Source of the DNA: Dictyostelium discoideum
Lineage: Eukaryota
Assembly: GCA_000004695.1 (NCBI GenBank)
Contig: CM000151.3
Location: 1,888,001 to 1,952,000, forward strand
Direction: 5' to 3'
Length of the DNA stretch: 64,000 nt
A program made the translations under genes and the position numbers. Positions 1 through 64,000 of this stretch are shown piece after piece (positions within the stretch are counted from its first letter, which is position 1; the number at the start of each line of letters is the position of its first letter). The notes beneath the pieces are model-generated. The model saw only the letters and a program-made list of their open reading frames with translations, made no database searches and had not been told where the DNA came from.

Positions 1-567
1 TTTTCTTTTTTTTTAAACTAAATTGAAAAATTATTTATTTATATCTTTGTTATTTGTTGTTTGTTTATTTTTTTTTTTAAAAAAGCTAATTGAAATAATA
101 AAAAAAAAAAAAAGTTTTTATAACCGTTTATTTTTTATTTTTATTTTTTTTTTTTTTTTTTTTTTTTTTTTGTAACTTTCAGATTTTTAAATAAAAATTC
201 AAATAAAACAGTAGTCTGAAATTAAAAGAAATTTGGTAAAAGGCTGTTTTTTTTATTGGCGTCCTTATGTCGCCAATGTTAAAAGTAATTCTTGTTTGGA
301 TTCAATTATTAAAAAAAAAAAAAAAACATCAACTTCTTTTTGAAAAAAAAAAACAAAAATTACCAGTGTTGTTTCACTGATTCCAAACCAAAAAAAGGAA
401 TTATTATAAATTACAAGTATAAATAAATATTATTTTATTGATTATTAAAATAATTACCCAAATCTTAAATTAAAAAAAAATAGTTATTTAAATTTTAATA
501 ATTTTCCATTTTTTTTTTAAATTTAATTAAAAATAATTTACAATATGTTTGATTTATATTCTTTATT

Positions 568-632
<65 letters not shown>

Positions 633-647
633 GGATATTTTATCTAT

Positions 648-929
648 TTAAAAGAAATGACCATGGTGGTGATGGTGATGGCCATGATGGTGGTTATCAG
701 TTTCATAGACAATAGTTGTGGTTTGTGGATAAACTACTGGTGGTTGACCATAAATTGGTTGAACTACTGGAGGTTGGCCATAAATTGGTTGAACTATTGG
801 AGGTTGACCATAAATTGGTTGAATACCTACTACTGGAGAAATTGGTTGAACAACTTGAGCTCCATAAACTGGGGTTGTAGTATAAGTAATTTCTTCATAA
901 TGACCGTGATGATGATGATGATGACCCAT
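648..929 (-). CDS. Small His-rich repeat protein (93 aa) with hexa-His runs at both termini and three tandem 10-aa VQPIYGQPPV repeats
   Basis: ORF-track 93-aa ORF. The start has a Dictyostelium-like A-rich context (aaaaATGG). Codons are A/T-ending (caa, cca, att, ggt, gtt). DNA at 748-840 shows the tandem 30-bp repeats. The overlapping + strand ORF at 657..1004 is antisense low-complexity. Confidence 0.45.
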   Translation of the reverse strand: MGHHHHHHGHYEEITYTTTPVYGAQVVQPISPVVGIQPIYGQPPIVQPIYGQPPVVQPIYGQPPVVYPQTTTIVYETDNHHHGHHHHHHGHFF

Positions 930-1670
930 TTTTATTATTGTATTTATATTTATTTATTTATTTATTTATTTATATATATTAATTTATTTATTTATATTTA
1001 TTAATTTAATATTTTAATATTTTTGATTTAATTATTTTATTGGTTTTATATTTTTTTTTTTATTTTAATATTTATACCCCAATTTTAAAAATAAAATAAA
1101 TAATTAAAATAAAATTAAATAAAAAAAAAATTAATTTTTAATTTCAGATTTTTCAATTTCTTTGAAAAAAAGGTCTGAAATTAAAAATTTTTTAACCAAA
1201 CTAATCAGAATATAAAATAACAATCAATTAACAATATAAAAAAGAAGCCAACTGAAAGGGGTCTAAAATTTAAATAATAGTTACAATTAATCAAACTCAA
1301 AATCTCTTAAATAAATTTTATTTGAAAAAAAAAAAAATAAATAATGTAGAAATTGTTGAAATAAATTAAATAAAAAATAAATATTAATAATGTAGAAATT
1401 TAATATATTTTGGAAACATATTTAATTAAAATAACTATTAAAGTTAAATAATAATTTTAAAATAAAAAAAAAAAAAAAAAAAAAAAAAAAGTGATTTAAT
1501 GAGTGTTGTTGATTTAGGTTTTATTACCAAAAAAAAAAAAAAAAAAAAAAACTAATTTGAATTATAAAAAAAAATATAATTTTATTTGAAGTTGTTTTAG
1601 GGAAAAAAAAAAAAAAATTTTTTTAATCGTTTAAATTATTATAATTACTATTATTTTTATATGTTTTTGA

Positions 1671-2563
1671 TTATTTTCTAGATTTCTTTGAGGAACCTTT
1701 TGGAGGTGAAGATAAGTTTGGTTTTGGTGAAGTTGGTGAGGTGGCTGATTGAGTTGAAGAGCTTGATGAATAACTAGATGATAAATTATCTTCGAGATTT
1801 TTTTCTTTTGGTGATTTCTTGGCTATTGGGATTGGAATTGAAGCAGATGGAGAGGTAGTTGTAGTGGTGGTGGTGGTAGTAGTTGGAGTAACTGGAGGTG
1901 GTGGTAAAGAATCACCATCATTGTTAATAATTGGTGGATTACTATTTGAAGATGATTTTAAAGTTGGTAATGAGCTACTACTAGTATTTGGTAAAACTGG
2001 AATTGGAGCTGGTGTAGAAGAAATTGGTCTAGGATTATTACTTCCTAAACCGTTATTATTATTGTTGTGGTTGTTACTACTAACTAAAGGAATTGGGATT
2101 CCATTTGTTGATGAAATTGGGAATTTATTATTATTATTATTATTATCATTATTACCTAAATGTGGATAAGCTGGAAAATCATCCTCATCACCTAAACCTG
2201 TGAATTTATCAATACCACCATCATCATCTTCTTCATCTTCATCATCAAAATGTTTTAAACCACTTTCCCTAGTGACCATTGGGTTTGGAATTAAATCTTT
2301 TTCTAAATTCTTATTACTATTTTTAAAAAATTGTTGTTGTTGTTGTTGATGAGGTGGTTGTTGGTGATTTGGTGAACCAAAATCTTCTATACCTTTTTTC
2401 ATTAAAAATCCTCCTGTTTCTGGGCTATTATTAAAATTGTTATTATTGAATCCATTATTGGTATTAAAATTTTTATTATTATTATTATTATTACTATTAA
2501 AACCGTTACCGTTATTTATAGTTATAGGTTGACCAACTCTATTACCAAAACTACCACTATTAC

Positions 2564-2602
<39 letters not shown>

Positions 2603-5522
2603 AACTATTATTATTGCTACTATTGTTGTTGCTACCAAAACTATTGCCACTATTATTATTATTAATTGGGATTGGAATAGTTGATTTTGAAATTGGAGTT
2701 TTCATTGCATCATTTAATTTTTCAATAATTTCAATATCATCTTCATCTTTGATATTTACAAAGTAAGAACCTGGATTATCAAAAGAGGAACCAGATTTAT
2801 ATTCACCATCCATACCAATACCATTAGAGGGAGAGGTACTAAAACCACCACTACCATAACCATCTTGAATTCTTGGGGAGATATTTTTTCTTTTTTCAAA
2901 TTTAATAACCTCACCTACTGGGTAATCTTGATCGAAAAAGTTAATTTCACTACCACCCTCCATAGAGTTTGAAGAGACAGCGGGTGAAACTGAATTTGAA
3001 GATCTAAATGTAAATTGAGGTACACCCCAGATTGCACGAATCTCTTGACTATGTGTTGTAATTTCAACATTATATAACCATCTTGCTTCTTGATCTTTTG
3101 ACATGTGATGTTGGAGTTGTTGTTTATTAATCTCTGTTAAACTATATGGAATGAATTGACTTTTGTATTCTGGTGATCTAGTTTTTCTACAAACATCCCA
3201 TTCAGCCACTGGTGTGATTGAAAGGCAAAGAGTATTTTCGGCCATTTCTGATGAGATTGGTGGACGTAGTGGTCTAAGTTCATAGAGAATCAATTGACCA
3301 GTTGGAGAGCAAACGAATAAATTCTCTAAATTTGGTTGATTAGATTCAATGAAACAAGCATTACCACCAGACATTAAACAACCTTGTACAACACTACCCA
3401 AGGTTGAAGAGGATGCTTCATCATTATCATTTCCTAATTTAATTCTATCCATTGCATTAATGGTTAGCAATGATGGAGTTAGGTTATTAACCGATGAATA
3501 ATAATCAATTGGTCTCTTACTATTTGGACTACGAGTTATATGAGAATGAATATCAACTTCACCACCTAATGGATTAATTGCAAATATATGTGTTGTACCT
3601 CTAGATGTTGTTAATGCTACCCATTTACTATTTTCACTTGTTGTAATACCTTGAATCGATGCATTTGTAATACCACGTTTTAAAATATAAATATGTCTAT
3701 ATGATTGTTCAAAATTCATTGAACTATTATTATTATTATTATTATTACTACTAATGATTATACCATTACTGTTATTACCACCATTATTATTTATTATATT
3801 ATTATTTGTATTATTATTTGTGTTATTATTACTATTACCGCTAACTATAATACTATTATTATTTGTTGTATTATTGCTATTATTTGTATTATTATTTGTA
3901 TTATTATTATTATTATTATTACTATTTAAACTTAAACTATTATTAATTATAATACCACTATTATTACTATTATTTATATTATTGTTATTATTGTTATTAT
4001 TACTATTTACACTTGTTGATAATGGAGATGATATAGTTAAAGAATTTGTAAATGGTATAATTTGATAAGTGTTTACTTTTGTACCTTCGGTTGTACTTGT
4101 AAACAAAAGTGTACCAGTTGGATCAAAAGCCAAATAAGAGATTGGATGAGTATGAGGTGGTTTAATGAGTGAAACTATTCTTTGTTTCACAAAATCAAAA
4201 ACAACAATAACACTTGCTGCATCTGGTTTATCGTTCATTCCACCACTACCACCACCACCCAATTGGGGTGCATTACCCATTGCCAACGATGATGTAGAGT
4301 TTGGACTTGTACCTAAAATTGATTGCTCATGATTTTCTGGATATAAATAACTTGATACTTTTTTTCTACCAATATCACCAAAATAATATAATTTCTGTGC
4401 TACCTCTTTTGCAATATCACTGGCAACATCGACTGCTGTATCACTAAAGGTTTGATTTTGTGGTACTGATGGATTACGATTTTGACTATATCCAATACCA
4501 CCACCACCACCGCCACTACTACCACTACCATTACTACTACCACCACCAAAGTAATGACTTGAGTGATGATGACCACCAATGAATGAATAGGATGATTCAT
4601 AATCTGTATATGCAATCCAACGAGATCCCAATGCAATTACACCCAATGATGTTACACTTGGATAACAAGGTAATGATAATCCTTTGATTTTACTCATATC
4701 ATTGGCATTAAATCCTACAATTCTCTCTTTTAACACCACCAATATAATTTGTTGATTCGATAATACATTATAAATTGGTGACTTAAATTTGTACATACTA
4801 ATTAATTCTGTTGTTTGTAATGAAAATATTCTAACCATATTTTTTGTAACTTTTGGATTATCTTCACCTGAACTAAAAAAAATTAAATAATAAAAATAAA
4901 AAAAATAAAAAAAAAAGATTAGTATTTTTTTAATATATATATATATATATATATAAAACAAAAATTAACACATACACAACAGCTAATAATGGTCTTTTAC
5001 CATAAAATGATGATGATTCATTATCAGGTTCTAAAGGATTTGTTAAAACCTTACAAAATTTTGTAAGTCCATCTCTACATGATAACAATTCCTTAACTCC
5101 ATCTGTATGATTTAAATCCCAAACTTGAAAACCATTATTATAACAATTTATTAAAATTTTATGTCTTAAAAATGAATAATTTTTTTTTTTTTTTTTTTTT
5201 TGTATTTAATAAAAGAAATAAAATAAAATAATTAATATCCTCCTTTTTTTTAAAAAAAAATATATATATAATTTTATATTTACTTTTCACCTTGAATAAA
5301 ACATTCATCAAAATAAGTACCAACTATAGTATCTTTTTCTTCAAATGTTACAGGTGAATTCATAATTTGTTTCTTTATTGATGATTTAATACTACTTGGA
5401 ATGTAGGATGAAATACCTTTAATATAACCTGTAATTACGGATTGATTAAGATAATTGGTTTTCTCCTCTGCTTTCATTCCTCCATAACCTGAATTTGTAT
5501 GATTTAATGCATTTTGGTACAT
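1671..5522 (-). CDS. BCAS3 (breast carcinoma amplified sequence 3) orthologue, WD40/BCAS3-domain autophagy-associated protein, about 1209 aa. Exons: complement join(5284..5522, 4976..5164, 1671..4872)
   Basis: Exon 1 ends caa ggt gaa aa|GTAAAT. Exon 2 translates HKILINCYNNGFQVWDLNHTDGVKELLSCRDGLTKFCKVLTNPLEPDNESSSFYGKRPLLAVV. Exon 3 carries KSPIYNVLSNQQIILVVLKERIVGFNAN...IALGSRWIAYTDYE, PISYLAFDPTGTLLFTSTTEG, WVALTTSRGTTHIFAINPLGG, LFVCSPTGQLILYELRPL and VEITTHSQEIRAIWGVPQFTF. These align block by block with human BCAS3 ([80 protein letters not shown]). Exon lengths are phase-consistent (239, 189, 3202 nt). Long Asn/Thr/Ser/Gly low-complexity inserts are present. Confidence 0.85.
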
Positions 5523-6597
5523 TGTTTTTATTATACTTTTGTTGTTATTATTGTTGCTGCTGCTGCTGCTTTATTATTATATTATTACTGTGGCGCTACT
5601 ACTACTACTACTAAACTAAACTAATCTAACCAAACTACAACTAAATTTTATTTCCTTCTGTTGGATTTTGGAGTGAGTGACCTATTTGTTTGTTTGTAGT
5701 ATGAGAGTGAGTTGATATTTTTTTTTTTTTTTTTTTTTTTTAATTTAAAAAATAGTGTTATTTATTTGACTGTTTTTTATTACTATATTATTAATTGTGT
5801 GTGTGTGAAAATTTAAAGAATTGAAAAAATAAAAAAAAATTAAAAAAGAAAAAAAAAAAAAAAGAAAAAAATAAAATTAAAAAAAATAAAAAAAAAAAAG
5901 AAAAAAAATTGAAAAAATGTTTTTAAGATAATGTGAGTTTATTATTATATAATTAACACTATATACGTGTATTACTATTATTATATTGTTTTTATTTTAT
6001 ATGAAGTCCAAAAAAATTAAGTTTGGAAATTTAAGAAATTTAATTAAAAAATAAAAAAAAAATAAGAGGAAAAATAAAAAAAAAATTATAAAAAATTTTT
6101 TTTTGAAAAAATAAAAAAAAAAAAAAATTAAAAAATTAAAGAAAATATCAAAACAATCCAATCAATGATTGGGTTGCCACCTCTTTTAAAGTTTTGTAGA
6201 AAAAAAATAAAAAAAAAAAAAACAATAAAAAATAATAAAAAAAAATAATAAAAAAAACAATAAAAAATAAAAAAACAAAAAGAAAAAAAAGGCAAAATGA
6301 AAATTTTTATTTTTTTTCAAATAATTTAATTTAATTTAACACCTGTTGTGTAGTTAATATGAAAATATTAATTATTTTTATTTTTATTTTTATTTTTTTT
6401 TCAAATAATTTAATTTTTTTTTATTTTATTTGGGTTTAATTTAATTTTTAAATAAAAAAAAAAAAGGCATGAAATTTTTAAGGTTTGAATTAGAAATTAA
6501 TTTGGGTAAACCCAGATTATAATTTTTTTTTTTTTTTTTATATATATTATTTTTTATTTTTATTATTTTTTTTTTTTTTTTTTTATTATTATTTTTT

Positions 6598-8277
6598 TTA
6601 ACCCTGGAATTCATTTTCTATTTTCGTAATTGATTCATATGGAATGAAATGAATTCCTTTCTTTAAATAAGATTCCATTTGATGATATCTATCTCTCCAT
6701 TCAGAACTTGAAGTGAATAAATCTTTATGTTGATTTACAAGTGTTTGAATGATACAAAATTTCCATTCCTTTGCCAATTTTGTAGATTCATTTTGTCTAT
6801 TCATCAAGTATTCAAAGAAACCAGCCATTTTAATGACTTCAGAAGCACCCCATGAATGAACACATAATGCTTGAATTAATGAAAAGCTTGCCATTTTTAT
6901 ATCCTCAATTGGTGAGTTATAATTCTTTGTCATCTTTGACATTAGTAAACCATCTGGTAGGGATCGATAAATTTGATAAAGTTTATCAGACACTAAATAA
7001 ATCTTGTCATTTGGTTTCAACATTATTGAGAATGAATTATAACTTGTCACGATTGTCTCTTGATCATTTGATAAAAAGAATTCAGTATATGATCTAACAA
7101 ATGATTCATCCCTAATTATTAAATCCAATCCTTTAGAATTCTTACCAATGATACCAATTGATGCTAAAATTGTCATTTTCAACTTTCTAGATAATTCATT
7201 CTCTGAATGATTCAAATGATATTTAAATATCTCTATAAACTTTTTACCATATTCACCATTAATAAAGAATAACATCTCTGTCTTTTCATTTGATAATTGT
7301 GATACATTTGCTAAAAATGATATAATTTTATTTAAAATTGGTGATTCTGATAAAATATCACTACTACCACTACCATCATCATTGGTGGTGGTCGTTGTTG
7401 TTTTCTTAAAAATTTCATATAATGAATTTATCATACCAGAATTAATAATTGATTGTAATGCAACAGTGTATTTACACGATTCTTGAATGATTTCTAATAT
7501 ATTCATTTGAGTGATTTGATCTTTACCTGTAGAATCATTGAAAGCTGATACTAGTATACTTATGAATGGTTCTCTATATTTTTTAAAAACTTGTTCATTA
7601 TATTCCTCCTCTTCTTTTGAGATTGATTTTGTATTTGAATTAATAATTGATGGATCTATTGAACTGTTACCAATTGAATGATTTGGTTTGAGTGTTTCAA
7701 TTTGTGGTACACCAACACCTAAACTATTATTTGTATTCGACTCTTCCAAATTCAAATTTAAATTCAATAATAGTGAACCAATTACAAGAATTCTAAAAAA
7801 TATAACCTTATTTGAATTTGCTAATGAATATTGTAATACTAATTTTTTAAATGTTTCATTAAACCAATCGCTTTTCTCATCATTATTCAATAGGATAGGT
7901 TTATTGTATTTTTTATTTGATATTATTGTTGTGAATAAATCTATTACTGCTTGTGAGATACTGATAGAGTCAGAGGTGATTTGAGTGAAAACTAATTGTA
8001 AAATACCAGTCTCATTGAAATGTTGCATTGTAATCTCTGGATTCTTCTTTATTGCCATATTTAACATTTTAATTGTAACTAATGCAACCTCGGTATGTAC
8101 TTCGCTACTACCACTTAAAGCAATCTTTAAATAAGGTTCTATCTCTTTAGTTACTAATAATTTATAACTATTAATATTATTTGTTAATGTTTTTTTAATA
8201 TTATAACAACAATCTAATAATTCATCTTCATTTTTACTATTTTTTAATTCTTCAAATGATTTAATTAATTCATTCAT
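6598..8277 (-). CDS. psmD5: 26S proteasome non-ATPase regulatory subunit 5 (PSMD5/S5b, proteasome assembly chaperone), 559 aa, single exon
   Basis: The C-terminal region AGFFEYLMNRQNESTKLAKEWKFCIIQTLVN...YHQMESYLKKGIHFIPYE aligns to human PSMD5 ([31 protein letters not shown]...YLRLRTYLSEGPYYVKP). An all-helical ARM/HEAT-like protein of matching length. Confidence 0.75.
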   Translation of the reverse strand: MNELIKSFEELKNSKNEDELLDCCYNIKKTLTNNINSYKLLVTKEIEPYLKIALSGSSEVHTEVALVTIKMLNMAIKKNPEITMQHFNETGILQLVFTQITSDSISISQAVIDLFTTIISNKKYNKPILLNNDEKSDWFNETFKKLVLQYSLANSNKVIFFRILVIGSLLLNLNLNLEESNTNNSLGVGVPQIETLKPNHSIGNSSIDPSIINSNTKSISKEEEEYNEQVFKKYREPFISILVSAFNDSTGKDQITQMNILEIIQESCKYTVALQSIINSGMINSLYEIFKKTTTTTTNDDGSGSSDILSESPILNKIISFLANVSQLSNEKTEMLFFINGEYGKKFIEIFKYHLNHSENELSRKLKMTILASIGIIGKNSKGLDLIIRDESFVRSYTEFFLSNDQETIVTSYNSFSIMLKPNDKIYLVSDKLYQIYRSLPDGLLMSKMTKNYNSPIEDIKMASFSLIQALCVHSWGASEVIKMAGFFEYLMNRQNESTKLAKEWKFCIIQTLVNQHKDLFTSSSEWRDRYHQMESYLKKGIHFIPYESITKIENEFQG

Positions 8278-8678
8278 TTCTTTATTTCTTTATTTAAATT
8301 ATTATGAATATAAATATAAAAAAAATAATAAAAAAAAAAAAAAGAAAAATATAAAGTTTTAGAAAGAAATTAGAAAAACAAATTTTCAAAAATATAAAAA
8401 AAAATTTTAAAAAAAAAAATAAATTTTAATTAAAAAAAAAAAAAATTAAAAAATATAAAATTTTTGCATTTTGTTGAAGTTGAATTTTTTTAATTTTTTT
8501 TTTAATTTATTTTTTTTTTTTTTTTTTTTTTTTAATTTTTTTTAATTTTTTTTTTTGACCATCACACTTTTAATATATTTTTTTATTTTTATTAATTATT
8601 TACTTTTTTTTCTTTTATTTATTTTGTACAATATAAATATATATATATATATATATACACCCACACACATACATAAAA
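8278..8678. promoter_or_regulatory. About 400-bp bidirectional intergenic region shared by the head-to-head psmD5 and psmD14 genes. Contains (AT)10 at 8641-8660 just 5' of the psmD14 ATG
   Basis: Both start codons face outward from this AT-rich spacer. The promoter function is inferred. Confidence 0.4.
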
Positions 8679-9200
8679 ATGAATCGTTCATTAATGTCAT
8701 TATTAGGTCGTGAAGGTTTAGGTGAAAAGATTACAGACGCTACACCTTTACCAGATACAGCAGAAACAATTCATATCTCTTCATTAGCTTTATTAAAAAT
8801 GTTACAACATGGTAAGAATATTCTATTTATTATTATTTTTAATATTGTATAAAATTAACATTTTTTTTTTTATTTTTTTTATTTTTTTTTTTTTTTATTT
8901 TTATATAGCAAGAGCTGGTGTACCATTAGAAGTTATGGGTTTAATGTTAGGTGAATTAATTGATGAATATACAATTAGAGTTATTGATGTATTTGCAATG
9001 CCACAAAGTGGTACATCAGTTAGTGTAGAAGCAATTGATCCAGTATTCCAAACTAAAATGCTTGATATGTTAAAACAAACTGGTAGAGATGAAATTGTTA
9101 TTGGTTGGTATCACAGTCATCCTGGCTTTGGTTGTTGGTTATCAAGTGTTGATGTCAATACTCAACAAGTATGTATACAATTTAAACAAAAATATATAAA

Positions 9201-9231
<31 letters not shown>

Positions 9232-9925
9232 CACTTTATTAATAAAATTTTGAAATAAATAAATAAATAAATAAATAAAAGAGTTTTGAACAATTACAAT
9301 CAAGAGCAGTTGCAGTTGTAGTTGATCCATTACAATCAGTTCGTGGTAAAGTTGTAATTGATGCATTCAGAACCATTAAAACTTCACCAACAGCAGAACC
9401 AAGACAAATTACAAGTAATCTTGGTCATTTACAAGATCCATCCATTCAAGCATTAATTCATGGTCTCAATAGAAATTATTATTCCATTGCTATCAATTAT
9501 CGTAAGAATGAATTGGAACAAAAAATGTTATTAAATCTTCATAAAAAGAAATGGACTGAAGGTTTAATCGTTGATAAATTTGATACTCATGAACAATCAA
9601 ATGAAAAACAAATTAATGTAATTATTATTTAAAATCTATATATAAATATATATATATTTAATTATTGACTTAACTTTAATATTAACATTTTTATTTTCAT
9701 TTTTTTATTTTATTTATTTTTATCTTAAAATAGAATTTATTGGAATTAACTAAACAATATCAAAAATCAATTCAAGATGAAGATAAGATTGAACCAGAAA
9801 AGAAGGAAGTTTCAGCAGTTGGTAAATTAGATCCAAAGAGACATTTAATCTCTGATGTTCACACATTAATGGCCAACAACGTTGTTAGAGTGTTAACTGT
9901 TATGCTTGACACTGTAACTTTCTAA
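8679..9925 (+). CDS. psmD14: 26S proteasome regulatory subunit Rpn11/PSMD14 (JAMM/MPN+ deubiquitinase), about 306 aa. Exons: join(8679..8810, 8909..9168, 9282..9617, 9734..9925)
   Basis: Near-identity to human PSMD14 over the whole length: [69 protein letters not shown], the JAMM motif [75 protein letters not shown], and C-terminal DPKRHL...MLDTVTF. Introns start GTAAGA/GTATGT/GTAATT, end AG, and phases are consistent. Confidence 0.92.
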
Positions 9926-10277
9926 AAAAAAAAAACTAAAAAACTAAAAAAAGAACTAAAAAAAAAAAAAAACAAATAAAAAAAAAAAAAAAAACAAATA
10001 AAATAAAAAAAAAAAAAAAACAAATAATTAAATTTTTTATTACTTTTTTTCAATCACCCCTTTTTAAAACCGATTTTTCAGTTGGAATTCAATTTATTTT
10101 AATTTAAAATTTGAATTTTTTTTTTTTTTTTTTTTTATTTTTTTATTTTCTAAAAAAAAAAAAAAATAAAAAACGAAAATAAAAAGTTTCAAATTTTTTT
10201 TATTTTCTTTTTTTATTCTTTAATCGTTCATACCCACTATCTCTTCTATATTCACATATATACATATACATAAAAAA

Positions 10278-11240
10278 ATGATGCAATTTTTTGGTACTAT
10301 CGTAACTAAAGAAGAACCAGTAAATCTTGAATTAGATGAAGGTGATATTTTCCATTTAACTAAAGTATGTAAAATAACTATTATACAATTATATATATTT
10401 TTTAAAAAGAAGAATTATTAACCAAACCTAATTTTCATTTTATTTTGTTTTTTTTATTTTACTTATTTATTTTTTTAATAGGCTATTATTCATCCAAAAT
10501 CTCAAGGTAAAGGTAAAGTTTATTTAACTGCAGTTATTAGTTTAATGGAAGAAGATGAAATGGAAGAAGATGATGTTGATGATGAAGAAGAATCACCAAG
10601 AGAAGATATAGTTGAAATTCCAATTGGTATTTTAGAAGCTGGTAAAATTGATCAAATCGATCTCAATTTACATTATAATTTTGGACAAATCGTTAGATTT
10701 GAACTCCAAGCTGAAAATGGTGCTGGTTATGTTGTTGCTCTTTCTGGTTCAGTTATCACCATGGAACAAGGTGGTTGTGATGATGAAGATTGTGATGATG
10801 AACACTGCATCAATCATGAAGATGATGAAGAAATCGATAGTGATGAAGAGTTCGGTGACTCTGATCAAGATGAAGAAGATTCCGATGATGAAGAAATCCC
10901 ACAATTAATTGCACCAGCCACTAAAAAAGGTAAAATCACAGAAATCTCAGAAGTCCCAGAATCAAAGAAAGAAAAAACTCCAGAACCAAAGAAAGTTCCA
11001 GAACCAAAGAAAGAACAAGTTAAACAACCAACCCAACCACAACAAAAGAAAGCTGCTGCTCAACAACCAGAAAAAGCCAACAATAAACCAGCCGCTGCTT
11101 CACCAGCTAAACCACAAAACAATCAATCTAAAAATGCACCAAAACAACCACAACAACAACAACAATCACCAGCCAAAAATAATAACAACAAAAGACCACA
11201 AAACCAAAACGAAAACAACAAAAAGAAACAAAAAAACTAA
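10278..11240 (+). CDS. Nucleoplasmin-like (NPL-domain) acidic nuclear chaperone-like protein, about 282 aa. Exons: join(10278..10364, 10482..11240)
   Basis: The N-terminus MMQFFGTIVTKEEPVNLELDEG...AIIHPKSQGKGKVYLTAVIS resembles the nucleoplasmin/FKBP39 NPL fold (MFWG...HISGVAL..KLYLAA). Poly-acidic D/E tracts are followed by a Lys/Pro/Gln-rich basic tail. No FKBP domain is present. The 117-bp intron runs GTATGT...AG. Confidence 0.55.
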
Positions 11241-11838
11241 ATAGTCAATAAATTTATTCTTTTAATATAACTTTTTTTTTTATTTTATTATTTTTTCCTA
11301 AATTAATAGATTAAATTGTTATAACCATTTAGATTTTATAAACATATCATCTTTTTATTCTTTTATTAAATTTTAATAACCTTTTTTATTTTTTTTTATT
11401 TTCCATTATTTTTTTGTCGGGAAAAACTAAAAATAAAAATATATTAAAAAACTATTTTTTTTTTTTTTTTTTTTTTTTAAAAAATATATCCCATAACCAT
11501 TTGAAAAGGAAAAGTACTTTAAGAAAGATTAATTTTCATATGAAAAAATTAACTTTTAATAATCGTGTTTTTGTGTACGGGCGTCTTGGGTACTAACTTG
11601 ACCTCCAAAGAAAAACACTAAGACCAAATCCTTTGGCTGATCATTTTGACTTTTTAATTGTCATTTGTTAAAACTCGTTGAAGGTATATTTTAAAAAATA
11701 AATTTTAAAAAAAAAATGTAATTGTTTATGTTATTATATTTAAACATTATCAAAATTATTACTTTTAAGAAATTCATTTTCTGGGTGATTGGAAAAAATT
11801 AAGAAGAATAACATGTTTATTCAATCAATAATGGTAAA

Positions 11839-11875
<37 letters not shown>

Positions 11876-11909
11876 AATAAATAAAAGATTCATTTTTAAA
11901 ATTTTATTT

Positions 11910-12961
11910 CTATTTTTTATTTATTGTTTTATTTTTTAGAGATTTTTTTTTTAATTTTTGACATTCTTGGATTAAATCTAATTGATAATTTGCAATTTCT
12001 TCAACTTTGTCTTTAATTAAATTTTGTTTTGAAGTAATTGATTTAAATTGATCTTTGATAGGAGATAAATCAAAATCAATTTTTAAATTTGCTTCCAACT
12101 TTTTGAATTCAAGAACCTTCTCTTTTAATTCATGATATATTAATTTTGTTGTTTCATCAGTTACTTGGGAGATTAGTTCTATATTTTCCATATAATAGGA
12201 AAGAAGAGATTTTAAAGTTTTCAATTTTTTATCTCTTGCTACTGATTGCTTGTAAAATGAAATAAAAGCACCAACAAGGCAACCAAATGTTAAAAGTACT
12301 GGAGCACAAATAGGCGCAACAACTGATAGTGAAGTGGCTCCTACAGCGATCAGAGACGTGACACCAACAGCTTCAGTAGCTCCAATCGCAGTTACACTAC
12401 CAATTCCTAAAAATCCTGATATTACCCCAAACAAAGATGAGAACTTGGTAAGAAATTGAGACTTTTCTGCTTTATCAATTCCTTGAAATAGTTTTTTGGA
12501 GTTTTCAAAAAAAACATCGATTTTCTTTTTTAATTCTTCATCATTAACATTTTTTTCAGTAAATTTATTTGTTAACCCATCTATATTTTTCAATAAGGGG
12601 TCGATAAGTTTATCAATCATTGAACTTATCTCTTTTATTTTCTCTTGGTCATTTGATTGAATTTCTTTTTTATTCTCCAAAGTTAGTCTTTCAATTGTAC
12701 TAATTTGAGATTCTAATACAATTATTTCCACATCAATTATATTAACCCTTGTACTAAAGCTTGTTAATAATTCATTTAATAAACTATTGTTTATTGACAT
12801 TTCGATCATTAATTTTTTTAAAACCAATTTTTCTTTATCATTTTGTTGAGTTAACATTGTTTTGATTTTATCCATTGAATCAAATGCGATTTGAAAAGCT
12901 TCTCCATTACTTTTTGTTTTGGGATCTGCTTTTTTAATAATTGTTAAAGAATTATTATTTT

Positions 12962-12965
<4 letters not shown>
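11910..12965 (-). CDS. Paralogue A: 351-aa helical protein with a central ~55-aa Gly/Ala/Ser-rich hydrophobic hairpin (GVISGFLGIGSVTAIGATEAVGVTSLIAVGATSLSVVAPICAPVLLTFGCLVGAFISFY) flanked by coiled-coil-like helical regions
   Basis: Intact ORF. Architecture: about 190 aa helical, 2 predicted TM helices with GxxxG/Gly-zipper spacing, about 105 aa helical. Same domain order as the divergent gene at 13589..14665. Confidence 0.6.

Positions 12966-13047
<82 letters not shown>
12966..13047. repeat. Uninterrupted poly(dT) tract of about 82 nt on the + strand (poly(dA) on the coding strand of paralogue A), abutting its ATG
   Basis: Read directly from lines 12961-13047. Confidence 0.9.
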
Positions 13048-13119
13048 TTGTTTATATAGTTATAATTTTTTATTTTTGAAAATTATAATTTAATTGTTTT
13101 GGTTGTTTGTATAGCAAAA

Positions 13120-13152
<33 letters not shown>

Positions 13153-13588
13153 TAAAAATTAATAAAAATAATTCAACACAATTTTGAGGAAAATTTATTT
13201 TTTGTAAAATACATTGACCTACCAAAATACCCAAAAAATAAATTGATGAGTTAAAAATAAAATTTTACCCACATATTCAAAATAAATAAATAAATATATT
13301 GTATGTTTTGTAAAATCCAACCAATAAAAAACATTTGCTAAGCAGAATACACAAAGTAAAAAAATAATTTGATAAGTTAAAAATAAAAATTCACCCACAT
13401 GCATTGTATTTTTTTTTTCAAGGCAAAATAACTTATTATTTTAAGAAATTTATAAATTTTACATTTATGTTATAATTGTTTTTGTTTTTATTTTTAATTT
13501 TATTTTTATTTTTTAATTTTTACATATTTTCATTAATATATTAATATAAAAATATATTTTTATAACAAGTAATTTCCTTTTTTATAAA

Positions 13589-14665
13589 ATGGGAAATAAA
13601 AATTCATTGGAACAAAGTGATGGTGCTGGTGATGGTGCTTGTGATTTAATTCCAGACTTTAAAGAATTTGACAAAGATGAAGAATTTGTAAATGTTGTTA
13701 AAAATTTTTTAATAGTTTGTGAAAAAATAATGAAAAAAGAAAATAAAAACTTTTTGGAGAATCAAAATGAATTAATAAAATTAATTTCAAAAACAATCAA
13801 ACAAAGTAAATATTTTGGGGAAATTTCATCAAATATTTCCAAAAATTTAATTAATATAAGAGAAAATTATCTATTGGTTGCCAAAAATCAAATAAATTCT
13901 TCAACAAATAAAGTAGTTAAAGCATTGGAATTAAAAATTGATATTGGAAAAGTGGTGAAAATGGTTAATGTTGGTAAAGATCTCAAAATTGGAGTGCCAA
14001 AATTAAAAGAGATACAATCACAATTAAAAAATTTTACTGAAAGAATTAATTCTCAAAAAGATAATTTATTTTATAAAAAATTAATTAAATTTTTTAAGTT
14101 ACAAGGCAAAATAGATGATAAAAAAAAACCTATTAGTTTATTTGTAGTTGGTGTTTGTAGTGTCCCAGCTGGAGTTATTACTGCGTCCGTTGTTATTACA
14201 ATAGGTTTGTCTGCCTTTCCATTTACAATTCCGGTTTCTGTTTTTATATTAGGCTGTGCAACAACACTAATTTGTTTAATAAATAAATCAATCAACACTG
14301 GTAGAATATATGATCAGTTCATTGAAACAATTAGTTTTATTTCAAGTCAACTAGAAGCTTTCATTTCTCATCTTTCGATTTGTGCAAATGATTTTTGTAA
14401 TGGCTTAACAAAAAGTCTTGAACTGCTAGAAAAATCGGATGACAAGGTTGTTTCAATTGAGCATGTGGATGCAAACATAAAAATAGTTGATAATATATTA
14501 AAAAAAATTCAAACAATTCAAACTCTTTCAAAACAATTGGAATCATATGAAGAATGTTTAAATGTTAAAGGTACAGGATGGAATTTCATGAGATCAATTG
14601 GATTTTCATCTCAATCACAATCCTCGTCACCAACTTCATCATCACAATCTATGGTTAAAAAATAG
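13589..14665 (+). CDS. Paralogue B: 358-aa helical protein with a central hydrophobic hairpin (LFVVGVCSVPAGVITASVVITIGLSAFPFTIPVSVFILGCATTLICLI). Starts MGNKNS, an N-myristoylation consensus
   Basis: Intact ORF. Domain order is helical, TM hairpin, helical, as in paralogue A. The two genes are divergent and 623 bp apart. Confidence 0.6.
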   Translation: MGNKNSLEQSDGAGDGACDLIPDFKEFDKDEEFVNVVKNFLIVCEKIMKKENKNFLENQNELIKLISKTIKQSKYFGEISSNISKNLINIRENYLLVAKNQINSSTNKVVKALELKIDIGKVVKMVNVGKDLKIGVPKLKEIQSQLKNFTERINSQKDNLFYKKLIKFFKLQGKIDDKKKPISLFVVGVCSVPAGVITASVVITIGLSAFPFTIPVSVFILGCATTLICLINKSINTGRIYDQFIETISFISSQLEAFISHLSICANDFCNGLTKSLELLEKSDDKVVSIEHVDANIKIVDNILKKIQTIQTLSKQLESYEECLNVKGTGWNFMRSIGFSSQSQSSSPTSSSQSMVKK

Positions 14666-14749
14666 TATTATCACACCAAACAACTCCAATTATAAAATTT
14701 TAATAATAATTCTCTTGAAAATAATAGAAATAATAATAATAATAAATAA

Positions 14750-14786
<37 letters not shown>

Positions 14787-14879
14787 AATAAATTCTTATT
14801 GTTTAATTTTTATTTAAATCTAATTAACTTTTGAAATTACAATTTCGCAAATTTTATTAATATCTCTGATAAAACTTTT

Positions 14880-15950
14880 AATTTACTTTGAAAATGTAAA
14901 ATATTGGATTTGAAGATGAGATTGAGGATTCATTATTACTTATACAGCTGTGTCATTTGTATGGGGATTATTTCTTTTGGTTGAATCAGCAAAATTTAAA
15001 TGTTGACCAAATATAAATTTACCACCTAATCTTCCATAGGATGCTAAAATTCATAATGGTTATCTTTCTTCAATACCCAACCAACGACGACGACGACGAC
15101 GATGACAATGATTGGGTTGTATAATTTTGTTGTTTACTAATTAATTGAAATTGTGACCATAGGTCTTCTTGATAAGATTTACCACCAGTGATGATAAAAT
15201 TTGCTCTAAAATTATGTTTGCTAACCCAATTCCAATCAGAAGGTACACTATCAGGGTTATCATTTATAATTCTCTTTTTTAAATCTTACTCTCCCTTCAT
15301 TAATTAAAAGATATGGTGGTTCATTTGGAAATGAAATTTCATTCGATGAGCCAACTTTTAATTCTCTATGTGATTCTAGTGATTTTCTAACCCAATAACA
15401 TCTTTACCTATAGATTGATATAACCATTCACTAATATTATCAATATTACCACTACCACCACTACTACCACTAGTATTTGAGAAATCTTAATCGCCATATA
15501 ATAAACCATCAACTTTATCACCACAAACTTGAATTTGATCAAAAGCAAATATTGGATAATAAGATAATGGTATTGATAAAAATTTCACCTCTGGTGCAGT
15601 TAAAATTAATTTATCATTAATTAAATCGATTTCAGGTTTGAATCAATACTAAAATTGGTAACTTTTTTTGATTTATATAATTGCCTACCTGTGAATCCTT
15701 GGCACCAAAATTTTCTTACATTAAATAAATCTGTAATTTGTTAGTGATTTCAATTTTATACAAACACTTTGATTATAGTCTCTACAATTCATTCCAAAAT
15801 AACCATTTCCTCTATAGTATCTTGATGAATTCTACCATACATTTTTAAATTATCAATTAATTTATAATTTATTTCAATTTCATTATTATAGTTGTCATCT
15901 TCATTTTCTTTAATTTATGGTAATAGAAATTGAATATGAAATAAATTTAA
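14880..15950 (-). pseudogene. Decayed protein-coding remnant. Non-low-complexity, coding-like sequence with frame changes and stops, and no ORF of 60 aa or more
   Basis: Minus-strand translation gives protein-like stretches ([40 protein letters not shown]; [56 protein letters not shown]). These are interrupted by TAA/TAG/TGA and frame switches. No AT-rich GTAAGT...AG introns separate the blocks. Composition is less AT-rich than the flanking intergenic DNA. Confidence 0.35.
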
Positions 15951-16182
15951 AATTTATATTAGAATTCTATAGTAATTTATTAGAATGAATCCATTAACAT
16001 TATTTATATAATAATAGAATAACAATCAGAAAAAGTTTAACTAAATATTTTTTATTTTTTATTTTTTTTTTTTTTATTTTTTTTTTTTTTTCACCTTTTT
16101 TTTTTTTTTTTTTTTTTTTTTTCAGTATCAATGCCCGTGTGTTTATAATAACACAGTCAATAATAAAAAAAAGGCAACAAAA

Positions 16183-16375
16183 ATGAATATACCAAATTTT
16201 ATAATACCGTGTGAAGATTTAATAAATAAACTAATTGATATGTCAGCAGTTCCACTTGGCACATTACCACCAACAGTTTCATTAAAAACTGAAATTTTCA
16301 ATGGTATCTCAAAATTGGAAAATGTTATTATTCAATATGTAAATGAAATCTTAATTGAATTTCCTTTATTAAATG

Positions 16376-16442
<67 letters not shown>

Positions 16443-17965
16443 ATAGATAGATAAAAAAAAAAGAAACACACATATTAAAATATTTACTTTTTTTTTTTTT
16501 TTTTATTATTATTTTTTATTTTTTTTGCTAGGAATTAGAACCATATATATTAGAACAAGTTGAAATTTTAATTGATAGATCAAAATATTTTTATAGTTTA
16601 GGAGAAGTTAATAAAACAGCTAAAGATGTTGAATTCATTATAGATAATTATAATTTACTTTTTCAAAATACAACAGATCCAACTGTTTTAAAAAATTTAT
16701 TTAAATCAGTATTAGGTAGAGTTTGTTCAACACTTAGAAATAAATCAAAAGCAATAAATTATTTAAATCATTCAATTAAAGCATTTCATTCAATTCCAAT
16801 CGTTCAAGATTATTTATCAACTTGTATTATACTTGGTGATAAAACTGATGATTTATTCTTTAGTATAATAATGGATGATAATAATAATAATAACTCATCA
16901 ATAACAATCAATAATAATAACAATAAAAATAAAAGTAATAATAAAAATAAAAAAGATAATTATAGTAAAAGATATATTAGAGAAGAAGATTTTAGATTTG
17001 ATACAGATTATGATGTTAGACATTCAGATGACGATGACGATGACGATGATGATGAAGATTATGAAGATGAAGATGAAGATGATGAATTTGAAGAGGATGA
17101 AATATTAAATGATGATGATTACTATTTTAAATCACAAGAAGCAATAATTAGATCATATAAATTTAATGACAATATTAATTATAGTTTAAAGAATGAAGAT
17201 TTTGATAACTGTGGTGATAATGATAGTGGTAATAATAATAATAACAATAATGCAACAACAACCTCTCCAACAGTAATTAAACCATTTAGTATTGGTACAA
17301 TTAATAAATTTCAAATAATTGAAACACCATCACTATCAACTGTAATAAAGAAATCAAATAATACTTTAATATTATTAGAGATGGTTAAAACATTATTAAA
17401 AAATATAAATGGATTAATATTGATTAATATTGATTTCAACGTTTCAACAATCGATGAAATTGAAGAACAAATCAATTATTTCATAACAGTAAAGCAATTC
17501 TTTTCAAATCAAATATTATTAATTTTTACAAATTGTAAATCTTCAAAAGATTCTGTTGATTTTATTGAATTCTTTAAAAAGAAACTATTATCTTCATCAT
17601 CAAATAATACCAATAATAATAATAATAATATTAATGTAGAAATACCACCAATTTTTATGTATGAACATCATGTTAATCAAATTAAAGAATATATGTAAGT
17701 TTATTTATTATTATTATATATCTTTTTTTTTTTTTTTTTAAAAAATATTTACTTACATTTTATTTATTTTTTTAGATTAAAATTTAAAAATTTCCCAGCT
17801 AGTCCATTTAAAAAGAATAATTTAAGTAATATGTTTAATGGATTAACAGTTGATCAACAAAATCAAATGGACAGATTACAACAAGAACAACAAAGAAAAC
17901 AACGATCACAAGAAATTGATTTTGATATTTTAGATAAAATTAATAAATTGGATTTAAATAAATAA
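16183..17965 (+). CDS. Hypothetical protein, about 512 aa, with a poly-Asn N-region and a D/E-rich acidic tract. Exons: join(16183..16374, 16532..17695, 17776..17965)
   Basis: Exon 1 ends LLN|GTAAAT. Intron 1 contains the (TAAA)n microsatellite. Exon 2 is open in the same frame from 16532 through the ORF-track ORF 16871..17698. Exon 2 ends at|GTAAGT. Exon 3 is in phase after tttttttag and ends LDKINKLDLNK*. No recognised domain. Confidence 0.55.
16375..16450. repeat. (TAAA)n microsatellite of about 17 units inside intron 1 of the gene above, decaying to (TAGA)2
   Basis: Read directly. Confidence 0.9.
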
Positions 17966-18037
17966 AAAAAAAAAAAAAAAAAAAAAAAAAGATTTAAGAA
18001 TTATTATTTAAAATTTTATTTAATTTCTTTTTTTATT

Positions 18038-18688
18038 TTACCATAACTCTAAACCTAAAGTTTTTCTTTGTAATTCATTTAGATGATCAATATTAATTTT
18101 ATTCTTTTCAATAGATTTTTTAATTGATTCTTGTCTTCTTACTAATGTTTCTTTTGGAATTTGATCTGAACCAAACATTTTTAAAAACATTGCCATTCTT
18201 GGACGATGATTATTATTTGGTGATGAACCATGTAAAAGTTTTTGATTAAAGAGAATCAAAGAACCATGTCTAGCAGTGACTCTAATAGCTCTACCATATA
18301 GTGGATTACCAGGTTCAATACAAACGAAATTACTATGATAACCATATTGTTCTTTAATTTGTGCATTATTTAATGTCCATTCTTTAATGTGTGAATGGAA
18401 ACCTGGTACCACAATGAATCCACCATCTTCTTTTTTATTATCACATAAATTAATTAATGCTTGAATGTTTGTTACATTTAAATCAATGAATTCAGGTTGA
18501 TTATTTTCAATAAAGAAATCTTCGCCATTCTTATAGGTTAATGTTGAAAATACTTTTTTTCTATTATTATCTTCTTCATCCTCTATAAATGTGAATGGAT
18601 TTAAATCTAAATGTAAATTTTCAACTGTTTTCCATTTATTAAAATTTGATTCAACTATTGCTGTTTTTGTTTTTTCTGTTGATGTTAC

Positions 18689-18727
<39 letters not shown>

Positions 18728-19179
18728 ATTATTTGTATTTATATCTGTGGTTGTTGATGTTGATTCTTCAATACCATTATTAAACTGATGATCAGGTGTA
18801 ATATTTGGAAATGGTAATTTACAATCTTTAGTTGGTCTAAAGAAACCAAATCTATCATGATTTATATATAAATCTTTACGATTTAATAATGTTGAATAAA
18901 TTGAATAAATCTTTGGATTGGATCTATTGGCAATTGTAGTTTCAGAGAAAACTGGTGGATATCCAACTATTCCCTCTTGTGATAAATTTGGCCATACACC
19001 TTCCCAAGTTTTTGGATCATTTCTCTTTATTGTTTTCTCTTCTGATTTCATTGAATCATGATATGATGCCCATTTAAATGATTCAATATAATTCCAAATA
19101 TCATCTATAGTTTTTTGACATTCTGATTTACTTAAAACATCTCTAATTACAACAAATCCAAATTTATTAAAAAACTAAT

Positions 19180-19211
<32 letters not shown>

Positions 19212-19405
19212 GTTAATTAGTAATAATTATATTATATATATAATTAAATATTACATACTTCTGTGTATTCTGTTTGTTGCTCAACACTAAATGATGTAAT
19301 ATAACCTTCTACATCTTTTTGAACATCATAAATTGGTGGTAAATAAAGTGAATTATCTTTATATTCAAATGTTTTTTTAGTTTTTGAGGTTGTTGTATTG
19401 TTCAT
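18038..19405 (-). CDS. Phytanoyl-CoA dioxygenase (PhyH)-like Fe(II)/2-oxoglutarate oxygenase, about 427 aa, with a 13-residue poly-Thr insert. Exons: complement join(19259..19405, 18038..19174)
   Basis: Exon 1 reads MNNTTTSKTKKTFEYKDNSLYLPPIYDVQKDVEGYITSFSVEQQTEYTE|GTATGT. Exon 2 starts after ttattag with FFNKFGFVVIRDVLSKSECQKTIDDIWNYIESF..., the typical PhyH N-region. The C-terminal signature is GSLILFNQKLLHGSSPN...R. FIVVPGFHSH supplies a His/acid metal ligand. Exon lengths are 147 and 1137 nt, both phase 0. Confidence 0.75.
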
Positions 19406-19749
19406 GTTTCACTGTATTGAGAAAAAAAAAAAAAATATAAAAATAAAAAAAAAAAAAAAAAATTAATAAATCTAATTTTAGGAAGTGGGAAATAAAAAAT
19501 AAAAAATAAAAAAATAAAAAAAAAAAAAAAAAAAAAAAAAAATAAAAAATTTCAAAGAACCACTTACAAATTATTGATATACGTTGGCCACATGTGGAAA
19601 TTATTATTAATCTAATTTTATTCTTATAAGAACATATCACTAAAAACATCTTCATATTGATCTTTTTCTTTTGAAACTTTTTTATTAACTACTTCTTGAC
19701 TTGCACTAATTTCATCATAATTTTCAATTGATTTCCTTTTCTTTTTTAA

Positions 19750-20490
19750 TTAATTATCATCATCTTCATCTTCATATTCTTCTTCTTCTTGATCTTTATA
19801 TTGATCTTCATCTTCATCTTCATCTTCACTATTATCATTTTTGTTTTTTTTTCTTTTTTTATTTTTATTTTTATTTTTATTTTTTTCATCTTTTAAAAAT
19901 TTTTTTAATTCTTTTTTCTTTTTTTTAATATTACTATAATTTAATAATTTTGAACATAATGGGCAAAGTACAACTTTAACTAATGCAACTTTATTTTCAT
20001 TTAATTCATTATATGAAAATGGTACTTCAAAACTTTTTAAATCATCCATTTTATTGTTATTGGTAGTAGTTGAGGAAGAGGTAGAAGAAGAAGATTCACA
20101 TTTTTTATTTGCACAAGTGAATTGACCACGACCCATAATCACTTCGGATTCAATTCTCCAACGTAGACCAATTTCACCACTTTTATATCTTGATAAATCA
20201 ATGATTGCATACTCTTTATATAATCTATCGTAATAAGTTTTTGCTAATTTCTCTTCCCATGTTAATTGATTAATATCTTCGTTTTCATTTTCATCCCTTA
20301 AGAATTGATGATTCTCTTTTAAAACTTGATAATCTGTTTTAAAATTTTTATATTTATCTTCTGTTTGTTGCTGATTCTTTTTATTATTTTTATTATTCTT
20401 TTGATTTAAATAATTTTCAATTAATTTCTTATGTCTTTCAACTGCATCTAATTTTTTTAATAATTCATATTGTTCTTTATTTATTTCCAT
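19750..20490 (-). CDS. FRA10AC1-family nuclear protein, 246 aa
   Basis: Core block YYDRLYKEYAIIDLSRYKSGEIGLRWRIESEVIMGRGQFTCANKKC matches the Fra10Ac1 domain (YDRLFKEYCIADLSRYKENKFGFRWRTEKEVISGKGQFVCGNKHC). The C-terminal K/E/D tail is typical. Confidence 0.7.
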   Translation of the reverse strand: MEINKEQYELLKKLDAVERHKKLIENYLNQKNNKNNKKNQQQTEDKYKNFKTDYQVLKENHQFLRDENENEDINQLTWEEKLAKTYYDRLYKEYAIIDLSRYKSGEIGLRWRIESEVIMGRGQFTCANKKCESSSSTSSSTTTNNNKMDDLKSFEVPFSYNELNENKVALVKVVLCPLCSKLLNYSNIKKKKKELKKFLKDEKNKNKNKNKKRKKNKNDNSEDEDEDEDQYKDQEEEEYEDEDDDN

Positions 20491-20715
20491 TATTAATTAT
20501 TACTATAAATTTATAGTAAATATATATGTATAATATATTAATTAAATACAAGTGTGTTCACACTCTGAGCGTGTGAAAATTTGGAAAATAGTTTTTTTTT
20601 TTTTTTTTTTTTTCATGATTTTTTAATTTTTTTTTTTTTATTTTTTTTTTTTTTTTTTTTAAATTTTATTTTAAATATTTTATTTTCAATTGACTAAAAT
20701 AGAAATAAACGAGAA
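20491..20715. promoter_or_regulatory. 225-bp divergent promoter between FRA10AC1 (-) and the AlaX-like gene (+), with a GC-containing inverted repeat ttcacac-N7-gtgtgaa at about 20547-20567
   Basis: Geometry and a palindrome read directly. Function is inferred. Confidence 0.3.
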
Positions 20716-21587
20716 ATGTCACAATCTAAAGCAAGAGATTCAACAACCGATTCAGCATGTCATGTATTAAAAGGTGCAATTGTTAAAGTTTTAGGTACAC
20801 CAATAACAATTTCAGTTGAATGTAATAATAAAGTTAAAGGTAGAATCTCTGTTGAATATGAACATCCAGAGAAACCAAGTCAAGAACTTATCAATAAAAT
20901 TGAAGAAGAAGCAAATTTAATCATTAAACAAAATTTAGAATTTAAAACTTTTAAAATTGATAAAAAAGAAGCTGAATCAAAATATAAATCAAATTTAGTA
21001 AATAATACATATATTTATGATAAATTCCCAGTACCAGAGTATGTTTTTTTTTTTTTTTTTTATGATAATAATTATTATTATAATAATAATTATTAATTTT
21101 TTTTTTTATTTTTTTATTTTTTATTTTTTTTTTTAAAAAAAAAAATAGATCAGTTACAGAATTATCATTAGTTGAATTAGAAAATTGGAATATAAATTGT
21201 TGTCCAGCTGTTCATTTAAAAACAACTGGTGAAATTGGTGGAATTAAGATTGCAGGTATTAATCATAGACCAGCAAAGAAAGAATTGGAATTTAGATTTG
21301 ATATTGTTGCTTCTGTTGTTTCAACAACAACAGCAAAACCAACTGGTAGAGGTGCTCCTAAAAAAGATGCTGCAGTTGTTAATGAAACATCTTTTGAAGG
21401 TTCAAATTTAAAAGATACAAATGTTCAATATCTTACTCAAAAAATCATTAAATTAGTTTTAGATTCAAAAGATTCAAAAGATAGTGAAAAAGAACAAACA
21501 ACATTAGAAATTGAACAATTATTAACAATTTTAAAAAATACATCATATACTAATGGTTCACAAAGTGTCATTATTTCAAGAAAATAG
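20716..21587 (+). CDS. AlaX-like alanyl-tRNA editing protein (tRNA-synthetase class II SAD / Aarsd1-like), about 254 aa. Exons: join(20716..21038, 21149..21587)
   Basis: Exon 1 has DSACHVLKGAIVKVLGTPITISVE, cf. the AlaRS editing motif HxAxHLL..A...LG. Exon 2 has the zinc-motif region NINCCPAVHLKTTGEIGGIKI, cf. CCGTHV...GEIG. The 110-bp intron runs GTATGT...AG and is in phase, joining ...PVPE to SVTELSL... Confidence 0.6.
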
Positions 21588-21662
21588 AAAATAAAATTAA
21601 AATTAAAATATATCTTTAAATTATTATTATTATTATTATTATTATTACTTTTTATTATTTTA

Positions 21663-22301
21663 TTATTCCCAATTTTTAAAAATTAATGATTTATAATTAT
21701 CATTATTTTTTAAATTTAAAAGGTTTATATTATTTTCACCATTTTCAAATTCTAATAAAATCTCTTTAAATACATTTACACTACCAATTTGTTTGAAATT
21801 CATTGATTTAAACATTTGGATTGATGGTTGGTTTGATTCACCAATTTTGACGATATATTTTTTAGTAATTGTTGATAGGTGTTCGATACCGTAACCCATG
21901 ATAATTGAAATGGCTTCCCTGGCAAGCCCTTTTCTTCTTGAGGTTGGTTCTGCTATCATAACTTCTAACTCTGCAGTACCCTCATCTTCATATTGGTTGA
22001 AAAAGATATTAACATCACCAATCATTGATTTTATATCATTTTCATTGGAATATCCATTTGAGTCTTTTTCATTCTCCAATAATAAATCTTTATCTAATAT
22101 AATAAATGTAATTTTATGGTCATCTTTAAACCAACTTTCTTGATTTTCAAATTCTTCTTCAATTGTTAATTCTTCCGATGCTGTTTGTTCCCTAATCTCT
22201 TCACTTTGCATCCATTTCCAATATTTTTCAACATGTTTTTTTTTATATGGTACTAATATTACTTTTTTACCAATTATAATTGTATTTGAATTAATTTTCA
22301 T
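21663..22301 (-). CDS. N-acetyltransferase 9 (NAT9)-like GNAT acetyltransferase, 212 aa
   Basis: IIIGKKVILVPYKKKHVEKYWKWMQSEEIREQTASEELTIEEEF, DVNIFF, ELEVMIAEPTSRRKGLAREAI, IGESNQPSIQMFKSMNFKQ align along the whole length with human NAT9 ([45 protein letters not shown]...IEVMIAEPSCRGKGLGTEAV...IGQGNEPSIRMFQKLHFEQ). Confidence 0.85.
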   Translation of the reverse strand: MKINSNTIIIGKKVILVPYKKKHVEKYWKWMQSEEIREQTASEELTIEEEFENQESWFKDDHKITFIILDKDLLLENEKDSNGYSNENDIKSMIGDVNIFFNQYEDEGTAELEVMIAEPTSRRKGLAREAISIIMGYGIEHLSTITKKYIVKIGESNQPSIQMFKSMNFKQIGSVNVFKEILLEFENGENNINLLNLKNNDNYKSLIFKNWE

Positions 22302-22315
22302 TTTTTAATAATCCA

Positions 22316-22355
<40 letters not shown>

Positions 22356-22510
22356 AATTTTATTTTTTTTTTATTTTTGTTTTAATTTTTGAGGAAAATT
22401 AACGAACGAAAAAAATGAAAAATAAAAAATAAGATATTTTCACACTTTTTTTTTTTTTCACTTTTTCATTAAGATAATTTATTTATAGAATATATATATT
22501 TTTTAATAAA

Positions 22511-23234
22511 ATGTCAGATAGTAGTGATGATGAAATAACTTTATCAAAAGAATCATTAAGTGCATTACAAGATTTTTATAAATCAAGAGAAGTTGAACAA
22601 CAAGATAAATTTGAAATTAGTGAAGATTGGCAATTATCACAATTTTGGTATGAAGAAGAAACTTCAAAATTCGTTGCAAATGTAATTGAACAAGAAACTA
22701 TTGGTGGTAATGTCGTAGTTTGTTTATCAACTCCTTCAATTTATAAAGTTTTACATGTATGATATCATATATTATAAAATAAAAACAAAACATATGTTAC
22801 AAAATTATTAATACATTTATAAAAAAAAAAAAAAAAATAATTAGAAAAATAATAATTTATTATTAAATAATAATTTATTTGAATATGATAAAAGATTTGA
22901 TGTATATGGTGAAAAATTCCATTTTTATGATTATAATAATCCAGAAGATGGTATTTCAGAACAATTAAAAGGAAATGTTGATTATATTTGTTTAGATCCA
23001 CCATTTTTAAGTGAAGAATGTATTGAAAAGGTTGCAAAAACAATTGCATTATTAAGAAAACCAACAACTCGTTTATTATTATTAACTGGTCGTATTCAAT
23101 GGAATAATATTCAAAAATATTTACCAGAAATGATGATTTGTGAATTTGAACCAAAACATCCAAGATTACAAAATGATTTCTTTTGTTGTTCAAATTATCA
23201 TTCAAAATTACTTGGTTTAGAAAATAAAAAATAA
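22511..23234 (+). CDS. EEF1A lysine methyltransferase 1 (N6AMT2/EFM5 family), about 212 aa. Exons: join(22511..22756, 22845..23234)
   Basis: ALQDFY, DWQLSQFWYEEET, CLSTPSIY in exon 1. LFEYDKRFDVYGEKFHFYDYNNP, the SAM-MTase motif CLDPPFLSEECIEK and ILLLTG in exon 2. These match human EEF1AKMT1 (NWQLSQFWY...IFEYDKRFAMYGEEFIFYDYNNP...ADPPYLSEECL). The 88-bp intron runs GTATGA...AG. The antisense ORF 22765..23205 is spurious. Confidence 0.8.
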
Positions 23235-23543
23235 AAAAAAAAAAAATAAAAACATATAGTATAATAAATTCTGATTTTCTTTATTTTTATTTTTATTTTT
23301 TAATCATTTTATCTTAAACTATTATTATCATTAAAAGAATGAACATCTTGATTATTACTAATAACTGATGGTGCTTCATTGAAAACACCAAATCAAATAC
23401 AATACCAACCAAGTTGAAAAATCAACTTCAATCAATAAAATTATAAAATAAATAAAATTAATTTTGAATAAACAATAAAAATATTTTATTTAGTTTTAAA
23501 TTCAATTATAATTGAATTTTTATTTTTTTTTTTTTTTATTTTT

Positions 23544-24632
23544 TTAATAAAGATTTGGATCTAAAATAGTTTCATATGGAACAAATAATGAATCAATACC
23601 ATTAGTTTCAATAAATGGAGAATCTTTGTGAATGTATCTTGGTGTCATTAGTGCCCAATCACGATTACCACAAATAATTTCATGTAATTGTTCAACTAAG
23701 TAAATAACACCATTCATTTCTTCTTCACTTATATGGCTAAGTGATTTGATTAACAATTTTTCATCATTTTGGATATCAAAAATGCATTGTTTTGCTTCTG
23801 CTATTAATTCAGAATAAACTTTTTCAAATGGTAAATTCAATTTCTTTTGGAGGATGTAAAGACAATTTTCACCAGCACAATCATGATTTAGTTCCTTTGC
23901 ATATGAAACACAATCATTAAAAATAATGATTTGTCTTGATGCTGATCTCACCATTCTATTCCAAATTGGATTTAACCAAAATGATCCATGGACATTAGTT
24001 CTAACAGCAACACTATTAACACCCACGACAAAGAATAATCCAATATTAATGGTTCTAATAAATTGATATACTTCAATTGGAACTGAATCATGATTATTTC
24101 CTTTTGATTTTTTCAATGGAATAATTGAAAAGAACCATTCTCTTAAATAATGAATAAAGATATTGAATGATTCAATTCTATGAATTGTTGGATTTAATAA
24201 TCTTTTTCTTAATATTAAAGAGTATTTATCTAATGGAGTCAAGTCATTATATTCAATATTTGAAATATATGAACTATCTTTACCAAAGATTAATATATCT
24301 TCATACTTTTTAACACAATACTGTTGTTTTTCATCAGTCATATGGTCACGTTCAAGAAAGTCATCCAAAACGAATATCCACAACATAATACTGGCGGCAA
24401 CCATACATTGTTCATAATCATACTTTGGATAGAACCATGTTACACAATTTAGAACTCCATTGGCATAAGCAAAATGTTTTTCATTTGAAGCTTCAAATAT
24501 ACCACAACTGACTCCTTCATTATAGGTATCTTTGATATGTTTATAATTTTTATTTATTGGATAAGACCATTCACTTGGGAAATAAAATTTTTTTAAGCTA
24601 TATAACGGTTTTTCAAGATTAATAGTTTCCAT
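23544..24632 (-). CDS. Class I terpene synthase (microbial-type TPS), 362 aa, single exon
   Basis: All three signature motifs are present: the aspartate-rich VLDDFLE (DDxxD/E), the NSE/DTE triad NDCVSYAKE (NDxxSxxxE), and the C-terminal WxxxxxRY motif (WALMTPRYI). The size is typical of dictyostelid TPS genes. Confidence 0.9.
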   Translation of the reverse strand: METINLEKPLYSLKKFYFPSEWSYPINKNYKHIKDTYNEGVSCGIFEASNEKHFAYANGVLNCVTWFYPKYDYEQCMVAASIMLWIFVLDDFLERDHMTDEKQQYCVKKYEDILIFGKDSSYISNIEYNDLTPLDKYSLILRKRLLNPTIHRIESFNIFIHYLREWFFSIIPLKKSKGNNHDSVPIEVYQFIRTINIGLFFVVGVNSVAVRTNVHGSFWLNPIWNRMVRSASRQIIIFNDCVSYAKELNHDCAGENCLYILQKKLNLPFEKVYSELIAEAKQCIFDIQNDEKLLIKSLSHISEEEMNGVIYLVEQLHEIICGNRDWALMTPRYIHKDSPFIETNGIDSLFVPYETILDPNLY

Positions 24633-24961
24633 TTTTTGATTTTTAATTTGAAATGATTTTTTTTTTTTGTTAAAATTTATGTTTAAATATTTTTTTTTTT
24701 GTGGAATAATAATAATTTTTTTTTTTGCCTTTACTTGAATAGATTAATTATTATTTATTATTTTTTTGATTTTTGTGTGTTAATAATTGATTAAATTTTT
24801 TGTGGTTAAAAAAAACCGTTTTGGGGCTATTTTTAGAATTATTATATCAAATTTCCTTATTCCAACAAATGGTAATAAAGAATATAATTACAATAATAAG
24901 TGGATAAATACTAAATAAATGCATTTAATTTTTTTTTAACCTTTTTTTAACCTTTTTTTAA

Positions 24962-25019
<58 letters not shown>

Positions 25020-25136
25020 CCACTTTTTTTTTAATATAAATTTGCAAATCATTTTTTATTCACTTAAAATTTTTTTTTTTTTTTTTTTTTTATTTTTTTT
25101 ATTTTTTTAATTTTTTTTAATTGGATAAAAAATTAA

Positions 25137-25832
25137 AAAATATTAGTAAATTATTTTCTAATAATTAATTTTGATTTGAATTCTAATGGGCATAATGTTT
25201 TTGTTAAATAACCATTTTCATCATTTAATTGGGTGGTGGTTCTTTCAAATTTAAATGTTTTATATAATTTAGTTGATACCAAAAACATTATTGAATCAGC
25301 GACATTGGCACCAGGACATTGACGTAAACCAGATGAAAAAGCGCATTGACCAATATTTGATTCATCTTTTGATAAAAAGCGATCAGGATTGAAGATGTTA
25401 GGTTCACTGCTTTCAATATTACTTCTATTACATCCATATAAATTTGGAATTACTTGAGTATTTTTTGGAATAAATATATCATCAATAACAATATCATCAG
25501 TACATATATGTGGTAATGCAAATGGTGCTGCTATATATATATATATTGATTTTTTGAAAATATTTTCAGTAATTATTTCAATAAATATATTATGTATAAT
25601 AAATTATAATAATGTATAATAAATATTTACGTGGTGAAATTCTTAAAGTTTCTTTAATAAATGAATTTAAATATGGGAATTGTAATTTATCCTTATGTAA
25701 TGGATGGTTTGGTGTGTTTATTTCAAAAAATAATTTCTCTTGAATATTTGGATAATTTGTTAAATATAATAACAACCAATCCATAGTTGTACTTGTTGTA
25801 ACTTTAAAAAAAAAATTAGAATAGTCAATTTT

Positions 25833-25879
<47 letters not shown>

Positions 25880-26379
25880 AAAATATAATATTATATTTAC
25901 CTGTAACAATAATATTAAAACTTAAATATGAAGATCAGTTATTTTAATTAAATTTGATGTATCCTTTCGAATTTCACTAATGAAATATTCTAAAAAACAT
26001 TTTGGTTCACTAATATTTAATAAAAAAAAATAAAATAAAATTTAGTTTTTTATTTAAATATATACTAAATGTTAAATATATATACATACATTCCATCATC
26101 ATCATCATCAATAATATTTTTTAAAATATTATCAATTAATGGTTGAAAGAAATTTAAACAATTATTATACTCTTTTTCAATTTCTTTATAATTATTAAAT
26201 GGTTTTAAAATTGGGATAAAATCTGCTGGTTGTTTTGCTAAATATTCAAATAATTTATTATAGCTTTGGATAAATGAATAAAATTATTTTGATAATAAAT
26301 TATCATCATATTCAAATGATACACCAAATAGAAATCTATATAAAATATTTAATAAAATTCTTTTAAAAATTGGACCCAT

Positions 26380-26429
<50 letters not shown>

Positions 26430-26531
26430 AAACCTTAAGTATTGTAAATAAAATCATGATTATATTTTGACTAATTGGTTTCACCTATTTTAAAAGATGA
26501 TTAAATCAAAATAAAATAAACACTTTCACTG

Positions 26532-26575
<44 letters not shown>

Positions 26576-26835
26576 ATATCTATTTTTAAAATTAACATTT
26601 TTGTTAACCACTTAAAATTAATAACTATTTTTTCAATATTGTTGGATCTAATATATTTGTTATAATATAATCTATACTTACATTTATTATAACATAATGA
26701 GTTTTTATTTTTATCTTAAAAAGGCTTAAATATTAAAACAAATTCTTTTGAACAAAAATACAACTTGTTTTAAAGATACATTAACATGCATTTGGTGTAT
26801 AAAAAAAATTATAAATTATAATCCAAACATAAAAA
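25137..26835. repeat. Segmental duplication copy A (about 1.7 kb), about 95% identical to copy B but with an ~840-bp internal deletion removing P450 exons 1-3
   Basis: Long identical stretches align by eye, e.g. 25137-25560 with 27928-28345, 26101-26395 with 28880-29172, and 26421-26530 with 30061-30170. Confidence 0.8.
25151..26395 (-). pseudogene. Cytochrome P450 pseudogene (copy A). Retains exons 4-7 only (MGPIFKRILLNILYRF...ETLRISP...FSSGLRQCPGANVA...KSKLIIRK*), lacks the N-terminal exons, and has frameshift/stop lesions in the I-helix exon
   Basis: Heme loop FSSGLRQCPGANVA and the K-helix ETLR are present. Upstream of the MGPIF exon the sequence jumps straight into the copy-B 5'-flank homologue, so the membrane anchor and PSGPLILPIIG exon are deleted. 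The exon-5 equivalent at about 25930-25990 reads ...ITDLHI* because of small deletions relative to copy B (...ITDLPYICFDIIVAGI). Confidence 0.6.
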
Positions 26836-26884
26836 CAAAAGAGATTATATTCTTTGTGTTGGGAAAAAAAAAAAGATACCCACA

Positions 26885-26926
<42 letters not shown>

Positions 26927-27099
26927 AAAAAACATTAATTATTTGAAATATAAAAAAAACACCACAACCTGTAGTGTTTGGTGTGGAAAAAATAAAAATA
27001 GAAAAAATAAAATCAATTTAAAAATTAAAAATAAACACTTTTGTTTAAATAAAATGATGATATAATATCAATGATGAAAAATAATTACCAAATGTAACT

Positions 27100-27760
27100 A
27101 GACTTCTCTTAAATATTACATCAGCTGATATTCCTTCAAACACCATGGTGTTTTACAATATAGCTTTTGGAAATGGGTTCAATTCCACCAGGTAATTCAA
27201 TTAAACAATAAAGTTATTATCATTAATAGCGGTACAATTACAATCAGTGGTTAATTTGGTACAGCAAAAAGATATGCCACTCGCAAAGATTCCAGTTTTC
27301 ATTTACTATGCGGATAGTAAGACTCCTTTCGTCCCCACCCTTACAGATACAACCGATTCATATTCATTCTTTAATCCTGCAACTATTTGATTACAGCACT
27401 TCCAACTGGTTAGGGTCATGAGGTTGAATCAAACATCAGTAATTCTAAAAACCTACACTGCTCCATCTTTTATCACCGGTGAAGAAACATGTAATGATGT
27501 ACCAAGTCTTTCAGTAGACACATATGTCATTGTTAATACTGAAGAAAATAGTCCAAATACAGGTGAACCAGTTATTGTTATGTTTCCATTCAATTCTACT
27601 CTACATTGAAATTATTGCCATTTCAACAACTCCAATAGGATCAATTACATTACTGATAGCGTGCTTAATTTTAAATTTCAAATAACCTCATCCAAATAAT
27701 GAAATAGAGTATCTGTGTGAACCCGATTTATTTCGGATTATTATTATTATTATTATTATT
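27100..27760. other. GC-richer, complex (non-low-complexity) non-coding island in the spacer between the two duplicated P450 units. Possible transposon or decayed gene relic
   Basis: Composition and complexity differ sharply from the flanking A/T homopolymer deserts. Only short ORFs are present (63 aa on the + strand at 27418..27609). It ends in the palindrome cccgatttatttcgg at about 27720. Confidence 0.3.
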
Positions 27761-27927
27761 TTTTTTTTTTGGATATCCGACACATCATTTTATCTTAGAT
27801 ATAACTTTAATAGATAATTTAAAAAAATATAAAATATCTATCTGGGGGCAAATATAGATAATTTAAAACCCTTTTATTTTAATTGTATTTTTAGCAATTT
27901 TTTTTTTTTTTTTTTTTTTTTTTAAAT

Positions 27928-28619
27928 AAAATATTAGTAAATTATTTTCTAATAATTAATTTTGATTTGAATTCAAATGGGGATAATGATCTTGTAAAAT
28001 GACCATTTTCATCATTTAATTGAGTAGTGGTTCTCTCAAATTTAAATGTTTTATATAATTTAGTTGATACCAAAAACATTATTGAATCAGCGACATTGGC
28101 ACCAGGACATTGACGTGAACCAAATGAAAAAGCGCATTGACCAATATTTAATTCATCTTTTGATAAAAAGTGATCAGGATTGAAGACGTTAGATTCACTG
28201 CTTTCAATATTACTTCTATTACATCCATATATGTTTGGAATTACTTGAGTATTTTTTGGAATAAATATATCATCAATAACAATATCATCAGTACATATAT
28301 GTGGTAATGCAAATGGTGCTGCTATATATATATGGATTTTTTAAAAAAATAAAAATTTTCAGTAATTATTTCAAAATGTATAATAAATTATAATAATGTA
28401 TTATAAATATTTACGTGGTGAAATTCTTAAAGTTTCTTTAATAATTGAATTTAAATATGGGAATTGTAATTTATCCTTATGTAATGGATGGTTTGGTGTG
28501 TTTATTTCAAAAAATAATTTCTCTTGAATATTCGGATAATTTGTTAAATATAATAACATCCAATCCATAGTTGTACTTGTTGTAACTTTAAAAAAAAATT
28601 AGAATCATAAATTTTAATT

Positions 28620-28651
<32 letters not shown>

Positions 28652-30011
28652 AAAAAAGAAAAAATAAATATTAGATTTACCTATACCTGCAACAATAATA
28701 TCGAAACATATATATGGAAGATCAGTTATTTTAATTAAATTTGATGTATCCTTTCGAATTTCACTAATGAAATATTCTAAAAAACATTTTGGTTCACTAT
28801 TATTTAATAAAAAAAAAAAAAAAAATAAAATTTAGTATTTTAATTAAACACATACTAGAATTATAACTTATACATACTTTCCATCATCATCATCATCACT
28901 AATATTTTTTAAAATATTATCAATTAATGGTTGAAAGAAATTTAAACAATTATTATACTCTTTTTCAATTTCTTTATAATTATTAAATGGTTTTAAAATT
29001 GGGATAAAATCTGCTGGTTGTTTTGCTAAATATTCAAATAATTTATTATAGCTTTGGATAAATGAATAAAATTCTTTTGATAATAAATTATCATCATATT
29101 CAAATGATACACCAAATAGAAATCTATATAAAATATTTAATAAAATTCTTTTAAAAATTGGACCCATATCCTTTTTTTTTTTTTTTTTGTGAAAAATTAA
29201 ACTAATAATCAATTATATATATATATATTTATTTATTTATTTATTTATTTTTTTCAAAAATAATAAAAACTTACAATATTATTATCTTGATTTATTTTTT
29301 TTAATAAATATTCTTCAGCTTTAAAATATTCATTATAAAATAATTCTTCCATTTGACGAGATTTTGATTTAGTAATTGAACTACTTAAAATATCTTTTAA
29401 TTTTCTCCAATGAGAACCATTACCAAATCTAATTTATATATATTTAATTAATTAATAATTTTTTTTAATACTAAATATTTATTTTTAAAGTTATATACTT
29501 ACATAATACCTTGATATTTTCCCATGTAATAAAAAGATGGTAAATGAAATCTTTGTGAAAAAAAGGTTGGATTGTCACGAAATGATTTTTGTAAAAAATT
29601 GATATCATTAATTACAATTGTATCAATTGAACCCATTTTCAATGAAAATACTTTTCCGTATTTATCTGATAATTGTTTGAATGATAAGTGAGGATATTTT
29701 AAACTTAATTTGTAAAGGCTACCAATAATAGGTAATATTAATGGACCACTTGGAAATTTACATTTTAATTTATTTTCTCCAACTAATAATGATGAAGGTA
29801 CTGCTCTATTAAAAAACTTTTTAAATTAAAAATTTTATTAATATTATTTTTTATTTAAAAATTTTATTAATATTATATTATATTATATTAATGCTTACTT
29901 TTATATTTATTAAATATATATATATAAATAATCCTAAAATAATTCCTAATATCATTTTTTAATATTAATTAAATTAAGTTTTAAAAATTTAATTATTAAA
30001 ATTTTATTAGT

Positions 30012-30064
<53 letters not shown>

Positions 30065-30163
30065 AAACCTTCAGTATTGTAAATAAAATCATTATTATAT
30101 TTTGACTAATTGGTTTTACCTATTTTAAAAGATGATTAAATCAAAATAAAATACACACTTTCC

Positions 30164-30215
<52 letters not shown>

Positions 30216-30500
30216 TGTTAAATTTAACATTTTTGCCACTTCAAATAATTATTTTTTGAATATAAATATTAATATATTTGATTGATTATAACATCTATAC
30301 TTACATTTATTATCACATAATCATTATTTGAGTTTTTATTTTTATCTTAAAATATTATAACCTTTTAAGATAAAATTTCTTTACAACCAATATCATCATT
30401 ACAAAAAAACAACTTGTTTTAAAAGATATATTTAAATAAATGTTTAGTGTATTAAAAACTATAGGCCAAATAAAAAAAGGTTATATTTTTAAAACTGTAA
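27928..30500. repeat. Segmental duplication copy B (about 2.55 kb) containing the intact P450 gene plus its 5' flank
   Basis: See copy A. Confidence 0.8.
27942..29955 (-). CDS. Cytochrome P450 monooxygenase (intact copy), about 480 aa, 7 exons. Exons: complement join(29899..29955, 29503..29816, 29275..29428, 28878..29170, 28681..28796, 28415..28585, 27942..28321)
   Basis: Exon 1 is the membrane anchor MILGIILGLFIYIYLINIK|GTAAGC. Exon 2 has FPSGPLILPIIGSLYKL...MGKYQGI. Exon 3 has FGNGSHWRKLKDIL. Exon 4 has DMGPIFKRILLN...DDDDDG. Exon 5 has the I-helix ...FDIIVAGI. Exon 6 has VTTSTTMDWLLLYLTNYPNIQEKL...PYLNSFIKETLRISP (K-helix ExxR). Exon 7 has the heme loop FSFGSRQCPGANVA and ends KSKLIIRK*. 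Every junction is GT...AG and the exon lengths (57, 314, 154, 293, 116, 171, 380 nt) are phase-consistent. Confidence 0.8.
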
Positions 30501-30632
30501 GCCAAACATGAAAAAAAAAAAAAAAAATAATAATAAAAATAAAAATAAATCTATTTTTAAGTTCAAAAAAAAAAAAATAAAAAAAAAAATTTCTTTTTGT
30601 GTTAGATGAAAAAAAAGAAAAAAAAAAAAGGG

Positions 30633-30703
30633 AAAAATAAAAATAAAAATAAAAATAAAAATAAAAATAAAAATAAAAATAAAAATAAAAATAAAAATAA
30701 AAA
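30633..30703. repeat. (AAAATA)n hexamer microsatellite of about 12 units, about 90 bp upstream of the IFI6-like gene ATG
   Basis: Read directly. It is the source of the spurious poly-Phe/Ile ORF 30489..30737. Confidence 0.9.
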
Positions 30704-30795
30704 CAACTAACACTGTAAAATTAAAAATTGAATTCAATAGGTTTTTTTTTTTTTTTTTTTTTTCCCAATCCTACCCAAAAAATAAAATACACAAA

Positions 30796-31311
30796 ATGGC
30801 TGACCCAGAAAATAATAATAACTATAATGTTGATAGTGGATCTAATATCAATGATAAGCACCAAGATCCAATTGAACAAAAAGATAGTTTCAGTAAAATT
30901 TTAAAAGAAAAAAGTATTTTAATTGGAGATAAAACAGTTGAATTTGCAAAGGAACATCCATACACAACAACAGCAATTGCAATCACTGGGGTAACAACAG
31001 GTGGAGCAATTATTGCAACACCTTATATCGCAGCAGCTTTAGGTTTTGGTACTGGGGGTATCATTAAATCTACAATTGCAGCTAAAACAATGGCAACTTT
31101 AGGATCAGGTTCAAAAATCGGTGCTCTGTTACAATCAATTGGTGCTAAATCAACAATTCTTCATTTAGTTGGTGCTACTAAAATCGCTGCTATATCTGGT
31201 AGTATTTCTGCTGCTTGTGTATCTACAATTTATTATGCAAAAGATTGTTTTTCTAAAATATTAAACTATTTTAATAATAATAAAAATAATAATAAAAAAA
31301 AAGAAGAATAA
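30796..31311 (+). CDS. Interferon-alpha-inducible 6-16 family (IFI6/IFI27/ISG12-like) small Gly/Ala-rich membrane protein, 171 aa
   Basis: ITGVTTGGAIIATPYIAAALGFGTGGIIKSTIAAKTMATLGSGSKIGALLQSIGAKS parallels human IFI27 ...AMGFTAAGIASSSIAAKMMSAA...GGGVASGSLVATLQSLGA. A Kozak-like A-rich context is present. Confidence 0.65.
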   Translation: MADPENNNNYNVDSGSNINDKHQDPIEQKDSFSKILKEKSILIGDKTVEFAKEHPYTTTAIAITGVTTGGAIIATPYIAAALGFGTGGIIKSTIAAKTMATLGSGSKIGALLQSIGAKSTILHLVGATKIAAISGSISAACVSTIYYAKDCFSKILNYFNNNKNNNKKKEE

Positions 31312-31476
31312 TACCAATAATTAAACAAATGAAATGAAGAAATAGTTAAAAAGGTAACAAATTTTCACACAAGGATATCCTTTTATTAAAATCAATAAAT
31401 AAAAAAAAAAACATTAGGTTTTCTAATTAAAATTAATATATTTGTTTTACTATTGTATAGCAAATAAATTTAATAT

Positions 31477-31716
31477 TTATTTTTTAATTATAAAATCTAA
31501 AGTTTCTTTGAGTAATCTATTTCTTCTTAATGATTCATATTCATCGGGTGCAAAGTCAAAGAAATGTCTTGTTTCCTTTCCAATCTCTGTTGATACAAAT
31601 TTAAAAGTTACATCAATACGGTTTTCATTTACTGGAGCACCAACATTTGGAATATCAATATACAAATGTCCAAAAAATTGGACACCTGGGTCAGTCGAAT
31701 ATGACATTGTTGGCAT
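31477..31716 (-). pseudogene. Partial duplicate of the 3' end of the Hsp70-like domain of the upstream gene (MPTMSYSTDPGVQFFGHLYIDIPNVGAPVNENRIDVTFKFVSTEIGKETRHFFDFAPDEYESLRRNRLLKETLDFIIKK*). No vWA follows
   Basis: About 85% nucleotide identity to 32600-32840. It keeps the reading frame that the main copy has lost and lacks the 27-nt insertion present in the main copy. Confidence 0.5.
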
Positions 31717-31956
31717 GTGATGAGAAAATGGAAAATAAAATTAATTTTTGATCTCGTTTAGTTGGAAATATGGTCTTGTAAACACTTCATCAAAACCAAC
31801 CATTTGGTTTGCATGAACAATAACATCACAAACATTTTTGCAACTAGTGATTATAAATTCATACTTCAACAAAAAAAAAAATAAATAAAAAAAAAATTAA
31901 AAAAATAATTTGATATTCAATTTTATTTCATTTTTAAAGGGATATTTATTAATTTT

Positions 31957-34422
31957 TTAATTTGTAAATCTGGTAATAGAGGTTTGAACAAAGTTAACTA
32001 AAGAAGGTAATAATTTTGAGACATCTGATCCAAGGTCATGAACTACAATCTTTTTTTGAGGTGAGTCATATGACTTTCTAAAAATTTCAATCATCTTATC
32101 AGTTTGAGATGTGATTTTAATGAAATAATAGTCAATTGATTTTGAAGATAATTTTTGTAAAAGTTTTTCTGGAACCAAACCACTTGGGTCACCATCTGGA
32201 TATGAATCAACACAATTATGATATTTTTTGCCGTGGCATGGTGCATCGCCTACATGGACAACAAGTTTAGTATGAGTTGGTTTCCACGATAGGTTATTTA
32301 CTTGTAAAAAAGCACCTGTAATATCTTCTGGAGTATCACCACCACCTGTTGGAACTGCTTCATTAATTTTGGAAGCAAGATATCCCATATCCGTTGTAAA
32401 TGGTACAACCTCAAATCTATTGGAATCAGTAATATCACGATAACCTATGAAACTTGCATTCAATTCCAAACCTACATATGAGCTGGCTAATAATCCAGTT
32501 AATGAAATAATTTTTTCTTTACTTTCTTTAATCCATGAGCCCATACTACCAGTGCAATCCATCATGAGGCAAAGTTGTACCATTGGGGGTTTATTCTTTT
32601 CTTGACGTAATCTATTTCTTCTTAATGATTCTGCTTCATCGAGTGCAAAGTCGTAAGAATGTCTAATTTCCTTTCCCGATTTTACATGTAATGCACAAAC
32701 TTCTATCTCTGTTGATGCAATTTTAAAGTTACATCAATACGGTTTTCATTGACTGGTGCACCTACATTTGGAATATTAACATACAATTCACCAATAAATT
32801 GAACACCTGGGTCAGTCGTATATGACATTGTTTGCATATACGATGAGAAAATGGAAATTTCAATGGCTTTTTGATCTTGTGAAGTTGGAACATATGACCT
32901 TGTAAACACTTCATCACAACCAACCATTTGATTTGCATGAACAAAAACATCACAAACATTTTGGCAATGTGGAATATCTCTGATTTTAATTATTGATTTT
33001 CCAGTATGTGGTTTACTTGGTGTAACTACTTCTGTAATCTCTGTTGCATAACTTTTGGTTTGTTTTCTTGTTGAAATTGTATTTGGATTTAATCCAAATC
33101 TTGTTGCACCCATAACGACTGATAGACCAGCCTTATTTGGAATGATGAATTTTGCACCAGTAAATTCTAATTCACTTTTAATATGTTCTTGCAAATCTTT
33201 ATTTTCATTGAAACCGCCAATTAAAAAAATATAATCTAATTTTTTAATATCTGAATTTGATTTGATTTCACTTTTTATTGAATCGGTGATACTTTGGAAT
33301 AAAGGTTTGAAAAATGAAATAAATAAATCCTGTGGGAAAATCAATTTCTCTCTTGCTGATGAATATCTTAAACTGAAACCACTTTTTGAATTAAATTCTT
33401 GAATTTTTTTATTTAACCATTTTTCATCTTCATGAAATAATGCCATTGGAAAAAATTCTAAACTGATGATATGATTTGAATCTCTATTATAAGTTTTTTT
33501 TAAGAATCCAAATTTATCAAACAAAGATTGTAAGTGGGGCTTTTTTTTCTTTTTTCAATAACATCATCTCCAAATAACTTTTTAAGAAATAAAATAAAAT
33601 TATTATTAACATAACTTGATCCAAAATCACCACCAAATGAACGAGAAATTGATTTTAATTTTCCTCCTTCCAATTGTTCATAACAAATGATATCGGATGT
33701 TCCACCACCATTATCGATAACCATAAACTTTTAACCAACTTGAACAGAGTAACCAGTAGTTTTTTCAAAAATACATTGTAATGCACCAGCTTCTGGTTCA
33801 TATGAAAAGATGAGAGACTCTAAGAATATTTTAAATAAATTGTTAATAAATGAAAATTTGATTTTATTTAATAAATTAATTTTTACTTACCTTTATCATC
33901 TTTTGAACAAAGTCCTGCAGTGTCTGCACAACTTCTCATTACTTGTTTACTAGAGTCATCCCAAATTGCAGGGATTGTTAATACCCATTGAACTTCGGAT
34001 TCATAAACTTTTTTGGAAGATATACTATTTACCTTATTCATTGCAACAATTTTTAAATATCTTAAGGATTCAGTAATGAGTTCTTGAATTGTTGCACTAT
34101 GATTACCACAAACTGATTTAATTGGTTGGCCTCTAGTTTTTGGGTTAAATAGATGCATTTTATAAGAGGAGTAAAGCGAATGTTTTTCAGTACCTTCATC
34201 ATCATTGTTTGAAAAGTAATCTCTAGCCTCGTAACCAAATGCAACAAATTTTTTTTTTTCATCCAACACAATTTGCGTCAAAGTTTTTACATTTATTGAA
34301 CATGACCCACCCCAAGTTTCAGTGCAATAAACTGTCTCTGAAATATCTTGGGGGAAAACAAATGCAAACCCAGAACATGAAGTACCAAAATCAATTGCAA
34401 TTACAACACTTTTACCTTTCAT
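31957..34422 (-). pseudogene. HSPA12-like (Hsp70 actin-fold ATPase) gene fused to a C-terminal von Willebrand factor A (MIDAS) domain. One in-frame TAA and two single-nt homopolymer frameshifts make it a probable pseudogene. Exon 1 is 33891..34422, the intron is 33820..33890, exon 2 starts at 33819
   Basis: Exon 1 has VVIAIDFGTSCSGFAFVF, the Hsp70 phosphate-1 motif. Exon 2 has MVIDNGGGTSDI (phosphate-2), FGDDVIEKRKK, YIFLIGGFNENKDL, TRSYVPTSQDQ, TDPGVQFIGELYVNIPN, collinear with human HSPA12A. Lesion 1 is an in-frame TAA (plus-strand tta at 33731-33733) in ...YSVQVG*KFMVID. Lesion 2 is a frame change inside the A8/A6 run at about 33541-33556. Lesion 3 is a 1-nt loss in the tttt/aaa run at about 32719-32728, judged against the fragment at 31477..31716. 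If these are mentally corrected, the frame runs without stops into ORF 31957..32583 (MVQLCLMMDCTGSMGSW...), a vWA domain with the DxTxS MIDAS motif. Confidence 0.5.
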
Positions 34423-34551
34423 TGTTTACTATTTTTGAAAATTAAAAAATTGTTTTAAATAAATCCAATTTATATTTATATTTACTTTAAAAAAAAAAAT
34501 TAATTTTTTTTTTAAATTTTTAAATTTTGAGATAATATTTTTAAAAAATTT

Positions 34552-34591
<40 letters not shown>

Positions 34592-34706
34592 AAAACAAAT
34601 ATTAATCCACACAAAAAAAAAAAAAAAAGAAAAACAAAAACAGATAAATTTCAGATGGAGAGTAATACTTTAGATAAATAAAACATATATAAATATTTAT
34701 ATATAA

Positions 34707-34748
<42 letters not shown>

Positions 34749-35212
34749 ATAAAATAATAAAAGAAAAGTATTCATTAATTTAAATCAGTTCTTTTTTTTT
34801 TTTTTTGTATCCTTAAGTTTAAATTAATTTTTTTTGATCAAAATAAAAATTAGATGTTTGAAAACTTATATAAATAAGTTTTTTTTTACAACTTTTTACA
34901 ATTTAATTTTTTTTCTCAAATCAAGATACAAATTTGTTTTTTTTTCACTTTTTACAATTTAATTTTTTTTTTTTTTTTTTAATTTTTTGAATCAAAGATT
35001 GAAATTAGATCTTGGACCACTTAAATTAATAAGTTTTTTTTTAATTTTGAAATTTAATTTTTTTCACTGTTACAATTCAAATTTTTTTTCACTTTTGCAA
35101 TTTAATTTTTTTTTTTTTCACTTAAGTGAAAAATAAATTTATTTTTTGTTTTTTTTCCATAAACCAATATAAAAATTTTTAATAAATACAAATTTTAAAG
35201 AATCCAATAAAA

Positions 35213-36569
35213 ATGAATACATTTTTTAAAAGACATAAACAAAAATTAAAAGAAGAAATTAAAAAACTTGAAGAATCAAAAATAGAGTTACAAAAAAACC
35301 ATGATCTCTCATTTATTGAAATAAATAAAAAAATTTCAATTTTTAAATGTAACCTTAATGCTCTTGACAACAATGAAACTCAATCATTACAAAATAAAAT
35401 TTCCCAACTAGAAGAATTTATCGAAAATGAAGAAAATAATAAAAAACGTGAAATTGAAAAAATTGTCAACGACAAAAATGAAGAAATTCAAAACCACAAA
35501 AACCAACTCAATAAATACATTTCAAGATTGAACCAAAATGAAGTAGAATATAAAAAAATAGAAAATGATTTAATAAGAATGAAAGAAATCAGATCAATTG
35601 AAATTAGTTACTCTGCTTTAGAAAGTAAAAGTAAACTTTCTCATATGGGCAACCAACTTCCAAAGTCCACAGACATTAAAGATTTAATGGAAGATTTCTA
35701 TAGTTCAATTGAAAGCTACTTACTTGGAACCTGTTTAGAACATTATTCCGAAGAGTTTTGTGCCAATTTTATTAAACATATATTTGTTAGTTCATATAAA
35801 ACATGTAAAAAAATTGTTACTAATGAATTTGGTAATATTTTTAAAAATTCTCCAACTGACAATCAAGAATATTATTTTAGACGTTTAATTTTCTCTTTAA
35901 TTGATATCCTCATAGAAAGGGCTTGCAAAATTTTAAATGAAAAACTTTCAAATGAGCTATCAAAAAATCATAATCATAATAAAAATTATTTGTAAGTTAT
36001 TTTATCAATAATAATCAACAATATATTTATTAACTATTTTTTTTTTTTTTTTTTTTTTTCTCTCATCTAAAAGGAAAATGGCCCATAGTTTTATTAAGGA
36101 TTGTTGTAAATTCAATTTCAGTATTCTCTTATCACAACCAAAAGTCAAATACAATGAAATTGATGAAATTGGAAAAGAGTACTCTGAAAAAGAACATAAA
36201 TCATTTGGAAAGATTCCTTCTGATTCTAAAATGTGTGTTGATTTATTAATAATTCCATCAATCCATTTGGCTTCAGATAATAATAAAATAACTCCAAGCT
36301 ACGTACTATTAAAACCAATTGATCTTACTCCTCAATTAACTAAAGAAACCAATGAGATCACACCCATGAAGTCGCCTCTTACTGTTGATGATGCAAGTAA
36401 TGAAAAATTCTATGAGACAAACAACTCTATGGATTATTGCTATGTTAAAATCAATACCTATCTTGAACACCCTGAAATTATCACTTATGGTAAAACATCA
36501 TCAAGTGGTCAAGCATATATTGATAACTTTGAAAATAACTCTTCAAACAAAATGCAACCAACTTCTTAA
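35213..36569 (+). CDS. Hypothetical coiled-coil protein, about 424 aa. Exons: join(35213..35991, 36074..36569)
   Basis: Exon 1 ends aat tat tt|GTAAGT. Exon 2 follows ...ctaaaag in phase (L, K, then MAHSFIKDCC...), joining two ORF-track ORFs. The N-terminal 130 aa is K/E-rich coiled coil. No recognised domain. Confidence 0.55.
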
Positions 36570-37069
36570 AAATACAAAAAAATAATAATCTCAATAATTC
36601 ATTAATACTTTCATAACAAAATATAATAATAAGCTACATCTATTTTAGGAATTAAAAAAAAAAAAAAAAAATATATTAAATAAAAACAATTTTTATGAAA
36701 GATTAATTAATTTCTCTTTTTTTTATATCTTTTTTTTCTAATCAATATCTCTTTTTTTATTATGTGTTTAATTTATTTCAAAAAATAATTTTTTTCACTT
36801 TTTTTTTTTTGAAATAAATTTTTATTAATCCAATTTACAAGCCATACGGCTAAAATCAGGTGGCGTATTTATGCTTAAATTAATATTGCAGCTTAAATTA
36901 ATATGGTAATTTTGGAATGGGACAGTTTTAAAGTAAAAAAAAAAAATTAATTTAAATTAATATTTATTTTTTTCTTAATTAGTTTTGATTTGGTGGTTGT
37001 GTTATTTTATTTTATTTTTTTTTTTTTTTTTTTTTTTTTTAATCATGATTACAAATTTGAATAGTCAAA

Positions 37070-37243
37070 ATGTCGAAAAATAATCAACAAAGATATGAAG
37101 AAGAAATTGAAATTATTAACTCTACTTTTCAAAGTAAAAGTAAACTTTGTCAAATGGGCAACTCACTTCCAAACCCATCAGATTTTGCTTATAGTTTAAT
37201 GGAAGATTTCTTTTTTTCAGTTCAACTCTTACATAATAAATAA
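37070..37243 (+). pseudogene. 57-aa gene fragment (MSKNNQQRYEEEIEIINSTFQSKSKLCQMGNSLPNPSDFAYSLMEDFFFSVQLLHNK*) paralogous to residues about 130-175 of the 35213 gene (IEISYSALESKSKLSHMGNQLPKSTDIKDLMEDFYSSIESYLL)
   Basis: About 80% nucleotide identity over about 110 bp (aaagtaaaagtaaacttt.tca.atgggcaac..acttccaaa...ttaatggaagatttct). A short isolated ORF in otherwise intergenic DNA. Confidence 0.4.
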
Positions 37244-37751
37244 ATAAATATTTTTTTTTTTTTTGATTCTTAATTAATTTTTTTATGATATTTAATTTGT
37301 TTTATTTTTTTTTAACAAAAGTTTTTTTTTTTATATTTTACTTTTTTGGTAATTTTGAATCCAAAGTCAGGATAAAGTTCAAAAAAAATAAATTAAAAAA
37401 ATAAAAAAAATAAAAAAAAATAAAAAAAAATAAAAAAAATAAAAAAAAAAAAAAAAAAATGAAAAAATTTAATTTTTAATTTTTTTTTAGTTTTTTTAAT
37501 TTTTTTTTATTATTCCAAAAACATTACACAAACACAACCATTTTAAAATCTTTATAGTTTAATTTTATAGTTTTATTATTTTTATATATTACAATATTGT
37601 ATTTATATATTAAATTTTTAGTGTTAGTGAATGATTGTACATAGAGAATAAAAATATAAAAATTTTAAATCGTAAATTTATATATATATTTTATAAAAAA
37701 AAAATAAAAAATAAAAAATTAAAATTAAAAAAAAAAAAAAAATAAAAAGAG

Positions 37752-51413
<13,662 letters not shown>

Positions 51414-51437
51414 AATAAATGATTTTAAAATAATATC

Positions 51438-51470
<33 letters not shown>

Positions 51471-51549
51471 TTCTAAAAATATCTTCTTTTTTATTTTTAT
51501 TTTTTTTAAAGATTAAATAAGAAAAAAATAAGATTTTCATTCAAAGATT

Positions 51550-51597
<48 letters not shown>

Positions 51598-51653
51598 GAC
51601 AACCCAAAATATCTTCTTTTTTTTTAAAATAAACACTGCTTAAAAAAAAAACA

Positions 51654-51698
51654 ATGATTTCTAAATTATATACATATTTAAGTAAAATGGATAGTCAC

Positions 51699-51759
<61 letters not shown>

Positions 51760-54329
51760 TAGAAATTGAATTGCATGAGAAATTATTTTGGAAAATTTTT
51801 AGAAATAAATATATATTTAATGAGATATTCTCAAATTTTCAATGTTTAGGAATTAATAAATTTAGATATTATGATATTATTCATATATCATGGATGTTGG
51901 ATAATGGGTATATAAATTTAATTAAAGATAAAATTGAATTTCAAAAACATATAGTTTTTACAACTCATTTACCATCAGTAATTCAAAATAAATTTAGTGA
52001 ATCAAATTTATTTTTAAAATCAATGGATGAAACATTTGAAAGATTATTTAAAACATTTAAAGATAACAAAAATATAAATAATTTAGATGGGGACTGTACA
52101 AATAATTTAGTTTATAAATTTTATTTAAATTTATTTTCAGAAAATTATGAAAAAAACCATCAATTTGATTATTCTAATTTATTATTAATTTCAACGAGAT
52201 GTGGTAATTTAATTGTAAATAAAATTTTATATAAAAAAGGTTTTGAACAAGATACTTTAAAAAATAAAACTTTCGGAATAAAGTTATTTGAAAGTATAAT
52301 GAAATCAAATTCTTTAAAAATGATTAATTCATTTTTATCAACTTCATCATCATCATCTATAATAAAAGATAATAAAATATTTGATTACTATAAGAATCAA
52401 AATTTCAAAAATGATTTTAAACCAAATATTTATAAATTATTAAATGCATTATTTGATACAAATGAAATAACAAATAATTTAAATTTAAATGATAATGATG
52501 TTTTACAAATTATTTTAAAAGCAATCATTGAAAAATACTTTCCATTTAGTGATCCATTTTATTCAAATTTCAAATTAAATAATTTAATTGAATCAATTTT
52601 ATTTGCAATTAAAATAAAAATAATTAATGGTGATTATAAAATTAACAATTGTTCCTATGACCAAAATGAAATTAATTTAATTGATTTTTCAAATTCAATA
52701 AAATTAAAATATAATTCATTATTAAAATTATCATTAAGAAAATTAATTAATTTTAATAATAATGAATTTAATAATGAATTTAAATTATTATTAGAAATTT
52801 ATTTATTTAAAATAATGAAAAAACCAAGTCCACCATTTTTATATTATTTAAAATATTATGATAATATAAATATATATGATTATAATGAAAGTGATGAAAA
52901 ACTAAAAGAAAATGTTAAATTTATAAAAATATTGGTTGATAATAAATATGATAGTATTTTACCAAGATTTAAAAGATCAGTTTCAAAATCAAAATTATTT
53001 AGACAATCATTAAAACATGGTAATTATAATTTATTATTATATTCAGATTTAAATCAAATTAATCAAGAAACCTATAAAGAATGTGTATATGGTTTATATG
53101 AGAGAAAATCAAAAACTCCAAAATTATTATTCAAACATTGTAAAAATAATAGAGAAAAGCAATTTAAATTCTTAGAGGAAATTTCAAAGAATCAAATTAA
53201 AATTCATCCAATAACAATGATTTGTATGTTAATTGAATTACAAGATATTGAATTAATAGAATTTTATTTAAAATCAGTTGAATCAATTGATAAATGGTTA
53301 AAAGAGGTAAATCCAACACCTACAATTTCAATTGCACATTCAATTGAAACTATTGAAATGTTAGATTATTGTTTTAATAAATTTAATAATCATTTCAATA
53401 GAATTTCAATATCATGTTGGTATGAATATGGTCGTATTAATTTAATTAAAAGATATACTGATTTACGAATTCAATCAAATTGTGTCAATGATTCCATTAA
53501 AAATATACTATTACCATTTGATTCAGAATTCTTACTACATAATAGAAAAACCTCATTCAATGGTAAACTTTTACAAACAATGTGTTGGTTTATTAAAATT
53601 CAAAATTTACAATTATTTAGTGGTAATGGTGATGGGTCGCCATTATCAAATGAAAACGCTGTAAATGAATGTATAGCACTATGTAGAGATAAGAATTTAT
53701 ATTTAAATGAATTGATATTTATATTATCAAAAACAAAAACAATTTTGGATGGAAATAAAATAATTAAAAAAAAAAAATATAGTGATAATATTATCAATAC
53801 TTTAAAAACAAATATTGGTCACAATAGTAGTGGTGAACTTTCTAAATTTTCAGAATTTGTAAATTGGGCTTACTATTCTCAATCGCCATCATATATAGAT
53901 TTAAATAAATTTAAAATCCAACCAATAAATTTATATTACCAAACTAGTGAATTTAATAAATTAATGGGTTATATTGAAAATGAATTTAAAGAGTATACAA
54001 ATGAAAGATTCTTTTCAAGTAAAATTTGTAAACAATTATTATTTGAAATAGGTAGACTTGGTAACATTTCAGGTTTTAGAAATTTATTTAATTATTTACC
54101 TCAATCTATTGATGCAATTAAAGAGGTTTTAACAATTTCAGCACAATATGGAAGAATTAATATATTTCAACAATTGAATGAAATTTTAAATCAAGATCCT
54201 GAAATTACTGAAAATTATTTAGGAATTGATACTCATTTTAAACATTTTCTAATTAATGTAACTACAACAAATAGAAATTTTTATCTTTTATATTACTTTA
54301 ATAATCATTTTTCAATTATATACAAATAA
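51654..54329 (+). CDS. Hypothetical Asn/Ile/Lys-rich protein, 891 aa, with an N-terminal (AAT)n poly-Asn tract. No recognised domain
   Basis: Long intact ORF with Dictyostelium codon usage. Single exon as far as I can see. Confidence 0.5.
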
Positions 54330-54593
54330 TTATGAAGAATTAAATAAAGCATTAAAAAAATAAAATTTAAAACAAAACCACAATAAAAAACAAATTAATT
54401 CATTTCATTCTTTTCTAGATTAAATAGTAAATTTAATTGTTTTTTTATTTTTATTTTTATTATTTTTTACTAAAAAAAAGAAAAAAAAATAAAAAATAAA
54501 AAAAAAAATTAAAATAATTATTTATATATCTAGACGATTTTATTTTTGTTTTTCAAATAAATAGTTTTTGGCGCCACAAAAAATGCTTTTTTG

Positions 54594-54641
<48 letters not shown>

Positions 54642-54696
54642 CTCATCCATTCATTCAATTCAAGTAATAAAATTTATTCATCTAATAATAACAAAT

Positions 54697-55386
54697 ATGA
54701 AAAAAATTAAAATTAAAATAGAAAATGAAGATGAAAATAAAAATAAAAATGAAAATGAAAATAAAAATGAAAATGAAAATAAAAATGATAAAGAAAAAAA
54801 AATAAAAGTTTCAAAAAAAGAAATAAATAATGAAGATGTTAATCTAAAAAATGAGATTGAAATTGGCAATAAGAATAATATTACTAATGAAGATTTAATT
54901 AATTTAAAAAAAATATATGAATCAAAAATATCAATATTAAAAGAAACACATAAAAAACAAATTGGTATGTTAATTGAATTAAATTCAAAAACAATGGAAA
55001 ACATTGAAATTGGACATCAAAATCAATTGAATAAACTTGAATCCAGCCATTCAAAGTCATTTTTAGCGTTAAAAGAAAACTATTATACAATGGTTAAAAA
55101 TACAAAGATTTTACTTGAAGAAATTGATTTACTAAATATAGATTTAAAACAATCAAATCAAGATATCAATAAAGTCATTTTAAAGAATAATATCTTAAAA
55201 AATCAAATTCTAAATTTAGATAAACATATTAAAGAAATAAATAATTCAAAATCATTTTTAGAAACAATTATTTTTGAATCAAAAAATGATAATAATAAAT
55301 TAAAAGAACAAGTTGCAAATTTATTATCTTTAGCGAATAATAATATTAATAATAATAATTATAATTATAATAATAATAATAATAAT

Positions 55387-55473
<87 letters not shown>

Positions 55474-56250
55474 TATAATAATAATAATAGTAATAATAAT
55501 AGTAATAATAATAATAAAAATAGTATAAATAATAATAAAAATAATAATAGTATCCATGAAGATATTAATAATTTAAGTTTTTTAAATAATACTTTAATTA
55601 ATGGATTAAATAATATAAATAATAATTTACAAAGATTAGAATCATCAAGAGAATGGGATATCGAATCTGAAAAAGAGAAACTAGAACTTGAAAAAGCTAG
55701 AATTAGGTTAGAATTAGTAAAACTTTTAAAAAAAGGAGATGAAAAAAAATATTCTGAAAAAGAGAAGGACAAACTAATAAAAACTGAAAAAAAATCGAGA
55801 AATAATAGCGCCACCACCACCACTTATGAAGAACAACAACATCAATTACAACAAATCTTAGAAAAAGATAATAAGAAAACTATAGAATTAAAACAACAAC
55901 AACAAGATGATCTTGATGTTTCATCAGCATCTGGATATATTGATAATAAAATAGAAAAGAAAACAAGAAAATCAAATCAAAAGAAGGAAGAAAAAGAAGT
56001 AGAAGAAGAAGAGAAAAAATATGACGGAGAAAAATCAAGATCAAAGAATAAAACAACAGAAAAATTAAAAAAGAGTGGATCAACTGAATGTATTATTATA
56101 GAGGATGAAAATGATGGTGATAAAAAAGAAAAAGTTTCAAATAAAAAAAGAACAATAACTTCAAGAGGGAGTAATAAAAAATCCCAAATCGATGATGATG
56201 ACCTAAATGAAAAACCAATGAAAAAAACAAGAAATTCAAAAAAAAAATGA
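54697..56250 (+). CDS. Hypothetical coiled-coil protein, 517 aa, with an internal poly-Asn tract of more than 60 residues and a K/E-rich C-terminus
   Basis: Intact ORF. Heptad-like helical segments (ILKETHKKQIGMLIELNSKTMENIEIGHQNQLNKLE...). The antisense ORFs 55330..55557 and 55473..55823 are low-complexity artefacts. Confidence 0.5.
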
Positions 56251-56523
56251 AATCACTATTTTTAGAAATTTCTCTGTCTCTAAAGGAACAAAAGGTTTCT
56301 ACTCATTATTAAAACATTCATGTAAAAAATAAAATAAAATAAAAAAATTTTAACAATTAAAAAAATAAATTAAAAAGTAAACACACACAATTATTTATTT
56401 AATTTTCTTTTGTGTAAAAACTCCCCACACTTTCCATTTTTTTTTTTTGTTTTTTTTTTTTTGTTTTTTTTTTTTGTTTTTTTTTTTTTTTACCTATATG
56501 TAAATTGGAAATAATAAATAAAA

Positions 56524-57592
56524 ATGGAAAAAAAAGAAATTAAACATTTACATGAAAAAATAAAAAAAACTAATTTAGAAAATGAAAATAAAATAACAAA
56601 TGTTAATAATTTATATCTTCAAGATACAATAATAATAATTATTCTAAGGGATATTATTGATTATTTAATTTCAAATAAAGTTAAATATAAAAATAAAAAT
56701 TATTCAATAAAAAGATATTATTTATATAAAAATGAAATTATATATTATTCATTAGTTTCAAATAAATGGTTTAATATAATATCAACAATAATAACAAATA
56801 ATTTAATTGAAAATAGAGGAATTGGTAATTGGTTACTAAAACCAATTATTAGTTTTGAAGATACCGATTCAGGAAATTCTCAAGTAAAGAAAGTATTTTC
56901 AATTAATTATAATCATATTGGATTTATTAATAATTTAACAAATTATTATTCCCCCAATATGTAATATTGAACCACCCAATGAAATTAAATTAGAAATTGG
57001 TAAAAAGAAATCAATAATTAAAATAAATGTAAATGATATTAAAAAAATATTTAATTTTCAAGATAAATCATTATTAATATTAAATGAATTTATTGATTCT
57101 TTTAATAGTAATAATAATAATAATAATAATAATATCAATCCAAATGAATTTGATAAAATTATAATAAACATATCAAATTCTGTTTTACCAGATAATGAAG
57201 AAGTAATTAAATATTTATCAAATCCAAATTTTAAATATAAACTAAATAATGAAAATGTTGAAATTAATATAAATAAAATATTTATTGATGAAGAGAATCA
57301 AGTTTTTTCAAATTTAAATGAAAATATTGCATTAGATAATAAAATGAATGTTAATAAATTAAATATAGTTGGTTGTAGAGAATATGATTTCGATGATGAT
57401 GACGATGATGAAACTAGTGAATTATATGAAAATGAATTCAATGAATTAAAGAAACTATTACTATACTTAAATCCAAAACATTTAAAATATTCACCAAATA
57501 GTTGTTATCCTGGTTCTGAAAGATTTTATCATTGTGATTATTCTTGTTTATTTAATCCAGATATAATAATTCGTAATTTCAATTTCTATTGA
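56524..57592 (+). CDS. Hypothetical protein of about 355 aa, interrupted by an apparent single-nucleotide frame change at a C5 run (56951-56955). The N part is ORF 56524..56964. The C part is in the +1 frame through 57592 (ORF 57344..57592 is its tail)
   Basis: Frame 2 is open from 56939 to 57592 (IEPPNEIKLEIGKKKS...CYPGSERFYHCDYSCLFNPDIIIRNFNFY*) and overlaps the end of frame 1 (...NYYSPNM*). No intron signals are present. Removing one C joins them as ...NYYSPICNIEPPNEIK... Confidence 0.35.
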
Positions 57593-57679
57593 TATTCAGA
57601 ATTTGTTGAACAATTAATTTAATAAGAATAAATGATTTAATAATTTAAGAACAATTTCATTACATTTTTATTTCATGAA

Positions 57680-58582
57680 ATGTTTAAATTAAATAATTGT
57701 AGTGGTGATGGTAGTGATGATGATAGTAGTTGTGATGATGATAGTAGTTCAAGTAATGATGAAACTCATATAAATAATTCATCAAGCTCTTATAGTTGTA
57801 ATAGTTTATTTAAAACAATTAAACATAAAGATTCAGTTAAACAAGATTGGATTCAAATGATCAATTCAATTTCAAATACAAAATCATTAAAATCAATAAC
57901 TTTAAAGAATTATTGTAAACTATTTGATACTGCAAAAAATAATAATTTAAATGAAGTTGATTTAATTTCAAATGGAATTCAAACTATAATAAAATCATTA
58001 CCATATTTAAAAAGTTTAAAATTAGTTGACATTGATCCACATATATATCCATCAATTGTATTCTCAACATTACTTTCAAATTCAACCTCAACCTCAACCT
58101 CAACAACAAAAACCAAAAATGATATTGAAAACTATTCAATTAATACATTAATAATTAAATCATCATTTATACCAATTTCAGAATTATTAATTAATTACCT
58201 ATTTAGAGATTTATTATCTTTACCAATTAAAAATCAAAATTATTTTAATCATATAAATAATAGTAATAATAAAATTAGAAATTTGAAATTAATTAAAAAA
58301 CCAGTTGATCATAAAACATCACAATTAATAATTGATAATATTAAATATCTTGAAAATAATAATTTAATTTTAAATTTATATTCTTTGGAATTTGTAATTG
58401 ATATTTCAAAAATTAATCAAATATTAGATTTATTAAACTCAAAATCACTTTTATTAATTAAAGAATTAAATTTAATTTATATGGATAATCAAGATGAAAA
58501 AATTGAAAATATTATATTATCATTAAAATCAAATTCAAATAATATAATTAATAATAAAGTAATTAATTTTATAAAATTATAA
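57680..58582 (+). CDS. Hypothetical protein, 300 aa, with an acidic Ser/Asp-rich N-terminus and Leu-rich repeat-like segments
   Basis: Intact ORF. No domain recognised with confidence. Confidence 0.45.
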   Translation: MFKLNNCSGDGSDDDSSCDDDSSSSNDETHINNSSSSYSCNSLFKTIKHKDSVKQDWIQMINSISNTKSLKSITLKNYCKLFDTAKNNNLNEVDLISNGIQTIIKSLPYLKSLKLVDIDPHIYPSIVFSTLLSNSTSTSTSTTKTKNDIENYSINTLIIKSSFIPISELLINYLFRDLLSLPIKNQNYFNHINNSNNKIRNLKLIKKPVDHKTSQLIIDNIKYLENNNLILNLYSLEFVIDISKINQILDLLNSKSLLLIKELNLIYMDNQDEKIENIILSLKSNSNNIINNKVINFIKL

Positions 58583-58791
58583 AAAAAAAAAAAAAAAAAA
58601 AGAATTAAAACAATTACATAATTAATAAAATAAAATAAAATATAATTAAATTTAAATTAATAAATTAATAAATAAATTTTTATTTTTACTTTATTATTAT
58701 TATTTTTATTGTAAAATGATTACAATAATTTTTTATTTTTATTTTTATTTTTATATATATATATATTTATAATTTATATAATGAGATTATT

Positions 58792-60767
58792 TTATTTTAA
58801 TTTTCTTTCCCAAGAATCGAAAATCTCATTATCAATGTTTATTGTTTCGATATTAACAGTTGAATTGTGAGAATTTACCATTGAATGAATAACATGTTGA
58901 ATACGACCATAAACTTCTAAATAATCATAATCTCTTAATTTCATTGTAGTTTCAACACCCCATGATCCATCACCAATATATAATGTCTAAAAATAATAAT
59001 AATAATAAAAATAAATTAATAAAAAATTAAAAAAAATAGTAATAATAATAAAAATAAAAATAAGTTTAAAAACTTACACCATTTGGATGTTCCAAGCCAT
59101 TAACTAATTGTTTTGAACGTTTATATAAATGATAATGATTTTCATAACCAACAGTTAAATTATATTTATCAAAAACTGGACCCCAAAATTCTTTTGCTAA
59201 AGAAGAGATTTCAACATCCATTGAAATTTTAGTGCATGGATAGAGGGCGATATGATATAGAGCAAATTTAAATGTTTTATTATTATTATCTGATAATACT
59301 TGTTCCATCCAAGACACTTGATCAGGAATTTGATCAACTACCCAACTATCCATAACGATGATAATGGTTTCATTACCAATCGTATGAGAATGTTGTAAAG
59401 GTCTGTCATTGGGTGCAATATTTTGTAAACCCAATTGGAATGGTAAATAACTTGTATAGAATTGAACTGAGCCTCTTGAAGATTTCCATCCTCCAGCTTC
59501 ATGATTACCAATGGTTGTAATGATTGGTAATGAGAATCCTAATGGAGTGATAAAAGTTGTATCCCAACGATTGAACCATTCATCCCAACAACGATAACAG
59601 CTATCGAATCCACTGTCATATGCGACATCGCCACCCAACATCACAAACAAAGGTTCAACCATTGCTGCGTTAATTGATAATGATTCACCTGTACCTGTCA
59701 TACCCATATCACCACCTGTTATGAAATTGTATGGTGTACCATCTGATGGTGCAGTTCTAAATTTACGTTCTGGATAAAATATTAATTCACCATCAGATTT
59801 CTCAATACCAACCACTATATAATAAACAGTTGATGGTGTTAAACCAGTTATATCTGCCCAACTAACATATCTTTGTTCCTCTTGTCTAATATTATCCATT
59901 TCAAAATATGTACCATTCACACTAAAACCATATAAATTTTTAAAGTTTTCGATCTTCATCACTAAACCATCTTTAAAATAATCACTATGACTTGTTGTAT
60001 CATAATATGCGAATGAACCAATTGGTTCATCATTTGAATGCCATCCTACAATAATTGAATTTGATAAATTCTCTGGTACTGTTAATATAAAATTACAAAT
60101 TTCACCACTTGGACAACTTTCACCAAGTGATTTTCTAGAATATCTACTTGATACTCTCTTTTAAAAAAAAAATAAAAAAAAAAATAAAAAAAATAAAAAA
60201 TAAAAAATAGAATTAATATTTTATTGATTATTTATTTATTTATTTATTTATTAATTATTTAAAAGAAAAACTTACAAATGGATGAATACCAATACATAAG
60301 TCATACATCATAAAACTTGAAATAAAAGAACCAATTACAAAAGCAATGAAAACTAAAATTGAATTTCTTTTACCAAATTTTGATAAACCATTAATTAATG
60401 AACGGAAATAATTATCAATTTTACCTTTAAATTTTAAATCATTTTTATAATCTGGTGAACGTTTCATTATATTCATAAAACCAGATTGTAAAATGATTAC
60501 CATTAATACCCATGCCAATGCCCAATGAATTTGATTGAATGCTGATGCCATTAATACAAATAATGGAGTACCCACCCAAAATACTTCCCATGCTAAATAT
60601 CCACCATATCTAGCACCATCTTTTTTTGATAATCCTCTCTTTACATATTTAATAAATCCATATAAAAAGAATCCAATCATAACTGCTACTATTATTGCTA
60701 AACATATTCCTAATGATGCTAAAAAAAATAAATGTCTAAATGAAATATCATTAAATGTAGCTGACAT
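58792..60767 (-). CDS. Purple acid phosphatase-like metallophosphoesterase with an N-terminal multi-pass membrane domain, about 588 aa. Exons: complement join(60276..60767, 59078..60157, 58792..58986)
   Basis: Exon 1 (164 aa) is hydrophobic (LFFLASLGICLAIIVAVMIGFFLYGF..., VLMVIILQSGF..., ILVFIAFVIGSFISSFMMY) and ends cat cca ttt|GTAAGT. Exon 2 carries the PAP metal-ligand motifs GGDMGMTG (GDxG), GGDVAYDSG (GDxxY), GNHEAGG (GNH[DE]), ALYHIALYP and YENHYHLYKR (GHxH-like). Exon 3 follows ggt|GTAAGT...ttttag and ends ...DSWERKLK*. Exon lengths are 492, 1080 and 195 nt, all phase 0. Confidence 0.75.
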
Positions 60768-61439
60768 TTTTGATTTTTGTTTTCCTTCTTTTTTTTTTTT
60801 TTTTTTTTTTTATTATTATTCCTATTTATACCTAAAATAAAATAAAAATAATAATAATAATAATTATAAATAAAAATAAAAATAAATTAATAAATAAATA
60901 TTATTTTTTTAATAAAAAAAAAAAAAAAATTAAAATTGAATAAATAAAATGTTTAGATTATTATTTTATTTTTATTTTTTTTTTTTTAAACAAAAAAAAA
61001 AAAAAATGATAATAATAAATTAAATAAAAATAATGAATTATATAAAAACCACACTTAATCGTTTAGATCTTTAAAGTTTTTTTTTTTTTTTTTTTTTCAA
61101 TTCTTTTTTTTTTTACTAATACAAAAATAATATTACAAAAAATTAATATTACACTACTGTGCGACAAAAAATTGAAAATCCCTACCCTGATCAGAAAAAA
61201 GAAAAAGAAAAAGAAAAAAAAAAAAAAAAATCATATCATTGCGAAAATAAAAAAAAAAAAAAAATAAAAAAAAAATAAAAATAAAAATAAAAATAAATAT
61301 GTGTGTGACTAAGATATTAAAATTGATTGGAAAAATTTTATTTTTAAAATTGCATCCATGCACATTTTTGAAACTTTAATCTTAATAATTTTAATTTTTT
61401 TTTTTTTTTTTTTTTTTGATTTCAAGAAAAATAAACGCT

Positions 61440-61471
<32 letters not shown>

Positions 61472-61613
61472 TTAAAATTAAAAAAAAAAAAAAAACTGTG
61501 TTGGTGGTTTTTTTTTTTTTAAAACTAACAAAAAAAAAACTTGTTTCGTTTTTTTTAAAAAAAAAAAAAAAAAAAAAAACTATTTTATATCACACATCTT
61601 TATTTTATCAATT

Positions 61614-63836
<2,223 letters not shown>

Positions 63837-64000
63837 TTTTAATTTTTTAAAAAAAAATATATTTTTGTGATTAAAAAAACAAAAAATATAATAAATTAAA
63901 TGATTTCTGTTATTAGAAAAATAATTAAAAAAAAAAAAAAAAAAAAAAGAAAAGAGAGAAAAGAAAAAAATGAATAGAAAAAGTAAAAAAATATTAATAT

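Follow-up and report, generated by a model that had tools for sequence, protein, structure and literature searches.

Among the systems closest by layout to the locus described here are the intracellular APOL1-6 proteins, in which a hydrophobic hairpin separates a helical N-terminal domain from a C-terminal helical/leucine-zipper region; most of them have no signal peptide and work on membranes from the cytosolic side. Members of the ClyA family are helical bundles with a membrane-active region between alpha4 and alpha5; they share a five-helix core (alpha1, alpha2, alpha3, alpha6 and alpha7) and form one-, two- and three-component systems with an identity of only 15-45% (PMC6162564). The members used for comparison are ClyA/HlyE, Cry6Aa, XaxAB/YaxAB, NheABC, Hbl, AhlABC/SmhABC and MakABE. 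In addition, the hemolysin E-like (hl) genes of Drosophila ananassae are lineage-restricted and rapidly duplicating, and have a ClyA-like predicted fold (PMC11731912).

The window analysed here, a 64-kb stretch of Dictyostelium discoideum AX4 chromosome 2, contains two genes (A and B, Table 1) that are already annotated in AX4 as uncharacterised, and both carry the UniProt label 'transmembrane protein'. The ORF coordinates and lengths, the head-to-head layout and the 623 bp gap given in the first-pass annotation were all reproduced. A and B are real, intact genes under weak purifying selection, with a dN/dS of 0.42-0.83 that is always below 1. A search of the window for further copies or pseudogenes of either gene returned none, and an ncRNA/tRNA scan of the conserved ORF-free stretch 3' of gene B found nothing. 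DDB_G0272716, DDB_G0272714 and their accessions are absent from the searchable full-text literature and from the supplements of five Dictyostelium transcriptome/ChIP papers, and no data on the expression, localisation or activity of either gene turned up.

Table 1. Features of the A/B locus, in positions of the 64-kb window.
Feature	Position	Strand	Remarks
Gene A (DDB_G0272716 / XP_644865)	11910-12965	-	351 aa, single exon, identical to annotated protein
Hydrophobic Gly/Ala/Ser-rich segment of A, predicted helical hairpin	12252-12446	-	aa 174-238 (start about 174/185)
dT tract	12965-13045		81 nt; equals an A80 tract just upstream of the gene A ATG as read on the gene A strand
Intergenic (promoter) region of the divergent pair	12966-13588		623 bp
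Segment missing from the second 'D. discoideum' assembly GCA_054859385.1	13046-14975		lineage-specific deletion of B
Direct repeat copy 1 (TTGATGAGTTAAAAATAAAATTTTACCCACAT)	13233-13274	+	42 nt
Direct repeat copy 2 (TTGATAAGTTAAAAATAAAAATTCACCCACAT)	13359-13400	+	42 nt; GATAAG site and CACCCACA box inside
Block AAATAACTTATTATTTTAAGAA	13426-13447	+	kept with small changes in 4/4 A/B intergenic regions of three species
Gene B (DDB_G0272714 / XP_644866)	13589-14665	+	358 aa, single exon, identical to annotated protein
N-terminal MGNKNSL of B	13589-13609	+	N-myristoylation consensus match (Gly2, Ser6)
Hydrophobic segment of B	14129-14284	+	aa 181-232; turn motif G206-LSAFPFTI-P215

A central hydrophobic segment flanked by helices had been proposed for both proteins, and hydropathy together with the helix predicted on either side bears this out. 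Each protein has a single strong central hydrophobic segment with a Kyte-Doolittle 19-residue maximum of ~2.25, which is hydrophobic enough for a constitutive ER-inserted transmembrane hairpin, an observation that speaks against a ClyA-like reading. In A, residues 1-19 are predicted to be disordered and helices are predicted at 20-97, 107-137, 142-185, 217-288 and 301-350, while B is predicted to be disordered over residues 1-29 and helical in its N- and C-terminal regions, with a Ser-rich disordered tail. The N-termini of both proteins are hydrophilic (MENNNSLTIIKKADPK and MGNKNSLEQSDGAG), the central stretch is the only hydrophobic one, and by the hydropathy of the N-termini neither protein has a signal peptide. 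Furthermore, the hydrophobic hairpin is bordered on each side by Lys/Arg-rich sequence in both A and B.

The Gly-zipper label attached to these segments fits A, which has two strict GxxxG and nine small-xxx-small motifs, but not B, where the corresponding counts are zero and two and where the segment has no charged residues and is rich in Val, Ile, Thr and Pro. The first hydrophobic helix of A contains many Gly residues and E198, which is invariant in five of five A orthologues. Three residues of A are the same in every member of the A and B families: G209 and P218 in the turn region of its hydrophobic segment, and S241 just past it.

An N-myristoylation consensus had also been noted at the MGNKNS start of B. 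As judged by PROSITE PS00008 (G-{EDRKHPFYW}-x(2)-[STAGCN]-{P}, with Gly2 after the initiator Met), the predicted signal is present in AX4 B and in three B orthologues, and MGNKNS forms the identical first six residues of all four B orthologues. The A orthologue of D. dimigraforme starts with the same hexapeptide and fits the pattern, whereas AX4 A (MENNNS, without Gly2 and without the consensus) and three other A orthologues start with ME and do not.

The two genes had been called paralogues, a claim which their shared architecture, predicted fold and N-terminal hexapeptide support and their sequence similarity hardly does. BLASTP aligns A and B with an E value of 0.64 and hhalign with a probability of 31% (E = 5e-4), HMMER profile scores between them do not exceed those of segment-shuffled decoys, and a global-alignment shuffle test gives z = 2.6-5.5 with a signal that comes mostly from the common N-terminal motif. 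Since this similarity is marginal, the case for paralogy rests mainly on architecture, predicted fold and the hexapeptide.

What is directly shown is the identity of the two genes, their architecture, how they are conserved, the rate at which they evolve and the resemblance of their predicted models to known folds. Beyond this, we tentatively read A and B as a lineage-restricted, fast-evolving two-gene module whose products combine a helical bundle with a hairpin at its tip in the layout of the ClyA family, and which permeabilises or remodels membranes; we consider this possible rather than probable. Because neither protein has a signal peptide, A and B would be made in the cytosol. B, and ancestrally A, are probably N-myristoylated and would thus be held at the cytosolic face of a membrane, where the hairpin of 50-65 residues may insert, while both helical arms would stay cytosolic because both flanks are Lys/Arg-rich. 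The inserted proteins might then self-associate, or A might pair with B, through the long bundle, and their action on the membrane would be permeabilising or remodelling rather than that of an enzyme or receptor.

Alternatively, A and B may be constitutive hairpin-anchored membrane proteins. The segment would then enter the membrane co-translationally and stay there as a transmembrane or monotopic hairpin, the long antiparallel arms would form a cytosolic stalk that scaffolds, tethers or shapes membranes, there would be no pore activity, and the likeness to ClyA would be generic to long helical bundles. Mitofusin (HR1-TM-TM-HR2), chlamydial Inc proteins and Mic10-like hairpins are examples of such an organisation. 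The very high hydrophobicity across 52-65 residues, the UniProt naming of both proteins, the Lys/Arg-rich flanks on both sides, and a myristoylation signal without a signal peptide all point in this direction, as does the first hydrophobic helix of A with its retained E198 and many Gly residues, since Glu and Gly in a hydrophobic helix are often seen in oligomerising transmembrane hairpins. However, housekeeping scaffolds are rarely so lineage-restricted, fast-evolving and variable in copy number. We regard this explanation as a serious one whose chance is nevertheless below even, and the predicted structures bear on it from both sides.

Models of A and B were obtained with AF2 from the same shallow alignment of nine sequences, and their confidence is modest (pLDDT 73 and pTM 0.64 for A, pLDDT 54 for B), with a hairpin pLDDT below 50 in both. 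In the A model, four long stretches are helical, and the hydrophobic segment sits between the second and third of them. For both proteins a hydrophobic element is predicted between the second and third long helices, comparable to the element between alpha4 and alpha5 in the ClyA family; the four long traverses of the model compare with five helices in the ClyA-family core (PMC6162564). The best 50 Foldseek matches of the A model are enriched in the ClyA family, although none has an E value of 1e-3 or lower and TM-scores are 0.2-0.38. Among the matches listed for either model, nearly every natural protein aligned over more than 200 residues belongs to the ClyA family, which argues against a generic resemblance of hairpin-anchored proteins. 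Many unrelated bundles among the same listed matches (CorA/Mrs2, SPX, spectrin, BDLP and designed bundles) score close to the toxins, which argues for it; designed bundles of helices reach the scores of the toxins themselves.

The hydrophobic maximum lies at a relative position of 0.63 in A and 0.54 in B, compared with 0.64 for the ClyA tongue, and a central Pro and richness in small residues are common to both segments and the tongue, while only A is Gly/Ala-rich. The models suggest, as in the ClyA family, an elongated bundle of helices, 300-400 residues in all, whose tip carries a Pro-containing hydrophobic hairpin ~55-65% along the chain. In contrast to ClyA, A and B have a hydrophobic segment of about twice the length of the tongue, and no amphipathic N-terminal helix is predicted in either of them. 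The analogy to alpha-helical pore formers drawn in the first-pass annotation is therefore partly supported for ClyA/Hbl/Nhe, by Foldseek enrichment and tongue position, and not supported for apolipoprotein L and Bcl-2: neither family occurs among the listed fold matches or the Pfam results, and A and B do not show the compact globular bundle of ~eight helices around a central hairpin, or the BH motifs, of Bcl-2 proteins.

Homology searches gave no sequence-level link to the ClyA family, ApoL or any other family, which again speaks against a ClyA-like reading. Pfam searches at E <= 10 with all nine family members found no ApoL (PF05461), Bcl-2, HlyE or Bacillus_HBL domain and nothing else of relevance, so that A and B lack the domain of the APOL1-6 proteins. 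Sequence-profile searches of the PDB with A and B returned no significant match; the best (E = 0.28, not significant) was AopB over residues 141-211 of A, and the only others over the hydrophobic region of A were weaker matches to transhydrogenase subunits (E 3.7-4.4). The type III secretion translocators AopB, YopB and IpaB are, like A and B, helical proteins with a hydrophobic hairpin, but they are bacterial, chaperone-bound and injected through a needle. In single-sequence searches and in a profile search against 5.8 billion proteins, every hit was a Dictyostelium protein or fragment; a full HMMER scan covering 1.84 billion representatives likewise returned sequences from Dictyostelium alone, and scans of metagenome, viral and prokaryotic contigs found no relative.

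These results weigh on the idea that A and B are true members of the bacterial ClyA/Hbl/Nhe superfamily, acquired through horizontal transfer or by very ancient descent and diverged past sequence recognition. The fold-search enrichment is in line with it, and two adjacent components recall toxin loci of two or three parts. [quoted passage not shown] However, A and B show no recognisable sequence relationship to the family, either through Pfam (HlyE or Bacillus_HBL in none of the nine members at E <= 10) or within the 15-45% range; hhalign against E. coli ClyA gives no signal (probability 0.2%), the 1.84 billion representative proteins yield Dictyostelium only, and prokaryotic genomes, viral contigs and metagenomes are empty. 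Unlike A and B, the Drosophila genes retain signal peptides and a conserved domain that can still be recognised. We consider true membership quite improbable.

Compared with the described systems, A and B resemble multi-component ClyA-family loci in being adjacent, weakly similar genes (PMC6162564), but differ from the family in being eukaryotic, single-exon and AT-rich, with no sequence or Pfam link and no bacterial relatives found. Nor, as far as their sequences suggest, are they exported soluble proteins acting on a foreign membrane: secreted ClyA-type toxins attack from outside, while A and B have no signal peptide and B has a cytosolic myristoylation consensus. The pair is similar to the D. 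ananassae hl genes in being eukaryote-encoded, lineage-restricted and duplicating, with a ClyA-like predicted fold. In contrast to A and B, the Drosophila hemolysin-E-like proteins carry signal peptides; those encoded by the D. ananassae hl genes have a recognisable hemolysin E domain and are humoral factors that are secreted, and the genes are attributed to horizontal transfer (PMC11731912).

Relatives of A and B occur in only three close Dictyostelium lineages, according to protein and contig searches. The head-to-head layout is conserved and syntenic in D. discoideum, D. cf. discoideum and D. dimigraforme, and the pair has been duplicated as one unit in D. cf. discoideum, which has two copies. 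In GCA_054859385.1, which is ~9% diverged from AX4, a lineage-specific deletion has removed most of the promoter with both repeats, the entire gene B and ~300 bp 3' of it, and left gene A intact, which argues against an obligate A+B complex. The dN of A and B is 3-4 times that of most neighbouring genes. Effector or toxin-like genes typically have a high dN, change in copy number and show presence/absence variation.

Such a pattern might also be expected of a conflict or recognition module (toxin-antidote or kin-recognition), where a membrane-active protein has a neighbour that neutralises or recognises it, as in the divergent tgrB1/tgrC1 or the nematode peel-1/zeel-1 pairs. The conservation of the divergent pair and its duplication as a unit, the presence/absence variation of B and the rapid amino-acid evolution agree with it; the dN/dS below 1 throughout and the lack of locus-specific hyper-polymorphism do not, and we consider it very improbable. 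Gene A is 91.6% identical at the nucleotide level between the two D. discoideum-type assemblies and its flanks are 89.5-91.6% identical; as the flanks are as divergent as the gene, a hyper-polymorphic (tgr-like) recognition locus is ruled out, and the 11% protein difference between the 'D. discoideum' assemblies is explained by the genome-wide divergence of ~9%.

A more specific form of the membrane-active two-gene module, which we deem unlikely, would be an endogenous, cytosol-facing, lipid-anchored two-component system that forms alpha-helical pores or ruptures membranes, with a ClyA-like fold of an origin independent of bacterial toxins, a possible use against vacuolar or cytosolic bacteria or in the developmental death of stalk cells, and a B component that is dispensable or modulatory. 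If the fold and the membrane activity are real, the pair would represent a counterpart of the ClyA architecture that originated in a eukaryote, is cytosolic and myristoylated, and has no detectable bacterial ancestry. This would bear on the origin of pore-forming folds, by convergence or by ancient descent, and on the poorly known membrane-damaging effectors of amoebal cell-autonomous immunity and cell death, in an organism that is genetically tractable. If A and B are inert hairpin-anchored scaffolds instead, they are an ordinary pair of orphan membrane-protein genes.

The shared intergenic region contains the dT tract, previously given as 82 nt and in fact one nucleotide shorter; of the 30 homopolymer runs in the window that reach 25 nt or more, it is the longest. 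At the matching position, the other D. discoideum assembly is T-rich too. The two ~40-bp direct repeats reported for this region were recovered as copies that are 90% identical and share the terminal sequence ACCCACAT, and weaker similarity reaches back to ~13196 for copy 1 and ~13302 for copy 2. Of the two D. cf. discoideum pairs, the second carries the repeat unit in two copies and the first in a single degenerate one. The conserved block AAATAACTTATTATTTTAAGAA downstream of the repeats may serve as a core promoter or regulatory element.

The two open reading frames are real genes with the layout given in the first-pass annotation: both are identical to annotated proteins, and they lie divergently, head-to-head, with a 623 bp spacer in a window of ~22% G+C from chromosome 2 of Dictyostelium discoideum AX4. 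Their annotation goes no further than 'hypothetical' or 'transmembrane protein', and a full-text literature search for both gene identifiers found no mention of them. Their dN/dS values (Nei-Gojobori) are 0.42-0.73 for A (DDB_G0272716) and 0.43-0.83 for B (DDB_G0272714), while dN against D. dimigraforme amounts to 0.34 and 0.37, respectively, versus 0.005-0.10 for the flanking genes; against closer genomes, A and B are three- to four-fold above most flanking genes. As judged from their sequences, these figures indicate that A and B are functional but fast-evolving genes, and this rate explains their narrow detectable distribution.

Coordinates of the gene pair and its main features
Feature	Position	Strand	Length	Remarks
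ORF A	11910-12965	minus	351 aa	identical to DDB_G0272716 / XP_644865 / Q86IJ0
ORF B	13589-14665	plus	358 aa	identical to DDB_G0272714 / XP_644866 / Q86II9
Central hydrophobic segment of A	aa about 174/185-238			Kyte-Doolittle 19-residue maximum ~2.25
Central hydrophobic segment of B	aa 181-232			Kyte-Doolittle 19-residue maximum ~2.25
T run	12965-13045		81 nt	start of intergenic region; the window has 30 homopolymer runs of 25 nt or more, and this one is the longest
Direct repeats	13233-13274 and 13359-13400		42 nt each	90% identical; both terminate in ACCCACAT

A full HMMER scan covering 1.84 billion cluster representatives, like the searches of 5.8 billion proteins, returned sequences from Dictyostelium only, namely from D. 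discoideum, D. cf. discoideum and D. dimigraforme, besides short fragments. Scanning of contigs from metagenomes, viruses and prokaryotes gave no match; thus nothing points to horizontal acquisition. The divergent order and its synteny on the RPN11 / Proteasom_PSMB side are kept, with a spacer of 439 bp in D. dimigraforme, and in D. cf. discoideum the whole pair is present in two tandem copies (A- B+ A- B+, locus L001, 4952-11092). Protein identity between these copies has fallen to 65-74%, at dN/dS 0.73-0.83, and one B copy (P0007, 327 aa) has no Ser-rich tail at its C-terminus. Over the whole region, flanks included, nucleotide identity to AX4 is about 90-92% in GCA_054859385.1, a second assembly that carries the name D. 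discoideum; gene A is intact there, and window ~13046-14975 is missing, which comprises most of the promoter, both repeats, the entire gene B and ~300 bp downstream. No B was found in this assembly by tblastn, and because both other species have B, its absence is, on the genomic sequence, a lineage-specific deletion. The idea that A and B form a conflict or recognition module is judged very improbable. Across the 12 kb of window 8000-20000, nucleotide identity to contig JBTAPF010000011.1 of GCA_054859385.1 is likewise only about 90-92%, housekeeping neighbours included. This assembly is probably a cryptic or mislabelled sister lineage and not ordinary within-species variation.

The description of A and B as paralogues is not secured by sequence alone, since BLASTP gives E = 0.64 and HMMER profiles of one family do not rank the other family above segment-shuffled decoys. 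Profile-profile comparison (hhalign) yields a probability of 31% at E = 5e-4, mostly over the hydrophobic region, and semi-global alignment exceeds segment-preserving shuffles with z = 2.6-5.5, the D. dimigraforme A orthologue giving the strongest values. When the two families are aligned jointly, one Gly and one Pro at the presumed turn of the hairpin (G209/P218 in A, G206/P215 in B) are invariant in both, as is a Ser directly past the hydrophobic segment. These invariant residues make a common origin likely when taken with the equal length and identical architecture of A and B, their adjacency and their shared predicted fold.

Each protein has one strongly hydrophobic segment, located centrally. 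The proposed Gly-zipper character applies to A (two strict GxxxG and nine small-xxx-small motifs) and not to B, whose segment has no strict GxxxG and two small-xxx-small motifs and is rich in Val, Ile, Thr and Pro. The N-terminus of B, MGNKNS, does match the PROSITE N-myristoylation pattern, as suggested earlier, while that of A, MENNNS, does not. The D. dimigraforme A orthologue starts with MGNKNS exactly as all four B proteins do; for this reason, the A lineage probably began with the B-type myristoylation signal, and Gly2 was then lost on the branch leading to D. discoideum and D. cf. discoideum.

In the AlphaFold2 models of A and B, long predicted helices flank the hydrophobic segment on either side, although the two models are not independent because they share one shallow, combined 9-sequence alignment. 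Model A (mean pLDDT 73, pTM 0.64) contains helices at 20-97, 107-137, 142-185, 217-288 and 301-350, with the hydrophobic residues 181-220 at low confidence, and the weaker model B (pLDDT 54, pTM 0.47) has the same order of elements. In fold comparison, which rests on models with the hairpin unmodelled in both proteins, the top 30 matches of B include ten ClyA-family proteins: the ClyA pore (12.6/224), Hbl-B (11.5/224), Cry6Aa (11.2/236), Hbl-L1 (11.0/219), NheA (10.9/215) and, lower, AhlC, SmhA, YaxB, XaxA and PaxB. Foldseek against the PDB gave no match at E <= 1e-3; its best 50 for A are crowded with Hbl-B, ClyA pore and monomer, AhlB/C, SmhB, Hbl-L1, XaxB, NheA and MakA, at TM-scores of only 0.2-0.38. 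The analogy to pore-forming proteins finds partial support, in predicted structure only; Pfam HlyE, HBL and ApoL gave no match even at E <= 10, and hhalign against ClyA was null.

A review of the ClyA family defines it by a bundle of five helices, an alpha4-alpha5 region that is active on membranes, and sequence identity that is very low throughout its one-, two- and three-component systems (PMC6162564). Only four long helical traverses are predicted for A and B. The E. coli ClyA tongue AYAGAAAGVVAGPFGLIISYSIAAGVV (residues 177-203) is Gly/Ala-rich with a central Pro and has a relative position of 0.64; in A and B, hydrophobicity peaks at 0.63 and 0.54, respectively, with conserved Pro residues at the centre. 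Tested for the sequence features and the secretion of the family, A and B displayed neither, and membership is not claimed. True descent from the bacterial ClyA family, with these structural likenesses on one side and the null sequence comparisons on the other, is unlikely.

The best-supported reading, a tentative one, is that A and B would be made in the cytosol as ClyA-like helical bundles with the hairpin at the tip, and that B, and ancestrally A, would be N-myristoylated. The hairpin would then enter the membrane with both arms left on the cytosolic side, because its flanks are Lys/Arg-rich, and the bundle could drive self-association or A-B association, leading to membrane permeabilisation or remodelling. 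Given equal weight, and just as tentative, is that A and B are constitutive hairpin-anchored scaffolds or tethers whose toxin resemblance is generic. Eukaryotic ClyA-like genes are already known in Drosophila (PMC11731912); their proteins are secreted and keep a recognisable domain, whereas A and B lack detectable homology and, in the membrane-active reading, are cytosolic. A cytosolic, myristoylated ClyA-like version of this kind would be a new variant.

In the shared promoter, the reported dT tract is present, at 81 rather than 82 nt, and the two direct repeats with their common end were recovered, weaker similarity continuing upstream of each. AX4 and the second D. cf. discoideum pair each carry two copies of the repeat unit TTGATAAGTTAAAA...ATTCACCCACAT, and the first D. 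cf. discoideum pair carries one degenerate copy. The block AAATAACTTAWTATTTTAAGAA is found in all four A/B intergenic regions, D. dimigraforme among them. Apart from this context test, CACCCACAT has only one occurrence in the 64-kb window, versus 0.14 expected. The unit contains a CACCCACA box, whose complement TGTGGGTG presumably fits the G-box half-site of GBF, and a GATAAG site. Dictyostelium development is under the control of GATA-type factors such as GtaC (PMC4506546); neither gene was found in the searched supplements of that study. The repeats are conserved candidate cis-elements, and the conserved shared spacer suggests co-regulation of A and B.

Within the shared promoter, the T run also forms an imperfect inverted repeat with an A-rich tract at 13125-13152 (28 consecutive A within ~56 nt), with arms of about 56-62 nt that are 82-88% complementary, probably merely two homopolymer tracts in an AT-rich genome. 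Window 14666-16182, the ~1.5 kb from B to the next gene (~519-aa protein, start near 16183), holds no ORF of at least 60 aa and no Rfam family or tRNA match, yet it is conserved, with 75-89% identity to the D. cf. discoideum locus and to the second D. discoideum assembly. An unannotated multi-exon gene, a pseudogene, a regulatory region or an ncRNA could account for it. On the other side, a plus-strand ORF (10545-11240, 231 aa) encodes a protein whose first half is very acidic and rich in Asp and Glu, and whose tail is rich in Lys, Gln, Asn and Pro; in syntenic loci, its orthologue (281-300 aa, no Pfam match) always separates the A gene from the RPN11 (JAB) gene. GC skew reaches +0.33 at window 1-2000 and +0.47 at 62001-64000, and stays within about ±0.27 elsewhere; the positive values at the ends may come from G-rich simple repeats or a repeat element.

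Follow-up and report, generated by a model that had tools for sequence, protein, structure and literature searches.

The chromosome 2 DdTPS3/CYP515A locus of Dictyostelium discoideum AX4, a probable partly degraded form of a conserved terpene synthase–P450 cluster

The 64,000-nucleotide stretch of D. discoideum DNA analysed here (the window) includes the AX4 chromosome 2 locus of DdTPS3, CYP515A2P, and CYP515A1 (Table 1), which we read, with moderate confidence, as a conserved gene cluster that has partly degraded and that supports a putative pathway from the terpene synthase (TPS) to the P450. The trio is already known: it is annotated, and a 2019 publication lists it as a putative terpene cluster comprising DdTPS3, CYP515A2_ps, and CYP515A1, orthologous to DpTPS5–CYP515A1_Dp of D. 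purpureum (Chen et al., 2019; eLife, PMC6524965); Supplementary file 2 of that paper gives the gene IDs and classes CYP515A2P as a pseudogene. The preliminary description, made from the letters alone, had proposed a TPS/P450 cluster, in agreement with that publication, and had left the TPS and CYP numbers to be assigned; exact-sequence look-ups now identify the synthase as TPS3_DICDI (Q86II4) of D. discoideum AX4 and the seven-exon P450 join as CYP515A1 (Q86A22). The locus of DdTPS8 and CYP521A1 was rejected as an identity for the region, as the proteins are TPS3_DICDI and CYP515A1 and the DdTPS8 pair lies head-to-head on chromosome 6.

The position and class I assignment given to the synthase at the outset are confirmed. 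The protein scores 46.8 bits in Pfam Terpene_syn_C_2 (PF19086), where the cutoff is 23.7, and carries the motifs DDFLE (aa 90–94, 24351–24365), NDCVSYAKE (aa 239–247, 23892–23918), and WALMTPRY (aa 326–333, 23634–23657), and among solved structures the fungal sesquiterpene cyclase BcBOT2 (8h6q, E 1.5e-6) comes closest to it. DdTPS3 is reported to be enzymatically active as a class I synthase, converting farnesyl diphosphate to two major sesquiterpenes and geranyl diphosphate to linalool in vitro, and its sesquiterpene products are reported to be released during multicellular development. Codon comparison between AX4 and the related strain ACTFIR indicates that TPS3 is under purifying selection, since 22 differences are synonymous and 16 non-synonymous.

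The intact P450 likewise holds up as first modelled. All introns between its exons (29955–29899, 29816–29503, 29428–29275, 29170–28878, 28796–28681, 28585–28415, and 28321–27942) have GT..AG borders, and the protein matches Pfam p450 (E 1e-87). CYP515A1 is a microsomal-type P450 with an N-terminal anchor and a proline-rich hinge, PSGPLILPIIG (aa 41–51), followed by the I-helix motif AGIVTT (309–314), ETLR (362–365), PDHF (417–420), and the heme loop FSFGSRQCPG (433–442); its closest solved structures are CYP2-family enzymes (CYP2B4, 1.5e-43). Two positions are non-canonical: valine replaces the I-helix acid, and the PERF motif contains a histidine. The I-helix aspartate is found in the D. purpureum P450 and in the ACTFIR and ACTFIW copies, while full-length copies in D. 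cf. discoideum, D. citrinum, and D. dimigraforme share the valine variant. Between lineages, non-synonymous differences outnumber synonymous ones in CYP515A exons (34:14 and 31:13), an excess that is compatible both with relaxed constraint and with diversifying selection. The block upstream of CYP515A1 is continuous with the region upstream of P450 copy 1 in ACTFIW, and the ACTFIR match in this block starts from window position 30210.

Table 1. Coordinates of the features of the DdTPS3/CYP515A locus (window positions).
Feature	Position	Strand	Description
DdTPS3 (tps3, DDB_G0272706)	23544–24632	−	Intronless ORF, 362 aa; class I microbial-type terpene synthase
A-rich scar, poly(A) plus (GGTTAAAAAAA)3	24995–25068	.	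Site of ~1.18-kb segment in relatives
CYP515A2P (DDB_G0272959), copy A	25151–26383	−	Exons 4–7 remnant; second tandem CYP515A copy
Copy A upstream (promoter/leader-like) block	26384–26721	−	Paralogous to CYP515A1 upstream block
Colossin-like (SdrD_B-repeat) gene, decayed 3'-terminal fragment	27268–27684	+	Between the two P450 copies
CYP515A1 (DDB_G0272704), copy B	27942–29955	−	7 exons, 494 aa; splice join
CYP515A1 upstream block, duplicated before copy A	30019–30352	−	Alignment of copies

A decayed P450 copy beside the intact one had also been recognized at first sight, and its lesions and its alignment to CYP515A1 (26400–25137 against 29188–27928) bear this out. CYP515A2P is devoid of exons 1–3 and of an ATG and carries a nonsense codon (GAA>TAA at 26286–26284) and, in exon 5, a 1-nt deletion (25931/25930) and a loss of 6 nt at the exon end that removes the I-helix Ala-Gly; in the independent assembly its gene model begins at the exon 6 Met and encodes 177 aa. 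The copy had been called 5'-truncated, but its upstream block is retained (26721–26384 against 30352–30019 of copy B, 86.8% identity over 348 columns) and terminates in a poly(A) tract, the junction of an internal deletion that removed ~830 bp (30018–29189 of copy B) and has both ends in poly(A) tracts. In their 3' blocks the two copies lie 2.79 kb apart and in their upstream blocks 3.63 kb apart, instead of forming a unit of ~2.55 kb, and a flat identity of ~95% does not describe them: the gene bodies are 93.4% identical over 1278 columns, with 96.8–96.9% in exons and about 79–86% in introns.

The locus was compared with those of D. cf. discoideum ACTFIY (L001), D. discoideum ACTFIW (L002) and ACTFIR (L003), D. 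citrinum (L004), and D. purpureum (L005), and with an independent assembly (L006, GCA_054883475.1). The last is collinear with window positions 32000–22000 (98.8%, 15 mismatches), so the AX4-type structure is not an assembly artefact. TPS–P450 linkage is retained in the five other dictyostelid genomes although gene order has changed: P450, P450, ependymin(−), TPS in ACTFIW and ACTFIR; the same in ACTFIY with an additional ependymin fragment; P450, ependymin(−), TPS in D. citrinum; and TPS4, ependymin(−), TPS5, P450 in D. purpureum. ACTFIR, ACTFIW, and ACTFIY each have, at the corresponding site and between matching outer flanks, a tandem pair of P450 copies that are both annotated as full length, and the second copy of ACTFIR reconstructs to an intact ORF. 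The related genomes labelled D. discoideum differ from AX4 by 5–10% of DNA over the whole locus and may represent cryptic species, so that "lineage-specific" is measured here on a coarse tree.

Each of the five relatives has an ependymin-like gene in head-to-head arrangement with the TPS; this gene is missing in AX4, and no ependymin-like sequence was found across the whole window. The relatives' segment at the AX4 scar holds this whole gene; in ACTFIR, where it lies at 8493–9276(−) (PF25544), the scar flanks correspond to 6801–8171 (window 26407–25069) and 9353–9624 (window 24994–24709). The genes of the AX4 locus had been described as contiguous, but a plus-strand pseudogene fragment separates the two P450 copies. 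This colossin-like fragment contains in-frame stops, is matched by P0060 (aa 538–686) in tblastn with 64.7% identity (E 3e-45), P0060 itself matching Pfam SdrD_B at 2e-41, and has no match at the related loci L001–L005.

The comparison shows that the ancestor of the D. discoideum complex had two P450 genes in the same orientation, followed by a convergent ependymin-like gene and then the TPS in P450 orientation. In the AX4 lineage, the second P450 then lost exons 1–3 between two poly(A) tracts and gained the nonsense codon and the frameshift; the whole ependymin-like gene was deleted, leaving the A-rich scar; a colossin-like homologous fragment of ~0.4 kb was gained between the P450 copies within roughly 0.8–0.9 kb of extra sequence; and the surviving CYP515A1 no longer has the conserved I-helix acid (AGIVTT, ancestrally AG[ST]DTT). 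On this history, the AX4 cluster is regarded as a conserved cluster in partial decay.

The preliminary description had attributed the P450 pair to recent birth-and-death, that is, a recent tandem duplication in the AX4 genome, after which one of the copies soon decayed. The AX4 copies are indeed closer to each other (96.9% exon identity) than to any other genome's copy (94.3–95.7%), but we consider this history very improbable. Judged from the genomes compared, the P450 gene was duplicated long ago and, of the two steps, just the decay of one copy is specific to the AX4 lineage, because three D. discoideum-complex genomes hold two full-length-annotated copies there; the "death" thus stands as AX4-lineage-specific, and the "birth" does not. 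Paralogues in ACTFIW and ACTFIR are also closer within a genome (97.2–98.3%) than to AX4 (~94.5–95.7%), which indicates concerted evolution in that lineage too, though ACTFIY shows practically no margin (95.4% within the genome and up to 95.4% to ACTFIW copy 2). The AX4 introns are only about 86% identical and the upstream blocks 86.8%, and high exon with much lower intron similarity within genomes agrees better with concerted evolution or constraint than with a young pair.

As for function, CYP515A1 would be an ER-anchored P450 in need of the P450 reductase RedB and would oxidise part of the DdTPS3 sesquiterpene pool to a less volatile or differently active terpenoid. This role is proposed by analogy with DdTPS8 and CYP521A1, and its chances seem about evenly balanced in AX4 and higher for the ancestral locus. 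It is reported that the volatile bouquet of AX4 contains unmodified DdTPS3 products but not the DdTPS8 product, so P450 conversion would be at most partial in AX4, and this detection argues against tight DdTPS3–CYP515A1 coupling there. The cluster might even be a relic, linked by descent, whose AX4 P450 is inactive on DdTPS3 products; DdTPS3 alone would then be a volatile sesquiterpene/linalool synthase, and CYP515A1 would be decaying like CYP515A2P or act on another substrate. The emission of unmodified products, the derived AGIVTT and PDHF motifs, the non-synonymous excess in CYP515A exons whereas TPS3 is constrained, and the prior loss of two other ancestral members of the locus from AX4 all speak for this possibility, which we nonetheless hold to be rather unlikely: the CYP515A1 ORF is complete, with all of its seven splice sites, the ExxR motif, and the heme-Cys loop preserved, the valine is not simply a lesion as full-length copies in three relatives carry it, and detection of the precursor is compatible with partial conversion. 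That the TPS and P450s are accidental neighbours that never formed a pathway is very improbable. Some TPS–CYP neighbours are expected by chance, as D. discoideum has 54 CYP loci, but with about 12,500 genes a rough estimate gives ~0.16 adjacencies within two genes of nine TPS genes, whereas three of the nine characterised DdTPS genes (DdTPS1–9) have a CYP neighbour, one functionally proven, and the orthologous TPS and CYP515A genes are still linked in D. citrinum and D. purpureum even though their order has changed.

The proposed processing of a TPS product by the neighbouring CYP has a functional precedent in DdTPS8–CYP521A1 (discoidol to discodiene), in which a microsomal-type P450 also lies beside a class I sesquiterpene synthase and processes its product. 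The genes and the chromosome are different, however, and that pair is head-to-head and 685 bp apart, whereas DdTPS3 and CYP515A1 are tail-to-head and 3.3 kb apart with a pseudogene between them. Coexpression (r = 0.994) and catalysis are proven for the former, whose product is missing from the volatile bouquet in which DdTPS3 products are present; the coupling of the latter is putative, and the published coexpression screen compared CYPs only with DdTPS8. In plants and fungi, terpene synthase/P450 clusters likewise pair a scaffold-forming class I TPS with tailoring P450s, and the tailoring gene is likewise tandemly duplicated and lost; compared with them, the DdTPS3 locus, putative in function, is tiny, with two or three enzyme genes and no evident transporter or regulator. 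DpTPS5 of D. purpureum is orthologous to DdTPS3 (77% amino acid identity), and the two major products of both enzymes share mass spectra. Its locus also has an adjoining CYP515A-subfamily P450 and a head-to-head ependymin-like gene, the latter lost in AX4, but its P450 is found downstream of the TPS, not upstream of it as in D. discoideum, the TPS (TPS4/TPS5) rather than the P450 is tandemly duplicated, and the I-helix is the canonical AGSDTT instead of AGIVTT.

The published cluster (Chen et al., 2019; eLife 8:e44352, Fig. 7A and Discussion) is the same locus with identical proteins, in the same order (intact P450, partial P450, TPS) and the same tail-to-head orientation. The paper makes no mention of the colossin-like fragment or the relatives' ependymin-like gene, both reported here, and the intact gene appears as "CYP512A1" in its Results text and as CYP515A1 in its Discussion and supplement. 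The distance between the start of DdTPS3 and the intact CYP is 3148 bp in the paper, 3309 bp in the window, and 3253 bp in the independent assembly; much of the length difference between assemblies sits in gaps.

The terpene synthase and the intact P450 of this locus are DdTPS3 and CYP515A1. The seven-exon P450 join and the 362-aa synthase ORF of the preliminary description are identical to database proteins, so its gene coordinates and exon count were correct, and an exact-sequence look-up, which placed both proteins on the 8,484,197-bp AX4 contig, supplied the TPS and CYP numbers that it lacked. Identity with DdTPS8 and CYP521A1 was rejected, as the exact matches are TPS3_DICDI and CYP515A1 and both genes lie on one strand. 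The DdTPS8-CYP521A1 pair, characterised by Chen et al. 2019 (eLife 8:e44352, PMC6524965), lies on chromosome 6, where its genes stand head-to-head with 685 bp between them, and this published geometry, together with the look-up, identifies the AX4 locus studied here as a different one. Besides that pair, two more putative clusters were named by Chen et al. 2019 (PMC6524965), and in the Discussion of that paper DdTPS3-CYP515A1 and DpTPS5-CYP515A1_Dp are treated as an orthologous pair; 'CYP512A1' is printed in its Results for the gene named CYP515A1 in the Discussion and supplement. The cluster is already known, and its detection here is a rediscovery of a published putative cluster. A literature search covering papers accessible without subscription found no functional work on DdTPS3 or CYP515A1 after 2019. 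Of the earlier cluster reading, the gene observation stands, its numbers are corrected, the interpretation holds in part and a recent duplication is disfavoured. The new points are comparative only: P450, ependymin-like and TPS genes make up a conserved neighbourhood, of which the AX4 cluster is a degraded version. Features of the AX4 locus, in a window with a G+C content of about 22% throughout, and of five related loci (L001-L005), retrieved by homologue searches and locus look-ups, are collected in the table.

Features of the AX4 locus (window coordinates) and of the related loci (coordinates of each locus).
Locus	Feature	Position	Strand	Description
AX4	DdTPS3	23544-24632	-	362-aa ORF, residue-for-residue identical to TPS3_DICDI, Q86II4, DDB_G0272706
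AX4	CYP515A2P (DDB_G0272959)		-	Remnant of second P450 copy, annotated pseudogene
AX4	Colossin-like fragment	27268-27684	+	Stop-interrupted 3' end of SdrD_B-repeat gene, between P450 copies
AX4	CYP515A1 exons 1-4	29955-29899, 29816-29503, 29428-29275, 29170-28878	-	GT..AG borders
AX4	CYP515A1 exons 5-7	28796-28681, 28585-28415, 28321-27942	-	GT..AG borders
L003 (D. discoideum ACTFIR), L002 (D. discoideum ACTFIW)	Gene order, start			Ifi-6-16, P450 (492 aa), P450 (492 or 482 aa)
L003, L002	Gene order, remainder			Ependymin-like on opposite strand (231 aa, PF25544), TPS3 (362 aa), N6-adenine methylase-like
L001 (D. cf. discoideum ACTFIY)	Gene order			P450 (500 aa), P450 (504 aa), ependymin-like and fragment of one, TPS (364 aa)
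L004 (D. citrinum)	Gene order			One P450 (490 aa), ependymin-like gene, TPS
L005 (D. purpureum)	Gene order			TPS4, ependymin-like (-), TPS5, P450 (480 aa)
L001	Ependymin-like genes	16005-16784, 17597-17896
L002	Ependymin-like gene	15122-15906
L003	Ependymin-like gene	8493-9276
L004	Ependymin-like gene	8842-9448
L005	Ependymin-like gene	7895-8623

DdTPS3 matches the Pfam family Terpene_syn_C_2 (PF19086; 46.8 bits vs a cutoff of 23.7, aa 82-279) and contains the metal-binding motifs DDFLE (aa 90-94; DDxxD/E) and NDCVSYAKE (aa 239-247; NSE/DTE) as well as the C-terminal RY pair (WALMTPRY, aa 326-333), which bears out the earlier assignment to the class I synthases from these three motifs. Among solved structures, its closest counterparts are sesquiterpene cyclases of fungi and bacteria, headed by presilphiperfolan-8-beta-ol synthase (8h6q, E 1.5e-6). 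It is reported that recombinant DdTPS3 converts FPP to sesquiterpenes and GPP to linalool (PMC6524965; PMC6156593), and its sesquiterpene products are present in the developmental volatile bouquet (PMC6524965). The two major ones share mass spectra with those of DpTPS5 and were unidentified as of 2018 (PMC6156593).

The CYP515A1 join encodes a 494-aa protein identical to 'Probable cytochrome P450 515A1' (Q86A22), which matches Pfam PF00067 at E 1e-87 and is nearest, among solved structures, to CYP2-family microsomal enzymes. It has an N-terminal hydrophobic anchor (MILGIILGLFIYIYLINI...) followed by a Pro-rich hinge (PSGPLILPIIG, aa 41-51), the K-helix ExxR (ETLR, aa 362-365) and the heme-thiolate loop FSFGSRQCPG (aa 433-442). 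Judged from the encoded proteins, the family membership of both the TPS and the P450 is unambiguous. At the site of the I-helix acid-alcohol pair (A/G-G-x-D/E-T-T/S), which serves in O2 activation, CYP515A1 reads AGIVTT, with the Thr kept and the acid replaced by Val. The relatives carry AGTDTT in both copies of ACTFIR and ACTFIW, as read from protein P0011 and from exon-projection reconstructions of both ACTFIR copies, and AGSDTT in D. purpureum. A single A>T accounts for the Asp-to-Val change; the codon concerned is divided by intron 5 (exon 5/6 junction, 28681-28696 / 28584-28585). The I-helix acid is typical of the P450 family rather than strictly defining, and natural exceptions exist. 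Val also stands at this position in ACTFIY copy 1, one D. citrinum protein and one D. dimigraforme protein, so it may be tolerated. The substitution lowers our confidence in ordinary monooxygenase turnover and would leave family membership unaffected. The PERF-motif site of AX4 CYP515A1, where the Arg of the E-R-R triad is usual, is PDHF (28061-28072), and every other aligned CYP515A, the AX4 pseudogene included, has PDRF; His variants at the PERF Arg occur in functional P450s.

In raw codon counts between lineages, which are not model-based dN/dS, exons 4-7 of CYP515A gave non-synonymous to synonymous ratios of 34:14 and 31:13, about 2.4 per synonymous change, and TPS3 gave synonymous to non-synonymous ratios of 22:16 and 24:13. 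By these counts the TPS is clearly constrained and the CYP515A P450s are evolving fast, in either a relaxed or a diversifying mode. A 171-aa Ifi-6-16-family ORF (30796-31311, +) lies directly upstream of CYP515A1 in divergent orientation, and this synteny is kept in the D. discoideum-complex loci.

The second AX4 copy was compared with CYP515A1 by length-filtered self-BLAST, since poly(A)/poly(T) matches swamp an unfiltered run. A gene-body block (29188-27928 of CYP515A1 vs 26400-25137 of CYP515A2P) is 93.4% identical over 1278 columns, and an upstream block (30352-30019 vs 26721-26384) is 86.8% identical over 348 columns. In CYP515A2P the two blocks abut inside a poly(A) run; in CYP515A1 they are separated by about 830 bp that hold the leader, the ATG and exons 1-3 and end on both sides in poly(A) tracts. 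By this layout, CYP515A2P is a full duplicate, promoter region included, whose 5' exons were later lost by internal deletion. The offset between the copies is 2.79 kb, which replaces the duplication unit of about 2.55 kb given previously. In the remaining part, a GAA codon has become a premature TAA stop (26286-26284), exon 5 has lost 1 nt (25931/25930), and a further 6 nt are gone at its donor, taking the Ala-Gly of the I-helix with them. The independent D. discoideum assembly GCA_054883475.1 (L006) is collinear with window positions 32000-22000 (98.8%, 15 mismatches, 11 gap openings) and carries the same 494-aa P450, the same TPS and only a 177-aa model on the CYP515A2P remnant. The locus structure is thus real, an assembly artefact behind the truncated copy is essentially excluded, and the decayed, frameshifted P450 described earlier is upheld: relative to the intact paralogue, its start codon and 5' exons are gone and it has a premature stop and a frameshift, and the structure is the same in both assemblies.

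The TPS3 and CYP515A orthologues are adjacent in all five related loci, with the gene order changed in D. citrinum and D. purpureum. The outer flanks agree: the sequence upstream of CYP515A1 in AX4 runs on into what lies upstream of the relatives' copy 1, and the 3' flank of CYP515A2P matches that of their copy 2. Exon projection gave uninterrupted ORFs for both ACTFIR copies and ACTFIY copy 1. In several copies the reading frame was lost with alignment-projected borders where exon 4 ends in a poly-Asp stretch of variable length, and donor-site inspection found a GGAAG/GTATGG donor that restores it in ACTFIW copy 1 and both ACTFIR copies; for ACTFIY copy 2 and ACTFIW copy 2, where no donor anchor was found, integrity is taken from the lengths that the depositors annotated (504 and 482 aa). 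Matching flanks and two copies in the relatives indicate that the tandem duplication predates the split of these lineages, and the pseudogenisation alone is specific to the AX4-type lineage. A recent tandem duplication, as proposed in the preliminary description, would account for the similarity of the AX4 copies, which are identical at 929/960 exon positions in a pairwise alignment; it is highly improbable, given two copies at the same position in three relatives and an intron identity between the AX4 copies of only about 86%. Within genomes, the paralogues are 96.9% (AX4), 97.2% (ACTFIW), 98.3% (ACTFIR) and 95.4% (ACTFIY) identical over exons 4-7, and identity between lineages over the same exons is lower, at about 94-95.7%. 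High exon and lower intron identity fits concerted evolution of the exons rather than a young duplicate.

Exon 1 of ACTFIW copy 2 (12720-12780) is 4 nt shorter than that of ACTFIR copy 2 (…TTAATATAAAAG vs …TTAATAAATATAAAAG); the shortfall shifts the frame, and the deposited model has 482 aa instead of 492. Copy 2 may be decaying independently in this other lineage, or an AT-rich run may have been misread in sequencing. ACTFIY copy 2 (protein P0009, 13248-15308) has a 12-residue insertion that repeats the start of the I-helix (DIIVAGTDKIDLDIIVAGTDTT); it probably stems from a gene model with a retained intron or wrong splicing, or from a short tandem duplication. ACTFIR and ACTFIW, labelled 'Dictyostelium discoideum', differ from AX4 by about 5-13% at the DNA level over the whole 10 kb of window positions 22000-32000, flanking genes included; the difference between ACTFIT and AX4 is 0.15%. 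They may be cryptic species, which makes the dating of AX4-specific events coarser.

In each of the five related genomes, the TPS3/TPS5 orthologue has an Ependymin_amoebozoa (PF25544) gene as its head-to-head neighbour; in D. purpureum, the P450 is on the other side. No ependymin-like gene was found in the AX4 window or the AX4-like assembly. An A-rich tract of AX4 (25068-24995) replaces about 1.18 kb of the ACTFIR locus (8172-9352), which contains the whole gene, and the TPS-side intergenic sequence is kept (24994-24709, matching 9353-9624). With only 33% identity between the D. purpureum protein and that of the D. discoideum complex, orthology is uncertain. The fold of ependymin-related proteins is LolA-like and has a hydrophobic pocket (PMC6363788); the ependymin-like protein could therefore bind a terpenoid as a third cluster member, and could carry or present it.

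A class I synthase of demonstrated activity, DdTPS3 cyclises FPP, and its expression takes place in development (PMC6524965). CYP515A1 would act as an ER-anchored, reductase-dependent P450 and may oxidise part of the DdTPS3 product pool, like CYP521A1 with discoidol. Since the linkage has been conserved through a rearrangement, we put the chance that the two are functionally coupled at about even in AX4 and above that at the ancestral locus; for the same two genes, chance adjacency is very improbable. The DdTPS3 product is still in the volatile bouquet, which argues against complete conversion by the P450. The chief alternative, in which AX4 retains the cluster as a relic and DdTPS3 acts alone, is possible, if rather doubtful. 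It draws on the DdTPS3 products being detected unmodified, on the variant I-helix and PERF motifs of CYP515A1 and on the evident decay of the AX4 locus, all of which also speak against tight coupling. The published co-expression screen correlated CYPs with DdTPS8 only (PMC6524965), and no published assay of CYP515A1 on the DdTPS3 product was found in the literature searched.

An unlikely reading is that the natural cluster comprises a TPS3-type synthase, one or two CYP515A enzymes with a canonical I-helix and a secreted ependymin-like carrier. On this reading, the AX4/NC4-type lineage is short of three parts: the gene for the carrier, one of the P450 copies and, in the P450 that remains, the I-helix acid. 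If so, an oxidised terpenoid derived from DdTPS3 products would be made, and perhaps exported, by wild relatives and be beyond the laboratory strain, and AX4 chemistry would under-report the pathway. Function has been worked out for only one dictyostelid TPS-P450 pair; DdTPS3/CYP515A1, whose cluster has an orthologous counterpart in D. purpureum, is the obvious one to test next. With a dead P450 copy, a non-canonical I-helix in the survivor and no ependymin-like neighbour, the AX4 cluster is so degraded that a negative result with AX4 genes would not settle its role in nature. P450s of wild isolates (ACTFIR/ACTFIW type) or D. purpureum, together with the neighbour gene, should be tested alongside those of AX4.

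An additional stretch of roughly 0.8-0.9 kb also lies between the two P450 copies of AX4 (segment 26870-27930). Its GC-richer part (26870-27760) gave only noise in tblastx and BLASTP and no match in Pfam or a word-indexed protein search. Its interpretation as an ependymin-like relic was rejected, as an exhaustive HMMER search with a 72-codon open stretch recovered two relatives that identify the 3' end of a colossin-like gene. The fragment is 64.7% identical (E 3e-45) to the last 150 residues of P0060, a 687-aa SdrD_B-repeat, colossin-like protein, and bears a 91-aa gene model (P0059) in public collections. It was not found in L001-L005 and is present in the independent AX4-like assembly. The CYP515A1 stop lies 3309 bp upstream of the DdTPS3 ATG (24633-27941), with only the P450 pseudogene and this gene fragment between; the distance is 3253 bp in the independent assembly (L006 4748-8000) and 3148 bp in Chen et al. 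2019 (PMC6524965). Assembly lengths vary across the locus. The genes are flanked by a (TTTTTA)n microsatellite and several A/T homopolymer runs of 40-55 nt (30640-30705, 30014-30067, 30166-30215, 26532-26579 and 24964-25020). The junctions of both AX4-specific deletions fall in such runs, which suggests that the deletions arose through A-tract slippage or recombination.

Follow-up and report, generated by a model that had tools for sequence, protein, structure and literature searches.

Gene structure and lesions

The window analyzed here, i.e. the whole stretch of 64,000 nt from Dictyostelium discoideum AX4, carries on its minus strand a two-exon gene and, further downstream, a shorter fragment related to it. 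No tRNA gene was found in a tRNA scan of the window. The features are given below in window coordinates.

34422 to 31957, minus strand: two-exon gene for a predicted HSPA12-like Hsp70 module (ATPase and beta domain), followed by a predicted vWA/MIDAS domain
33891 to 34422, minus strand: exon 1, codons 1-177 and the first base of codon 178, intact (open reading frame and translation)
33820 to 33890, minus strand: intron of 71 nt, GT..AG, with acceptor ...TTCTTAG/AG, AT-rich and of the Dictyostelium type
31957 to 33819, minus strand: exon 2, codons 178-798 and the stop, broken by three lesions (three-frame translation and alignment to the orthologues L001 and L003)
33731 to 33733, minus strand: nonsense TAA at codon 206, where the ancestral gene had GAA (Glu)
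33536 to 33548, minus strand: frameshift 1, caused by loss of one nucleotide from the A8/C4 homopolymer tract GAAAAAAAAGCCCCAC, at about codon 270
32719 to 32720, minus strand: frameshift 2, a 1-nt deletion (TTT to TT) at TTAAAATTGCA, at about codon 548, within the beta domain and shortly before the vWA domain
31957 to 32583, minus strand: vWA open reading frame, codons 591-798, an open frame of 208 codons from an ATG, starting MVQLCLMMDCTGSMG...
31477 to 31870, minus strand: decayed 3' relic of a tandem paralogue without vWA domain (blastn and relic comparison)

Exon 1 begins MKGKSVVIAIDFGTSCSG, includes the Hsp70 phosphate-1 motif AIDFGTSCSG and ends at the canonical donor AAG/GTAAGT. The exon/intron structure is that of the intact orthologue L001, in which the counterpart of the 71-nt intron is situated at 10533-10603. 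In exon 2, the ATPase domain continues to about 33078 and is followed by an all-beta domain (about 33077-32656), then by a linker helix and finally by the vWA domain; these limits were taken from a structure model of the orthologue P0001.

Over approximately 2.5 kb, the only disabling differences between the window gene and its intact orthologues are one nonsense substitution and two 1-nt deletions, the latter being the only two indel columns in the coding-sequence alignment to L001 and L003. At the first site, the window and an independent D. discoideum assembly (L002, GCA_054883475.1) read GGT TAA AAG, and L001 and L003 read GGT GAA AAG. The TAA precedes the phosphate-2 motif DNGGGTSD, and the product translated from the first ATG is therefore no more than a 206-aa stub. 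At frameshift 1, where orthologous peptides read RKNSPHF or RKKSPHF, the ancestral reading ...RKKSPH... favors the loss of one C (C5 to C4). Frameshift 2 is seen as AAAA-TTGCA in the window and L002 versus AAAATTTGCA in L001 and L003. All three sites are plain sense sequence in the orthologues. Introns were considered as a cause of the lesions and rejected, as the gene has a single GT..AG intron, the one of 71 nt, and the lesion sites lack splice signals.

Predicted domain architecture

By the HMM-based search, the Pfam HSP70 family (PF00012, cut-off 20.6 bits) was identified in both the repaired AX4 translation (26.2 bits) and P0001 (29.5 bits). The window encodes the phosphate-1 (DFGTS), connect-1 (EPEAG), phosphate-2 (DNGGGTSD) and adenosine (IGGF) motifs. 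Among 30 homologues, D11, G13, E185-P186-E187, G215, D220 and G379 are invariant, and D213, G216, G217, T218 and G380 are nearly so (90% or more). The structure model of P0001 (pLDDT 87) matches full-length DnaK, BiP and Hsc70 over approximately 600-680 columns, with E around 1e-25. Motifs and model together place the module in the Hsp70 superfamily, apparently in its HSPA12-like branch, with a predicted ATPase/chaperone activity. The best named relatives are HSPA12A and HSPA12A-like proteins of fish and molluscs, which match 54-71% of the query (residues ~1-570) at 27-32% identity, with E down to 1e-82; most of the best 150 out of 10,407 representatives likewise align to residues 1-570. The atypical Hsp70 proteins HSPA12A and HSPA12B are found in animals, with large expansions in bivalves, and share with the window family the phosphate-1, connect-1 (EPE), phosphate-2 and adenosine motifs as well as the ATPase and beta core of about 570 aa that folds like DnaK, BiP and Hsc70. 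They differ in that the animal proteins stop after this core or carry other, N-terminal extensions, whereas the window family adds a C-terminal vWA/MIDAS domain.

The vWA domain is less readily recognized by sequence. With Pfam VWA_4 (PF25106, cut-off 27), the AX4 sequence (19.3 bits), P0001 (20.2 bits) and the Pelomyxa protein P0012 (26.8 bits) all fall below the cut-off, while the orthologue P0008 exceeds it at 33 bits. Since a sequence search of the vWA open reading frame against the PDB gave no significant match (best E 0.66), folds had to be compared instead. The AlphaFold model of the window domain (pLDDT 88, pTM 0.87) retrieved, with Foldseek, integrin beta I-domains as all of its top 50 PDB matches (E 2e-10 to 1.5e-8), the best of these with TM scores of 0.65-0.74. 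The open reading frame also holds MIDAS-type residues, namely a D-x-T-x-S motif (DCTGS) at the end of beta-1, GGGD, and the D of VHVGDAP (D113) after beta-4. D9, S13 and D113, which correspond to D599, S603 and D703 of P0001, do not vary among the 11 aligned family sequences; the middle MIDAS ligand is uncertain, as T84 is not conserved and the consensus residue is the Asp of GGxD. Model and motifs thus identify a vWA domain with a predicted MIDAS metal site. The I-like domains of integrin beta subunits have the same fold, the D-x-T-x-S motif and the conserved Asp after beta-4 in common with it. The window domain, in contrast, is predicted to be intracellular and is a single domain fused to an ATPase, and sequence similarity to the integrin domains is very low (16-18%).

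Probable recent inactivation of the gene in the AX4 lineage

Intact full-length proteins were found in several dictyostelids: P0001 and P0041 (798 aa), P0002 of D. dimigraforme (795 aa), P0005 of P. violaceum (806 aa), and P0008, P0009 and P0048 of C. fasciculata. These orthologues, e.g. KAM9971669.1 (ACTFIW_011652) and DFA_11474, DFA_11448, DFA_11453 and DFA_11435 of C. fasciculata, share the three-domain architecture of the window gene at lengths of 795-822 aa, with identities to it ranging from 93% (P0001) down to 44% (Cavenderia); within the D. discoideum group, intron and synteny match as well. Their reading frames are open, in contrast to that of the window copy with its three disabling lesions. 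The four C. fasciculata genes are annotated as 'Hemicentin-1-like von Willebrand factor A domain-containing protein'. At the syntenic position, intact genes are present in L001, L003 and L005. The neighborhood shared by L001, L002, L003, L004 and L086 consists of a giant gene of ~4,100-4,500 aa, a gene of ~360-420 aa, an Ifi-6-16-like gene and P450 genes. In Cavenderia, a single contig carries four paralogues or more. For AX4, the homology search recovered no proteins other than the two pieces of this locus; strictly speaking, the AX4 genome might still contain an unannotated paralogue.

We regard the locus, with a probability of about 0.9, as a recently inactivated unitary pseudogene of the D. 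discoideum AX4 lineage whose ancestor encoded a 798-aa three-domain protein. An earlier note on this DNA, made from its letters, had described a minus-strand HSPA12-like module fused to a vWA/MIDAS domain in one gene, interrupted by an in-frame TAA and two 1-nt frameshifts. Every element so described is present in the sequence, and the alignment to intact orthologues bears out the three interruptions. Of its suggestion of a decaying paralogue, the decay holds; the gene is instead the positional orthologue of the 798-aa genes, with the same flanking genes. The other explanation put forward there, homopolymer errors in the assembly, would mean that the true AX4 gene is intact and that the TAA and both deletions are errors of the reference. 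Such errors would be plausible in an extremely AT-rich genome, which is harder to sequence, and two of the three lesions do sit in short homopolymers. Against this, the 2,466-nt gene in L002 is 100% identical, all three lesions included, although the flanks (14.5 kb) show, relative to the window, 15 substitutions as well as 11 indels, the latter in long homopolymers. Furthermore, one lesion is a G to T substitution rather than a homopolymer length error, and the affected runs (A8/C4, T2) are short, unlike the long ones where the assemblies disagree. As L002 shares every lesion yet differs in the flanks, the lesions are real and assembly error is effectively excluded, an intact AX4 gene being very improbable. 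L002 may be AX4 sequenced anew, or a close relative of it, and its agreement therefore establishes that the lesions are real and does not imply that they are fixed in the species.

In the AX4 annotation, the locus is divided into two "genes". DDB_G0272700 is a 206-aa stub ending at the TAA, the same site at which P0042 (206 aa) stops, and DDB_G0272917 is a 487-aa model that bridges frameshift 2 by an invented 28-nt 'intron'; the L002 model P0040 likewise passes over this site with an invented intron. The exact search for the AX4 model P0004 among contigs returned no record. The literature search with both gene IDs retrieved no paper mentioning either, and searches on HSPA12, von Willebrand and Dictyostelium together, and on new Dictyostelium assemblies, retrieved no relevant paper. 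Could the two pieces nevertheless be functional genes, with the 206-aa product, the vWA-bearing C-terminal product, or both, expressed and used independently? The vWA open reading frame, with its ATG and 208 uninterrupted codons, would permit this, and stand-alone proteins with the same type of vWA domain, at 41-47% identity, exist elsewhere (P0113, P0133, P0151 and P0177). The stub, however, lacks the phosphate-2 and adenosine motifs and so cannot be an ATPase, and the 28-nt 'intron' of the longer model removes the conserved VTLKIASTE, while the real intron of the gene is 71 nt long. Moreover, the vWA ATG is preceded by ancestral coding sequence and not by a promoter-like AT-rich intergenic stretch, and every orthologue reads straight through.

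The substitution pattern bears on the same point. In comparison with L001, dN/dS is 0.23, with no rise downstream of the TAA. Of the changes assigned to the AX4 branch, 23 are synonymous and 16 non-synonymous, versus 24:33 in the intact lineages (Fisher p = 0.15), so that the relaxed-constraint test detected no surplus of non-synonymous substitutions in AX4. This undetected relaxation counts in favor of independently used pieces, but is also what young lesions would be expected to leave; it fits a very recent inactivation and, equally, a gene that is somehow still in use. From the low dN/dS and the missing non-synonymous excess we take the inactivation to be recent. On balance, separate functional genes appear distinctly unlikely, and gene fragments might still be expressed residually. 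A full-length product obtained by programmed recoding, i.e. stop readthrough combined with two programmed frameshifts, is hardly conceivable: both frameshift sites are slippery-looking homopolymers, but three separate recoding events would be required in a single gene, and none is needed by the intact orthologues, which at 95% nucleotide identity have ordinary sense sequence at all three sites. Nor would a conserved stimulatory element be expected.

The fragment downstream had been reported in the earlier note as a partial copy of the domain junction at 31477-31716. A copy is indeed there, though larger (approximately 31870-31477) and not a newly duplicated junction fragment. By blastn, 31843-31503 of the window matches 32967-32598 of the main gene with 79.8% identity over 371 nt (E 1.6e-97). 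The copy runs on to its own stop at 31477; one frame is kept in the last 79 codons only, and its 5' part has deletions of 1, 2 and 27 nt. Both a start codon and the ATPase domain are missing from it, and it ends in a private tail, KETLDFIIKK followed by the stop. It groups with relics in L001 and L003 (91% identity), which lie downstream of the intact main genes there, and not with the main copies (84-87%); this grouping rules out a recent duplicate of the AX4 main gene. A full-length version of the paralogue without vWA domain, with the KETLDFIIKK tail in common, is found in L004. The downstream piece is thus best read as a separately decaying remnant of an older tandem paralogue that never had a vWA domain.

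Distribution and possible function of the fusion

The full-length Hsp70-vWA fusion is rare and centered on amoebae. Willaertia and Naegleria versions of the Hsp70-vWA pairing exist as well, and a metagenomic protein, P0032, has the reversed order. The parallel with NTPase/vWA modules of prokaryotic conflict systems, drawn in the earlier note, did not hold up. Out of 185,579 genomes scanned, 80 bacterial loci were kept, and the family vWA HMM was run on all flanking open reading frames. All 80 bacterial relatives match residues ~1-570 only, i.e. without the vWA domain, and a family-type (VWA_4) open reading frame lies within 5 kb in just one of these loci. The commonest conserved neighbor is a coiled-coil open reading frame (23 of the 80 loci). 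Other clustered neighbors are mostly antisense shadow open reading frames of high-GC genomes. In prokaryotic 'ternary' conflict systems, MoxR(AAA+)-vWA chaperone/co-chaperone pairs are found, and HSP70 occurs in association with GTPase-centered systems and without fusion to vWA (Kaur et al. 2020, PMC7159879). The MoxR-vWA systems (PMC7159879) are conceptually alike in that a peptide-binding vWA domain is paired with a chaperone-type engine driven by NTP; in the window gene, by contrast, the engine is an actin-fold Hsp70, and neither an AAA+ domain nor effector domains are present.

As to how the intact protein might work, we infer the biochemical mechanism from the domain folds only. The ancestral gene, with two exons and 798 codons and still intact in sister lineages, encoded an HSPA12-like ATPase domain, an Hsp70-type beta-sandwich, a linker helix and a vWA domain of the integrin-beta-I-like type, with its predicted MIDAS metal site. 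The protein would presumably be cytosolic because no signal peptide is visible, the ATPase motif beginning at residue 8. Its vWA/MIDAS domain could capture, in a metal-dependent manner, an acidic residue of a partner protein, which the ATP cycle of the Hsp70-like module would then hold, remodel or release, so that chaperone and adaptor would be combined in one chain. In AX4, the change from GAA to TAA at codon 206 would halt translation before the phosphate-2 motif, and beyond it the two 1-nt deletions would shift the frame; by its sequence, the gene should be incapable of giving the full-length protein.

Dead genes of this sort are not very unusual. Independent inactivations of the Hsp70-vWA gene number at least three, one each in the AX4-type lineage, D. 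citrinum and D. cf. discoideum, and the last two copies are broken by lesions other than those of AX4. Where intact, the gene is under purifying selection. The fusion could be an amoebozoan factor of cell-autonomous defense or conflict, with presence and absence, as intact and dead copies, maintained as a polymorphism in the D. discoideum species complex. Counted in favor of this are the Cavenderia cluster, the repeated loss combined with purifying selection, the adjoining Ifi-6-16-like gene, which holds five of the 15 substitutions between the two D. discoideum assemblies, and the occurrence of bacterial relatives of the Hsp70 core mainly in multicellular cyanobacteria and actinomycetes. Even so, we consider the idea speculative and rather unlikely.

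If the locus is a pseudogene, as we think it is, the "hypothetical protein" genes DDB_G0272700 and DDB_G0272917 are one dead gene, whose lesions are hidden by invented introns in the gene models of both AX4 and the newer assembly, and any knock-outs, proteomics databases and orthology tables built on these two entries rest on artefacts. The locus also documents an uncharacterized, amoeba-centered fusion of a predicted HSPA12-type Hsp70 module and an integrin-like vWA/MIDAS domain, whose conservation reaches from Dictyostelia to Pelomyxa in spite of its repeated loss in the D. discoideum group. AX4 would accordingly be a natural null, in which re-introduction of an intact orthologue from a sister lineage would provide a clean gain-of-function test of the family.

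Structure of the disrupted gene and authenticity of its lesions

The Hsp70-vWA locus in AX4 is a young unitary pseudogene situated beside an older pseudogene fragment. The window, about 22% G+C, contains long A/T runs and introns that are short and AT-rich; its bacterial-code list of open reading frames (ORFs) was interpreted with eukaryotic gene structure in mind. Proteins of the region matched the AX4 entries XP_644880.1 (DDB_G0272917) and XP_644881.1 (DDB_G0272700), which marks the window as AX4-type D. discoideum DNA. The exon layout, nonsense codon, two frame changes and open vWA ORF described in the earlier note were all found in the sequence:

34422-33891, minus strand: exon 1, ATG at 34422, start MKGKSVVIAIDFGTSCSG, canonical donor AAG/GTAAGT at 33891
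33890-33820, minus strand: intron, 71 nt, 3' end TTCTTAG
to stop 31959-31957, minus strand: exon 2, which holds all three disruptions
33733-33731, minus strand: in-frame nonsense codon TAA, exon 2
33548-33536, minus strand: frame change 1, within GAAAAAAAAGCCCCAC, exon 2
32720-32719, minus strand: frame change 2, at TTAAAATTGCA, exon 2
32583-31957, minus strand: vWA ORF, the final 208 codons, open, start MVQLCLMMDCTGSMG

A homology search identified an intact 798-aa protein (P0001), from an assembly labelled D. discoideum, with 93% identity to the full-length repaired translation. Its locus (L001) has the same neighbors as the window and a DNA identity of ~93-94% across the adjoining giant gene, which makes it the positional orthologue from a lineage that has diverged. 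When 2,501 positions were aligned base by base, only two indels were found, both 1-nt losses in the window, and the TAA stood where L001 has GAA. A second intact orthologue (L003/P0041) agrees with L001 at the lesion sites. The proposal of one decaying fusion gene was correct in its main point.

Homopolymer errors in the assembly had been suggested as an alternative. In an independent D. discoideum assembly (L002, GCA_054883475.1), the 2,466-nt gene is 100% identical to that of the window, all three lesions included, yet the two differ elsewhere in the 14.5-kb locus by 15 substitutions and 11 indels, every indel being in long homopolymers. Since two independent data sets carry the same lesions, assembly error is effectively excluded, and is a very improbable explanation. 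The gene models P0040 (722 aa, from L002) and P0004 (DDB_G0272917, 487 aa) bridge the lesions by invented introns, and P0042 (DDB_G0272700, 206 aa) terminates at the TAA. As AX4 translation halts at codon 206, upstream of the phosphate-2 motif, neither the ATPase nor the fusion protein can be produced. That the split products of the locus each function independently is unlikely, if slightly less so than an assembly error, while programmed recoding yielding a product is the most far-fetched of the three.

Nine of the 15 substitutions between the window and L002, otherwise near-identical, fall within ~550 bp (30770-31314) at an Ifi-6-16-like gene (ORF 30796-31311, plus strand). Five are inside the ORF, four of them amino-acid changing (D3E, H22Q, T57A and G109V), and those of the region are mostly G>T or C>A. 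This cluster represents either a spot of locally high diversity in an interferon-inducible-6-16-like gene or a group of errors in one of the two assemblies. The giant ORF (38982-51413, plus strand) has 4,143 uninterrupted codons and no Pfam match at E<=0.001; its orthologues, of 4,253-4,541 aa, are conserved on the upstream side of the Hsp70-vWA locus in every Dictyostelium assembly examined. In the locus comparisons, a tandem pair of cytochrome P450 genes (~25147-26400 and 27938-30210, minus strand) cross-match at ~88-93%, and their copy number and spacing differ among Dictyostelium assemblies. Among the neighboring minus-strand ORFs (23544-24632, 1671-4961 and 61614-63836) are genes for a terpene synthase (PF19086, 46.8 bits), a BCAS3-like WD40 protein and a homeodomain protein.

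Domains and relatives of the intact protein

The Pfam HSP70 domain was identified above its cut-off (26.2 bits). VWA_4 scored 19.3 bits in AX4 against a cut-off of 27, which the Cavenderia orthologue exceeds (33 bits). An AlphaFold model of P0001, built on a 30-sequence alignment (pLDDT 87, pTM 0.75), displays three domains:

1-425: actin-fold ATPase domain
426-566: all-beta domain, followed by a linker helix
591-790: alpha/beta domain

The best PDB matches of this model were full-length DnaK, BiP and Hsc70 (Foldseek; E ~1e-25, ~650 columns), which points to an ATPase plus a substrate-binding-type beta domain. The window's own vWA ORF, modelled separately (pLDDT 88, pTM 0.87), matched integrin beta-subunit I-domains (E 2e-10, TM 0.65-0.74). 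The family alignments show no variation at the ATPase motif residues or at the MIDAS-type positions (D and S of DCTGS, D of VHVGDAP). The N-terminus starts directly with the phosphate-1 strand, hence without a signal peptide, and the intact protein is accordingly predicted to be cytosolic. In the intact orthologues one chain may combine chaperone and adaptor: the predicted MIDAS would engage a partner through one of its acidic residues, with metal required, and ATP cycling by the Hsp70-like module would control how that partner is held or remodelled.

An exhaustive HMMER search of 1.84 billion representatives (E <= 0.001) yielded 10,407 relatives. The best 150 of these were mostly HSPA12-type cores of ~570-600 aa (residues 1-570), or such cores preceded by other N-terminal regions; about eight of the 150 were collinear over the whole protein, the named ones being from dictyostelids (Cavenderia, Synstelium) and Pelomyxa. 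Hsp70-like proteins of comparable length occur in Willaertia and Naegleria. The Willaertia protein (P0025, 786 aa) has a different vWA subtype (PF00092/PF13519), that of Naegleria (P0030, 782 aa) has no vWA family at E<=0.01, and an 816-aa metagenomic protein (P0032) has the reversed order, with an N-terminal vWA followed by Hsp70. These other combinations hint at independent fusions.

Prokaryotic relatives, among 185,579 genomes, were found mainly in filamentous cyanobacteria, actinomycetes and Thiotrichales, and align to residues ~1-570 only. Just one of 80 bacterial loci (Longispora) had a vWA ORF within 5 kb (Pfam VWA_4, 43 bits; family-specific vWA HMM), and the commonest conserved neighbor, in 23 loci, was a coiled-coil ORF. 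The latter, of ~500 aa and without a Pfam family, follows HSPA12-like genes (e.g. L064 6846-8705), and a single locus frequently has more than one paralogue of these genes (177 ORFs in the 80 loci). Occasional neighbors are a double-AAA+ ATPase (L022), a WD40 protein (L014) and a radical-SAM-type protein (L082). MoxR(AAA+)-vWA chaperone/co-chaperone systems have been described by Kaur et al. 2020 (PMC7159879), where HSP70 appears alongside GTPase-centred systems only and not fused to vWA. Given this and the single vWA-neighbored locus, the analogy once drawn to NTPase/vWA conflict systems is conceptual only, and the defining features of the MoxR-vWA systems are absent from the Hsp70-vWA gene.

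The downstream relic

Downstream of the main gene, window positions 31843-31503 align to 32967-32598 of that gene (79.8%, E 1.6e-97). This relic reaches its own stop at 31477 via the tail KETLDFIIKK*, without equivalent in the main gene, which enters the vWA at this point instead. Both L001 and L003 have homologous relics 3' of their intact genes, and these reach somewhat further 5'. All three relics form a separate clade in a multiple alignment, with common diagnostic substitutions and tail, the AX4 relic being 91% identical to the other two vs 84-87% to any main copy. Their internal deletions differ: AX4 lacks 27 nt, L001 and L003 lack 72 + 10 nt. At this position D. cf. discoideum (L004) has one gene (P0006), with a relic-type 3' end, the same tail and no vWA, and a second paralogue nearby in D. 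dimigraforme (P0011) comprises the Hsp70 part only. Judging from this clade, its own tail and the vWA-less paralogues elsewhere, the fragment is the remnant of an older tandem paralogue without vWA, predating the splits within the D. discoideum group. The "duplicated 3' fragment" holds as a homologous copy 3' of the gene and fails as a duplicate of the junction; a recent duplication is ruled out by the grouping with the L001/L003 relics. The L004 gene is either the vWA-less paralogue in full or a recombinant of the two types.

The L001 lineage (ACTFIW) carries an insert of ~4.3 kb between the Hsp70-vWA gene and the relic (L001 12566-16858) that the window lacks. Within this insert are a called 159-aa gene and a low-complexity repeat (L001 14143-14331) matching window 55344-55575 and 62260-62648.

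Timing and recurrence of gene loss

Between the window and L001, dN/dS was 0.23 with a dS of 0.128 (Nei-Gojobori); the values of 0.25 downstream of the TAA and 0.18 upstream were not regarded as a rise after it. With branch changes polarised by D. dimigraforme as outgroup, synonymous to non-synonymous changes were 23:16 on the AX4 branch vs 24:33 in the intact lineages (Fisher p = 0.15). Purifying selection hence appears to have acted through most of the AX4 branch, with inactivation being recent, the selection test alone being no proof of lost function.

Syntenic loci were compared by TBLASTN with P0001 as query. The D. citrinum copy (L086) has two or more frameshifts, has lost ~145 codons by deletion and contains an in-frame stop; that of D. 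cf. discoideum has two or more frameshifts, a stop and no vWA. In D. dimigraforme both exons are clean. AX4 shares none of these lesions. The gene has undergone at least three independent losses within the D. discoideum group. It is retained intact in ACTFIW, ACTFIR, D. dimigraforme, Polysphondylium violaceum and Cavenderia fasciculata, the last with at least four paralogues (DFA_11435, 11448, 11453 and 11474) on one contig. That the gene is a polymorphic defence-type gene has a low probability. The outcome is an annotation correction, together with a neat example of repeated gene loss in an uncharacterised Hsp70-vWA family centred on amoebae.
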